Of a DNA stretch of 33,153 nt, positions 1 to 33,153 are shown one piece after another (position 1 is the stretch's first letter; each line of letters opens with the position of its first letter). The position numbers and the translations under genes are program-made. The notes beneath the pieces are model-generated. The model ran no database searches, had not been told where the DNA came from, and saw nothing but the letters and a program-made list of their open reading frames with translations. Origin of the DNA: an uncultured Gemmatimonadaceae bacterium (GTDB lineage Bacteria > Gemmatimonadota > Gemmatimonadetes > Gemmatimonadales > Gemmatimonadaceae); the NCBI GenBank assembly GCA_964626245.1, contig CAZVDJ010000001.1, forward strand, positions 1-33,153. Direction: 5' to 3'.

Positions 1-735
1 GGGGGCGCGCGCGAGTGCCGCGGCATCGAGGACACGCGAGCGCTGCGTCACCGCCAGTCGCTGCTGCGGCGTGTCGAGGAAGCCGCCGCCGGCCACCAGC
101 ACGGCGTCGCCGGCGGCGCGCGAGACGTCGTCGAGCGTGACGGAATGGGCGCGCAGCCGGTCCGGGTCCACCAGCACTTGCAGCTGCCGGGGGCGCTCCC
201 CCCAGATGGCCACGTTCGCGACCCCCGGCACCGCCATCAGGCGCGGCCGGATGGTCCACCGCGCGAGCATGGACAGGTCGGTCATGGAGAGCGAGTCGCT
301 CGTGAGCCCCACCTTGAGCACGCGGGCGAGCGACGAGTGCGGCGAGAGCATGACCGGCGGCCGCGCCACCGCCGGGAGCTGCGGCGCCACGCGCGCCATG
401 CGCTCGGCCACGAACTGCCGCGCCAGGAAAAGGTCGGTCCCCGGCTCGAAGAGGAGGACGACGCTCGACAGGCCGAGCACCGACTTGGAGCGCACGGTGG
501 TGACGTACGGCGTTCCGCTGAGCGCGTTCTCCAGCGGGACGGAGACGAGCGACTCGACCTCCTCGGTGGAGAGACCGGGCGCCTCGGTCTGGATCTCCAC
601 CTGTGGCGGCGCAAACTCGGGAAAGACGTCGAACGGGGCGCCGCGCACGGTCCACAGCCCCACCACCAGGAGCAGCACCGTGACCGCGACCACGGCCACG
701 CGCTGCCGGAGCGCGGTCGCAATGAGCCAGCGCAT
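1..735 (-). CDS. Heavy-metal-efflux type (CzcA/CusA-like) RND inner-membrane pump, N-terminal 245 codons only (continues past the left edge)
   Basis: Absent from the ORF track because it is open at the window edge. My own minus-strand translation from ATG 735-733 gives [74 protein letters not shown]..., with no stop down to position 1. TM1 is followed by the periplasmic porter-domain opening typical of HME-RND pumps. It starts 2 nt after the adaptor gene stop. Confidence 0.8.
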
Positions 736-737
736 CG

Positions 738-1949
738 CTACTTCCCCGGCCCGAACTCGATGCCCAGGAGCTCGGCGGCGCCATCGGTCACCACGACCGT
801 CCCGGCCGCGATCCCGCTGCGCACCTGCGCCCACGCTCCCACCACGTCGCCTAACGCCACGCGCCGGCGCACGTAGGTGCGGTCCCCGGTGCGCTCGTAC
901 ACCCAGCTCCCGCCGTCGTGATCAAAGACCACCGCGGACCACGGGACCGCCAACGCGGCACTGCCACCGCCGCGCAGGGGAATGGCCACCTGCACGCGCT
1001 CGCCGGGCCGAAGGCGGCCCGAGGCATTGGCCACCTGGTAGAAGAGGTCGGCGCTGGCGCTCGACGCGTCGGCGGTGGGCGGGGCGGCGATGGGCACCCC
1101 CGTGAGCATCGGTTGCTCGTCGCCGGCGCCAAGCATGCGCACCAACACGCGCGAGTTGGACTGCAGCCTGGCCAGGTCGCCCACGTAGGCGGGAACGCGA
1201 ACCCACACCGACTGGAGCTGCACCACCTCCACGAGCGGTGCGCCAGCGGCGACCAGCTGTCCGTCGCCTACGTGGAGGGCTCGCACCACGCCGTCGAACG
1301 GCGCGCGAATCACCAGCGGGGCCACGCCGGCCGGCGTCCCGCGCGCTCCCACGGCCAGCTCCGCACGCCCCGCCGCCGCGTCGCGCGCGGCCTTCGCCAT
1401 GGCCAGCTCGGCCTGCGCCACTTCACGGTCGCGCTCAGCGACCAGCCGGTCGCGCCAGAGCACCTCGACCCGGTCGGATTCCAGTTGCGCCCGGCGGAGC
1501 CGCGCCTCGGCGATGTCCAACTCCTCCTTGCTCCTGGCCACGTCGCGGTCGGTGGCGATGGGGAGGAGCGACAGGAGCGGGTCACCGGCGCGAATGCGCG
1601 CCCCGCTGGGCGGGAGCGCCGCGCCGTCCGCGCGTGCCACGCGCCCGGCCACGGGGGCGGCGAGCTGCTGCGAGAGGCCGGGAGGGGCGACGACCTCGCC
1701 CGGCAGCGTCCGCACGGCCGCGAGCGAGCGCAGGGCAGCGGTGTCGACCGCAATGGCCAGGCGGCGCTCGCCGTCGGGCGAGAGGGTGACCGTGGTCAGC
1801 GACGCCTCGGTGACGGCGTGCTCCACCACGGCCGGCTTGGTGGTGGCAGCTGGCGGCGGCGCCTTGTCGCACCCCGCAGCGGCCAGGACGAGGGCAACGC
1901 CCGTCAGGGGGCGACGGGCGCACGCCATGAAGAGAGGGGAAGTGGGCAT
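738..1949 (-). CDS. RND efflux periplasmic adaptor (membrane fusion protein, CzcB-like) lipoprotein
   Basis: ORF track 403 aa. Lipoprotein-type signal (LVLAAAGC). Coiled-coil hairpin segment ([49 protein letters not shown]). Lipoyl-like segment ([26 protein letters not shown]). Sits between the OMP and pump genes with 6-nt and 2-nt gaps. Confidence 0.85.
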
Positions 1950-1955
1950 GGTGAC

Positions 1956-3155
1956 CTAACGACGATCGGGCAGCGGGCGCCCCGCCAGTGCGGCGAGGTC
2001 GGCGCGCGCCTCCTGGAAGGCGAGGAGCTCGTCGATGGCGGCGAGCTGGGCGTCGCGCTCGGCGCGCAGCGCCTCCAGCACCTGCAGCACGGAGGTGCGG
2101 CCGGCGTCGTACAGGCGCACCGCCCCCGCGCGCAGCGCGGTTGCGGCGGGGACGAGTGAATCGGTGGCGAGCCGGGCCCGATGCGCCGATTCCTCCACGC
2201 GCGCCCTCCCTTCGGCCACGGCCCGCGCAACCTCCAGCGAGACCTCGCGGGCCTGCGCGTCGGCGGCGCGTGCGCGCGCCGCGGCGGCGTCGAGCGCCTC
2301 GTTGCCTTGCGAGAAGAGGGGCAACGCGACGGCGAGCCCGAGGCGGGTGGACGACGGAATGCCGGGCGTCCGGCTCCAGTCACGCTGCACGAGGAGCGAC
2401 GGGATGGGGAGTCGCGCCCATCGGAGCGAGCGCTCGCTGAGTGACGCCGAGAGCGCGACAGCCCGCGCGCGTTGCACCTCGGGGACCTGCGCCACCGACT
2501 GGTGTGCCTCGTCGTGGCGTCCGGCCAGCCCCGCCAGGAGCGGCTCGGACAGGATGGCGAGCGAGTCGCCGTCCAGCGCGAGCTCGCGCGCCAGCGCGGC
2601 GCGGCGCCCCGCGCGCGCCTCAACCGCCCTCGACAGCTGCAAGCGCGCGCGGGCGGCCTCGAGGACGAACTGCGTGCGATCCAGCTCGGAGATGTCGCCG
2701 GCCGTCGCGCGGCGCCCGGCCAGGATGGCGAGGGTATCGGCGATGGCCGCCAGTTCGACGACCAGCTGCACGCGCCGTTCGGCCGCGACGACGCCGAAGT
2801 AGGCGCGCGTGACGTCGCGCTCGAGCAGCGCCAGCCGCTGCGCGGAATCGGCCTGCGCCGCCTCCACCAGCCGGGAGGCGGAGGCGCGCTCGAGCGGGAG
2901 CCGCACGAAGGCGCTGAACGGTTGCGTCACGACCAGCCGTCGCTCGGGGGCGACGTCGACGGTGGAATACTCCGCCACCGGGTTGCCGGGGCGCGACGCC
3001 AGCCGGCGTTGCGCGCGGCGTTCGTCGACCTGTGCCGCCAGCGCGGCCACGGCGCCACGCCGTGCCCTGGCGACGGCCAGTGCGTCGGCGAGCGAGAGCG
3101 AGTCACGCGGCGCCGTGCCGGCCTGCAGCGCGAGAAGGAGAGGGAAGATGAGCAT
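1956..3155 (-). CDS. TolC-family outer membrane efflux protein (CzcC-like)
   Basis: ORF track 399 aa. Ala/Leu/Arg-rich duplicated helical pattern typical of outer membrane factor proteins (SLADALAVARARR...; ...RAGAVRLYDAGRTSVLQVLEALRAERDAQLAAIDELLAFQEARADL). First gene of the OMP-adaptor-pump string. Confidence 0.8.
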   Translation of the reverse strand: MLIFPLLLALQAGTAPRDSLSLADALAVARARRGAVAALAAQVDERRAQRRLASRPGNPVAEYSTVDVAPERRLVVTQPFSAFVRLPLERASASRLVEAAQADSAQRLALLERDVTRAYFGVVAAERRVQLVVELAAIADTLAILAGRRATAGDISELDRTQFVLEAARARLQLSRAVEARAGRRAALARELALDGDSLAILSEPLLAGLAGRHDEAHQSVAQVPEVQRARAVALSASLSERSLRWARLPIPSLLVQRDWSRTPGIPSSTRLGLAVALPLFSQGNEALDAAAARARAADAQAREVSLEVARAVAEGRARVEESAHRARLATDSLVPAATALRAGAVRLYDAGRTSVLQVLEALRAERDAQLAAIDELLAFQEARADLAALAGRPLPDRR

Positions 3156-3233
3156 GCGTGGGGATCGCCTGCCGGATGTGCCGGCGGGTCCCGCACGCTA
3201 GCGGGCCGAACCTGAACGGACGCTAAAGGCGGC

Positions 3234-3251
3234 CATCAGGAGATCATCAGG
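3234..3251 (-). promoter_or_regulatory. 7+4+7 direct repeat (minus strand CCTGATG-ATCT-CCTGATG); candidate OmpR-family regulator box in front of the czc-like operon
   Basis: Read directly: plus strand catcagg agat catcagg at 3234-3240 and 3245-3251. It lies in the 104-nt gap between the kinase stop (3260) and the OMP start (3155), 79-96 nt upstream of the OMP ATG. The 11-bp periodicity is the pho-box style used by OmpR/PhoB-family regulators. Confidence 0.3.
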
Positions 3252-3259
3252 GGACCACC

Positions 3260-4798
3260 CTAGATGGGGAGGCGCAGGCGGAACGTGGCGCCCGGTGCCT
3301 CGGCATCGACGAGGTCGAGCGAGCCGCCGTGCGCCACGGCGATGTAGCGCGCGATGGCCAGCCCAAGCCCGGCCCCTGACGTTGCGGTGTCACGCACGCG
3401 CGTCCGCGCGGCATCGCCCCGCACGAAGCGCTCGAAGATGCGCTCCCGCTCCACTGGCGGAATGCCGGGCCCCTGGTCGCGCACCTGCAGCTCCCACGCG
3501 CCGGTGGCGCGAGCCAGCGACAGCCTGACCTCGCTGCCGGGTGGTGAGTACTTGATGGCGTTGTCCACGAGGTTGAGGAGGAGGCGGCGCAACATGGCGG
3601 GGTCGCCGCGCCACTCGCCGTCCTCCGTGGCGTCGAGCGACACGACGACCTGTCGTTGCTCGGCCAGGGTGCGCGTGGCACGCACCACGTCGCGCAGCAG
3701 GTCCTCCAGGTAGAGCGGTTCCGGGCGCACCGCCTGGCCGCCGGCGTCGGCACGCGCCAGGAGAAAGAGATCCTCGACCAGTCGCGTGAGCCGCTCGCTC
3801 TCGCGCAGCACGGCGCCCAGCGCGTCGCGGTAGTCGCCGTCGGTGCGCTCGTCGCGCCCCAGCGTCACGCGCGCCTCGTTGCGGATGATCGCGACCGGGG
3901 TGCGCAGCTCGTGCGAGGCATCGGCCACGAACTGCCGCTGCTGCGCCACCGACCGCTCGATGCGCTCGAGGAGGTCGTTGATCGTCCCGGCCAGCGCGCC
4001 CAGCTCGTCGTGCGGGGTGGCGACGGGGAGGCGCGCCGAGAGGTCGGCGGCCCCCATCTGTTGCGCCTGGCGACTGATGGCGGCGATGGGGGCGAGCGTC
4101 CGCCGAGTGAGCGCGTACCCGCCCACCACGGCCACGAGCAGCGCGGCCATCACCAGCAGGGCGAAGCGCATCGCCGCCCCGCGCAGCGCCGCCGCGTCGT
4201 CGCGCAGGTCGCGCGCGGCCACCACCACGGCAGGGTGTCGCTCGCGCAGCGCGCCTTCGTTCGGCTTGCCCAGCGACTCACCAGGGGGCGCCCCAAGCGC
4301 GTCGACCAGCACGCGCGCCCGCACGCCGGGCGAGCCGCGTACCGTCAGCTGCACGAAGCCGGAACCGGTTGCCGCGCGTTCCCGCAGCTGCGGGAGCGAG
4401 CGCAGGAGTGCCGCGCGCGCCGCGAGGGCGGATGGCAGCGGCTCGGCACCGGCGCTCGGGCCGCCGCCCGCCTGGGCTCCCCCGCTGCTGTCGGCGAGGA
4501 GGGCGATGCCGCCGGCGGAGGCGCTGTCGAGCACCCCGAGCGCGATCCCGCGAAAGCGCACCCCCTCGAGCGTCTCCCGGATGGCCGCGGCCCGCGTGCC
4601 CAGCATGCGGTACTCCAGCTGCAACTCGGCGCTGAAGGCGCGCGCCGCCTCGTCCAGCAACCGGTCGGTGCGTTCCTGGATCTCGTGGCGGACGATGGTG
4701 AAGGAGACGATGGCGAAGAGGAGGAGCCCCACCGCCATGGCGCTCGCGTACCACGCCGTCAGGCGCACGCGGATGGAGCGGGGCGAGGGGCCGGTCAC
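3260..4798 (-). CDS. Sensor histidine kinase (two TM segments, periplasmic loop, HAMP, HisKA, HATPase_c)
   Basis: ORF 3260..4900 trimmed to GTG at 4798 (VTGPSPRSIRVRLTAWYASAMAVGLLLFAIVSF...); the upstream part is Arg/Ala-rich junk abutting the regulator gene. H-box FVADASHELRTPVAII, N-box LLLNLVDNAIKYS, G1 RDQGPGIP, G2 GAGLGLAIARYIA. HAMP-like linker after TM2 (FALLVMAALLVAVVGGYAL). Confidence 0.85.
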   Translation of the reverse strand: MTGPSPRSIRVRLTAWYASAMAVGLLLFAIVSFTIVRHEIQERTDRLLDEAARAFSAELQLEYRMLGTRAAAIRETLEGVRFRGIALGVLDSASAGGIALLADSSGGAQAGGGPSAGAEPLPSALAARAALLRSLPQLRERAATGSGFVQLTVRGSPGVRARVLVDALGAPPGESLGKPNEGALRERHPAVVVAARDLRDDAAALRGAAMRFALLVMAALLVAVVGGYALTRRTLAPIAAISRQAQQMGAADLSARLPVATPHDELGALAGTINDLLERIERSVAQQRQFVADASHELRTPVAIIRNEARVTLGRDERTDGDYRDALGAVLRESERLTRLVEDLFLLARADAGGQAVRPEPLYLEDLLRDVVRATRTLAEQRQVVVSLDATEDGEWRGDPAMLRRLLLNLVDNAIKYSPPGSEVRLSLARATGAWELQVRDQGPGIPPVERERIFERFVRGDAARTRVRDTATSGAGLGLAIARYIAVAHGGSLDLVDAEAPGATFRLRLPI

Positions 4799-4808
4799 GG
4801 CGCGTTCC

Positions 4809-5504
4809 TCAGTCGTCGCTCGGCGGATCGTCGGACAGGTCGGCCAGGAGGTAGCCGCTGCGGCGCCGCGTGTGCAGCAGCGGGCGCGCCGCGCCGCCAT
4901 CGATCTTGCGTCGCAGGCGGCTGATGAAGACCTCGAGCGTGTTGCTCATGGGGTCGTGGTTCTCGTCCCACACGTGGTCGGTGATCTCCGAGCGCGTGAC
5001 GATGCGCCCGGCGTGGCGCGCCAGGAACTCGAGGACCGCGTACTCCTTGCTCGTGAGCTGGATGGTGCGCTGTGCGCGGCTGGCCACCTGTTTCCGCACG
5101 TCCACCACCAGGTCGCCGACGGCAAGGCGATCGGGCATCACCTGCCCGCGCCGCCGGGTGAGGGCGCGAAGGCGGGCCGAGAGCTCGCCGAAGTCGAACG
5201 GCTTGGTGAGGTAGTCGTCACCCCCGCTGTCCAGCCCGTCGATGCGGTCCTGCACGGCGTCGCGCGCGGTGAGGAAGAGGATGGGGACGTGTGAGCCGCG
5301 GCGCCGCAGGGCGCGCGCGAGGGCGAAACCACCCTGTCCCGGCAGCATCACGTCCAGGACGATGGCGTCGTACGGGTGCAGGCGCGCCATCTGCTCGCCG
5401 CGTTCGCCATCGCCGGCCACGTCCACCGCATGCGACTCCTCGCGCAGCCCGCGCGCGAGCGAGTCGGCAAGTGCGTCGTCGTCCTCGACGATCAGGTAGC
5501 GCAC
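4809..5504 (-). CDS. OmpR/PhoB-family response regulator (receiver plus winged-helix)
   Basis: ORF 4809..5990 trimmed to GTG at 5504 (VRYLIVEDDDALADSL...), 231 aa. Receiver motifs IVLDVMLPG and DDYLTKPF. Winged-helix segment LTSKEYAVLEFLARHAGRIVTRSEI...LEVFISRLRRKID. The 162 codons upstream in the ORF are Arg/Gly/Ala-rich read-through. Confidence 0.9.
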   Translation of the reverse strand: MRYLIVEDDDALADSLARGLREESHAVDVAGDGERGEQMARLHPYDAIVLDVMLPGQGGFALARALRRRGSHVPILFLTARDAVQDRIDGLDSGGDDYLTKPFDFGELSARLRALTRRRGQVMPDRLAVGDLVVDVRKQVASRAQRTIQLTSKEYAVLEFLARHAGRIVTRSEITDHVWDENHDPMSNTLEVFISRLRRKIDGGAARPLLHTRRRSGYLLADLSDDPPSDD

Positions 5505-5620
5505 GGGTAAGGTTGCGAGAGGTGGTGCCGGATGGCCGCGGCCGGCAGATGCGCGCGCGCGTCGCTCGCGCCAAGCTACAGGCGATGTCGTGGCGCGCGA
5601 AACCGCGCGAGCGCCTCGTC

Positions 5621-5641
5621 GCCTGCCGCCTGCCGCCTGCC
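5621..5641. repeat. Heptamer tandem repeat (gcctgcc x3) in a divergent intergenic region
   Basis: Read directly; three perfect copies at 5621-5627, 5628-5634 and 5635-5641. Confidence 0.9.
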
Positions 5642-5686
5642 ACTCGCCGCCAACCGCCGCGCCACCAGTCAGTCCGGCACCGATCA

Positions 5687-5726
5687 CCCGCACTCCCCAC
5701 CCGCACTCCCCACCCGCAGTCCCCCA
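5687..5726. repeat. 13-nt tandem repeat (cccgcactcccca x2 plus the variant cccgcagtccccca), 27 nt upstream of the DinB-like start
   Basis: Read directly. On the minus strand it reads as alternating G3/G4/G5 runs with 1- or 5-nt loops. Confidence 0.9.
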
Positions 5727-5752
5727 CCTGCACCTTCGCCCGCGCCCCCACC

Positions 5753-6238
5753 ATGCTCGCCCTCTCCACCGCCGAACTGCTCGCCTGGCTGGAGCACACC
5801 TCCGCCGGCTGGCGCGCCCTGCTCTCCGAGCACCCCGAAGCGCTCGACTTTCCCTGCGACGTGCGCGAGGGGGAGACGGTGCGCGACCTGGTCCACCACA
5901 TCGTGGCGGTGGAGTTGCGCTACGTCGAGCGGCTGCTGGGTCTTCCGGCGTCGGCGTACGAGGCGTTGCCCAGGACGGACGCCGCGGCACTGTACGCCAC
6001 GCATGACCGGGCCATGGCGCAGCTCCGAGAGCTGCTGGCTCGCGCCGACGAGCCGTGGGAAGAGGAACTGGAGTTCGTGACGCGCAGCGCGGGGACGCTG
6101 CGCGCGTCGCGCCGCGTGGTGCTGGTGCACCTGATGATGCACTCCATCCGACACTACGCGCAGCTTGCCACTCTCGTCAGGCAGCGTGGCGTGACCCCGG
6201 GATGGGGGATGGACTACCTCCTCATGGGCGCGAGGTGA
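5753..6238 (+). CDS. DinB-family (DinB/YfiT-like four-helix bundle) protein
   Basis: ORF 5291..6238 trimmed to ATG 5753 (MLALSTAELLAWLEHTSAGWRALL...), 161 aa. His-containing helices (VRDLVHHIVAVELRY; HLMMHSIRHYAQLATL) resemble the DinB family His triad. The upstream ORF part is Arg/Pro junk. Confidence 0.7.
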   Translation: MLALSTAELLAWLEHTSAGWRALLSEHPEALDFPCDVREGETVRDLVHHIVAVELRYVERLLGLPASAYEALPRTDAAALYATHDRAMAQLRELLARADEPWEEELEFVTRSAGTLRASRRVVLVHLMMHSIRHYAQLATLVRQRGVTPGWGMDYLLMGAR

Positions 6239-6243
6239 CCGTC

Positions 6244-8589
6244 ATGCGGATGCTGGCACGCGCCCTGTGCCTGATTCCCGTGGTGACGGGCGGCGCGGTC
6301 GTTGCCCAGGCGCCATCGCCCCAGACCTCGCGGTACGCCCGCGCCGAGGCGCTGCTGGGGCGCAACGCGCGCACCCACGTGTACGGCGCGGAGGTGACGC
6401 CCACGTGGATGGAGGGGGGCCGCTTCTGGTATCGCAACCGCATCCGCGGCGGCTTCGAGTTTATCGTGGTCGATCCCGTGCGCGGCGCGCGGGATCGCGC
6501 CTTTGATCACGCTCGGCTGGCGGCGGCGCTCTCGCTGGCGGCCGACACCCCCGTCGTGGCCACTGCCCTCCCGTTCGAGCGCATCCGCCTGGGCGATTCG
6601 GGGCGCACGCTGCGTGTGGTGATGGCGGGCGAGCGTGAGTTCACCTGCGACCTTTCCGCCTACCGCTGCGCCGGTCCCGCCGCACCTACCACGCGGCAGC
6701 CCGATGAGGCGTTGTCGCCCGACGGGCGGTGGGTGGCCTTCGTGCGCGACGAGAACCTGTGGGTGCGCGAGCGCGCCTCAGGGAGCGAGCGGCAGCTGAG
6801 CCGCGACGGCATCACGCACCACGGCTATGCGGTGATGCCGGAGGATCGCGACGAGGTGACGCACCGGCGTGGCAGGATCCGTCGCCCGCCAGTGCTGCGC
6901 TGGTCGCCCGACTCGCGCCGCATCGCCACCTGGCGCCTGGACGAACGCCAGGTGGAGGAGGTCTTCTACCTGGAGACCGCCACCGGGCGCGCGAAGCTGC
7001 ATCGGACTCGTTATGCGCTGCCGGGCGACTCGGTCGTCCCGATGGTCGAGCTCTTCGTCTTCGACGTGGAGGCCGGGACGGCGGTGCGCGTGGACCAGCC
7101 ACCACGGCCCATGGTGGCGCCCACCTGCTGCGGGCCCATGGCGGACAGTGTGTGGAAGGACGCGCAGTGGTCCGGCGACGGACGGCACCTCTTCTTCACG
7201 GCGATCACGCGGGGCTACCGCGAGGTCTCGCTCTTTCACGCCGACCCGGCCACCGGGCGCACGCGCCGGGTGCTGCAGGAGACGGGCCCCACCTACCTGG
7301 AGCTCAACGTCAACGCCGGCGTCCCCAACTGGCGCGTGTCACCCGACGGGGCCACGCTGCTCTGGTTCTCGCAGCGCGACGGGTGGGGGCACCTGTATCG
7401 CTACGACGTGGCCACGGGTGCGCTGCGCAACCAGGTGACGAGCGGCCCGTGGGTGGTGTACGACATCCTCTCCGCCGAGTTTGGTGCGGGGCCGGCGGGG
7501 CAGCTCCTGTTCACCGCGGTGGGGCGGGAGCAGGGGCGCGATCCGTACCTGCGACACCTGTACCGGGTGAACCTGGACGGGAGCGGGCTCACCCACCTCA
7601 CCCCGGAGGACGCGGACCACGCCATCGCCCTTTCACCTGACGGGCGCTGGATCGTGGACAGCTGGTCGCGCCGCGACACCGTCCCCACCACCGTGCTTCG
7701 GGACCGCACGGGGAGGGTGGTGCTTCCCCTCGAGCGCGGCGACGCCTCGGAGCTGCTGGCCATGGGGTGGCGGTGGCCGGTCCCGTTCACGGTCAAGGCG
7801 CGCGACGGGATCACCGACCTGCACGGCTTCCTCTCCTTCCCGTCGGACTTCGACCCCGGCAAGCGCTACCCGATCATCGACAACATCTACCCCGGGCCGC
7901 AGGTGGGGCCCATGGGCTTCCGGACCTTCACGGCCGAGCCCAGGGGCGAGGTGCAGGCGATGGCCGAGCTGGGCTTCATCGTCTTCACCATCGATGCGAT
8001 GGGGACGCCCGGGCGCTCCAAGGCCTTCCACGACAGCTACTACGGCCGCATCTCGGACAACGGGATCCCCGACCACATCGCGGCCATGCGGCAGCTCGCG
8101 GCGCGCTATCCGCAGGTCGACCTCGACCGCGTGGGGATCTACGGCCACTCCGGCGGCGGCTTCTCCTCCACGCGCGCCATCCTGCAGTACCCGGACTTCT
8201 TCAAGGTCGCCGTGTCGGGGGCCGGCAACCACGACAACCGCAGCTTCGGCTTCTACTGGGGCGAGCGCTACGTGGGGATGCTCGTGCGCGACAGCGCGGG
8301 GGGCGACAACTATCACCCGCACGCCAACCATGCGCTGGCCGCCAACCTCAAGGGAAAGCTGATGCTTTCCTACGGCACGCTGGACGACCGCGTGCACCCC
8401 AACGCGAACCTCCTCCTCATCGACGCGCTGATTGCCAACAACAAGGACTTCGACCTGGTCGTGATGCCCAACCGCAACCACGGCTACGCGTCGGAGGCGT
8501 ACATCATCCGGCGGGGGTGGGACTTCCTGGTGCGGCACCTGCGGCACGAGGAGCCGCCGGCCGGGTACTGGCTGGACCGTCCGCGTTAG
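6244..8589 (+). CDS. Secreted S9-family serine peptidase (dipeptidyl-peptidase IV / prolyl oligopeptidase-like)
   Basis: ORF 6055..8589 trimmed to ATG 6244, 781 aa. Signal peptide MRMLARALCLIPVVTGGAVVAQA. Long propeller-like N-terminal region. Catalytic triad candidates: Ser in GIYGHSGGGF, Asp in YGTLDDRVHP, His in PNRNHGY. Starts 5 nt after the DinB-like stop. Confidence 0.85.
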   Translation: MRMLARALCLIPVVTGGAVVAQAPSPQTSRYARAEALLGRNARTHVYGAEVTPTWMEGGRFWYRNRIRGGFEFIVVDPVRGARDRAFDHARLAAALSLAADTPVVATALPFERIRLGDSGRTLRVVMAGEREFTCDLSAYRCAGPAAPTTRQPDEALSPDGRWVAFVRDENLWVRERASGSERQLSRDGITHHGYAVMPEDRDEVTHRRGRIRRPPVLRWSPDSRRIATWRLDERQVEEVFYLETATGRAKLHRTRYALPGDSVVPMVELFVFDVEAGTAVRVDQPPRPMVAPTCCGPMADSVWKDAQWSGDGRHLFFTAITRGYREVSLFHADPATGRTRRVLQETGPTYLELNVNAGVPNWRVSPDGATLLWFSQRDGWGHLYRYDVATGALRNQVTSGPWVVYDILSAEFGAGPAGQLLFTAVGREQGRDPYLRHLYRVNLDGSGLTHLTPEDADHAIALSPDGRWIVDSWSRRDTVPTTVLRDRTGRVVLPLERGDASELLAMGWRWPVPFTVKARDGITDLHGFLSFPSDFDPGKRYPIIDNIYPGPQVGPMGFRTFTAEPRGEVQAMAELGFIVFTIDAMGTPGRSKAFHDSYYGRISDNGIPDHIAAMRQLAARYPQVDLDRVGIYGHSGGGFSSTRAILQYPDFFKVAVSGAGNHDNRSFGFYWGERYVGMLVRDSAGGDNYHPHANHALAANLKGKLMLSYGTLDDRVHPNANLLLIDALIANNKDFDLVVMPNRNHGYASEAYIIRRGWDFLVRHLRHEEPPAGYWLDRPR

Positions 8590-9281
8590 GCGCCGGACGG
8601 CGGGGCCATCCCCAACTGGTGCATGCCGCGCAGCGAGCGGCGCACGCGCACGCGCCACAGCCAGTACAGCATCGTGACGAGCACGGCGACGACGGGGAGG
8701 GCCAGCAGGCCGGGGATGCGCAGCGCGGGCGGAATGACCTTGGCCTGCCCGATGAAGAACGACATGGTTGCCACGAAGAGGGCGTACGACATGCGCCACA
8801 GGTGCCGCGCCACGCGCTCCGCCCCCCGCGCCGGGCCGCGGCGCCGCACGCGCACATCGCCCGCCACGGCCAGGAGGCTGATCACCCCGAACATGAAGTA
8901 GGGGAAGAGCACGATGGAGCGGCTGCCGCGCGCGAGCGTCGTGACCCCAAGCGTGAGCGAAGCCAGCCCCACGCCGAGCATGACCAGGGTGGCCACGCCG
9001 TCGATGCGGCGCGTGGTGGGGGTTGCCGGGCGAACGGTGGTGAGGGCGGTGACGACGAGTGATGCGGTGAGGAGCGCGGGCGGGACGTTGAGCGACGGGA
9101 CGACGTTCCACAGCGCCGCGATCGCGCCCCCCGCCACACACATCGTGACCATGGTGTAGACGAAGACCATCCCCGCCCGGCGGTGCAGCGGGGCCCCCTT
9201 GGTGGCGTAGAGGGCGACGAAGCCCGACAGCAGCCCGAGGGCCCCGGCCACGATGTGTACCACGTAGGACGTCAGGCGCAT
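8586..9281 (-). CDS. Polytopic membrane protein of unknown function (possibly DUF2306-like)
   Basis: ORF track 231 aa. About six hydrophobic segments. N-terminal YVVHIVAGALGLLSGF...HRRAGMVF resembles the H-x3-G ... HRxxG pattern I associate with DUF2306; the family call is from recollection only. Confidence 0.55.
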   Translation of the reverse strand: MRLTSYVVHIVAGALGLLSGFVALYATKGAPLHRRAGMVFVYTMVTMCVAGGAIAALWNVVPSLNVPPALLTASLVVTALTTVRPATPTTRRIDGVATLVMLGVGLASLTLGVTTLARGSRSIVLFPYFMFGVISLLAVAGDVRVRRRGPARGAERVARHLWRMSYALFVATMSFFIGQAKVIPPALRIPGLLALPVVAVLVTMLYWLWRVRVRRSLRGMHQLGMAPPSGA

Positions 9282-9320
9282 GCCGCCCTCGCTGCTGATT
9301 CGTCGGGACGCACGGGGCCC

Positions 9321-12023
9321 TCAGTCCGCGCGCAGCGCCACCGCCGGATCCACGCGCGCCGCGCGCAGCGCGGGGAGCCAGCAGGCGGCGACTCCAACCG
9401 CCGAAAGCACCACGGCCACGGCGGCCAGCGTGACGGGATCGTACGGCGTGACGCCGAAGAGCAACCCGCGCAACAGGCGCGCGGCGAGCAGGGCGCCGGT
9501 GAGCCCGACCCCCACGCCGGCGGCGAGCAGCACCCCGCCCTCGCCCAGGACCATGCGCTGCACGTGCGCCGCGTTGGCGCCCAGGCTCATGCGAATGCCG
9601 ATCTCCGCCGTGCGCGAGCGGACCGAGAAGGCGAGCACGCCGCCGATCCCGACCATGGCGATCACCAGTGCCAGGGCGGCAAAGGCGGCAATGAAGAAGG
9701 CATTGAGCCGGCGCGGGGCCACGGTGGCGTCACGCACCTGCTCCAGGGTGGCCATGCGCTCGATGAGCTGGCGCGGATCGACCTCGCGCACGGCACGGGC
9801 AATCGTCGGCTGCAACGCAGCGGGGTCGGTGCTGGTGCGCACCACCAACGAGGCGCCGACGATGAACTCCTGCGCGAAGGGGAGGTACATCACCGCGACC
9901 GGCTCCCGTTCCAGCCCGGCGTCGCGGGTGTCGCCCGCCACTCCCACCACCGTGCGCCACTCGCCATTGACGGGGCTGAACTTCAGCACCTCGCCGGTCC
10001 AGGCCACGCGACGCCCGATGGGATCAAGGTCGCCGAAGAGCTGCCTGGCGAACGAGGCGCTGAGCACCACCACCCGCGGACTGCCGCTGCGGTCGGTGGA
10101 CCGGATGGACCGTCCGGCCAACAGCGGAATGCCGGCCGCCGAGAAGTACTGCGGGTCGACGCTGCGGAAGACGGCGTGCGGCGGGGGCTGGTTGGGCGGG
10201 ACGGGGCGCCCCTCGGCCTTGACGTCGAAGTCCAGGAAGCCGGCGCGCAGCGGCGCCTGCGACCCCAGCGCCGCCACCTCCACCCCTGGAAGGGCGGCCA
10301 CCCGGTCCCGCATCCGTTCGTAGCGCGCGAGATGTTCGGCGCGCTTGGGGATCGCCGCCTCGAGCGGTCCCTCGATGGGGAGGTCGAGGGTGACGGCGTG
10401 CTCGGTGCGCACCCCCGTCTCGACGGCGTTGAGCTTCTCGATGGTGCGCACCAGGAGCCCCGCCCCCGTCAGCAGCACCATGCTCACCGCGAGCTGGGCG
10501 ACCACGAGCGTGCGTTGCACGCGCTGCCCCGCGCGCCCCAGCGTGGTGCGTCGCCCTGCCGAGGCGAGGGCGGCGGACAGGGCGCGCGCCCCCTCCAGCC
10601 GCGGCACGTACGACAGCGCAAGCGCCGCGGCCACGCTGGTCACGAGCCCCGTCAGCAGCACGACGCCGTCGATGCGGATCTCGGCGGCGCGCGGCGAGAA
10701 CTGGCCGGCGAAGGCCACGAGCAGGGTGAGCCCGGCGTAGGCCACCAGGACGCCTAACGCGCCGCCCGCGAGCGCCAGGGTGAGGTTCTCCACCAGGAGG
10801 AGGCGGCGCAGCCGCGCGATCCCCGCGCCCAGGGTGGCACGCACGAGCATCTCGCGCTCGCGCCCGATGCCGCGCATGAGGGTGAGGTTGGCCACGTTGG
10901 CGCAGGCGATGAGGAGGACGAAGCCGGCGGCGGCCATGAGGAGCCAGACCACCTGCGAGGCGCGCTCGTTGAGGGCGTCGCGGATGGGGAGGACCGACAC
11001 CGTGAACTGCGACGCCGAGTCGTACGCCTCGGGGTGTTCACTCGCCATGGTCGCGGCGATGCGCGTGACCTCGTCGCGCGCCTGCTCCACCGTGAATCCC
11101 GGGGTGAGCCGCGCAAAGACCTCGGTCATGCGATGCGATCGGTCGGTGACCATCGTGGCCCCCAGGTGGTGCGGGCTGGTCACCATGTTCACGAAGACAT
11201 CGGTGGGACGGGGGTAGTGCGGCGCCGGCTGCAATACGCCCACGATGGTGGAGGTCATGCCGTTCACCACCACCGAGGTCCCCACCACCGCGGAGTCGGC
11301 GGCGAAGTGCTCGCGCCAGAACTCGTGCGACAGGACCGTCACCGACGGCGCCGCGGGGCCGTCGTCGCCGGGCGTCGTCAGGCGCCCGAGCACGGGGGAG
11401 AGTCCGACGACCGAAAAGAAGTTGCCGCTGATGATCCCGGCCCGGATGCGCGCCGACTCGCCGTCACGCCCCACCATCGTGAACGGGAGCGATGACGAGT
11501 ACTCGGAGAACGCGGCGATCGTGTGCGACGCGGCGCGGAAGTCGGCGAGCTCGGGGATGGAGAAGTTGACGTCGGCCTGCCCTGCGCCCGGGGCCGACTG
11601 CCGCAGGTAGAGAAGCTGCTCGCCGTTGCGGTGCGGGAGCGGCTTGAGGAGGGTGCCGCGGAGCAGCGTGAACATCGCGGTGTTGGCGCCGATCCCCAGC
11701 GCGAGCGTGAGGATCACCGCGACCGCAAAGCCGGGGGCGCGCCGCAGGGCGCGCACGGCGACGACCACGTCGCGTCCCAGCTCCTCGAGGGGGCGGGTGC
11801 CGCGCGTGTCGCGCACCTGCTCCTTCTGGAATTCCAGTCCGCCCAGGGCGCGCAGCGCCGTGGCCCGTGCCTGGGCCGGTGACATGCCCCGACTGATGTG
11901 CTCCGCAGCCTGCCGCTCCACGTGGTACTGCAACTCCTCGTCGAGCTCGCGTTCCACGTCTGCGCGGTGCACGAGGGAGCGGAGGCGAATGGCGAGCTTG
12001 CGGCGCCAGCGATCGATCGACAT
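9321..12023 (-). CDS. ADOP-family duplicated orphan permease (two MacB-like periplasmic domain plus FtsX modules)
   Basis: ORF 9321..12293 trimmed to ATG 12023 (MSIDRWRRKLAIRLRSLVHRADVERELDEELQYHVERQAAEHISRGMSPAQARATALRALGG...), 900 aa. This is the characteristic N-terminal cytoplasmic leader, followed by two copies of a TM / large periplasmic loop / 3-TM FtsX arrangement. The start overlaps the PadR stop by 1 nt (TGATG). Confidence 0.85.
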   Translation of the reverse strand: MSIDRWRRKLAIRLRSLVHRADVERELDEELQYHVERQAAEHISRGMSPAQARATALRALGGLEFQKEQVRDTRGTRPLEELGRDVVVAVRALRRAPGFAVAVILTLALGIGANTAMFTLLRGTLLKPLPHRNGEQLLYLRQSAPGAGQADVNFSIPELADFRAASHTIAAFSEYSSSLPFTMVGRDGESARIRAGIISGNFFSVVGLSPVLGRLTTPGDDGPAAPSVTVLSHEFWREHFAADSAVVGTSVVVNGMTSTIVGVLQPAPHYPRPTDVFVNMVTSPHHLGATMVTDRSHRMTEVFARLTPGFTVEQARDEVTRIAATMASEHPEAYDSASQFTVSVLPIRDALNERASQVVWLLMAAAGFVLLIACANVANLTLMRGIGREREMLVRATLGAGIARLRRLLLVENLTLALAGGALGVLVAYAGLTLLVAFAGQFSPRAAEIRIDGVVLLTGLVTSVAAALALSYVPRLEGARALSAALASAGRRTTLGRAGQRVQRTLVVAQLAVSMVLLTGAGLLVRTIEKLNAVETGVRTEHAVTLDLPIEGPLEAAIPKRAEHLARYERMRDRVAALPGVEVAALGSQAPLRAGFLDFDVKAEGRPVPPNQPPPHAVFRSVDPQYFSAAGIPLLAGRSIRSTDRSGSPRVVVLSASFARQLFGDLDPIGRRVAWTGEVLKFSPVNGEWRTVVGVAGDTRDAGLEREPVAVMYLPFAQEFIVGASLVVRTSTDPAALQPTIARAVREVDPRQLIERMATLEQVRDATVAPRRLNAFFIAAFAALALVIAMVGIGGVLAFSVRSRTAEIGIRMSLGANAAHVQRMVLGEGGVLLAAGVGVGLTGALLAARLLRGLLFGVTPYDPVTLAAVAVVLSAVGVAACWLPALRAARVDPAVALRAD

Positions 12024-12373
12024 CAGGCACCTCCCGATGGGGCGTCCTGCAACCGGACGAGGGCAGTGATGGCCTGGGCCAGGCGTTCCCAGTTGCCGGC
12101 TTCCACCTGCAGCTGCCGGGCGCCGGCCGGGGTGAGGGAGTAGAACTTGGCGCGGCGGTTGTTCTCGCTCTGGCGCCACTCGGCGGTGATCCACCCTTCC
12201 TGCTCCAGCTTGTGCAGGGCGGGATAGAGCGAGCCGTCCGAGACCTGGAGCACGTCGGACGAGAGCTGCTTGAGTCGCTGCCCGATGGCCCATCCGTTCA
12301 TGGGTTGCAGGGCGAGCATCTTGAGGATGAGGAGGTCCAGGGTGCCCTGGACGAGGTCACTGGGCTTGCTCAT
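12023..12373 (-). CDS. PadR-family transcriptional regulator
   Basis: ORF track 116 aa. Winged-helix signature LDLLILKMLALQPMNGWAIGQRL...SDGSLYPALHKLEQEGWI...KFYSLTPAG. Confidence 0.9.
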   Translation of the reverse strand: MSKPSDLVQGTLDLLILKMLALQPMNGWAIGQRLKQLSSDVLQVSDGSLYPALHKLEQEGWITAEWRQSENNRRAKFYSLTPAGARQLQVEAGNWERLAQAITALVRLQDAPSGGA

Positions 12374-12389
12374 GAGGCTCCGTCCTTCC

Positions 12390-12402
12390 CTCGGTTACCG
12401 AG
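12390..12402 (-). promoter_or_regulatory. Perfect 6-1-6 inverted repeat CTCGGT-T-ACCGAG; candidate PadR operator
   Basis: Read directly, 17-31 nt upstream of the PadR ATG (12373). An extra half-site ctcggta lies at 12420-12426, inside the putative promoter spacer. Confidence 0.35.
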
Positions 12403-12431
12403 AGGATAAGGCCGCTCCACTCGGTAAGCAA
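12403..12431 (-). promoter_or_regulatory. Candidate sigma-70-type promoter for the PadR-ADOP pair (minus strand TTGCTT-N17-TATCCT)
   Basis: Read directly. The -35 is the reverse complement of aagcaa at 12426-12431. The -10 is the reverse complement of aggata at 12403-12408. The spacer is exactly 17 nt. It sits in one of the few locally AT-richer stretches, and the inverted repeat starts right after the -10. Confidence 0.35.
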
Positions 12432-12520
12432 GGGGAGGGGTGTGGGTGCCTACGAGCGCCCGCGCGAGTTGGTGTCAGCGGCGACTGGCTACGTCACCCC
12501 CAGCGCGCCACGGCGGCCGC

Positions 12521-15500
12521 TCAGTCGCCGGGCGCTCCCTCGGGCACCGCTGGCGAGGTGGCCACCGAGTGCTCGCGCGTCCGGTTCCCCCGCAAGCGGC
12601 GGATGAAGCCCGAGCGCCACTGCTCCATGATCTCGTACACGGTGGGGATCACGACCAGCGTGAGCACGGTGGAGGCGATCACGCCGCCAATCACCGCCCG
12701 CCCCAACGGGGCGCGGAAGTCGGCCCCCTCGCCGATGCCCAACGCCACGGGGATCATCCCGGCAATCAGGGCCATCGTCGTCATCATGATGGGACGCAAG
12801 CGGATGCGCCCAGCCCGGATGAGCGCATCGCGCACGCTCATCCCCGCGTCGCGGTGTGCCCACTTGGCAAAGTCGATGAGGAGGATGGCGTTCTTGGCCA
12901 CCAGCCCCATGAGCATCATCACCCCGATCAGGCTCATCACGTTGAGCGTGTCACCCGTGGCCAGGAGCGCCAGCACCACCCCAATCAGCGACAGCGGTAA
13001 CGAGATGAGGATCACCAGCGGCTCCAGGAACGAGCCGAACTGCACCACGAGGATGAGATACATCAGGAGCACCGCGATGCCGAGCGCGGTGATGATGGCG
13101 CCGAACATCTGGTTCTGGCTCTCCACCTGTCCCGCCTCGCTGATGCGATAGCCGGGCGGCATCGGGATGGTCGCGATGCGCCGCATGACGTCGGCGGCGA
13201 CGTTTCCCATGGACGCCCCCAGCACGTTGGCGCCGACGGTGACCACCCGGCGGCGCTGGTAGTGGTCGATGCGCGCCGGCCCGGTTCCCGGCGTGACCTC
13301 GGCCACCTGCGACAGCGGAATGAACGGGAGCGCCTCACCGGCCCCGCGCGGCGCACCGGTGAGCAGGATGGGGAGCTGCGCCACGTCGGCGGCACGGGCG
13401 CGCGCCTCCGGGGCCAGGCGCACGCGCACGTAGCGCGAAATTCCCGACGGGTCCACCCACGTCCCGGCCTCCACGCCAGCAAAGGCAAAGCGCAGCGACG
13501 CGGCCAGCTGCCCCACGCTCACGCCGAGCGACGACGCCAGTGCGCGATTCACGCGGATGCCAAGCTCCGGTGTCTGCCCCTTGGTGGAGAGGCCGACGTC
13601 CACCGCCCCCGGCACCGCGCGCACGGTGTCGGCCACCTGCTCGGCGAGCCGCGCCAGCACGCGCGCGTCGGGCCCCTGCACCTGGAGCTGCATCTGCTTC
13701 TGGTTGCCGGCCAGGCTTCCGGCATCAAAGGTGTAGACCACGGCTCCCGTGATGCGCGCGGTCTCTTCCCGGATGCGCTGCCCGAAGGCGAGCTGCGACA
13801 CGGTGCGCTCGCGCTTGGGCACCAGGCGCACGTACACCGTGGCCTGGTCCAGCGCGCCGGAGCCAGTGGAGCTGCCGACCGTGGTGTAGGTATAGGCCAC
13901 GACATCGCGGTGCGCGCGCACCATCTGCGCCACCTCCTCGGCCTTGAGCGTGGTGTACTCCAGCGACGAACCGGGCGGCGTCTCGATGGCGACGTTCAGC
14001 TCCCCGTTGTCCATCACCGGCTGGAACCCGAACCCCCCAAACGCCACCTGCAGCCAGAGCGCCAGCACCATCGACACGGCGGCAATCCCGATCATCGACC
14101 ATCGGTGGTCCAGCGCCCACGCGATCACCCGCTCGTAGCGCTCGGCCTGGCGGTCGAACCAGGCGTTGAAGCGGTCGAGCGCGCGGGCGATGGGGTTGCG
14201 CCGTTCGTGGGCCTCGAGCTGCGGGTCCGGCCAGTAGGCCGAGAGCATGGGGTCGAGCGAGAACGAGACGAAGAGCGAGACGAGGACCGCGCTGGCGATG
14301 GTGAGGGCGAACGGCTTGAAGAGCTGCCCCGCGATCCCCGGCATGAAGCCCACCGGGACGAAGACGGCGACGATGGAGAAGGTCGTCGCGGCCACGGCGA
14401 GCCCGATCTCGTCGGTCCCCTCGTGCGAGGCGCGCACGTGGTCTTTCCCCATCTCCACGTGCCGCACGATGTTCTCGCGCACCACGATCGCGTCGTCGAT
14501 CAGGATCCCGATCGCGAGCGAGAGCCCCATGAGCGACATCACGTTGAGCGTGAAGCCGAACAGGAGGAGCGGGGCAAAGGCGGTGAGCACCGAGACCGGG
14601 AGGGCGAGCCCCGTGATCACGGTGGAGCGCCACGAGTTGAGGAAGAGGAAGACGACGAGGACGGTGAGCACCGCGCCTTCGAACAGCGTGGACTGCACGT
14701 TGTTCACCGAACGGCGCACCCGGGCGCCGCCATCGCGCACGAACTCGATGGCCACCCCCGCGGGGAGCGTGGCCTGCAGCTCGGCGATGCGCGCGCGCAC
14801 GGCGTCGCCCACGCCGGTGGTGCTGTACTCGCGCGACTTGATGATGTCGAGGCCGATGGCGGGAACGCCGTTGAAGAGCGCCGCCGACGTCGCCTCGGCG
14901 GTGCCGGCTTCCACGTGGGCGAGCTGCCCCAGGCGGATGAGCTGCCCGCCACGCTGGGCGACGACGAGGTCGGCGAACTGCGCGGGGTTCTCGAGCCGCC
15001 CATCGAGCCGGATGACGCGATGCTCCATGGGGGCATTCACGCGCCCGACGGGAGCCGCGAGGTTCTGCGCGCGCACCGCGCTCACCACCTGGTCGATGCC
15101 GATGCCGGCGGTCGCCAGGTCGGTGGGGCGCACGTTGATGTTGAGCTGCGCGCTATCGCCGCCCACCAGGTTCACCTGTGCCACGCCAGGAATGGCGCGC
15201 AGCTCGCCGGCAATCTCCTGCTCCGCCAGCTGCGTGAGCTGCGGCGTGGGGAGCGTCCTGCTGGTGAGCGCCAGGGAGACAATGGGGAGCTGCGTGGGAT
15301 CGAAGCGGTTGAGGACCGGCTCCAGGATCTCCTGCGGCAGCTGCGGGCGCACCGCGGTCATGGCGTCGCGCACTTCCTGCAGCGCCTGGTCCACGTCCTT
15401 GGAAAAGACGAACTGGACGACGATCTGACCGAAGCCGTCGGTGGAGGAGGAGTTGAGCTTGTCGACGCCACTAATCGCCGAGAGCTTGTCCTCGATGCGC

Positions 15501-15694
15501 GTGACCACCTCGCGTTCCACGACATCCGGCGCCGCGCCGGGGTAGGCGACGGCGACGAAGACGATGGGCGGAGACAGTTCCGGGAACTCGTCGGTTCCCA
15601 GCCGGACCAGCGAGGCCAGGCCGAAGACGACGAGGGCGATCATCGAGACGACGGTGATGATCGGCCGACGGATGGAGAAGTCGGAGATGAACAC
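12521..15694 (-). CDS. AcrB/AcrD/AcrF-type (HAE1-like) RND efflux pump
   Basis: ORF track 1057 aa. Canonical opening MFISDFSIRRPIITVVSMIALVVFGLASL...DEFPELSPPIVFVAVAYPGAAPDVVEREV. 12-TM pseudo-duplicated architecture with two large periplasmic loops. Confidence 0.9.
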   Translation of the reverse strand: MFISDFSIRRPIITVVSMIALVVFGLASLVRLGTDEFPELSPPIVFVAVAYPGAAPDVVEREVVTRIEDKLSAISGVDKLNSSSTDGFGQIVVQFVFSKDVDQALQEVRDAMTAVRPQLPQEILEPVLNRFDPTQLPIVSLALTSRTLPTPQLTQLAEQEIAGELRAIPGVAQVNLVGGDSAQLNINVRPTDLATAGIGIDQVVSAVRAQNLAAPVGRVNAPMEHRVIRLDGRLENPAQFADLVVAQRGGQLIRLGQLAHVEAGTAEATSAALFNGVPAIGLDIIKSREYSTTGVGDAVRARIAELQATLPAGVAIEFVRDGGARVRRSVNNVQSTLFEGAVLTVLVVFLFLNSWRSTVITGLALPVSVLTAFAPLLLFGFTLNVMSLMGLSLAIGILIDDAIVVRENIVRHVEMGKDHVRASHEGTDEIGLAVAATTFSIVAVFVPVGFMPGIAGQLFKPFALTIASAVLVSLFVSFSLDPMLSAYWPDPQLEAHERRNPIARALDRFNAWFDRQAERYERVIAWALDHRWSMIGIAAVSMVLALWLQVAFGGFGFQPVMDNGELNVAIETPPGSSLEYTTLKAEEVAQMVRAHRDVVAYTYTTVGSSTGSGALDQATVYVRLVPKRERTVSQLAFGQRIREETARITGAVVYTFDAGSLAGNQKQMQLQVQGPDARVLARLAEQVADTVRAVPGAVDVGLSTKGQTPELGIRVNRALASSLGVSVGQLAASLRFAFAGVEAGTWVDPSGISRYVRVRLAPEARARAADVAQLPILLTGAPRGAGEALPFIPLSQVAEVTPGTGPARIDHYQRRRVVTVGANVLGASMGNVAADVMRRIATIPMPPGYRISEAGQVESQNQMFGAIITALGIAVLLMYLILVVQFGSFLEPLVILISLPLSLIGVVLALLATGDTLNVMSLIGVMMLMGLVAKNAILLIDFAKWAHRDAGMSVRDALIRAGRIRLRPIMMTTMALIAGMIPVALGIGEGADFRAPLGRAVIGGVIASTVLTLVVIPTVYEIMEQWRSGFIRRLRGNRTREHSVATSPAVPEGAPGD

Positions 15695-15831
15695 GCAGCG
15701 AGGGGGCCGGGGCGTACAGGCGCGGGGAACCTCGCAAGAATACGCGTGGGGCGCGGCGCGCGTGACGCCACACCCCTCCGGTCATCGGCCGCCCGTGCCG
15801 CGGGCGATGCGCGGCTCCCCGCGCGACGGTG

Positions 15832-16482
15832 CTACGTGCCGGGACGCAGCAGGGCGAGCCCCGCCACGACGGTTGCGGCCAATGCCAGCATCACGCCGAG
15901 TGAGGCGTACAGGCGCCGCATCACGATGGCCTTTCCTTCCATGTCGGTCGAGATGATCAGGCATGCCTGCGTCAACTCGGCACTCAGCTGCTCGGCGCTC
16001 ACGGTGCGCCAGGCGCGGTGCAGCTCGCTCAGGCGCGCCAGCCCCTCGCCCGTGGGGATGAGGGAAAGGAGCACCTGGTCGCGCCGCTCCGGCACGAGTT
16101 CACTCTTGACCAGGCGCGCGATCTGGCGGGCCGAGAGTCCGGGGCGCAGCGAGCGGAGTGCGCCGGCAAGGACGGTGAACGCGACGAGCACGTACAGCGC
16201 CGCCATCGCGCGCAGCAGCAGTGCAAGCGATGGAGAGAGCGGAATGAGCAGGGGCTGGCGCGCGAGGAACAGGACGACACCGGTGTTGACGGCACCGAAG
16301 ATGATGAGCCCATAGCGCACGCGATGCTCGGCGTTCTCGAGCATCCGGCGTTCGAGGTCGAGCACGTCCCACTGGTGCCGGAGCCGCTCACGAAGCTCCA
16401 GCGGTTCATGGCTGTCGTGGGGCTTCTTGCGCCCGGACTTGTCCCCGAGCTTGCGGGCCCGCTTGGTGGTGAGGGGGCTCAC
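15832..16482 (-). CDS. Three-TM membrane protein of unknown function (Lys/Arg-rich N-terminal tail, TM hairpin, about 70-aa soluble insert, C-terminal TM)
   Basis: ORF track 216 aa. The GTG start overlaps the TetR stop by 4 nt (GTGA). Natural-looking composition. TM segments: YGLIIFGAVNTGVVLFLA, LLLRAMAALYVLVAFTVLAGAL, LGVMLALAATVVAGLALL. The layout recalls the DUF5706/Pycsar-effector TM family, from recollection only. Confidence 0.6.
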   Translation of the reverse strand: MSPLTTKRARKLGDKSGRKKPHDSHEPLELRERLRHQWDVLDLERRMLENAEHRVRYGLIIFGAVNTGVVLFLARQPLLIPLSPSLALLLRAMAALYVLVAFTVLAGALRSLRPGLSARQIARLVKSELVPERRDQVLLSLIPTGEGLARLSELHRAWRTVSAEQLSAELTQACLIISTDMEGKAIVMRRLYASLGVMLALAATVVAGLALLRPGT

Positions 16483-17207
16483 GGGACGCCTCCCGTCGAG
16501 GGGGGAGATGCACCGAGCGAGCGCAGGAGCGACTCGATGGTGGCGCTTGCCGCGGCACTCCGGTCGGGCCCGGTCAGGGCGCCGTAGACATCGGGATACG
16601 CGAACCAGATGGCGTGCGCGGCGAGCGTGGCGAGCACGGTGCGGGCGGCGGCTCGAACATCCGCGGTGTGCAGCTCGCCACGCTGCACCCCGCCGGTGAT
16701 GATCCGTTCCAGCTCGTGCAGGAGTCGCTCGAACGATTCGGCCGCGTGAAAGACGGCCAACTCGGGAAAGCGGGGAAGCTCGGCGATGGTGAGGCGCACC
16801 AGGGCGAGCATCTCGGGACGCTCCATGGCGCTCCAGTACCGGCGCGCAAAGCGGCCGACCTGGTGGGCGGCGTCGCGTAGGTCGGCCACCGTCGCGACAT
16901 CGGCACCATCCGCACCGTCGGCGGCGGGGGTGGAATCTGAGGGATCGGCCGCGGTCACCGCCGCGAGCATGGCATCCGGACCGGCAACGCTCTGGATCAG
17001 GGTCCAGCGGACCATGTCACGGAACAGCTCGTGCTTGTCTGAGAAATGGCGGCGCACCAGGTGCAGCGAGACGCCGGCCCGGCGCGCCACGCTGCGCATG
17101 GACGTCAGGGCAAACCCCATCTCGCTGAACTCGACGAGCGCCGCGCGGAGAATGGTTTCCGACGGGTCGTTGGACGGCACGGGAGAGGGGAGGGAGATCG
17201 AGGACAC
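16479..17207 (-). CDS. TetR/AcrR-family transcriptional regulator
   Basis: ORF 16479..17342 trimmed to GTG 17207 (VSSISLPSPVPSNDPSETILRAALVEFSEMGFALTSMRSVARRAGVSLHLVRRHFSDKHELF...), 242 aa. N-terminal HTH, then a helical C-terminal ligand domain. The exact start is uncertain. Confidence 0.8.
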   Translation of the reverse strand: MSSISLPSPVPSNDPSETILRAALVEFSEMGFALTSMRSVARRAGVSLHLVRRHFSDKHELFRDMVRWTLIQSVAGPDAMLAAVTAADPSDSTPAADGADGADVATVADLRDAAHQVGRFARRYWSAMERPEMLALVRLTIAELPRFPELAVFHAAESFERLLHELERIITGGVQRGELHTADVRAAARTVLATLAAHAIWFAYPDVYGALTGPDRSAAASATIESLLRSLGASPPSTGGVP

Positions 17208-17338
17208 GTGGAGGAACCTGCCTGTCGAGTGATCGTGCGGGCGCCGCGGAGCCGGCGCGCCGAGATGAAGGGCAACGGACGCGCCACCCGCGGTGGGGCG
17301 CGGCGCGGGCGCCGAAGCGCCGAGTATGTCTCGATGCA

Positions 17339-17350
17339 GCAAGCGCTTGC
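17339..17350. promoter_or_regulatory. Perfect 12-bp palindrome GCAAGCGCTTGC in the TetR/EBP divergent intergenic region
   Basis: Read directly. Candidate operator; the binding protein is unknown. Confidence 0.3.
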
Positions 17351-17402
17351 GTGCGCGGTCCTTCCCGCTGGCGGCCGGAGAGCCTGCTTGTGCCCTTACG
17401 AC

Positions 17403-17414
17403 ATTTCGCGAAAT
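17403..17414. promoter_or_regulatory. Perfect 12-bp palindrome ATTTCGCGAAAT (TCGCGA core), about 70 nt upstream of the first EBP gene
   Basis: Read directly. It lies in the most AT-rich stretch of the 277-bp intergenic region. It shares the TCGCGA(AAT) core with the blocks upstream of the two sigma-54 promoters. Confidence 0.35.
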
Positions 17415-17484
17415 TGGGAGATCTCACGCCCTCGCAGTTCCAACCCATGGGCGCCGCGTCGCGCGCCAGGCACCGACCCCTCCG

Positions 17485-19062
17485 GTGAATCCGCACCTCG
17501 ACGTCTTGCGACGGGTGACCCGCGACATGGCGGCGATCCCGCGGCTCAACGTGCTGCTGGAGTCGATCGTGACGGCGCTGCACGAGCACACCGGCACGTC
17601 GGTGGCGCGCATCTGGCTGTACCGCACCGACGCCGAGTGCGAGGTGTGCCGCGCGAACCCGGAGGTGCGAGGGGCGGTGACGGACCAACGGGCCCTGCAC
17701 CTGGCGGCCTCGATCGCGCCTCCGGGCGGTCCGACGCGCATCCCCCATCGGGTCGAGCTGAGTGAATCCTCGATCCTGACGCGCGTGGCGCGCGATCGCG
17801 CGGCGCAGTTCACCAACGACATGTCGACGGTGGTGCGCGGCGATGACAACGAGATCCAACGGCGCAATCTCGCCACGCTCGGCATCGTGGCGATGGGTGG
17901 GCAACCGCTCGAGTTCCGAGGCGAACTGCTCGGGGTGATGGGGATGCTGTACGCCAGGCCGATCCAGCCCCTCGAGATCGACCTGCTGCGCATCTTTGCG
18001 GACCAGGCGGCCGCGGCGATCAAGAACGCGTACCTGTTCGAGGAGGTGGAGCAGATCCGGCAGCGGCTGGCCGACGAGAACGCCTATCTGCGCGACGAGG
18101 CGCACGGGCAGCAGGAGTTCCGCGAGATCGTGGGGGGAAGCCCGGCGCTGCACACGGTGCTGCGCAAGATCAAGCAGGTGGCCGAGGTGGAGACCACGGT
18201 GCTCCTGACGGGAGAGACGGGAACCGGCAAGGAGCTCGTCGCGCGAGCGATCCACAGCCGCAGCCCGCGGCGCGAGCGCGCGATGATCAAGATGAACTGC
18301 GGCGCGATTCCGGCGGGGGTGGTGGAGTCGGAGCTCTTCGGCCACGAAAAGGGAGCGTTCACCGGCGCCATGCAGCGGCGCATCGGGCGCTTCGAGCTGG
18401 CGGATCGCAGCACGCTCTTCATGGACGAGGTCGGCGAGCTGCCGCCCGACACGCAGGTCAAGCTGCTGCGCATCCTGCAGGAGCAGGAGTTCGAGCGGGT
18501 GGGCGGGGTGCGACCGGTGAAGGTGGACGTGCGACTGGTGGCCGCCACCAATCGCGACCTCGAACGGGAGGTGACGGAGGGACGGATGCGGGCCGACCTG
18601 TTCTACCGCCTGAACGTCTTTCCCATCCACATCCCCCCACTGCGCGACCGGCCGAGCGACATCCCGCTCCTGGTGCAGCACTTCCTGCGGCACTTCCAGC
18701 GCAAGCTGGGAAAGCCGCTGCGGGAGTTGTCCAGGCGCGGGATGCAGCAGCTGCAGGCATACTCCTGGCCCGGCAACATCCGTGAGCTGCAAAACGTGAT
18801 CGAGCGCGCGTGCGTCCTGTCGCGGGGGCCGGTGGTGGACATCGGCGACGCGCTGGTGGTGAGCGACCGGGAGGCGCCCATCGCGGTGTCGCACGAGCCG
18901 CTGGTCACGCTCGAGGAGCACGAGCGCCGGCATATCCGGCGGGCGCTGGCGCTGGTGAACGGGAAGATCCACGGCCCCGGCGGGGCCGCCGAGCTGCTGG
19001 GCGTGAACGCCAGCACGCTACGGTCGCGGATGGAGCGACTCGGCGTGACGCGGGACGGCTGA
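17485..19062 (+). CDS. Sigma-54-dependent transcriptional activator (EBP), GAF / AAA+ / Fis-type HTH (paralog 1)
   Basis: ORF 17293..19062. Walker A LLTGETGTGKE, sigma-54 contact loop ESELFGHEKGAFTGA, Walker B LFMDEVGEL, R-finger region ATNRDL...FRADLFYRLNVF, C-terminal HTH AAELLGVNASTLRSRMERLGV. I place the start at GTG 17485 because third-position GC is low between 17326 and about 17455 and high after it. ATG 17326 is the alternative start. Confidence 0.85.
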   Translation: MNPHLDVLRRVTRDMAAIPRLNVLLESIVTALHEHTGTSVARIWLYRTDAECEVCRANPEVRGAVTDQRALHLAASIAPPGGPTRIPHRVELSESSILTRVARDRAAQFTNDMSTVVRGDDNEIQRRNLATLGIVAMGGQPLEFRGELLGVMGMLYARPIQPLEIDLLRIFADQAAAAIKNAYLFEEVEQIRQRLADENAYLRDEAHGQQEFREIVGGSPALHTVLRKIKQVAEVETTVLLTGETGTGKELVARAIHSRSPRRERAMIKMNCGAIPAGVVESELFGHEKGAFTGAMQRRIGRFELADRSTLFMDEVGELPPDTQVKLLRILQEQEFERVGGVRPVKVDVRLVAATNRDLEREVTEGRMRADLFYRLNVFPIHIPPLRDRPSDIPLLVQHFLRHFQRKLGKPLRELSRRGMQQLQAYSWPGNIRELQNVIERACVLSRGPVVDIGDALVVSDREAPIAVSHEPLVTLEEHERRHIRRALALVNGKIHGPGGAAELLGVNASTLRSRMERLGVTRDG

Positions 19063-19065
19063 TCG

Positions 19066-20715
19066 ATGACCTCCCCCGTCGATCCCCACGACGTGATGCC
19101 GCTTCCCGCGGCGCGCCTGGAGGTGCAGGTGGAGCTCCTGCGGCGCGTCACGCGCCACATGACGACTGCCGAGGACTTCGCGACGGTGCTGCAGTCGATT
19201 GCCGACGCCCTGGTGGCACAGGCCGGGGCGGTCGTGGCCCACATCTACCTGTACCTCGACGACGACGAGTGCCCGGTGTGCCGCACGCGGGCCCGGGAGG
19301 GACCGGCGGCCGGCGGCGCGCGGGGCGTCACGGGGCGCGACCTCCATCTCGTGACGATGAGCGGGGCACATTTTGCGCCTGACGGATCACGCCATCTCGT
19401 CCCTCATGCGCTGGACACACCGGCCGCGCGCATGATCCACTCCCCTGTTCCCGTGAGCAGGGACGACTTCGTCGACGACCCCGAGTGGCGCGCGGGCGAT
19501 CCCCGCTTCGCCGAGATCATGCGGCGCCTCGAAGTCCGCGGCACGATCTGCTATCCGCTGGTGCACCGGGGGGAACGACTGGGTGCACTCGGCTACCTCT
19601 CGCGCAGCCCCATCGACCCGGTCGTCTTCGAGTTGCTGGGGATCTTCGCCGACCAGGCGGCCATGGTCATTCGCAGCGCGCAGCTCTTTCGCGAAGTGGC
19701 GACGCACCGCGAGCGGCTGCAGTCGGAGAACGCATACCTGGAGGATGAGATCCGGAGCGACGCCAACTTCACGCACATCGTGGGGACGAGCACCGCGCTG
19801 CAGGGGGTCCTGCGCAAGGTGCGGCAGGTGGCCCCGGTGGAGACGACGGTACTGCTCACCGGCGAGACGGGGACGGGGAAGGAACTGATTGCGCGCGCCA
19901 TTCACGACGCGAGCCCGCGCAAGGATCGCCCGCTGATCAAGATCAACTGCGGCGCAATTCCGCAGGGAGTGGTGGAGAGCGAGCTCTTCGGCCATGAACG
20001 CGGGGCGTTCACTGGCGCGATGCAACAGCGCATTGGGCGATTCGAACTGGCGCACCAGGGCACGCTCTTCATGGACGAGGTGGGCGAACTTCCGCTCGAG
20101 ACGCAGGTCAAGCTGTTGCGCGTCCTGCAGGAGCGGGAATTCGAGCGGGTGGGGGGCACCAAGCCCATCGCCGTCGACGTACGGCTGATCGCGGCCACCA
20201 ACCGCGACCTGGAAGCCGAAGTGGCCGCCGGACGCTTTCGTGCGGACCTGTTCTATAGACTGAACGTCTTTCGCATCCGGATTCCCCCGTTGCGCGAGCG
20301 TCCCGACGACATCCCGCCGCTGGTGCAGCACCTCCTGGCGCAGCTGCAGCGCAAGCTGGCCAAGCCGCTCAAGGGGGTAAGCGAGGAGACGATGGCGCAG
20401 CTTCGGCGGTATCCCTGGCCCGGGAACATCCGCGAGCTGCAGAACGTGCTGGAACGCGCCGCGGTCCTCGCCACCGGGCCGATCGTGGCGTTGCACGATC
20501 CGCTGCGCCCAACCGCGATGGCGGGAAGTGCGGCATCGGGCGAGGTGACGATCTCCACGCTCGAGGACGGCGAGCGCGAACACATCCGCCGTGCGCTGAA
20601 GGAGAGCGGCGGCAAGGTGCACGGCCCGGGCGGGGCCGCCGAGATGCTGGGCATCAACCCCAGCACGCTGCGCTCGCGCATGCAGAAGCTCGCGATCGAC
20701 GCTCGAGGGAGTTAG
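19066..20715 (+). CDS. Sigma-54-dependent transcriptional activator (EBP), GAF / AAA+ / Fis-type HTH (paralog 2)
   Basis: ORF track 549 aa. LLTGETGTGKE, ESELFGHERGAFTGA, LFMDEVGEL, HTH AAEMLGINPSTLRSRMQKLAI. The ATG lies 3 nt after the paralog-1 stop. The AAA+ core is roughly three-quarters identical to paralog 1 by eye. Confidence 0.9.
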   Translation: MTSPVDPHDVMPLPAARLEVQVELLRRVTRHMTTAEDFATVLQSIADALVAQAGAVVAHIYLYLDDDECPVCRTRAREGPAAGGARGVTGRDLHLVTMSGAHFAPDGSRHLVPHALDTPAARMIHSPVPVSRDDFVDDPEWRAGDPRFAEIMRRLEVRGTICYPLVHRGERLGALGYLSRSPIDPVVFELLGIFADQAAMVIRSAQLFREVATHRERLQSENAYLEDEIRSDANFTHIVGTSTALQGVLRKVRQVAPVETTVLLTGETGTGKELIARAIHDASPRKDRPLIKINCGAIPQGVVESELFGHERGAFTGAMQQRIGRFELAHQGTLFMDEVGELPLETQVKLLRVLQEREFERVGGTKPIAVDVRLIAATNRDLEAEVAAGRFRADLFYRLNVFRIRIPPLRERPDDIPPLVQHLLAQLQRKLAKPLKGVSEETMAQLRRYPWPGNIRELQNVLERAAVLATGPIVALHDPLRPTAMAGSAASGEVTISTLEDGEREHIRRALKESGGKVHGPGGAAEMLGINPSTLRSRMQKLAIDARGS

Positions 20716-20765
20716 GCCGCGCCCAACGCGCGGGGGCGTGCGCCAACCCACGGCGCCGTCGTCGC

Positions 20766-20803
20766 GGCAACACTCGCGACATCTCGCGACGGTCGTGGAA
20801 TCC
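20766..20803 (+). promoter_or_regulatory. Candidate upstream activator sequence (UAS) for the first sigma-54 promoter
   Basis: ggcaacacTCGCGAcatcTCGCGAcggtcgtggaatcc. Two TCGCGA hexamers lie 10 bp apart (20774-20779, 20784-20789). The block starts 142 bp upstream of TGGCA at 20908. It aligns at roughly 80% identity by eye with 26411-26446, which lies 139 bp upstream of the second sigma-54 promoter. Confidence 0.45.
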
Positions 20804-20907
20804 CGCGAAGCCGACGGGTCGCACCAGGCGCCGTCGTGACACGGGCCGACCACGCATCTACAGCCGCCGCCGTGACTTGCAGCGCACCCCGGTGCCTGAC
20901 CGGCGGG

Positions 20908-20923
20908 TGGCAATCCGGTTGCA
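20908..20923 (+). promoter_or_regulatory. Sigma-54 (-24/-12) promoter TGGCAA-TCCGG-TTGCA
   Basis: Read directly. GG and GC are separated by exactly 10 nt. It is intergenic, on the same strand as the adaptor gene, with its 3' end 85 nt upstream of the adaptor ATG (21009), directly downstream of two EBP genes. Confidence 0.65.
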
Positions 20924-21008
20924 TTGGGCTGGATGCGCCGGCAAGCGGGACCCTCGCGTCACCGCGACAACGGCCCAACGACAGTCCTCACGCGTCCAGA
21001 CCACTTCC

Positions 21009-22025
21009 ATGACAAAGACCCATCGCATTCTCATTGCGGCCACCACGCTCACCCTCGTCGGTGCCTTCGTGGCCCATCGCACGCTCGCCGCGGCCGATGG
21101 TGCCGACGTGATCACTGCCTCCGGTACGGTCGAGGCCACACAAGCAGAGCTCGGCTTCCAGCTCGCCGGGCGGCTGGAGCTCCTGACGGTCCGCGAAGGC
21201 GACGCCGTGACGGCGGGGACCGAACTTGCGCTGCTCGAGCGCGACGAGCTGCTGGCGCAGAAGGCCGCGGCCGAGGCGCAGCGGGCGGGCGCCGAGGCGG
21301 TGCTGCGGGAGCTGATCGCCGGCAGTCGCCGCGAGGAGATCGCGCAAGCCCGCGCCGCTCTCTCCGTGGCCACCGAGCGACGTGACGCGGCGCGACGCGA
21401 CGTGGAGCGGCTGCGGCCACTGGCCGACCAGTCGCTGGTGAGTCGCCAGGCCTTCGATCGCCAGGGCACGGCGCTCAGCGTCGCCGATGGCGAGGTGGCA
21501 CAGGCCAACGAACAGTTGCAGCTCCTGCAAAACGGCCCGCGCGCCGAGCGCATCGCGGCGCAGCGCGCGGCCACGGCGCAGGCCGCGGCGACGATCGACC
21601 GCATCGACGCCATGCTCGACCAGACGCGCCTCGAGGCGCCGATGAACGGGGTGGTCACGGTGCGGCATCGCGAGCCCGGTGAGACGCTGTCCCCGGGCAT
21701 GCCCGTGCTCACCATTCGCGACCTGGGCGACCGCTGGGTGCGCCTCTACGTCCCCGGCGACCAGGTGGGCCGGCTGCAGCTTGGGCAGCGCGCGACGATC
21801 ACTGCCGACGCCAATCCCGAGCTCATGTACACGGGGGAGGTGTCGTACATCGCCAGCGAGGCCGAGTTCACGCCACGCAACGTGCAGACGACGAAGGACC
21901 GCGTGAAGCTCGTGTACGAGGTGCGGGTCCGCATCACCAACGACGCTGCGATCGACCTCAAGCCCGGGCTCCCGGCCGACGTGCGCTTCACGGTCGCCCC
22001 CTCGCAGGGACGAGGTGCCACATGA
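21009..22025 (+). CDS. HlyD-family periplasmic adaptor (YbhG-like) of an ABC-2 efflux system
   Basis: ORF 20877..22025 trimmed to ATG 21009 (MTKTHRILIAATTLTLVGAFVAH...), 338 aa. N-terminal TM anchor, long coiled coil, C-terminal SYIASEAEFTPRNVQTTKDRVKLVYEVRVRI...LKPGLPADVRF typical of YbhG-type adaptors. Confidence 0.85.
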   Translation: MTKTHRILIAATTLTLVGAFVAHRTLAAADGADVITASGTVEATQAELGFQLAGRLELLTVREGDAVTAGTELALLERDELLAQKAAAEAQRAGAEAVLRELIAGSRREEIAQARAALSVATERRDAARRDVERLRPLADQSLVSRQAFDRQGTALSVADGEVAQANEQLQLLQNGPRAERIAAQRAATAQAAATIDRIDAMLDQTRLEAPMNGVVTVRHREPGETLSPGMPVLTIRDLGDRWVRLYVPGDQVGRLQLGQRATITADANPELMYTGEVSYIASEAEFTPRNVQTTKDRVKLVYEVRVRITNDAAIDLKPGLPADVRFTVAPSQGRGAT

Positions 22026-23017
22026 CCCACCCGCCTCCCGCCTCCCCGCCAGGCGCCGCGATCCGCGTGCAGGCGCTGACCAAGCGCTACGGTGCCCTCA
22101 CGGCGCTGGACACCCTGTCGCTGGAGGTGCGCAGCGGCGAGCTGTTCGGGATCGTTGGTCCCGACGGCAGTGGCAAGACCACCGTGCTGCGCATCCTGGC
22201 CGGCGTGCTGCGCCCGGAGGGTGGCGATGCCGTCGTCGCCGGCACCTCGGTCACGTCGGACCCGGAGGGGGTCAAGCACCGCATTGCCTACATGGCACAG
22301 CGCTTCGGGCTGTACGGCGACCTGTCGGTGCGCGAGAACATCGACTTCTACGCCGACCTGTACGGTGTGCCACGCGCCGTGCGCCCGGCGCGACTGGAGC
22401 GCCTGTTCGCCTTCTCCAACCTCGGCGCGTTCCAGCAACGGCTGGCGGGAAACCTGTCGGGCGGCATGAAGCAGAAGCTCTCGCTCTGTTGCGCCCTCAT
22501 CCATGAGCCCGAGGTGTTGCTGCTGGACGAGCCGACGTTCGGGGTGGATCCCATCTCGCGGCGCGAGCTCTGGCTCATCGTGCACGAGATGGTGGCCCGG
22601 GGGACGACGGCCGTGGTGTCGACGGCCTACCTGGACGAAGCGGAACGGTGCGACCGCGTGGCGTTGCTGAACCACGGCCGGCTGGCGGCGCTGGATACGC
22701 CGGCGGCGCTGCAGGCCAGGCTGGCGGGGCGATCGATCGCCATCGCATGCAACGCCCCGCGTCGCGCGGCTGCCCAGCTGCAAGGCATGGCTGGCGTGCG
22801 GAGCGCGGCGCTATACGGGCGCTCGCTGCACGTGACGCTCGAACAGCCACAGCTGGGCGAACAGGTCCTGGCGCATCTCCGTTCGGCGGGGATCGAGATC
22901 CAGTCGTCCCGGGCCTTCGACCCCTCGCTGGAAGATGTCTTCATCGAACTGTCGGCTACCGACGGCAGCACGCGCGGCAGTCACGACGCCACCCAGGGTT
23001 CTCTCCATGCCGCCTGA
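22022..23017 (+). CDS. ABC transporter ATP-binding protein (canonical motifs)
   Basis: ORF track 331 aa. Walker A GPDGSGKTT, signature LSGGMKQKL, Walker B LLLDEPTFGVD, H-loop STAYLDE. The ATG overlaps the adaptor stop (ATGA). Confidence 0.9.
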   Translation: MTHPPPASPPGAAIRVQALTKRYGALTALDTLSLEVRSGELFGIVGPDGSGKTTVLRILAGVLRPEGGDAVVAGTSVTSDPEGVKHRIAYMAQRFGLYGDLSVRENIDFYADLYGVPRAVRPARLERLFAFSNLGAFQQRLAGNLSGGMKQKLSLCCALIHEPEVLLLDEPTFGVDPISRRELWLIVHEMVARGTTAVVSTAYLDEAERCDRVALLNHGRLAALDTPAALQARLAGRSIAIACNAPRRAAAQLQGMAGVRSAALYGRSLHVTLEQPQLGEQVLAHLRSAGIEIQSSRAFDPSLEDVFIELSATDGSTRGSHDATQGSLHAA

Positions 23018-23960
23018 TCTCATGCCCGATGCCGTCACGGTGGACGGCCTGACCCGGCGCTACGGCGCCTTCACCGCGGTGGACGCCGTGAGCTTCTCCG
23101 TGCGTCCGGGCGAGGTGTTCGGATTCCTTGGCCCCAACGGGGCGGGGAAGACCACCACCATCAAGATGCTGACCGGGCTCGTGCGCCCCAGCGCCGGCCG
23201 CGGCAGCGTGGCCGGCTACGACGTGGTCACCAGCGGCGGGCGCATCAAGCACGTGATCGGATACATGTCGCAGCTGTTCTCGCTGTACCACGACCTCACG
23301 GTCGACGAGAACATCGACTTCGCGGCGGGGATGCACGGCGTGACGGGCACTCGCCTCGAGCGCCGCCGCGAGTGGGTGCTGTCGATGGCGCGCCTGCACG
23401 AGCATCGTGATCGCCCAACCGCCGCGCTGCCGCTGGGATGGAAGCAACGCCTGGCGCTGGGGTGTGCGGTGTTGCACGAACCCCGGGTGCTCTTTCTCGA
23501 CGAGCCGACCTCGGGGGTGGACCCGCTGGCCCGGCGCGCCTTCTGGGACGTGATCCACGAGCTGGCGCAGGGAGGGACCACGGTATTCGTGAGCACGCAC
23601 TACATGGAAGAAGCGGAGTACTGCGACCGGTTGGCGCTGATGAACCGTGGGCGCCTGATCGCGCTGGGCACCCCCGACACGTTGCGCGACGGCATGCCGG
23701 AGCCGGTGCTGCGGGTGGAGGTGAGCGACGCGCCACGTGCGGTGGCGGCGCTGGCCGGCGCCGACGGCGTGCTCGATGCCTCGCTCTTCGGCCGGGTGGT
23801 GCGGGTGATCGTGGCCGAAGCGTCGGTGGCCCGGGAGGCGGTGCGCCGCACCCTCGAAGGGGCGGGGCTTTCCTGTCTCGCCATTCAGCAGGTCGAACCC
23901 TCACTCGAGGACGTCTTCGTCTCGCACGTGCGGAATGCGGGGGGAGCGGTCATCTCATGA
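23007..23960 (+). CDS. ABC transporter ATP-binding protein (degenerate signature motif)
   Basis: ORF 22935..23960 trimmed to ATG 23007 (MPPDLMPDAVTVDGLTRRYG...); ATG 23022 is the alternative start. Walker A GPNGAGKTT, Walker B LFLDEPTSGVD, H-loop STHYMEE. The signature position reads LPLGWKQRL instead of LSGGQ. Confidence 0.9.
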   Translation: MPPDLMPDAVTVDGLTRRYGAFTAVDAVSFSVRPGEVFGFLGPNGAGKTTTIKMLTGLVRPSAGRGSVAGYDVVTSGGRIKHVIGYMSQLFSLYHDLTVDENIDFAAGMHGVTGTRLERRREWVLSMARLHEHRDRPTAALPLGWKQRLALGCAVLHEPRVLFLDEPTSGVDPLARRAFWDVIHELAQGGTTVFVSTHYMEEAEYCDRLALMNRGRLIALGTPDTLRDGMPEPVLRVEVSDAPRAVAALAGADGVLDASLFGRVVRVIVAEASVAREAVRRTLEGAGLSCLAIQQVEPSLEDVFVSHVRNAGGAVIS

Positions 23961-25108
23961 ATGCCACGAGTCACGGTGCGCTCCCGCGCACGTTCAGCGC
24001 GTCTCGGTTGTGGGCGATGGCGCGCAAGGAAGCGCTGCAGCTGCGGCGGGACGCGCGCAGCCTCGCGCTCGCCTTCGCCCTGCCGCTCCTGATGCTCATC
24101 CTGTTTGGCTACGCGATCACCACCGACGTCACCAACATCCAGGCGGCGGTGGTGGACCGCGACCACACGGCGGAGAGCCGCCGGTTCGTCGAGGCGTTCG
24201 CCCGGTCGGGCTACTTCACCTTCGTCGAGTCGCCGGCCAGCGAGGGGGCGCTCGACGGACTGATCGACAAGGGAAGGGTGCGGGTGGGGCTGGTGATCCC
24301 CGAGCGCTTCGCCGCCGAGTTGGCGGCGGGGCGGACGGCGCCGGTGGAACTGCGCCTGGATGGGAGCGACGCCAAGACGGCGACGGTGGCACGCGGCTAC
24401 GCGGATGCCATCGCCCGCACCTTCTCGCAGCAGACGGTTCTCCAGCTGCAACGTGCCACCCCTCCCCTCACGGCCCAGTCGCGCGTGTGGTACAACGAAA
24501 CGCTCGACTCCGCGTCGATGATCGTGCCGGGCCTGATTGCCGTGATCATGTCGATCATCGCCGCGATGCTCACCTCGCTCACGGTGGCACGCGAGTGGGA
24601 GCGGGGGACGATGGAACAGCTCGCGGCCACGCCGGTGAGCCGCAGCGAAGTGGTGCTCGGCAAGCTCGTCCCCTACCTGGCGATCGGCATCCTCGACGTG
24701 GCGGTCGCCCTGGTGGTGGCAGTGAGCATCTTCGACGTGCCGTTCCGGGGGAGCCTGCCCTTGTTCGCACTGTCGTCGGCGCTGTTCCTGGTTGGGGTGC
24801 TGGGGCTCGGGATCTTCATCTCGTCGGCGTTCAAGTCCCAGCTCCTGGCCACGCAGGCGGCGCTCTTCGCCACGTACATGCCCGCGCTGCTCTTCTCCGG
24901 CTTCATGTACACCATCAGCAACATGCCCGTGGCGCTGCAGTGGGTGTCGCGGGTGGTGCCGGCGCGCTACTTCGTCTCCATCTCGCGCGGGCTCTTCCTC
25001 AAGGGGGTCGGCACCGAGGTGCTGTGGCCGGCCCTGCTGGGGCTCACCCTTTACGCCGGGGCGATGCTGACCCTCGGCATCACGAAGTTCAAGAAGGAGC
25101 TGGCCTGA
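23957..25108 (+). CDS. ABC-2 type transporter permease (YbhS/YbhR-like)
   Basis: ORF 23438..25108 trimmed to ATG 23957 (MNATSHGALPRTFSASRLWAMARKEALQLRRDARSLALAFALPLLMLILFGYA...), 383 aa. N-terminal TM, large extracytoplasmic loop, C-terminal 5-TM ABC-2 core. The ATG overlaps the preceding stop (ATGA). Confidence 0.85.
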   Translation: MNATSHGALPRTFSASRLWAMARKEALQLRRDARSLALAFALPLLMLILFGYAITTDVTNIQAAVVDRDHTAESRRFVEAFARSGYFTFVESPASEGALDGLIDKGRVRVGLVIPERFAAELAAGRTAPVELRLDGSDAKTATVARGYADAIARTFSQQTVLQLQRATPPLTAQSRVWYNETLDSASMIVPGLIAVIMSIIAAMLTSLTVAREWERGTMEQLAATPVSRSEVVLGKLVPYLAIGILDVAVALVVAVSIFDVPFRGSLPLFALSSALFLVGVLGLGIFISSAFKSQLLATQAALFATYMPALLFSGFMYTISNMPVALQWVSRVVPARYFVSISRGLFLKGVGTEVLWPALLGLTLYAGAMLTLGITKFKKELA

Positions 25109-26244
25109 TGCACGCGACCGCGCATGCACCGCCGGACCGCTTCTCCTGGTCCCGGCTCTGGCACATGGTGCGAAAGGAACTGAAGCAGATGTGGCGCGAT
25201 CCCAAGGCGCGCCCCCTGCTCTTCATCTCCCCGATCTTCCAGATGTTCCTGATGGGCTATGCCGCAACGACGGACGTGAACGACATCACGACGATCGTGG
25301 CCGACCACGACCGCACCATGGAGTCGCGGGCGCTGGTGGCGGCCTACGAAGCAACGGGCTACTTCACGGTGGTGCGGCACACGGACCGCGCGGGAGACGT
25401 GACGGCCGCGCTGAACACGGGCGAGGCGATCGTGGGACTCACCATCCCGCCAGGCTTCTCGCGAGACCTGGCGTCCGGTCGCGCCATCGTACAGGCGGTG
25501 ATCGACGGTGCCGACGCCAGCCAGGCGACGGTGGCGCAGTCGTACGCCAACCAGATCGCCACCGAGTTCGGGGCGAAGCTGACCGGGCGACGCCTCGGCG
25601 GGGGCGTTGAGCTCCGCTCGCGCGCCTGGTTCAACCCGAGCTTCGAGAGCCGGTTCTTCAATGTGCCGGCCATCATGGGCGTTCAGATCTTCATGATCGG
25701 ACTGCTGCTCACCGCACTTGGTGTGGTGCGCGAGCGGGAAATCGGCACGCTGGACCAGCTGATGGTGAGCCCGATCCTCCCCGCCGAGTTCATGCTGGGC
25801 AAGACCATCCCGGTGCTGGGACTGGGGCTGCTCCACCTGGTGATCTACACGGTGATGACGGTTTGGCAGTTCGGGGTCCCGTTGACGGGGTCCTTTGCCT
25901 CGCTGGCCCTGGCGACATTCCTCTACACCCTGGCCGGGTTGGCCATCGGGCTCCTGATCTCGACCGTTTCGCGCACGCAGCAGGAGGCGTTCATGCTGCT
26001 GATCCTCTTCTTCCTCCCCGCCGTCATGCTCTCGGGCTTCGTGTCGCCGGTGGAGAGCATGCCCCTGGCGTTCCAGTGGCTCACCGTGCTCAACCCGGTG
26101 CGCTACTTCCTCGAGATCGTGCGCGGCGTCTTCCTCAAGGGGATCGGCCTGGGTGTGCTCTGGCCGCAGTACCTGATCCTGACGGTCATGGCAGTCGTCA
26201 CCCTTCAGTTTGCCACGCACCGGCTCAAGCGCCTGGTGGCCTGA
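25108..26244 (+). CDS. ABC-2 type transporter permease (YbhS/YbhR-like), paralog of the preceding gene
   Basis: ORF 23935..26244 trimmed to ATG 25108 (MHATAHAPPDRFSWSRLWHMVRKELKQMWRDPKARPLLFISPIFQMFLMGYA...), 378 aa. Same architecture as the preceding gene. 1-nt overlap with the preceding stop (TGATG). Confidence 0.85.
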   Translation: MHATAHAPPDRFSWSRLWHMVRKELKQMWRDPKARPLLFISPIFQMFLMGYAATTDVNDITTIVADHDRTMESRALVAAYEATGYFTVVRHTDRAGDVTAALNTGEAIVGLTIPPGFSRDLASGRAIVQAVIDGADASQATVAQSYANQIATEFGAKLTGRRLGGGVELRSRAWFNPSFESRFFNVPAIMGVQIFMIGLLLTALGVVREREIGTLDQLMVSPILPAEFMLGKTIPVLGLGLLHLVIYTVMTVWQFGVPLTGSFASLALATFLYTLAGLAIGLLISTVSRTQQEAFMLLILFFLPAVMLSGFVSPVESMPLAFQWLTVLNPVRYFLEIVRGVFLKGIGLGVLWPQYLILTVMAVVTLQFATHRLKRLVA

Positions 26245-26249
26245 CCCTA

Positions 26250-26290
26250 CCGCACCACCGCACCACCGCACCACCGCACCACCGCACGAC
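26250..26290. repeat. Octamer tandem repeat (ccgcacca x4 plus one imperfect copy), starting 6 nt after the permease stop
   Basis: Read directly and indexed by codon arithmetic from an overlapping ORF. Confidence 0.9.
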
Positions 26291-26294
26291 ACGC

Positions 26295-26328
26295 GAGGCC
26301 CGCACCCGAACCAACGGCTGCGGGCCTC
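26295..26328 (+). terminator. Strong GC-rich hairpin; candidate intrinsic terminator or RNA-processing structure after the ABC operon
   Basis: gaggcccgca (26295-26304) pairs perfectly with tgcgggcctc (26319-26328). Three more pairs are possible inside the loop (ccg/cgg). There is no T-tract after it, so terminator function is uncertain. Confidence 0.45.
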
Positions 26329-26353
26329 TGCCGTTAGGGGGAGCATCCCCGAA

Positions 26354-26446
26354 GGCCGTCGCGAGCGTCGTGGCGAGAGGCCGTCGCGACCGGCCGTCGC
26401 GAGCGGCCGCGGCGACATCGCGCGATCTCGCGACGTCGCGAAATCC
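26354..26446 (+). promoter_or_regulatory. TCGCGA-rich repeat cluster / candidate UAS for the second sigma-54 promoter
   Basis: Five TCGCGA hexamers in 83 bp (26359, 26384, 26397, 26428, 26436). GGCCGTCGCGA occurs three times. There is a 20-bp near-perfect palindrome ATCTCGCGAC/GTCGCGAAAT at 26425-26444 (9 of 10 arm positions pair). Block 26411-26446 aligns with 20766-20803. Confidence 0.45.
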
Positions 26447-26549
26447 AGCGACGCGCAGAGGGGACCCGCAAAGGACGCACGACGCGCCCGCGTGGTGCAA
26501 GTCGCACGACGACAGCGACTTGGCGTGACGTGCCACGCGGAGGCGGGAC

Positions 26550-26565
26550 TGGCACCCGCGTTGCC
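26550..26565 (+). promoter_or_regulatory. Sigma-54 (-24/-12) promoter TGGCAC-CCGCG-TTGCC
   Basis: Read directly and confirmed by codon indexing. GG-N10-GC spacing is exact and the TGGCAC matches consensus fully. Its 3' end is 69 nt upstream of the OMP ATG (26635), on the same strand. Confidence 0.65.
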
Positions 26566-26634
26566 TTCTCCAGTGGCGTCGCCGCCAGCGGCGATACGCA
26601 CCCAACACCACACTCACGATCGACTCGCCTTCAT

Positions 26635-28035
26635 ATGCCCTCCGCCACCTTCGCGCCCACATCCCGCCCTGTCTGCCCGGTGTCGGCACACCAGCACCTG
26701 GTCCGCGCATCGGTCGCGGCCGTCATGCTCGTCCTGGCACGGCCGGCCACGGCACACGCGCAGCAGCCGCTCTCACTCACGTTAGGCGGCGCGGCCCGCA
26801 TCGCAGCGGACCGCGGCACGCAGACCGAGGCCGCCCGCGCACGATCGGCACAGGCCGATGCCCGCGCCGTGCAACGTCGCTCGGCGCTGCTGCCGTCACT
26901 CTCGACGTCGACGCAGTACAGCGCCCGGACCTTCAACACGGCCTCGCTCGGGCTCAACATGCCCACGCCCAGCGGCGAGCCGGCGTTCGACACACGCGGC
27001 GAGGTGCTGGGCCCCGTGCGCTCCACCGACCTGCGCACGCAGCTCTCGCAGCGCGTGCTGGACCTGCCTGCCCTCTATGGCTGGCGAGCCGCGGGCGCGG
27101 ACGCGGAAGCGGCGCGCTTCGGCGTGAACCAGGCCTCGGAGGAGGCGGCCGAGCGCGGTGCGCTGGCCTACCTGGCGGTGGTGCGCGCCGAGGCACGCAT
27201 CGCCGCGCGCAGCGCGGATTCGGCGCTGGCGGCAGAGCTGGTCGACATCGCGCGGCAGCAGGTGCAGGCAGGCGTCGGCATCGCCCTCGACGTCACGAGG
27301 GCCCAGGCGCACCTGGCCGACGCCAGGGCGCGGCTCATTGCGACCCGAAGCGATCGCGATCGTGGCCTCCTCCAGCTCAAGCATGAGCTGGCGTTGGCAG
27401 CCGAGGCGCCGATCACCATCGCGGATTCGCTCGCCGACCCCGGCTCCGAAGAGTTTGACGAAGATCCGTCGGGCCTGCTGCAGGCGGCCCTGGCACGCCG
27501 CGCCGACTTCCTCGAGGCGCAGGCGCTGAGCGTGAGCGCGTCGACCCAGATGCGCGCGGCCCGTGCCGAACGCTACCCGGTGATCTCGCTCTTCGCCGAC
27601 CAGGGGCGCAACGGCAAGGACGTCGATCGCCTGCTCGACACGTACTCGTACGGCATCCAGGTGTCCGCGCCCCTCTTCGACGGCTTTCGCGCCTCGTCGC
27701 GCGCCGCGGAGCAGAAGGGGCGTCAACGCGAGGCGGAAGCCCGCATGGCCGACACGCGCCGGCAGGTGGAGACCGACGTGCGCTCCGCGCTGCTCACGCT
27801 TCGGGCCACGCGCGAGGAAGTGGCGGCGGCGCAGGCCCGCCTGACGCTCGCCGAGCAGGAAGTCGCGCAAGCGCGCGAGCTCTTCAAGGCAGGGATCAGT
27901 GGCAACAGTGACGTGATCAATGCCTCCATCGGGCTCAATGGCGCTCGCGACCTCGTGATCGACGCGCTCGCCCGCTACCACCAGTCGCGCGTGGCGCTGG
28001 CCAACGCGCAAGGCACCACCACGCAGATCCGCTGA
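26635..28035 (+). CDS. TolC-family outer membrane efflux protein
   Basis: ORF 26530..28035 trimmed to ATG 26635, 466 aa. Signal-like VAAVMLVLARPATAHA/QQ. Duplicated OEP pattern (LSLTLGGAARIAADRGTQTEAARARSAQADA...; LLQAALARRADFLEAQALSVSASTQMRAARAERYPVISLFADQG...). C-terminal ARYHQSRVALANAQG. Confidence 0.85.
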   Translation: MPSATFAPTSRPVCPVSAHQHLVRASVAAVMLVLARPATAHAQQPLSLTLGGAARIAADRGTQTEAARARSAQADARAVQRRSALLPSLSTSTQYSARTFNTASLGLNMPTPSGEPAFDTRGEVLGPVRSTDLRTQLSQRVLDLPALYGWRAAGADAEAARFGVNQASEEAAERGALAYLAVVRAEARIAARSADSALAAELVDIARQQVQAGVGIALDVTRAQAHLADARARLIATRSDRDRGLLQLKHELALAAEAPITIADSLADPGSEEFDEDPSGLLQAALARRADFLEAQALSVSASTQMRAARAERYPVISLFADQGRNGKDVDRLLDTYSYGIQVSAPLFDGFRASSRAAEQKGRQREAEARMADTRRQVETDVRSALLTLRATREEVAAAQARLTLAEQEVAQARELFKAGISGNSDVINASIGLNGARDLVIDALARYHQSRVALANAQGTTTQIR

Positions 28036-28064
28036 TCACCCTGCCAGAATCCGAGGACCTTCGC

Positions 28065-28364
28065 ATGTCGTTCATGCGCTTCCTGTTCCCGCGCCCGCTC
28101 AGTGATGACACGGCCAGGGCCCGTGCACTCCAGCAGTGGCTTGCCACCGGCGTGGTCCCGGTGGCGCACATGGTCGCCGACCTGGGTGCCATGGGCGAGG
28201 CCACTGGAGAGTTCGAACGACCACGCCCGGCGGCCATTCGTGCCGGCTCCACGTTCCCCGCCCGTTCGGCGCACCCGCTGCCCAGCAGCCTCCACGACAC
28301 GTCCTGCCATCGCCCATGTCGCCTGTCACCCCAAACGTGCGCGTGCGTCCATCATCACCGGTGA
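28065..28364 (+). CDS. Small hypothetical protein (99 aa) with a Cys/His-rich C-terminal tail
   Basis: GAGGA at 28053-28057 lies 7 nt before ATG 28065. Third-position GC is roughly 80% in this frame by my count. The stop overlaps the next ATG by 1 nt (TGATG), the same junction style seen elsewhere in the window. The tail reads SCHRPCRLSPQTCACVHHHR. I recognise no family. The last 50 nt are frame-ambiguous by codon bias. Confidence 0.45.
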   Translation: MSFMRFLFPRPLSDDTARARALQQWLATGVVPVAHMVADLGAMGEATGEFERPRPAAIRAGSTFPARSAHPLPSSLHDTSCHRPCRLSPQTCACVHHHR

Positions 28365-29314
28365 TGCGACGCCTGCTGGGCCTCGCGGCGTGGTTCGCCA
28401 CGCTCGTGCCAGCCATCACGTGGATGGCCGGGCGGGACAGCACGTTGCGCCTGGTCCTGAGCGGCGGCGATTCGCTGCTCACGACCCGTGTGCATGCGCC
28501 ATTGCTGGGCCGCGTCTCGTGGATCCTGGCCGGGACGCTCGCGGCGACGCTTCCGGTGATGTGGACGCGTTCGATCACGGCCAGGCGGCGCGGGTGGTCG
28601 CAGTCGGCCGTGCAGTCGCTGGTGGCGGTGCCGCTGCTGGCGGCGGGCGTCGTGCTGGTCGTGCCGCACGGTGCCGTGATCTCGCTGGCGCTGGTGTCGC
28701 TGCTGGCCGCCGTGCGGGTGGGGCGCAGCGCGCGCCGGTCGACCGACGTCATCGCCCTGGGCGTGGTGACATCGGCCGGCATCTCGGCGGCACGCGGACA
28801 GCTGGCGGTTGGTCTCGCCGTGTGCCTGTCGTATTGCGCGGTGTCGCTGCTCTGTGCCTGGCTGGATGTGGCGCGCCGTCCCGTGCGCGGGTTGCGGCGC
28901 CGTTGGACGTCGCGCGCTCCGTCAGGTGCACGACGGGCGCGCGCGGCACTGCTGCGGGATGGAAGGGTCGCGAACCGGCGAGCCGTCGCCGAGGACTCCG
29001 ACGCAGCATTCCGGCTGGCGGCGCGCGCATGGCGCGAGCGCCTGGCCATCGCGTCGTCGCCGTCCGACCCGCAGCGCGACCCTCGCTTCAACGCCGTGCT
29101 CAGCATCCACTCGACGGATGGCGCGCGTGTGCAGGCGCGACTCGAGCGGATCCTGCGCGAGTGCACCAGACGCTGGGAACTGCGCGCCTGTGAGCCGGGG
29201 GAGGATGGGAGGACGGTCCTGCGCTACGGCATCCGCGTGCCGCGCACCTCACGCGGGCGGTTGCTCGACGCGCTGCAACGCTCGGCGATTGCCGAGGGAG
29301 TGGAGCTGAGGTGA
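28364..29314 (+). CDS. Hypothetical polytopic membrane protein (about 6 TM) with a roughly 120-aa C-terminal soluble domain
   Basis: ORF 28136..29314 trimmed to ATG 28364 (MRRLLGLAAWFATLVPAITWMAG...), 316 aa; ATG 28316 is the alternative start. High third-position GC from 28364 onward. The C-terminal region FNAVLSIHSTDGARVQARLERILRECTRRWELRACEPGEDGRTVLRYGIRVP... looks like a small alpha/beta (ACT-like) module. Confidence 0.6.
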   Translation: MRRLLGLAAWFATLVPAITWMAGRDSTLRLVLSGGDSLLTTRVHAPLLGRVSWILAGTLAATLPVMWTRSITARRRGWSQSAVQSLVAVPLLAAGVVLVVPHGAVISLALVSLLAAVRVGRSARRSTDVIALGVVTSAGISAARGQLAVGLAVCLSYCAVSLLCAWLDVARRPVRGLRRRWTSRAPSGARRARAALLRDGRVANRRAVAEDSDAAFRLAARAWRERLAIASSPSDPQRDPRFNAVLSIHSTDGARVQARLERILRECTRRWELRACEPGEDGRTVLRYGIRVPRTSRGRLLDALQRSAIAEGVELR

Positions 29315-32300
29315 TGACGAAGCCGAGGACCTTTCAGGCAGTCGGTCGGTGGGACGCTCCCGGGGGCGACGCCCTCGGGCGCCTGGTGGCGGAGGGGGCA
29401 CCGTTCGCGCTCTCCGTCACCACCCCGCGCCGCACCGACTTTCGCGATGTCTACTTCGATACGGCCGACGGCGCCCTCCTGGCACAGGACGTCAGCTGCG
29501 TCCTGCGCCACCATGGGGCGGGGCACGGTACGCTGGTGGTGGCGCGGGGCTTTGACGGGGCGAGCGATGGGCCGACGGGCGCCGGCACGGCGATCGAGAT
29601 CGGCCACTCCGCAGTCGAGGTGCTCACGCGCGACAATGCGGCCACGCGTCAGCTGCGGCCATTCGTGGATCCGTCTGCACTCGCGCCGTGGCTCGAACTG
29701 GCGACCACTCGTCAGGCGGTGCACGCCGCGTCGCGCAGGTGGTTTCGCAAGTCGTCCTACACGCTGGCCTCCGATACGATGACGGTGCGTGCCGCCGGGT
29801 TGTCGGCCGTCTTCCATGAAGTGGCGATGCACGTGCAGCGCGACGGACGCCCCGGCGCGGCGGACGTGGGCGAGGCGCTGGCCGCGCGCCTGGGGCTGCG
29901 CGCCTCAACGGTGGAGCGACGGGTGCGAGCGCACGCGTTGCGATCGGCGCTGGAGCATGAGGCGAGCGCGCGCCGCGTGCGTGACGGCGGTCGCGTGGCC
30001 ATGGTGGCGCTCGACGGCCCACGCGTGGCGGCGGTGCGCGACGCGTCGGGCTGGCGCCTACCGGTGCTCGAGGGAAGCGGAGAGCTGACCGCGCGCCTGT
30101 TGCTGCAGCGGATCCTTGGCACGTCGGGGGGCGACGTGCAGCTCGTCTCGACGACCGACGGTGACCGCGAAGGGCGGGCGCCGCTGGAGGTCTGGTCCTG
30201 CACGGGCCTCGATCACTCCGCGCTGGCCGTGGGGCGTGGCGCGGTGGCGTGGCTCCCGATCGAGGAGCTGCTGGCGCACATCGAGACGCGGGAGGTGCAC
30301 GACGCGGCGACGCGCGCCGCGCTCGTGTCGCTCACCCGGTCCGACACGCTCAGATGGCTGGTGTCGTTGCCCTCGACGGCGCAACCGAGTGGGCGGCGCG
30401 CGCCGCGACAAGGCGCGGAGCGACAAGGCGCGCCGCGCGAGGGAGCGGCCAGCGTGCCGGCGATCGACGCCGACCTGAGCCTGCTCTCGTTCAACGAGCG
30501 CGTGCTTTCGCTGGCGACGGACGGCGCCACCCCGCTCCTGGATCGGTTGCGGTACGTGGCCATCGTCGGGGCCAACATCGACGAGTTTGTCTCGGTGCGC
30601 CTGGGCCGCCTCCGGGCGCGCGGCCGCCCCGGCGGCGACGGCGAGATTGCGCACCCGGCACGCCAGCGGCTGCGGCGCGTACGCGCGCGGCTGGCGCGGC
30701 TGTACGCCGAGCGTGATGCGGCACTCACGGGGACGCTGGCGGCGCTTCGCGCCAGCGGCCTGGCGGTTGAGCGGCTGCAGGATCTCGGCGCCGCGGACCA
30801 GGCAGCGCTGGACGAGCAGTTCCGCGCGCTGGTGTATCCGCTGCTCACCCCGCGCGCCCTGTCAGCGCTCCCGGGGTATCGCCGCGGCGTGATCGCGGCT
30901 CGCCAGCTGCATCTCGCGGTCGTGCACCGGGAGCCCTCGACGGGACTTCGCCAGCTGGCGGTGGTGGCGATCCCGCCGTCGGTCCCGCACTTCCTCTCGC
31001 TGCCTGGCGGCTCGACGTTCGTGGCGCTGGAGGAGGTACTGCGGCGCCATGTGCCGATGCTCTTTCCCGGGCGCGTGCTGGACGGGGCATACGCCTTTCG
31101 CGTGGGGCGGCACGCCGACCTCGACCTGGACGAAGCAGTGGCCGGGAGCCTGCTGCACGCGGTGGATGAACACGCGCGCCGCCGGGCGCGGCGTCCGATC
31201 GTGCAGGTGGAGGTGGAGCCGGGGATGCCGCGCGACATCCGGCGCCTCCTCCTGCGTGAGCTGGCCCTCGAGCCGGGGGTGCGCGCCGCCGGACTCGACG
31301 AGGACGACGTCGTGGAGGTGCCCGGCTTCCTGGATGTGACTGGCTTTCGCCAGTTGGCCGACCTGCCACGGGCGGAGCTTCGCTTCGCGCCACACGGCGC
31401 GCGCGACCCGCTGGCACGCGAGGCGTGCCTGTGGACGGCGCTCCGTCGGGAGGACCTGCTCGTGCACCATCCCTACGACGACTTCGCCGCCACGGTGGTG
31501 CGGTTCTTCGAGGCCGCGGCCGACGACCCCGACGTGATCGCCATCAAGGTGTCGCTCTACCGCACCGGTGACACGTCGCCGATTGCCGATGCGCTGCGCC
31601 GCGCCGCGCTGGCGGGGAAGGAGGTGTCGGTCTTCGTGGAGCTGCGGGCGCGCTTCGACGAGGAGCGCAACGTGCATTGGACGCGGTGCCTCGAGGAGGC
31701 GGGAGTGCACGTCGTGCACGGGGTACCGGGGATCAAGACGCACGCCAAGGTCGCACTGGTGGTGCGCCGGGAGCCCGATGGCCCGCAACGCTACGCCCAC
31801 GTCGCGACGGGCAACTACAACGCCGCAACGGCTCGGCTGTACACCGACCTCGGTCTCTTCACGACGCGCACGCGGGTGTGCGACGACGTCACCGACCTCT
31901 TCAATGCGCTGACATCGGGCCAGGTACCCGACCACATCGGCTTTCGTGACTGCCTGGTGGCCCCTGGCGGCTTGGCCACTGACCTTGTCACGCGGATTGC
32001 CGGCGAGGCCGCGCATGCGCGAGCCGGCCGTCCCGCCCGCATTCGCCTGCAGGTGAACGGTGTGGCCGACCCGCAGGTGGTCGAGGCGCTGTACGACGCT
32101 GCACGCGCGGGCGTGGAGGTCGACCTCGTGGTGCGCGGCTTGTGCACGCTGCGCCCCGGGGTTCCCGGTCATTCCGAACGCATCCGCGTCGTGAGCCTCG
32201 TGGGGCGCTACCTGGAGCACGCCCGCATCTACACCTTCGCCAACGGGGGCCAACCCGCATATTTCATCGGTTCGGCCGACCTGCGCGCGCGCAACCTGCG

Positions 32301-32511
32301 GCGGCGGGTCGAGGTGCTGGTGCCGATCGTCGAGCCGGCGCAGTGCGAGCGGCTGGATGCGATGCTGGACGCGGCCATGGCCGACCCAACGGGTTGGCGG
32401 CTGCAGTCCGATGAGTCCTACACGCGTGCTGCAGCTTCGGCATGGGACGAGGCCAGCGCGCAGGCGCGCCATGCGCGTGGCATGCTCACGGAAGGGACGG
32501 AGGCGTCCTGA
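29314..32511 (+). CDS. ppk1: Polyphosphate kinase 1 with a roughly 385-aa N-terminal extension containing a CYTH (triphosphate tunnel)-like domain
   Basis: ORF track 29311..32511; ATG at 29314 overlaps the preceding stop. PPK1 hallmarks: LSLLSFNERVLSLATDGATPLLDRLRYVAIVGANIDEFVSVR (N domain), GIKTHAKVALVVRREPDGPQRYAHVATGNYNAATARLYTDLGLFT (phospho-His region), VSLVGRYLEHARIYTFANGGQPAYFIGSADLRARNLRRRVEVLVPI (C2 domain). N-terminal CYTH-like strands: DFRDVYFDTADGALLAQDVSCVLR, TAIEIGH, VFHEVAMHVQRDG, LGLRASTVERRVRAHAL. Confidence 0.85.
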   Translation: MTKPRTFQAVGRWDAPGGDALGRLVAEGAPFALSVTTPRRTDFRDVYFDTADGALLAQDVSCVLRHHGAGHGTLVVARGFDGASDGPTGAGTAIEIGHSAVEVLTRDNAATRQLRPFVDPSALAPWLELATTRQAVHAASRRWFRKSSYTLASDTMTVRAAGLSAVFHEVAMHVQRDGRPGAADVGEALAARLGLRASTVERRVRAHALRSALEHEASARRVRDGGRVAMVALDGPRVAAVRDASGWRLPVLEGSGELTARLLLQRILGTSGGDVQLVSTTDGDREGRAPLEVWSCTGLDHSALAVGRGAVAWLPIEELLAHIETREVHDAATRAALVSLTRSDTLRWLVSLPSTAQPSGRRAPRQGAERQGAPREGAASVPAIDADLSLLSFNERVLSLATDGATPLLDRLRYVAIVGANIDEFVSVRLGRLRARGRPGGDGEIAHPARQRLRRVRARLARLYAERDAALTGTLAALRASGLAVERLQDLGAADQAALDEQFRALVYPLLTPRALSALPGYRRGVIAARQLHLAVVHREPSTGLRQLAVVAIPPSVPHFLSLPGGSTFVALEEVLRRHVPMLFPGRVLDGAYAFRVGRHADLDLDEAVAGSLLHAVDEHARRRARRPIVQVEVEPGMPRDIRRLLLRELALEPGVRAAGLDEDDVVEVPGFLDVTGFRQLADLPRAELRFAPHGARDPLAREACLWTALRREDLLVHHPYDDFAATVVRFFEAAADDPDVIAIKVSLYRTGDTSPIADALRRAALAGKEVSVFVELRARFDEERNVHWTRCLEEAGVHVVHGVPGIKTHAKVALVVRREPDGPQRYAHVATGNYNAATARLYTDLGLFTTRTRVCDDVTDLFNALTSGQVPDHIGFRDCLVAPGGLATDLVTRIAGEAAHARAGRPARIRLQVNGVADPQVVEALYDAARAGVEVDLVVRGLCTLRPGVPGHSERIRVVSLVGRYLEHARIYTFANGGQPAYFIGSADLRARNLRRRVEVLVPIVEPAQCERLDAMLDAAMADPTGWRLQSDESYTRAAASAWDEASAQARHARGMLTEGTEAS

Positions 32512-33153
32512 TGCGCCATTTCTTCCTCCGCCTGCGCCGAGCGGTCGCCGCGGTGATGCTTGCCAGTGTCGTCCTCCTGGCAGGGGGCGCCGGGCGTCCT
32601 CCCGCCGCGTCTCCCACGGCGCTGGGGCGGTTCGACCTGCGGCGGCGCGCCGCACGGCAGGTGCCGCTCCCGTCGGAACTGCGCGAAGTCTCCGGGCTGG
32701 CCGTGGACGCGCGCGGCGCGCTGTACGCGCACGGGGATGAACGCGGCGTTATCCGCCAGCTGCACGCGGCCTCGGGACGCATCGTGCGTTCGTTTCCCAT
32801 CGGTGATCCCCCGGTCCGGGCCGACCTCGAGGGAATCGCCGTCGCCGGCCAGCAGCTGGTGGTCATGACAAGCGATGGACTGCTCTACACCGCCACTCTC
32901 GGTATGGAGGGGACGGCCGGCCCCTTCACGCGCACCGACACCGGGCTGGGGCCGTGGTGCGAGCTGGAGGGGATGGCGTACGACCACGCACGCGACCTCC
33001 TCCTCATCGGCTGCAAGCTGCCGGCGCAACCGACCGGCAACCGAAACGTGACGCTCTTCCGCTGGTCGCGCGCGGCCGGGCGCCTGGCCCAGCCGGACCG
33101 CATCACCGTGCCCATGTCCCAGGTCACGCGCGCGAGCGGGGTGTCGCGCTTTC
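32511..33153 (+). CDS. Secreted SdiA-regulated/YjiK-like beta-propeller protein, N-terminal 214 codons (continues past the right edge)
   Basis: Absent from the ORF track because it is open at the edge. My own translation from ATG 32511 (1-nt overlap with the ppk stop, TGATG) has no stop to 33153: MRHFFLRLRRAVAAVMLASVVLLAGGAG...LPSELREVSGLAVDARGALYAHGDERGVIRQLHAASGRIVRSFPIGDPPVRADLEGIAVAG... Signal peptide plus SGL / DxEGIA motifs. The family call is from recollection. Confidence 0.6.
   Translation, partial: MRHFFLRLRRAVAAVMLASVVLLAGGAGRPPAASPTALGRFDLRRRAARQVPLPSELREVSGLAVDARGALYAHGDERGVIRQLHAASGRIVRSFPIGDPPVRADLEGIAVAGQQLVVMTSDGLLYTATLGMEGTAGPFTRTDTGLGPWCELEGMAYDHARDLLLIGCKLPAQPTGNRNVTLFRWSRAAGRLAQPDRITVPMSQVTRASGVSRF

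Follow-up and report, generated by a model that had tools for sequence, protein, structure and literature searches.

Enhancers for EBPs typically lie approximately 80-200 bp upstream of the promoter and usually comprise two or more dyads, and an accompanying IHF site (consensus WATCAR-N4-TTR, with CAR-N4-TTR as its core) is common, not obligatory. The NifA box reads TGT-N10-ACA, the NifA enhancer is found approximately 80-150 bp upstream of the -24/-12 element, and an IHF site lies between the two at several nif promoters. The dyads of the NtrC, DctD and XylR enhancers are spaced two or three helical turns apart, which is looser than the 18-19 bp register described below. TetR proteins bind palindromes of 15-17 bp that are often paired, and the Escherichia coli cecR(ybiH)-ybhGFSR genes are sigma-70 dependent and repressor-controlled. 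To our knowledge, almost nothing has been established experimentally about transcription control in the Gemmatimonadota. For FhlA-dependent promoters, a pair of palindromic sites has been predicted upstream of the sigma-54 promoter, each with half-sites flanking an A/T-rich centre of 6 bp, and the FhlA box was given as the 14-bp sequence TGWC-RAWRAT-GWCA (PMC7658346). RedR1/RedR2 control three promoters (PMC10084136), HrpR/HrpS drive the ECF sigma gene hrpL (PMC5263251), and the paralogous EBPs of the NifA/VnfA/AnfA set are reported to interact (PMC9542535).

The window, that is, the whole stretch of DNA analysed here, consists of 33,153 nucleotides from an uncultured Gemmatimonadaceae bacterium and has a G+C content of 71%. 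An earlier note had described two similar blocks in it, at positions 20766-20803 and 26411-26446, and had proposed them as an enhancer (UAS) for a shared activator. All sequence-level predictions of this proposal that could be tested here held, and the proposal is supported. From the sequence, symmetry and position of the sites, their conservation, their co-occurrence with one type of HTH and the intact catalytic motifs of the neighbouring EBPs, we estimate a probability of roughly 80% that the blocks are enhancers for the two GAF-AAA+-HTH proteins, EBP1 and EBP2, encoded at 17485-20715.

EBP1 (17485..19062, plus strand) and EBP2 (19066..20715, plus strand) are paralogous proteins, 55% identical, whose genes are 3 bp apart. 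Both matched Pfam in the order GAF, AAA+ sigma-54 activator (Sigma54_activat) and HTH_8, both have a CxxC motif in the GAF domain, and the GAFTGA, Walker A/B and arginine finger motifs are intact in both. The open frame of EBP1 begins at 17293; its homology to EBP2 and to the EBP1 of the orthologous locus L004 begins at residue 62-65 of the long ORF, and the probable start is the GTG at 17485. On the minus strand lies a gene for a TetR-family regulator (16479..17207; Pfam TetR_N and TetR_C_7; probable start GTG at 17207). Its stop overlaps the start of an ORF for a 216-aa membrane protein (15832-16482), and an RND pump gene comes next. Downstream of EBP2, an operon on the plus strand (21009..26244) encodes an HlyD-type adaptor, i.e. 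a membrane-fusion protein (21009-22025), two ABC ATPases (22022-23960) and a fused ABC-2 permease (23935-26244), all assigned from Pfam and NCBIfam. A hairpin (26295-26328) follows the permease gene, and beyond it is the plus-strand gene of a TolC-like outer-membrane efflux protein (26635..28035; Pfam OEP, with the NCBIfam TolC subfamily matched below its cut-off), referred to as the OEP gene. No rpoN was found within the 33-kb window.

Only two exact matches to the sigma-54 promoter pattern TGGCA-N6-TTGC were present in the window. One (TGGCAATCCGGTTGCA, 20908..20923, plus strand) precedes the hlyD-ABC operon and is conserved in orthologues, and the other (TGGCACCCGCGTTGCC, 26550..26565, plus strand) precedes the OEP gene and has orthologous promoters in L001, L004 and L210. 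These are the two promoters to which the earlier note had attached its blocks; the window has three such promoters. The third (TGGCGCGTCCGTTGC, 17272..17286, minus strand) is a sigma-54-type promoter for the TetR-family gene, divergent from EBP1; it has one mismatch to the search pattern with the GG and GC intact, and minus-strand orthologues of it were found in L004, L214-L218 and L220.

The two blocks were found where they had been described, and they begin 142 and 139 bp before the promoters as claimed, counting to the T of TGG at 20908 and 26550, respectively. The claim of about 80% identity with two 1-nt gaps was reproduced by hand alignment, in which 31 of 38 columns matched (82%) with two 1-nt gaps. 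Comparison with the orthologous loci L001-L004, all of which have two 16-bp palindromes, 18-19 bp apart, at the equivalent position, revealed the general pattern TCGCG-N6-CGCGA and led to a different description of what the blocks contain. The unit is the 16-bp palindrome TCGCGAnATnTCGCGA, present as two tandem copies whose starts are 18-19 bp apart, and not the imperfect larger palindrome that had been suggested. The paired TCGCGA hexamers of the earlier description do exist, but they are the half-sites of the first palindrome. The leading "ggcaaca / ggcgaca" of the blocks was not conserved in the orthologues.

Such a pair of 16-bp palindromes, 18-19 bp apart, occurs at all three promoters of the window. 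At the hlyD operon, the distal dyad (TCGCGACATCTCGCGA, 20774..20789) is a perfect match to TCGCG-N6-CGCGA, scores 23.9 bits with the weight matrix from other genomes described below and lies 134 nt before the T of TGG; the proximal dyad (TCGTGGAATCCCGCGA, 20793..20808) starts 19 bp after it, has one mismatch and scores 16.5 bits. At the OEP gene, the distal dyad (TCGCGCGATCTCGCGA, 26418..26433) scores 19.2 bits and lies 132 nt before TGG, and the proximal dyad (TCGCGAAATCCAGCGA, 26436..26451) starts 18 bp after it, has one mismatch and scores 15.7 bits. The proximal dyads of these two enhancers are thus 114-115 nt before TGG at 20908 and 26550. The original blocks had been drawn too short, copy 1 ending at 20803, 5 bp before the end of its proximal palindrome at 20808, and copy 2 at 26446, with its proximal palindrome running on to 26451. 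Three further GGCCGTCGCGA repeats were seen near copy 2, at 26353-26405.

The third enhancer, read on the minus strand, is GCGTGAGATCTCCCAA-tt-TCGCGAAATGTCGTAA. Its proximal dyad (17396..17411, minus strand) has the highest matrix score in the window (24.3 bits), and its distal dyad (17414..17429, minus strand) is degenerate, with a TCCCAA half that is conserved in orthologues: the sequence xTGCGAGATCTCCCAA, including this odd half-site, was found at the equivalent place in L004, L214 and L215. Enhancer and minus-strand promoter recur in this order in L004, L214-L218 and L220. The two dyads lie 143 and 125 nt before the TGG at 17286 on the minus strand, and the enhancer as a whole is approximately 55 bp upstream of the probable start of EBP1; therefore, it could also autoregulate the EBP genes.

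Between the dyads and the two plus-strand promoters, a middle element was found. Upstream of the OEP gene it is an exact CAR-N4-TTR (CAGCGACTTG, 26513..26522, plus strand) 37 nt before TGG, and upstream of hlyD it is a degenerate form that fails the strict pattern (CCGTGACTTG, 20870..20879, plus strand), approximately 38 nt before TGG, whose TT (20877-20878) does not vary across 11 aligned promoters. CAR-N4-TTR was present 36-39 nt before TGG in 10 of 24 Gemmatimonadales promoters compared to 0.1 expected from shuffles, and it was missing from the tetR promoters. The element matches only the core of the IHF consensus and is a candidate IHF-type bending site.

The hexamer TCGCGA by itself is not enriched in the window (26 observed and 25.9 expected), and seven of the 26 copies fall in the two short intergenic stretches that hold the blocks. 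The pattern TCGCG-N6-CGCGA with at most one mismatch was found 27 times in the window compared to 13.7 +/- 3.7 expected. When the window was scanned with a weight matrix built from 36 sites, all from other genomes and all with an invariant central AT, the top five scores in the 33 kb (15.7-24.3 bits) were at 17396, 20774, 26418, 20793 and 26436, and the sixth-best score was 10.3 bits. Five hits of at least 14 bits were thus observed compared to a mean of 0.3 in 200 dinucleotide shuffles. A scan of reference genomes for the exact paired dyad returned at least 120 stretches, nearly all of them chance matches in high-GC coding DNA. Among the matches listed, the L003 contig was the only one from the Gemmatimonadota to have a sigma-54 promoter where one was expected, two others had a weak TGG-N9-TGC at 116 and 121 nt, and the remaining Gemmatimonadota matches were inside genes.

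The closest relatives of the window were Gemmatimonadaceae metagenome-assembled genomes whose HlyD is 66-76% identical, and the sites were retained in genomes with HlyD merely 58-76% identical. In the alignment of 11 promoters from eight genomes (the window and seven metagenome-assembled genomes), conservation was limited to the dyad pair, the TT-containing middle element and the -24/-12 element. Conservation in orthologous intergenic regions, one of the tests set by the earlier note, was found for the dyads and not for the flanking DNA. Two sites 18-19 bp apart supplied the two best matrix hits in the 200 bp upstream, or hits close to the best, for 23 of the 24 Gemmatimonadales promoters; the one exception was the hlyD promoter of L218, where no recognisable pair was found. 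Pair-promoter distances in these genomes were 124-125, 132-138, 143 and 165 nt. These promoters are not independent observations because many of them are orthologous.

Among HlyD-ABC loci, the pair together with the promoter was found in the five closest only (the window and L001-L004). Three of these, the window, L001 and L004, show EBP genes, and the L002 and L003 contigs end too near hlyD to do so. The L001 locus has a single EBP that lacks the GAF domain, and both enhancers are retained there; several other orthologous loci also have a single EBP. As controls, 79 further HlyD-ABC loci (919 kb) obtained from an HlyD profile search, with no EBP detected beside the transporter, were scanned; one of them, L162, has an EBP fragment approximately 6.7 kb upstream on the other strand. 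The dyad pair was found in none of the 79 control loci, and no TTGC-type promoter was found in those at 59% identity or below.

The recognition helix, G-A-A-x-x-L-G-x-N-x-STLRSRM, is invariant in EBP1, EBP2 and their orthologues. A search with the HTH domain gave 80 loci from many phyla, 64 of them outside the Gemmatimonadota. With a matrix built from the window and L001-L004 only, a pair of sites 17-19 bp apart was found in 20 of these 64 same-helix EBP loci (Binatia, Acidobacteriota and others) compared to 0 of the 79 controls (Fisher p = 1.5e-8); an example from Binatia is TCGCGATATTTCGCGA-gga-TTGCGATATTTCGCGA. All 20 pairs adjoin a TGGCAC-N5-xTGC promoter, at a distance of 98-101 nt in 16 loci, 112-114 nt in two and 132-133 nt in two. 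A pair at threshold in only 20 of 64 loci may mean that the helix is insufficient, or that sites lie beyond the fetched flanks. In two annotated Binatia-type loci, L226 and L228, the promoter leads into genes for a STAS protein, an ECF sigma factor and a zinc-finger anti-sigma factor; this STAS-ECF cassette is divergent from the EBP gene, and a Pfam scan found no TetR gene in either locus.

These findings indicate that the site tracks the helix and not the target genes or the TetR protein. Taken across all loci, the distance classes (100, 113, 124, 132-138, 143 and 165 nt) are approximately 10-11 bp apart, about one helical turn, and fit, as we interpret the spacing, a face-of-helix requirement for looping. 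A wider reading, which we hold only tentatively and at slightly under even odds, is that GAF-type EBPs with the helix N-x-STLRSRM-x-KLG recognise the same pair of 16-bp palindromes (TCGCGAnATnTCGCGA in two copies 17-19 bp apart) in five or more phyla, with their outputs re-wired. In the Gemmatimonadales, the output would be a three-promoter efflux regulon of an ABC transporter, a TolC-like channel and a sigma-54-activated TetR-family regulator, and the sensor would be a CxxC GAF domain, sometimes duplicated and possibly forming a hetero-oligomeric pair. In Binatia, Acidobacteriota and others, the output would be a STAS - ECF sigma - anti-sigma cassette at a fixed distance of approximately 100 bp. 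If true, this would amount to a portable, predictable enhancer code for a widespread EBP family.

The dyads could instead be operators of the neighbouring TetR-family repressor, which would either regulate the efflux genes itself or obstruct the enhancer. A neighbouring TetR-family gene is found in the window and in most of the Gemmatimonadales orthologues, the sites are palindromic, paired and of suitable length, and transporters of the E. coli ybhGFSR type are under TetR-family control. However, the sites do not overlap the promoters but are 113-137 bp upstream, and they follow the EBP recognition helix: in the other phyla the pairs adjoin EBPs, with STAS and ECF sigma genes as the neighbours in L226 and L228. 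Both enhancers likewise remain in L001, where no TetR gene was found in the 13-kb locus or in the 4.7 kb upstream. Since the dyads are retained in loci without a neighbouring TetR gene, we regard a TetR operator as very unlikely. An unlinked transcription factor or a nucleoid protein that binds the dyads, with the EBPs acting from solution or from other sites, has somewhat more in its favour and is still improbable. Although the assignment to the EBPs is based on comparative sequence analysis, and some EBPs do act without specific DNA binding, for example those that lack an HTH (approximately 4% of type Ic), both EBPs here retain an HTH with the invariant recognition helix. The association of helix and dyad holds across phyla with unrelated target genes, and a factor of this kind would have to have been conserved alongside the EBP subfamily in every case.

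There is very little probability that the blocks resemble each other only through common ancestry, as copies of one promoter cassette, or by chance in DNA of high G+C content, with no function. The lack of TCGCGA enrichment across the window and the chance occurrence of exact paired patterns in coding DNA of many high-GC genomes are in keeping with it. In contrast, the two upstream regions do not align outside the dyads, the middle element and the -24/-12 element, the sites are kept at the HlyD divergence given above and in other phyla, and neither the control loci nor the shuffles produced them at a comparable rate. A role in RNA, as terminator or attenuator hairpins after EBP2 and the permease gene, would agree with the position of copy 1, 59 nt past the EBP2 stop codon, and with the 6-bp stem that each palindrome can form. 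It was nevertheless dropped as extremely improbable because folding of the three enhancer regions was at the level of shuffles (z = -0.6, -1.2 and -0.5). Moreover, there is no T-run at the dyads, an Rfam scan of the whole window gave no match, the hairpin at 26295-26328 already follows the permease gene, and at the third promoter and in the other phyla the pairs lie between divergent genes, upstream of both, in DNA that is not transcribed.

If the dyads are enhancers for EBP1 and EBP2, as we favour, a single dimer of the C-terminal, Fis-type HTH would dock on each 16-bp palindrome through the helix (N)-x-STLRSRM-x-KLG. The 18-19 bp register sets two dimers approximately 1.75 helical turns apart, and two such abutting dimers would serve as the nucleus of the AAA+ hexamer after activation of the GAF domain by a signal. 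EBP1 and EBP2 may divide the labour or form a hetero-oligomer. The oligomer would then loop the DNA to the sigma-54 holoenzyme at the -24/-12 element, approximately 115-135 bp downstream, possibly aided by the IHF-core-like CAR-N4-TTR approximately 38 bp upstream of -24, and ATP hydrolysis would lead to promoter opening. The hlyD promoter would thereby drive the tripartite ABC efflux transporter, the OEP promoter the TolC-like outer-membrane channel for that transporter, and the minus-strand tetR promoter the TetR-family regulator and probably also the genes behind it, for the 216-aa membrane protein and the RND pump. Exporter and adaptor, outer-membrane channel, and the TetR-family regulator with its following genes are predicted to be expressed in a co-ordinated manner. 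Binding itself, the parts that EBP1 and EBP2 play in it, the involvement of IHF, the activating signal and the way in which any autoregulation would run are inferred.

The open-access literature searched yielded no account of the motif, of an EBP subfamily with this helix or of an efflux locus of this type under sigma-54 control, and on transcription control in the Gemmatimonadota it yielded only a comparative-genomics survey. Thus, the kind of element is well known and the sequence motif appears to be new. The locus represents a complete, testable circuit of sensor-activators, a candidate DNA site, three sigma-54 promoters and an efflux output, and sigma-54 control of ABC/TolC efflux together with a TetR regulator is unusual wiring for drug- or toxin-export genes. 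The motif can be used at once for regulon prediction in genomes that encode this EBP subfamily, and the constancy of helix and site across phyla offers a clean case for studying how enhancer-promoter phasing and the specificity of EBPs are conserved. Solid, testable and transferable as the circuit is, it introduces no new principle.

Compared to described EBPs, the best NCBIfam match of both proteins was FhlA, with NifA and NorR next, and none of the three came near its equivalog cut-off. The match to FhlA extends over the C-terminal HTH in both, and FhlA is also a GAF-containing EBP. FhlA, however, has two GAF domains and senses formate, whereas the targets in the window are efflux genes, and its 14-bp box differs from the 16-bp TCGCGAnATnTCGCGA. 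Identity with FhlA was rejected on the scores of 418 and 410 bits, compared to the equivalog cut-off of 830, and on the different site sequence. NifA resembles the window EBPs in the single GAF-AAA+-HTH architecture and in the 16-bp dyad enhancer, with a half-site of TGT compared to TCGCGA in the window. Identity with NifA was likewise rejected: the scores were 396 and 389 bits compared to a cut-off of 529, and the sites begin with TCG and end with CGA. No nif genes were found in the window.

HrpR/HrpS of Pseudomonas syringae and RedR1/RedR2 of Aromatoleum anaerobium resemble the window pair as tandem or paralogous EBPs acting together on sigma-54 promoters, and HrpRS also share an ECF sigma target of the sort that the Binatia-type relatives seem to have. 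In contrast, HrpR and HrpS, which make up an obligate hetero-hexamer, are without a sensory domain while both window EBPs have a GAF domain with CxxC, and several orthologous loci of the window type manage with one EBP. On the output side, the closest likeness in gene content is to E. coli cecR(ybiH)-ybhGFSR, which also combines a TetR-family gene with an HlyD-type adaptor, tandem ABC ATPase domains and ABC-2 permeases; the HlyD protein of the window is matched by NCBIfam PRK03598 below its cut-off (204 compared to 393). The two systems differ in that the transporter, the TolC-like gene and the TetR gene of the window all carry sigma-54 promoters and enhancers, and in that two EBP genes sit between the TetR gene and hlyD.

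On the minus strand of the window (17272-17429) there is a third promoter of the sigma-54 type. It is accompanied by a dyad pair of its own, the two tandem 16-bp palindromes that are candidate sites for the EBPs, and it would drive the TetR-family gene divergently from EBP1. In the distal dyad of this promoter the half-site TCGCGA is replaced by the deviant TCCCAA, and the same deviation was conserved in three related Gemmatimonadales loci (L004, L214 and L215). The RND pump encoded downstream of the TetR gene (12521-15694, minus strand) may belong to this third sigma-54 transcription unit. Export systems were abundant in the neighbourhood (738-5990 and 8586-15694). The minus strand also carried HlyD and OEP genes (738-3155), a histidine kinase with an OmpR-type regulator (3260-5990) and a MacB/FtsX-type permease (9321-12293).

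The spacer between the permease gene and enhancer copy 2 contains repeats. Three direct repeats of AGGCCGTCGCGAGCG (starting at 26353, 26378 and 26391; span 26353-26405) lie directly upstream of the enhancer, each with one TCGCGA half-site. They were not scored as full sites by the dyad weight matrix, and the upstream sequences read in L001 and L004 showed none of this type. An 8-nt tandem repeat, ACCGCACC, present in approximately five copies (26249-26290), begins 5 nt past the permease stop codon and is followed by a hairpin with a 14-bp stem, GAGGCCCGCACCCG / CGGCTGCGGGCCTC (26295-26328). This hairpin resembles a terminator that lacks a T-run. After the OEP gene there was a 392-aa ORF (28136-29314) with no family match, and then a polyphosphate kinase ORF of 1066 aa (29311-32511). 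Because its PPK domains start only at residue 386, the start of this ORF is probably mis-set, or else it has a long unannotated extension. In the L004 MAG, the hlyD and ABC ATPase genes were split by frame shifts (L004:6001-8940), which are suspected to be sequencing errors rather than signs of pseudogenes.

Each of the 10 Gemmatimonadales EBPs examined (EBP1, EBP2 and those of L004, L210 and L213-L218) had in its GAF domain a conserved (D/E/H/A/G)-E-C-x-x-C motif, at residue ~124 of EBP1, counted in the ORF opening at 17269, and at residue ~70 of EBP2. This CxxC may serve to sense a metal or the redox state. The closest orthologous locus, L001, retains both enhancers, and its sole EBP (L001:4712-5758, 348 aa) consists of AAA+ and HTH only; lacking a GAF domain, it would represent a naturally 'unregulated' form.

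The same EBP recognition helix was found in Binatia, Acidobacteriota, Verrucomicrobiota, Nitrospirota and 'deltaproteobacterial' MAGs (L219, L223-L246, L248, L254, L271 and L276). The CxxC motif was missing in the Binatia-type relatives having the same HTH. In these other-phylum loci a sigma-54 promoter was preceded, at a distance of approximately 100 nt, by the same dyad pair (for example, L228:3770-4200). In the two loci annotated, that promoter would drive genes, divergent from the EBP gene, for a STAS protein, an ECF sigma factor and a zf-HC2 anti-sigma factor.

Follow-up and report, generated by a model that had tools for sequence, protein, structure and literature searches.

In the NifA/nifH, FhlA/hyc and NorR/norVW systems, the promoters carry a -24 GG / -12 GC core of the form TGGCAC-N5-TTGC, a palindromic upstream activating sequence (UAS) lies about 100-150 bp upstream, and the activator, which combines a GAF domain, an AAA+ domain with the GAFTGA motif and a C-terminal Fis-type HTH, is encoded beside its targets. 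The general mechanism of such EBP-dependent sigma-54 promoters has been summarised (PMC3162934). The locus described here, which lies in a stretch of 33,153 nucleotides from an uncultured Gemmatimonadaceae bacterium (the window), resembles these systems in its predicted promoter core (P2), its candidate UAS and the type and placement of its activators.

The exporter genes in front of P2 resemble the E. coli system YbhGFSR, an ABC-2 exporter that works with TolC, in having two ABC ATPases and duplicated ABC-2 permease domains. YbhGFSR is controlled by a TetR-family repressor. Behind P2, the gene string includes a polyphosphate kinase gene, ppk1. In E. coli, according to two preprints, RpoN influences stress-induced polyphosphate (polyP) accumulation (bioRxiv 10.1101/2020.03.11.988303; 10.1101/2021.10.15.464621) and ppk mRNA drops after nutrient limitation (10.1101/2020.03.11.988303). 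A link between sigma-54 and polyphosphate would be common to the present locus and to E. coli ppk-ppx regulation, where the influence of RpoN and DksA is indirect.

The predicted promoter P2 and its candidate upstream activating sequence

Positions 26550-26565, plus strand: P2, predicted sigma-54 (-24/-12) promoter, TGGCACCCGCGTTGCC
Positions 26425-26444: candidate UAS (EBP-binding site) of P2, ATCTCGCGA-CG-TCGCGAAAT, a near-perfect 20-bp palindrome
Positions 26354-26405: three more (A/C)GGCCGTCGCGA(G/C)CG repeats, which contain the hexamer TCGCGA and precede the main UAS
Positions 26498-26523: weakly conserved element between the UAS and P2, CAAGTCGC-N9-GCGACTTG, with an invariant AA…TT across relatives

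The earlier note had claimed a near-consensus sigma-54 promoter with TGGCAC and TTGC at canonical spacing, 69 nt in front of the gene of an outer-membrane protein (OMP). Both the motif and the distance to the OMP start codon (ATG at 26635) proved correct. P2 consists of TGGCAC (26550-26555), the five-base spacer CCGCG and TTGC (26561-26564), which places GG at 26551-26552 and GC at 26563-26564, and all ten core positions match; the -12 GC is followed by C, where the consensus has A/T. The element is co-directional with the OMP gene and lies inside a 390-nt intergenic spacer. From the usual sigma-54 spacing, the transcription start is predicted near 26576. As a competing signal, no sigma-70-like consensus site was found, and no Rfam family matched anywhere in the window.

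Apart from P2, neither strand of the 33-kb window contains an exact TGGCAC-N5-TTGC; shuffled sequences give an expectation of 0.04, and three of 100 shuffles contained at least one. Matches with one mismatch are near chance level (five against 2.4 expected), so it is only the exact match that stands out by its rarity. Two near-matches, at 28397-28411 (minus strand) and 31986-32000 (plus strand, without GG), are intragenic and not conserved, and were set aside as chance occurrences.

Conservation of the motif upstream of orthologous clusters had been proposed as a test of the promoter, and no loss was observed. Eleven related loci carry a spacer between the permease and OMP genes (L081-L085, L001-L005 and L086), and each has a -24/-12 element at the orthologous position. 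The motif is exact at all ten positions in six of them (L081, L082, L083, L084, L085 and L001), and scores 8-9/10 in L002-L005 and 8/10 in L086. In these last five loci the -24 hexamer reads TGGTCC, TGGCCT or TGGCCC, so that GG and TTGC alone are strictly kept. Across ten loci (380 kb counting both strands), exact TGGCAC-N5-TTGC occurs six times, always at the orthologous P2 site. An alignment of the spacer from ten genomes, with OMP identities of 57-85%, contains two strong conservation islands and no more: the UAS (column identity 0.80-0.87) and the -24/-12 element (0.73-0.87), over a background of about 0.45-0.55.

The candidate UAS is centred on the perfect palindrome TCGCGACGTCGCGA (26428-26441), an exact 14-mer found once in the window, and its conserved block extends to about 26452 (…CCAGCGA). 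From the start of the UAS to the TGG of P2 the distance is exactly 125 nt in eight of ten loci. Of the 47 occurrences of UAS 9-mers in 190 kb of sequence, 39 are followed by a -24/-12 element at a distance of 99-137 nt. The three repeats at 26354-26405 may be additional activator sites; clusters of TCGCGA within 25 nt occur four times in the window (0.37 expected), all four upstream of P1, the promoter of the exporter operon described below, or of P2.

Other elements of the spacer were considered and set aside. An IHF-like site upstream of P2 was not adopted: at the element at 26498-26523, five of ten relatives read CAA-N4-TTG, and the window does not. A hairpin at 26488-26541 was rejected as a conserved RNA structure or terminator, given a folding z-score of -1.8 and, on reading the spacer alignment, pairing that is lost in most relatives. 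The hairpin potential of the weakly conserved element at 26498-26523 is, by the same reading, likewise lost in most of them.

Taken at face value, the half-symmetry of the motif (GGCA-N7-TGCC), the TetR-family gene at 16479-17207 and the chance-level frequency of one-mismatch matches would suit an operator of another protein, such as the nearby TetR-family repressor, or a chance match. What the relatives keep, however, is the asymmetric TGG…TTGC, for example TGGTCCTCGCATTGCC in L002 and L003, and not the symmetry, for which reason the palindromic-operator reading was rejected. An element expected 0.04 times per window is moreover conserved over the whole range of OMP identities, always at the 125-nt distance from an EBP-type site and adjoining EBP genes. 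An operator or a chance match is accordingly a very improbable explanation, whereas P2 is very likely to be a real sigma-54 promoter, judging from its sequence and its conservation.

Activators, predicted sister promoters and the upstream operon

Positions 17485-19062, plus strand: EBPa, a GAF–sigma-54 AAA+–HTH_8 activator with intact GAFTGA
Positions 19066-20715, plus strand: EBPb, a second, tandem GAF–AAA+–HTH_8 activator with intact GAFTGA
Positions 20908-20923, plus strand: P1, predicted sigma-54 promoter, TGGCAATCCGGTTGCA; 85 nt separate it from the HlyD ATG (21009)
Positions about 20771-20811: candidate UAS of P1, CTCGCGACATCTCGCGACGGTCGTGGAATCC, 127 nt upstream of P1
Positions 17271-17286, minus strand: P0, a third, newly found predicted promoter of sigma-54 type, TGGCGCGTCCGTTGCC; the TetR gene begins about 65 nt downstream of it (at about 17207)
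Positions 17388-17428: UAS-like block of P0, including ATTTCGCGAAAT, 117-120 nt upstream of P0
Positions 21009-26244, plus strand: genes for a YbhG-like adaptor (HlyD), two ABC ATPases and a fused double ABC-2 permease
Positions 26295-26328, plus strand: terminator-like GC-rich hairpin with 14-nt arms (93% complementary) and a 6-nt loop

The two activator genes stand in front of the ABC operon. EBPa likely starts at the GTG at 17485 rather than at 17293. Both proteins contain the ...HE(K/R)GAFTGA... motif together with GAF and HTH_8 domains. They score below every NCBIfam equivalog cutoff, with FhlA, NifA and NorR as best matches, and are therefore no orthologues of a characterised activator. 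An EBP gene lies directly upstream of the ABC operon in every relative whose contig reaches that far. The rpoN gene is absent from the 33-kb window; the GAFTGA activators here and in the relatives suggest that it is present elsewhere in the genome.

The same type of UAS is found about 125 nt upstream of P2, P1 and P0. When the P1 and P2 regions of the window were aligned with MAFFT, the promoters did not line up, and it was manual anchoring on TGG that exposed the shared UAS. P1 is kept in all loci that have the ABC operon, including the distant L061, L063 and L067, and P0 is conserved in L081 together with its UAS. Behind the TetR gene (16479-17207), RND pump genes follow on the same strand.

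These features suggest how the locus might work. The sigma-54 holoenzyme would bind the -24 GG and the -12 GC of P2 as a closed complex, and EBPa, EBPb or both would bind ATCTCGCGA-CG-TCGCGAAAT, 125 nt upstream. On a signal sensed through the GAF domain, the activator would reach the holoenzyme through a DNA loop and open the promoter at the expense of ATP, after which transcription would begin near 26576. One activator system could serve P2, P1 (the adaptor and ABC-2 exporter) and P0 (the TetR gene, with the RND pump genes behind it). Because this system would be common to the three promoters, the exporter, the OMP channel and the genes behind it might be switched jointly. The OMP presumably serves the ABC-2 exporter.

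The ABC operon is closed by the hairpin at 26295-26328, which starts 51 nt past the permease stop codon (26244). The earlier note had placed a strong hairpin here, and the comparison bears it out: a strong hairpin of differing sequence occupies the same place in L081, L082, L083, L084, L001, L004, L005 and L086. Since this terminator-like structure follows the permease gene, a promoter such as P2 would be needed for the genes beyond it. The hairpin of the window is without a T-run, so that read-through from P1 may add to OMP expression.

Such read-through might even account for most transcription of the OMP string, with the hairpin acting in RNA stability or attenuation and P2 giving a minor or conditional boost. 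The missing T-run would allow this, and P1 and P2 share a UAS type and would therefore answer the same signal. In the outgroup loci L061, L063 and L067, furthermore, P1 is present and the OMP gene follows the permease gene after a short gap without a P2-type element, a pattern which also fits P2 as a dedicated internal promoter where the spacer exists. It would be odd, however, for a dispensable promoter to keep its -24/-12 element, its UAS and the 125-nt spacing in every relative with the spacer, and several relatives have canonical terminators of hairpin plus T-run after the permease gene (in L004 the hairpin is followed by GTTTTCATT). Read-through as the main source of OMP transcripts is hence considered improbable. 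The reading favoured here, that P2 is a functional RpoN promoter from which a unit distinct from the ABC operon is transcribed, is given a probability of about 0.78 on the evidence of sequence comparison.

The downstream gene string and the extent of the transcript

Positions 26635-28035, plus strand: TolC-like outer-membrane efflux protein (OMP), 466 aa, first gene after P2
Positions 28065-28364, plus strand: conserved small protein, 99 aa (64-76 aa in relatives)
Positions 28364-29314, plus strand: membrane protein, 316 aa; its N-terminal half has hydrophobic segments, and its C-terminal half is Arg-rich
Positions 29311-32511, plus strand: predicted CYTH – unassigned middle domain – PPK1 fusion, 1066 aa, starting at GTG 29311 or ATG 29314
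Positions 32511-33153, plus strand: propeller-like secreted protein with a signal-peptide-like N-terminus, cut by the window end

The gene labels of the earlier note were OMP, a 99-aa ORF, a membrane protein, CYTH-PPK1 and a propeller protein. Those of the OMP and of PPK1 stand, CYTH is supported at the family level and is sub-threshold for the window protein alone, and the propeller match is weak. The OMP matches Pfam OEP (PF02321) with two repeats (E=7e-42); its match to TIGR01844 (E=3.6e-36) is below the cutoff of that model. Its homologues are TolC-family proteins of Gemmatimonadaceae, and its N-terminus (…VMLVLARPATAHA-Q), read by eye, is signal-peptide-like. The small protein carries the motif W(L/M)ATGVVPVAHMVADLGA…TGE(F/Y)E, and neither a predicted transmembrane segment nor a family match was found for it. 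A family search with the membrane protein gave no match; homologues occupy the same position in L081 (53%), L082 (43%) and L001 (42%). The propeller label is based on faint SdiA-regulated and phytase-like matches of the window protein. Its full-length orthologues in L081 and L084 match SdiA-regulated with E about 1e-7 and Phytase-like with E=4e-4 and 0.015.

The kinase contains all four Pfam PPK1 domains (PP_kinase_N, PP_kinase, C_1 and C) and scores 617.8 bits against TIGR03705, for which the cutoff is 465.85. Full-length E. coli PPK1 (1xdo) aligns with residues 385-1031 of the window protein. By these sequence criteria, it is a true PPK1. The N-terminus of the window protein matches Pfam CYTH weakly (E=0.03; 14.5 bits, where 23.2 is the cutoff). 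Within the family of long PPK1 proteins, Pfam CYTH is matched by 23 of 28 members (best E=2.2e-10), the N-terminal 200 or so residues of the family profile match the CYTH domain of YgiF (5a60; E=4e-4), and the remaining non-PPK PDB matches of this profile are all CYTH/TTM proteins. At the family level, the profile matches indicate that the N-terminal domain is CYTH. Homologues of this domain were collected by an exhaustive representative search, used in place of a word-indexed search that gave one match. Residues of about 215-355 had no family match. An AlphaFold2 model of residues 1-385, built on an alignment of two sequences, was unusable (pLDDT 42.3, pTM 0.27).

The genes form a tight co-directional string, as the earlier note had claimed, save for one detail. 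Between the OMP stop codon (28035) and the ATG of the small ORF (28065), there is a 29-nt gap containing a GAGGA ribosome-binding site. The junctions at 28364 and 32511 are TGATG overlaps of 1 nt. At 29311-29314 (GTGATG), where 1 nt had been stated, the overlap is 1 nt or 4 nt depending on the start codon chosen. Because the junctions either overlap or leave 29 nt, a transcript from P2 would most probably run on past the OMP gene, through the small ORF, the membrane protein gene and ppk1, into the propeller gene. The terminator-like sites which a simple scan returned within the OMP–PPK string are weak stems of 5-7 bp located within genes or across start codons, and they were discarded.

Four lineages, namely the window, L081, L084/L085 and L001, share the order OMP–small ORF–(membrane protein)–CYTH-PPK1–(propeller), with the membrane gene missing before PPK in L084/L085. 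L082, whose OMP is 75% identical, has the OMP, a 76-aa ORF, a membrane-like gene and an Omp85 gene, and PPK is absent. The membrane–PPK–propeller module is also absent from L002-L005 and L086, where other genes follow the OMP. From this distribution, the module resembles a mobile insertion into the string, and it could hold a promoter of its own within coding sequence. To our knowledge, promoter types besides sigma-54 are uncharacterised in Gemmatimonadota, so that internal starts inside the gene string are possible.

It is on these grounds that P2, although real, might drive no more than the OMP gene, or that gene together with the small ORF, leaving ppk1 in a separately acquired module under its own promoter and outside sigma-54 control. 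The presence or absence of the module is independent of P2–OMP–small ORF in L082, L084/L085, L002-L005 and L086, as such a history would predict. The arrangement of the genes argues against it: three junctions overlap by 1-4 nt, the fourth offers 29 nt with a ribosome-binding site alone, and this tight arrangement is retained in L081, L084/L085 and L001. Moreover, positions 26566-29311 contain neither a plus-strand -24/-12 match of at least 9/10 nor a UAS-type site, and no sigma-70-like site was found. A transcript confined to the OMP end of the string is thus regarded as rather unlikely. Control of ppk1 by P2 as well is fairly probable, in view of the overlaps, the tight spacing and the synteny in four lineages, which suggest co-transcription.

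Significance and comparison with described systems

If confirmed, the locus would provide a defined sigma-54/EBP module in the under-studied Gemmatimonadota, with promoter, enhancer, spacing, activators and targets specified. A literature search returned no characterised sigma-54 promoter for this phylum. Neither a sigma-54 promoter at ppk1 nor a fusion of CYTH with PPK1 was reported in the literature searched, which is not proof of novelty in either case; the regulatory link between sigma-54 and ppk1 is possibly new. In the cultured strain Gemmatirosa kalamazoonensis KBS708 (locus L086, on plasmid CP007129.1), the EBP, P1, the terminator and P2 are all present, the P2 homologue at position 9923 of L086, and a PPK gene is missing from the locus. 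The strain offers an experimental system for those four elements.

A broader picture can be proposed tentatively, namely a hitherto undescribed multi-promoter sigma-54 regulon of Gemmatimonadaceae, with rigidly spaced ATCTCGCGA/TCGCGAAAT-type enhancers at about 125 nt and paired GAF activators, which might couple envelope export to polyP synthesis by CYTH-PPK1. Its members would be P0, P1 and P2 in the window and further copies in relatives. The envelope side would comprise the ABC-2 exporter, the TolC-like channel, probably the RND pump and, in relatives, a downstream Omp85 protein. In such a regulon, an envelope or efflux stimulus would control polyP production at the level of transcription. 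The fusion family delineated here, CYTH-PPK1 proteins of about 1,060 aa, recurs with a TolC-like channel on one side and an Omp85 protein on the other, a placement that may point to a connection of polyP metabolism with the cell envelope. The first cultured member of the Gemmatimonadota was described as a polyphosphate accumulator.

Compared with the NifA, FhlA and NorR systems, the locus differs in its UAS (ATCTCGCGA-N2-TCGCGAAAT) and in its targets, a TolC-like OMP and CYTH-PPK1. The adaptor matches the YbhG-type model PRK03598 with E=4.7e-60, below the cutoff of that model, and Pfam HH_YBHG is matched in relatives. Unlike E. coli YbhGFSR, however, the exporter is followed by a dedicated TolC-like gene with its own predicted sigma-54 promoter, and control here is apparently exerted through EBPs. 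In E. coli, the effect of RpoN on polyP is not described as acting through a sigma-54 promoter of ppk; here, a predicted -24/-12 promoter heads the ppk1-containing operon. If this is true, sigma-54 would reach ppk1 by a direct route, in contrast to the E. coli link, which has been described only as indirect. The kinase itself departs from E. coli PPK by the addition of a predicted CYTH domain and an unassigned middle domain. TTM–CHAD proteins have been linked to polyP (bioRxiv 10.1101/567040). With the CYTH-CHAD triphosphatase YgiF of E. coli, the long-PPK1 family shares the predicted CYTH domain, which is joined here to a complete PPK1 and not to CHAD.

The -24/-12 element before the TolC-like gene

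P2, the candidate sigma-54 promoter before a TolC-like OMP gene, reads TGGCACCCGCGTTGCC at 26550-26565 (+), that is, TGGCAC, five bases and TTGC in the canonical -24/-12 layout. The full TGGCAC with TTGC at canonical spacing and the 69 nt to the OMP ATG (26635), both described in the earlier note, are confirmed. The element sits within a 390-nt spacer that begins at the ABC-2 permease stop (26244) and ends at this ATG. On both strands of the window, whose G+C content is about 71% and whose homologues point to a member of the Gemmatimonadaceae, P2 is the sole exact match to TGGCAC-N5-TTGC; the mean in dinucleotide-preserving shuffles is 0.04. One-mismatch matches are at chance level (5 observed versus 2.4 expected), and the near-matches at 28397-28411 (minus strand) and 31986-32000 were discounted for this reason and because they lie inside genes.

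Candidate promoters, predicted enhancer and genes around P2 (genes marked with a dagger (†) by Pfam/NCBIfam)
17286-17271, minus: P0, a -24/-12 element (TGGCGCGTCCGTTGCC) aimed leftwards at a TetR gene
17485-19062 and 19066-20715, plus: two tandem GAF–sigma-54 AAA+–HTH_8 activators (EBPs)†
20908: P1 (TGGCAATCCGGTTGCA), before the adaptor gene, with a P2-type enhancer 127 nt upstream
21009-22025, plus: YbhG-like adaptor†
22022-23017 and about 22935-23960, plus: two ABC ATPases†
23935-26244, plus: fused double ABC-2 permease†
26425-26444: P2 enhancer, ATCTCGCGA-CG-TCGCGAAAT, a near-perfect 20-bp palindrome
26635-28035, plus: TolC-like OMP†
28065-28364, plus: small ORF, a conserved 99-aa protein
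28364-29314, plus: membrane protein
29311-32511, plus: CYTH-PPK1 kinase, 1066 aa†
32511 to window end, plus: secreted propeller-like protein

For comparison, species-representative genomes were scanned with an alignment of the OMP, which gave 80 loci; to these were added the nearest metagenomic OMP homologues (L081, 85% identity; L082, 75%; L083, 70%; L084/L085, 64%) and a plasmid of the cultured Gemmatirosa kalamazoonensis (L086). By tblastn synteny, the EBP–adaptor–ATPase–ATPase–permease–OMP block is present in L001-L004, L061, L063, L067, L081, L084 and L086, and partial in L005, L082 and L083. In every locus whose permease–OMP spacer measures 200-900 nt, the OMP start is preceded by a -24/-12 element at a distance of about 60-100 nt. 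L081-L085 and L001 have the exact sequence, and L002-L005 and L086 match at 8-9 of 10 positions, with GG and TTGC kept throughout; all six exact matches in 380 kb of ten loci, both strands counted, are the orthologous P2 site. The earlier note had regarded loss of the motif from relatives keeping the gene order as evidence against the promoter; no such loss was seen, the element being retained at the orthologous position. In a 10-sequence alignment of the spacer, column identity has a background of about 0.45-0.55 and forms two strong islands: it reaches 0.73-0.87 at the promoter and 0.80-0.87 in a block that contains the P2 enhancer, 125 nt upstream.

A GC-rich hairpin lies 3' of the permease stop (26295-26328). 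Relatives, L086 included, have a hairpin of equal strength at the same place but of unrelated sequence, and this conservation of structure without conservation of sequence argues for a terminator. T-runs follow in some of them (L004 …CCCCCGTTTTCATT; L001 …GGGCTTT; L081 …GGGCCTTT). The more distant L061, L063 and L067 have only P1, with no P2-type element in their short permease–OMP gap. Taken with the hairpin, this makes P2 look like a clade-specific internal promoter, which would re-initiate transcription of the channel gene under control common to the exporter.

Directly 3' of the permease stop and ahead of the hairpin, a tandem repeat, (ACCGCACC)×5, occupies 26249-26290. The permease itself, 769 aa long, consists of two paralogous halves fused in a single ORF; it is also fused in L003, L004 and L061, and split into two genes in L081 (7379-9624) and L083 (870-3100).

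Predicted enhancers, activators and the wider regulon

The 14-bp core of the P2 enhancer, TCGCGACGTCGCGA, is an exact palindrome that occurs once in the window. In 8 of 10 loci the distance between the start of the enhancer and the TGG is exactly 125 nt. The enhancer 9-mers occur 47 times in ten loci (190 kb), and 39 of these occurrences have a -24/-12 element 99-137 nt downstream. Overall, TCGCGA hexamers are as frequent in the window as expected; their clusters number 4 versus 0.37 expected, all upstream of P1 or P2. Further upstream, at 26354-26405, are three copies of (A/C)GGCCGTCGCGA(G/C)CG, which may be extra activator sites. Between enhancer and promoter (26498-26523), AA…TT is invariant in the alignment; an IHF-like core, CAA-N4-TTG, occupies these columns in 5 of 10 relatives, and the window copy is an 8-bp inverted repeat. 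In other promoters of the sigma-54 type, this is where proteins that bend DNA act.

Both EBPs have an intact GAFTGA motif, and their C-terminal recognition helix (…NPSTLRSRMQKLGI) is nearly invariant across the compared loci. Both score below every NCBIfam equivalog cutoff and are therefore not orthologues of a characterised activator. Judging by the L081 gene call, the first EBP gene probably starts at GTG 17485 (MNPHLDVLRRV…), although an in-frame start is available as early as 17293. The P0 enhancer falls between these two positions: 117-120 nt upstream of P0 is an enhancer-like block (17388-17428) that includes ATTTCGCGAAAT, and both are kept in L081 (P0 at 525, block at 627-667). Behind the TetR gene on the P0 strand are RND (AcrB-like) pump genes. 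Enhancer–promoter pairs about 127 nt apart also precede a secreted-protein gene after Omp85 in L001 (18395-18540) and an alpha/beta hydrolase gene after the EBP gene in L086 (1067-1210); the regulon is therefore larger than the locus studied. The simplest reading is that one activator system, presumed to bind the enhancers, serves several promoters at a fixed helical phase. That P2 is a sigma-54 promoter is thus strongly supported by its conservation, the common enhancer at fixed spacing, the adjoining activators and the conserved predicted terminator upstream.

The minus strand of 1-16500 is crowded with export and signalling genes.

Genes annotated in this part of the window
738-1949, minus: HlyD-like adaptor
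1956-3155, minus: OEP
3260-4900, minus: histidine kinase
within 4809-5990, minus: OmpR-type response regulator
6055-8589, plus: DPP-IV/S9 peptidase
9321-12293, minus: MacB-like permease
12521-15694, minus: AcrB-like RND pump

The gene string and its polyphosphate kinase

The tight co-directional junctions reported after the OMP gene hold: the small ORF is separated from the OMP gene by 29 nt that include a GAGGA ribosome-binding site, and TGATG, GTGATG and TGATG overlaps come next.

Gene order after OMP
Window: small ORF – membrane protein – CYTH-PPK1 – propeller …
L081: small ORF – membrane protein – CYTH-PPK1 – propeller – 312-aa gene – Omp85
L084/L085: small ORF – CYTH-PPK1 – propeller – Omp85
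L001: membrane protein – CYTH-PPK1 – Omp85
L082: small ORF – membrane-like gene – Omp85; kinase absent
L002-L005, L086: other genes

By this variation, the conserved core consists of P2–OMP–small ORF, and the kinase module is a variable insert. Its junctions, in loci that have it, are overlaps or gaps of at most 44 nt. From P2 to ppk1 the window holds no plus-strand -24/-12 match of at least 9/10, enhancer-type site or sigma-70-like consensus. A P2 transcript reaching ppk1 is the most economical reading and a plausible one, with a probability of roughly two in three.

The small-ORF family (64-99 aa; also L081 11440-11667, L082 3391-3621, L083 4796-5020, L084 11407-11601) always comes next after OMP and has no Pfam match; its core, W.ATGVVPVAH.V.D…T.E, is invariant, and the protein in the window ends in a longer tail rich in Cys and His. 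In relatives, an Omp85-family protein closes the string (L081 17953-20544; L082 4605-7214; L001 15677-18262; L084 15866-18284), so grouping TolC-like channel, polyphosphate kinase and Omp85; the window ends short of this point.

Over its whole length, E. coli PPK1 aligns with residues 385-1031 of the kinase, which also exceeds the TIGR03705 equivalog cutoff. The 384-residue N-terminal extension alone gives a weak CYTH match (E=0.03), but it has 158 representative relatives by exhaustive search, many of 1,040-1,080 aa with the domain N-terminal. Pfam CYTH is matched by 23 of 28 full-length family proteins (best E=2.2e-10), and the family profile matches YgiF of E. coli in its CYTH domain (5a60; E=4e-4), the other non-PPK matches of the profile being exclusively CYTH/TTM proteins. 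The label "CYTH-PPK1" therefore holds at the family level and is weak for the window protein by itself. An AlphaFold model of the N-terminus was discarded for poor quality. CYTH and PPK1 are separated by a further conserved domain, about 140 residues long (residues about 215-355, within 29311-30465; …VALDG.RVAAVRD..GWRLP.LEGSGE…LEVW.CTG…), which matches no family. Clustered at 50% identity, the fusion proteins form at least dozens of groups.

Relation to known systems

In E. coli, polyP accumulation is influenced by RpoN, with no sigma-54 promoter described at ppk (bioRxiv 10.1101/2020.03.11.988303). The literature searched contained no account of ppk1 driven by sigma-54 and none of a CYTH-PPK1 fusion. 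The phylum's first cultured member, Gemmatimonas aurantiaca, has been described as a polyphosphate accumulator (in a title cited by PMC3162934). The locus is of note for a predicted, well-defined multi-promoter regulon in an under-studied phylum, for the CYTH-PPK1 family, and for a direct connection of ppk1 to sigma-54, likewise predicted.

Mechanistically, P2 would be an ordinary EBP-dependent sigma-54 promoter with a GAF-domain activator, like the NifA/FhlA/NorR-type promoters. Its targets agree with the "bacterial exterior" theme of sigma-54 control over envelope and transport functions (PMC3162934), and recent predictions for ABC-type systems (PMC12316311) also agree with sigma-54 control here.

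Follow-up and report, generated by a model that had tools for sequence, protein, structure and literature searches.

A Gemmatimonadota-specific polyphosphate kinase 1 with N-terminal CYTH-like and Nudix-fold domains, encoded beside a DUF4956-type membrane protein

Gene organization of the locus

We analyzed a window of 33,153 nucleotides from an uncultured Gemmatimonadaceae bacterium (GCA_964626245.1 CAZVDJ010000001.1:1-33153), in which a gene for polyphosphate kinase 1 (PPK1) with a long N-terminal extension lies between genes for a DUF4956-type membrane protein and a beta-propeller-like protein (Table 1). The ORF of the fusion can begin at GTG 29311 or at ATG 29314, giving 1066 or 1065 aa, respectively. 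At its 5΄ end (GTGATG), this ATG overlaps the stop codon of the DUF4956-type gene, and at its 3΄ end (TGATG), the ATG of the beta-propeller gene overlaps the PPK stop codon; with these overlapping codons, the fusion gene is translationally coupled to both neighbors. The terminator-like hairpin further upstream probably separates an efflux operon from the DUF4956-PPK unit.

Table 1. Features of the DUF4956-PPK region (positions within the window)
Feature	Position	Strand	Basis and remarks
Terminator-like hairpin after OEP efflux gene	28062..28078	+	Consensus match only; 1 site vs 0.3 expected
DUF4956-type inner-membrane protein	28316..29314	+	332 aa if ATG 28316; family homology, AF2
CYTH / Nudix-like / PPK1 fusion, whole gene	29314..32511	+	1065 aa; ORF, Pfam, NCBIfam, codon-position GC
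TTM/CYTH tunnel domain	29314..29988	+	aa 1-225; AF2, Foldseek, family Pfam matches
Nudix-fold domain without Nudix box	29989..30369	+	aa 226-352; AF2, Foldseek
Pro/Arg/Gly-rich linker, predicted disordered	30370..30465	+	aa 353-384; pLDDT 45-54 at aa 361-384
PPK1 core, complete	30466..32463	+	Pfam, TIGR03705, alignment to solved PPK1
PPK1 N domain	30466-30762	+	Pfam
PPK1 middle domain	30796-31353	+	Pfam
PPK1 C1 domain	31432-31917	+	Pfam
PPK1 C2 domain	31954-32463	+	Pfam
Secreted beta-propeller-like protein, 5΄ part	32511..33153	+	Signal peptide MRHFFLRLRRAVAAVMLASVVLLAGG...; runs past window end

A complete PPK1 preceded by a translated extension

The last 680 aa of the protein make up a full PPK1 whose catalytic motifs are intact. 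The four PP_kinase domains (N, middle, C1 and C2) were matched at aa 386-1051 (Pfam, E-values from 4.6e-18 to 7.7e-67), and the scores of PF13089, PF02503, PF17941 and PF13090 (65.9, 106.7, 224.5 and 185.6 bits) all exceeded their cut-offs. With 617.8 bits, the match to the PPK1 model TIGR03705 exceeded the cut-off (465.85) and began at residue 385, near DLSLLSFNERV (aa 385 and nt 30466, approximately), as a preliminary description of this DNA had proposed. In an alignment with a solved PPK1 (E = 1.6e-98), the two His motifs, GIKTHAK and YLEHAR, correspond to GLKIHAK and YLEHDR; in E. coli PPK1, the catalytic H435 and a second His lie in the PLD-like C domains.

Because the PP_kinase domains are confined to aa 386-1051, the extension of about 385 aa ahead of them is real, and all the strings quoted from it in the preliminary description were found in the fusion ORF: TFQAVGRWD (aa 6-14), RDVYFDTADGAL (aa 44-55), TAIEIGH (aa 92-98), FHEVAMHV (aa 167-174) and GWRLPVLEGSGELTARLLLQRILG (aa 246-269). 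At 71-75% GC, long spurious ORFs are common, and the true start might accordingly lie near residue 385, the upstream 1.15 kb being untranslated or belonging to another gene. Several lines of evidence stand against such an annotation artefact. From 29311 onward, GC in the fusion frame is 0.78-0.94 at third and 0.52-0.62 at second codon positions, and the upstream gene is read in another frame. In comparison with a 78%-identical relative, differences at the three codon positions numbered 34, 33 and 115; of the codon changes, 88 were synonymous and 64 non-synonymous. A profile built from the extension matched 409 protein clusters at E ≤ 1e-3 (104 at E ≤ 1e-30), hundreds of homologues share the architecture at identities down to 22%, and a confident two-domain fold is predicted for the extension (AF2). 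Together with the overlap of start and stop codons, these results indicate that the 385-aa extension is translated; a downstream start, which the preliminary description had named as a way in which its reading could fail, is already refuted, with a vanishingly small probability.

The CYTH-like domain

The first domain of the extension adopts a TTM fold in the AF2 model (pLDDT 88.7, mostly >90 in the CYTH domain): eight beta-strands at aa 11-176 form a barrel, followed by helices at 182-193 and 202-223, with a plug-type helix. The Foldseek matches of this model included YgiF (best, E = 9e-8), thiamine triphosphatase (ThTPase) and CyaB, with 5a60, 5a65, 2gfg, 3n0z and 7nsd at E-values of about 1e-7 to 2e-5, and a family profile matched E. 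coli YgiF at profile positions 41-210 (E = 4.4e-6). The window protein scored 12.4-14.5 bits against Pfam CYTH (PF01928), below the gathering score of 23.2, and its membership therefore holds by transitivity through its relatives and not for the window sequence by itself: P0002 scored 23.4 bits, and 42 of 55 family members matched Pfam CYTH at E ≤ 0.01 (best E = 2e-10). The CYTH-like N-terminal domain of the preliminary description, including the tunnel fold on which that proposal depended, is thus borne out.

We compared the motifs to which functional meaning has been assigned in TTM proteins (ExExK, DxY, xRxR and ExE; PMC8233210), computing percentages over about 100-124 relatives. The ExExK motif had been described as not recognizable in the window protein, where the site reads V10-G-R12-W-D14-A-P16, and this holds for the whole family, whose consensus is E-x-[RK]-x-[DE]-x-P. 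At position 10, about half of the family is acidic (E in 45%; V in the window protein); at position 12, R/K takes the place of the middle Glu in 84%; and D/E occupies position 14 in 76%. In the metal-binding ExE motif, whose second Glu is required for two-metal hydrolysis, both positions align with ELELE of YgiF: the first Glu (E169) is conserved in 77%, and the second position (171) is K in 28%, T in 13% and Glu in only 10%, with A in the window protein. Other CYTH residues are kept: D45 (96% D/E) and Y47 (84%) of DxY, R65 (95%), R133 (96%), D154 (89%), E169 and R205 (92%) are all present in the window protein, D49 is conserved in 100% of relatives, and the RDxYxDT stretch is the same as in human ThTPase (RDTYYDT). 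R63 of R63-x-R65, found in 83% of the family, is V in the window protein.

Because ExExK and the Glu for the second, catalytic metal are lost and the phosphate-binding set (DxY, RxR, R133, R205 and the first Glu of ExE) is kept, the sequence makes binding more likely than classical triphosphatase activity for this domain. A less likely alternative is a CYTH domain with phosphohydrolase activity (a tripolyphosphatase, short-chain polyphosphatase or pyrophosphatase), making the protein a bifunctional synthase/hydrolase in which this domain would trim chain ends, clear PPPi/PPi or generate primers. The nearest solved relative by both profile and fold, YgiF, is an inorganic triphosphatase; conservation extends to DxY, RxR, the metal-1 Glu, D49 and D154; and AtTTM2, which like AtTTM1 lacks both ExExK and ExE, has pyrophosphatase activity (PMC8233210), so that, by analogy, a domain missing ExExK and the second ExE Glu need not be inactive. 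Against hydrolysis stand the basic residue at the middle metal-binding Glu of ExExK, the rarity of the metal-2 Glu and, in the window protein, the further loss of E10 and R63.

The Nudix-fold domain

According to its predicted structure, the second domain has a Nudix fold. In Foldseek, 1v8y, 3x0r and 8wv3 were matched at E-values from 1.4e-5 to 1e-4, with rmsd values of 3.2-3.7 Å over 130-136 columns and a TM-score of about 0.6 normalized to the target; for the ADP-ribose pyrophosphatase 1v8y, the match had E = 1.4e-5, an rmsd of 3.2 Å over 130 columns and 21% identity. None of 55 family members matched Pfam NUDIX, and the assignment has no sequence-profile support. Of the Nudix box (GX5EX7REUXEEXGU), just the hydrophobic position L264 and G269, which is also conserved in the family, remain; positions 262/263 and 266/267, which correspond to RE and EE, vary across the family (H/E/R, L/V, E/R/A and mixed). 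The degenerate Nudix fold, very tentatively proposed before with its REuxEE glutamates replaced, is upheld at the level of the predicted fold. A C-terminal Nudix-fold domain without a Nudix box is also carried by MutY.

The retention of the fold with loss of catalysis raises the possibility that the N-terminal region serves chiefly as an allosteric sensor. In this reading, the Nudix-shaped pocket, the tunnel or both would bind a nucleotide-type signal, for instance ADP-ribose, ApnA or (p)ppGpp, and so shift PPK1 between making polyP and using it to regenerate ATP. The near-invariant residues G254, G256, E257, R261, E292, W294 and W313 would fit a pocket, and the neighbors of ppk often and recurrently include Nudix hydrolase genes (PMC8003754). 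However, the conserved Trp and Gly residues may just as well be structural or belong to a domain interface, and the sequence points to no ligand. Moreover, a variant of roughly 930 aa lacks the Nudix-like domain altogether, so that this domain is dispensable in some lineages. We consider the sensor reading rather improbable.

Distribution and genomic neighborhood

The fusion is a Gemmatimonadota-specific form of PPK1: all 33 of its 33 genomic relatives belong to this phylum. Full-length relatives (1010-1108 aa) make up about 30 of the 409 clusters, and the linker (aa 353-384) aligns poorly across the family. The database annotation of the protein is just 'polyphosphate kinase 1', and our literature search found no paper describing a CYTH/Nudix-like/PPK1 fusion. 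Neither the restriction to Gemmatimonadota nor the conserved DUF4956 operon appeared in the preliminary description.

The DUF4956/PPK pair is conserved across Gemmatimonadota, with DUF4956 adjoining the fusion gene in 29 of 33 species-level loci (family HMM). In the window, the DUF4956-type ORF is open from 28136, and its product is predicted to have about six TM helices and, at the C-terminus, a ferredoxin/ACT-like domain (AF2 pLDDT 79.7). This protein had no direct Pfam match, PF16316 included (threshold 30.6 bits); it is 67% identical to the neighbor of P0003 and shares 33% identity (E = 2e-36) with L004 4914-5975, which scored 39.5 bits against PF16316 (cut-off 30.6). On one contig, DUF4956, CYTH, Nudix-like and PPK1 regions lie within a single 1317-aa ORF, which may be an artefact of assembly or sequencing. 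In Firmicutes and Bifidobacteria, DUF4956 genes lie beside 'polyphosphate polymerase' genes (10.1101/768473). A Foldseek search with the DUF4956 model revealed no similarity to the VTC channel; the C-terminal domain alone had matches, which were weak and ACT/PII-like. The 'polyphosphate polymerase' genes beside DUF4956 presumably encode VTC-type domains, which also belong to the TTM superfamily.

Downstream, the beta-propeller protein is 75% identical to L001 9336-9893, a full-length homologue that matched SdiA-regulated PF06977 (27.4 bits; threshold 21) and had a weak match to Phytase-like. Genes for Omp85-like proteins and metallophosphoesterases recur near the fusion gene. CHAD was matched neither in the fusion protein nor in 55 relatives nor in the neighbor genes examined.

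A possible mechanism

The reading to which we lean, at slightly better than even probability, is a PPK1 with a CYTH tunnel that is at most weakly or differently hydrolytic and a non-catalytic Nudix-shaped module, which would anchor polyP synthesis to the inner membrane and control it. The PPK1 core would produce polyP from ATP as other PPK1s do. The tunnel of the CYTH barrel, non-hydrolytic or else weakly or differently hydrolytic, would most likely hold a tri- or polyphosphate primer or the end of the nascent chain, and the barrel may also dock the kinase on the DUF4956 membrane partner, as we infer from gene order and the one fused ORF. The Nudix-shaped domain would be a ligand-binding or scaffold module, like the box-less domain of MutY, and the extra domains would jointly tether and regulate synthesis. 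The fusion and its DUF4956 operon suggest an undescribed way of handling polyphosphate.

A more far-reaching version, which we regard as improbable, is an envelope-associated polyP machine in which the CYTH tunnel tethers PPK1 to DUF4956, synthesis is coupled to transfer of the chain to or across the membrane, and the secreted beta-propeller/phytase-like, metallophosphoesterase and Omp85-like outer-membrane proteins process polyP or display it, either in the periplasm or on the cell surface. If true, this machine would be the functional counterpart in bacteria of the VTC complex of eukaryotes.

Comparison with known systems

The kinase part resembles bacterial PPK1 (E. coli Ppk; 1XDO/1XDP; TIGR03705) in its N, middle/head, C1 and C2 domains and both His motifs (E = 1e-95 to 1XDO). 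However, characterized PPK1s have about 690 aa and lack the extension, whereas the fusion adds a CYTH and Nudix-like N-terminus of about 385 aa, and its gene lies in a DUF4956 operon. YgiF-type CYTH-CHAD triphosphatases (5A60), the best profile and fold match of domain 1, likewise join a TTM tunnel to a polyP-related module; the fusion differs from them in lacking CHAD, ExExK and the second ExE Glu, and its tunnel is joined to an enzyme that makes polyP, not to a CHAD domain that binds it. AtTTM1/2 (cluster 7; PMC8233210) show the same motif state as the fusion family, without ExExK and ExE and with xRxR and DxY kept, but they are plant outer-mitochondrial-membrane proteins without a kinase fusion, and their kinship was compared at the superfamily level only.

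In eukaryotic VTC, where the TTM polymerase Vtc4 sits on a membrane channel, a polyP-linked TTM domain is similarly paired with a membrane protein, and DUF4956 is a recurrent partner both here and in the VTC-domain/DUF4956/CotH gene groups of Firmicutes and Bifidobacteria. In the fusion, however, polymerization is presumably performed by PPK1 and not by the TTM domain; none of 55 family members matched Pfam VTC (PF09359), and the DUF4956 model is unlike the VTC channel. Domain 2 shares the predicted alpha/beta/alpha fold of Nudix hydrolases such as the T. thermophilus ADP-ribose pyrophosphatase (1V8Y) but lacks their Nudix box. Finally, the Streptomyces ppk-pptA(CHAD)-Nudix operon (PMC8003754) also ties PPK functionally to a Nudix protein and a polyP-binding accessory module; there, the genes are separate and the Nudix protein is canonical, whereas in Gemmatimonadota the domains are joined and the Nudix box is degenerate.

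RESULTS

An N-terminal extension of about 385 residues precedes a complete PPK1 core

The GC content of the window is 66–76%, so that long ORFs are by themselves weak evidence. The ORF beginning at 29311 or 29314 encodes 1066 or 1065 aa, respectively, and matched four PPK1 domains in Pfam, at residues 386–484, 496–681, 708–869 and 882–1051. The NCBIfam model TIGR03705 (polyphosphate kinase 1) scored 617.8 bits (cut-off 465.85) and its match begins at residue 385, in agreement with the preliminary description, in which about 385 residues precede a complete PPK1. The PPK1 part aligned over its full length with solved PPK1 structures (E values of 1.6e-98 and 1.3e-95) and kept two His-containing motifs, GIKTHAK and YLEHAR. 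Judged from its sequence, the PPK1 core is complete and apparently catalytically competent. Public sources name these proteins merely 'polyphosphate kinase (1)'.

The preliminary description had considered that the true start might lie downstream, leaving the extension untranslated. This did not hold. From 29311 on, the ORF frame displays a high-GC coding signature (GC3 of 0.78–0.94 and GC2 of 0.52–0.62), and the region before 29311 carries its coding signature in another frame. The stop codon of the upstream gene and the ATG at 29314 overlap (GTGATG), as do the PPK stop codon and the ATG of the next gene downstream (TGATG), an arrangement typical of translational coupling. Over 352 extension codons aligned with the relative at locus L001, 34, 33 and 115 differences fell at codon positions 1, 2 and 3, corresponding to 88 synonymous and 64 non-synonymous codon changes. 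A word-indexed homology search found two relatives only; an exhaustive profile search with the extension found 409 clusters at E ≤ 1e-3 (104 at E ≤ 1e-30), among them about 30 full-length proteins of 1010–1108 aa, and identity to the window protein across the extension was as low as about 22%. The frame-specific GC signature, the stop/start overlap, the third-position excess, the homologues and their database names together indicate that the extension is translated, and an annotation artefact is excluded by the coding signature, the overlaps, the codon-position differences and the homologues.

The first domain is a CYTH/TTM barrel with a non-canonical motif state

When the window extension was searched alone, its sole signal in Pfam and NCBIfam was a sub-threshold CYTH match (14.5 bits, threshold 23.2). 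Its relative P0002 exceeded the threshold (23.4 bits), and 42 of the 55 relatives matched CYTH at E ≤ 0.01, the best at 2.1e-10. A phmmer search of the extension against PDB sequences returned nothing relevant; the family profile matched YgiF (E value of 4.4e-6, profile positions 41–210). We also modelled residues 1–384 with AlphaFold2 from a 55-sequence alignment (mean pLDDT of 88.7). The model contains eight beta-strands within residues 11–176, followed by helices at 182–193 and 202–223, and Foldseek against the PDB ranked YgiF first (5a60, E value of 9.4e-8), followed by mouse and human thiamine triphosphatase, class IV adenylate cyclases, SaTTM and plant TTM3. The first domain, which had been proposed as CYTH-like from the sequence, is thus a CYTH/TTM domain.

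Four motifs are described for CYTH proteins (PMC8233210). ExExK is the hallmark and contacts both metal and substrate, DxY positions water and xRxR binds substrate. In ExE, the first Glu, conserved throughout the family, holds metal 1, and the second holds metal 2 and is required for hydrolysis. We counted the conservation of the corresponding positions among the relatives, as shown in the following table.

Conservation of CYTH motif positions across 97–124 relatives (residue numbers of the window protein)
Position	Conservation	Motif or site	Window residue
10	E 45%	beta-1 strand	V
12	R/K 84%	site of ExExK middle Glu	R
14	D/E 76%	beta-1 strand	D
16	P 63%
45	D/E 96%	DxY	D
47	Y 84%	DxY	Y
49	D 100%
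63	R 83%	xRxR	V
65	R 95%	xRxR	R
133	R 96%
154	D 89%
169	E 77%	first Glu of ExE	E
171	K/T; Glu 10%	second Glu of ExE, lost	A
205	R 92%

The residue pattern at positions 10–16 means that the beta-1 consensus is not ExExK, as had been noticed for the window protein itself. Over all tabulated positions, the phosphate-binding half of the tunnel is strongly constrained and its two-metal hydrolytic apparatus is incomplete. AtTTM1/2 are in the same motif state and one of them nevertheless has pyrophosphatase activity (PMC8233210), so that inactivity of the CYTH domain cannot be asserted. The main alternative to a binding tunnel, an active phosphohydrolase that trims or primes chains, draws on this precedent; given the lost second Glu of ExE, we consider it possible but rather unlikely.

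The second domain has a predicted Nudix-like fold

The preliminary description had very tentatively proposed a degenerate Nudix fold with its catalytic glutamates replaced. Residues 227–351 matched the ADP-ribose pyrophosphatase of T. thermophilus by fold (1v8y; E value of 1.4e-5, rmsd of 3.2 Å, 130 columns, 21% identity; Foldseek), as well as several further Nudix enzymes. None of the 55 relatives matched Pfam NUDIX and the family profile found no Nudix protein among PDB sequences, so that the assignment, which is consistent with the earlier proposal, is one at fold level only, made on a predicted model. The predicted helix 256–268 occupies the place of the Nudix-box helix, and the fit to the box is limited to L264 (81%) and G269 (90%), the would-be RE and EE positions being variable. 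G254, G256, E257, R261, E292, W294 and W313 are nearly invariant. A sensor role of the Nudix-like pocket would be compatible with either a binding or a hydrolysing tunnel, and we regard it as quite unlikely. Residues 353–384 form a low-confidence Pro/Arg/Gly-rich linker in the AlphaFold2 model.

The architecture was found in Gemmatimonadota

We scanned 185,579 species, each represented by a single genome, for two peptide patterns derived from a 4-sequence alignment of the family. This pattern-dependent scan yielded 33 confirmed loci, all in Gemmatimonadota (Gemmatimonadaceae, Gemmatimonadales and Longimicrobiales). Source names agreed with this phylum, the exceptions being single DUF4956 matches named Cytophagaceae and Thermoanaerobaculia. 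The window itself, probably a whole contig from a metagenome-assembled genome, also falls in Gemmatimonadota by its relatives. A shorter variant of about 930 aa lacks the Nudix-like domain, so that PPK1 follows CYTH directly; it was seen at loci L032, L036, L037 and L038 and in proteins P0133, P0136 and P0140 (927–936 aa). The names attached to P0136 and to one protein clustered with it are Gemmatimonadota and Longimicrobiaceae.

A DUF4956-type membrane protein is encoded next to the gene in most loci

Features of the window
Feature	Position	Strand
MacB/FtsX-type permease, 990 aa	9321–12293	–
AcrB-family RND pump, E 2e-263	12521–15694	–
TetR regulator	16479–17342	–
Sigma-54 activator	17293–19062	+
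Sigma-54 activator	19066–20715	+
Efflux operon	20877–28035	+
HlyD-type adaptor	20877–22025	+
ABC ATPase, DrrA type	22022–23017	+
ABC ATPase, DrrA type	22935–23960	+
ABC-2 permease, 769 aa	23935–26244	+
Outer-membrane factor OEP	26530–28035	+
Terminator-like hairpin	28062–28078
DUF4956 protein	28316–29314	+
CYTH–PPK1	29314–32511	+
Beta-propeller, first 214 residues only	from 32511	+

The gene immediately upstream of CYTH–PPK1 had no direct Pfam match and is homologous to DUF4956 proteins. Of the 33 loci, 29 contained a copy detected by a DUF4956-family HMM, and in 28 this copy lay upstream on the same strand; metagenomic contexts displayed the same DUF4956/PPK arrangement. At locus L042, a single ORF of 1317 aa (2453–6406, protein P0021) joins the DUF4956 transmembrane part, without its ACT-like C-terminal domain, to CYTH, the Nudix-like domain and PPK1. 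This ORF hints at a physical association; alternatively, it could be an artefact of one unreplicated metagenome contig.

In the AlphaFold2 model of the DUF4956 protein (pLDDT of 79.7), about six TM helices are combined with a ferredoxin/ACT-like domain at the C terminus. This C-terminal domain (residues ~260–331, pLDDT ~95) is a beta-alpha-beta-beta-alpha-beta domain at the cytoplasmic end, with weak Foldseek matches to ACT and PII-like domains and to the MgtC C-terminal domain. On the gene context, DUF4956 and CYTH–PPK1 might form a VTC-like machine associated with the envelope that both synthesises and translocates polyP. The one structural test of this idea, a comparison of the DUF4956 fold with the VTC channel, gave no support, the Foldseek matches being only weak and ACT/PII-like, and we judge such a machine very unlikely.

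Three further genes recur near the DUF4956/PPK pair in varying order, one for a secreted beta-propeller (SdiA-regulated/phytase-like), one for a metallophosphoesterase and one for an Omp85-like protein of about 860 aa. Together with DUF4956 and CYTH–PPK1 they make up one gene set at L010, L025 and L037 and at L001, L004, L007 and L041, with differing orders. The position of the Omp85-like gene differs between loci: in some it overlaps the stop codon of PPK, in others it lies between DUF4956 and PPK. The region upstream of the operon showed no sigma-70-like promoter, and the window no Rfam family. A reading as a defence system was rejected, with no PADLOC match for the extension or either neighbour.

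Elsewhere in the window, efflux systems are unusually abundant. Just upstream of the efflux operon, which ends at the hairpin, lie two sigma-54 activators in tandem. They are paralogues, and both combine a GAF domain and an AAA+ sigma-54 interaction domain with a Fis-type HTH domain.

DISCUSSION

From the observed architecture, conservation, motif state and operon, we infer the following function. The PPK1 core would synthesise polyP; the CYTH tunnel, which keeps the basic and DxY residues and not the hydrolytic set, would bind a triphosphate or polyP primer or chain end and/or anchor the enzyme to DUF4956; and the Nudix-shaped domain would be a non-catalytic binding or scaffold module. This proposal is coherent because CYTH domains otherwise occur in fusions with CHAD domains, which bind polyP, ppk often has Nudix genes as neighbours (PMC8003754), and in Firmicutes and Bifidobacteria the DUF4956 genes adjoin genes for a 'polyphosphate polymerase' (10.1101/768473).

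PPK1 is the main bacterial polyP synthase, and the priming, holding, localisation and regulation of its chains are still poorly understood. A natural experiment on the role of a non-canonical CYTH tunnel beside a polymerase is offered here, and DUF4956 gains a concrete, testable partner. Gemmatimonas aurantiaca, with which the phylum was first brought into culture, was described as accumulating polyphosphate (PMC5406452). In view of this, the variant may be relevant to the phosphorus cycle of soils and wastewater, two settings in which Gemmatimonadota are common.

We found no description in the literature of a CYTH–PPK1 fusion, a Nudix–PPK1 fusion or peculiarities of Gemmatimonadota PPK1. The superfamily of each domain and the ordinary enzyme core are known; the novelty lies in how the domains are combined, in a motif state that departs from the canonical one, in the confinement to one phylum in a pattern-dependent scan and in the DUF4956 operon. 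This natural fusion, found across the phylum, links PPK1 to a TTM tunnel and an apparently dead Nudix fold and unites in one polypeptide three families previously tied to polyP only by gene neighbourhoods, namely CYTH–CHAD proteins, ppk–Nudix operons and VTC-domain/DUF4956 gene groups.
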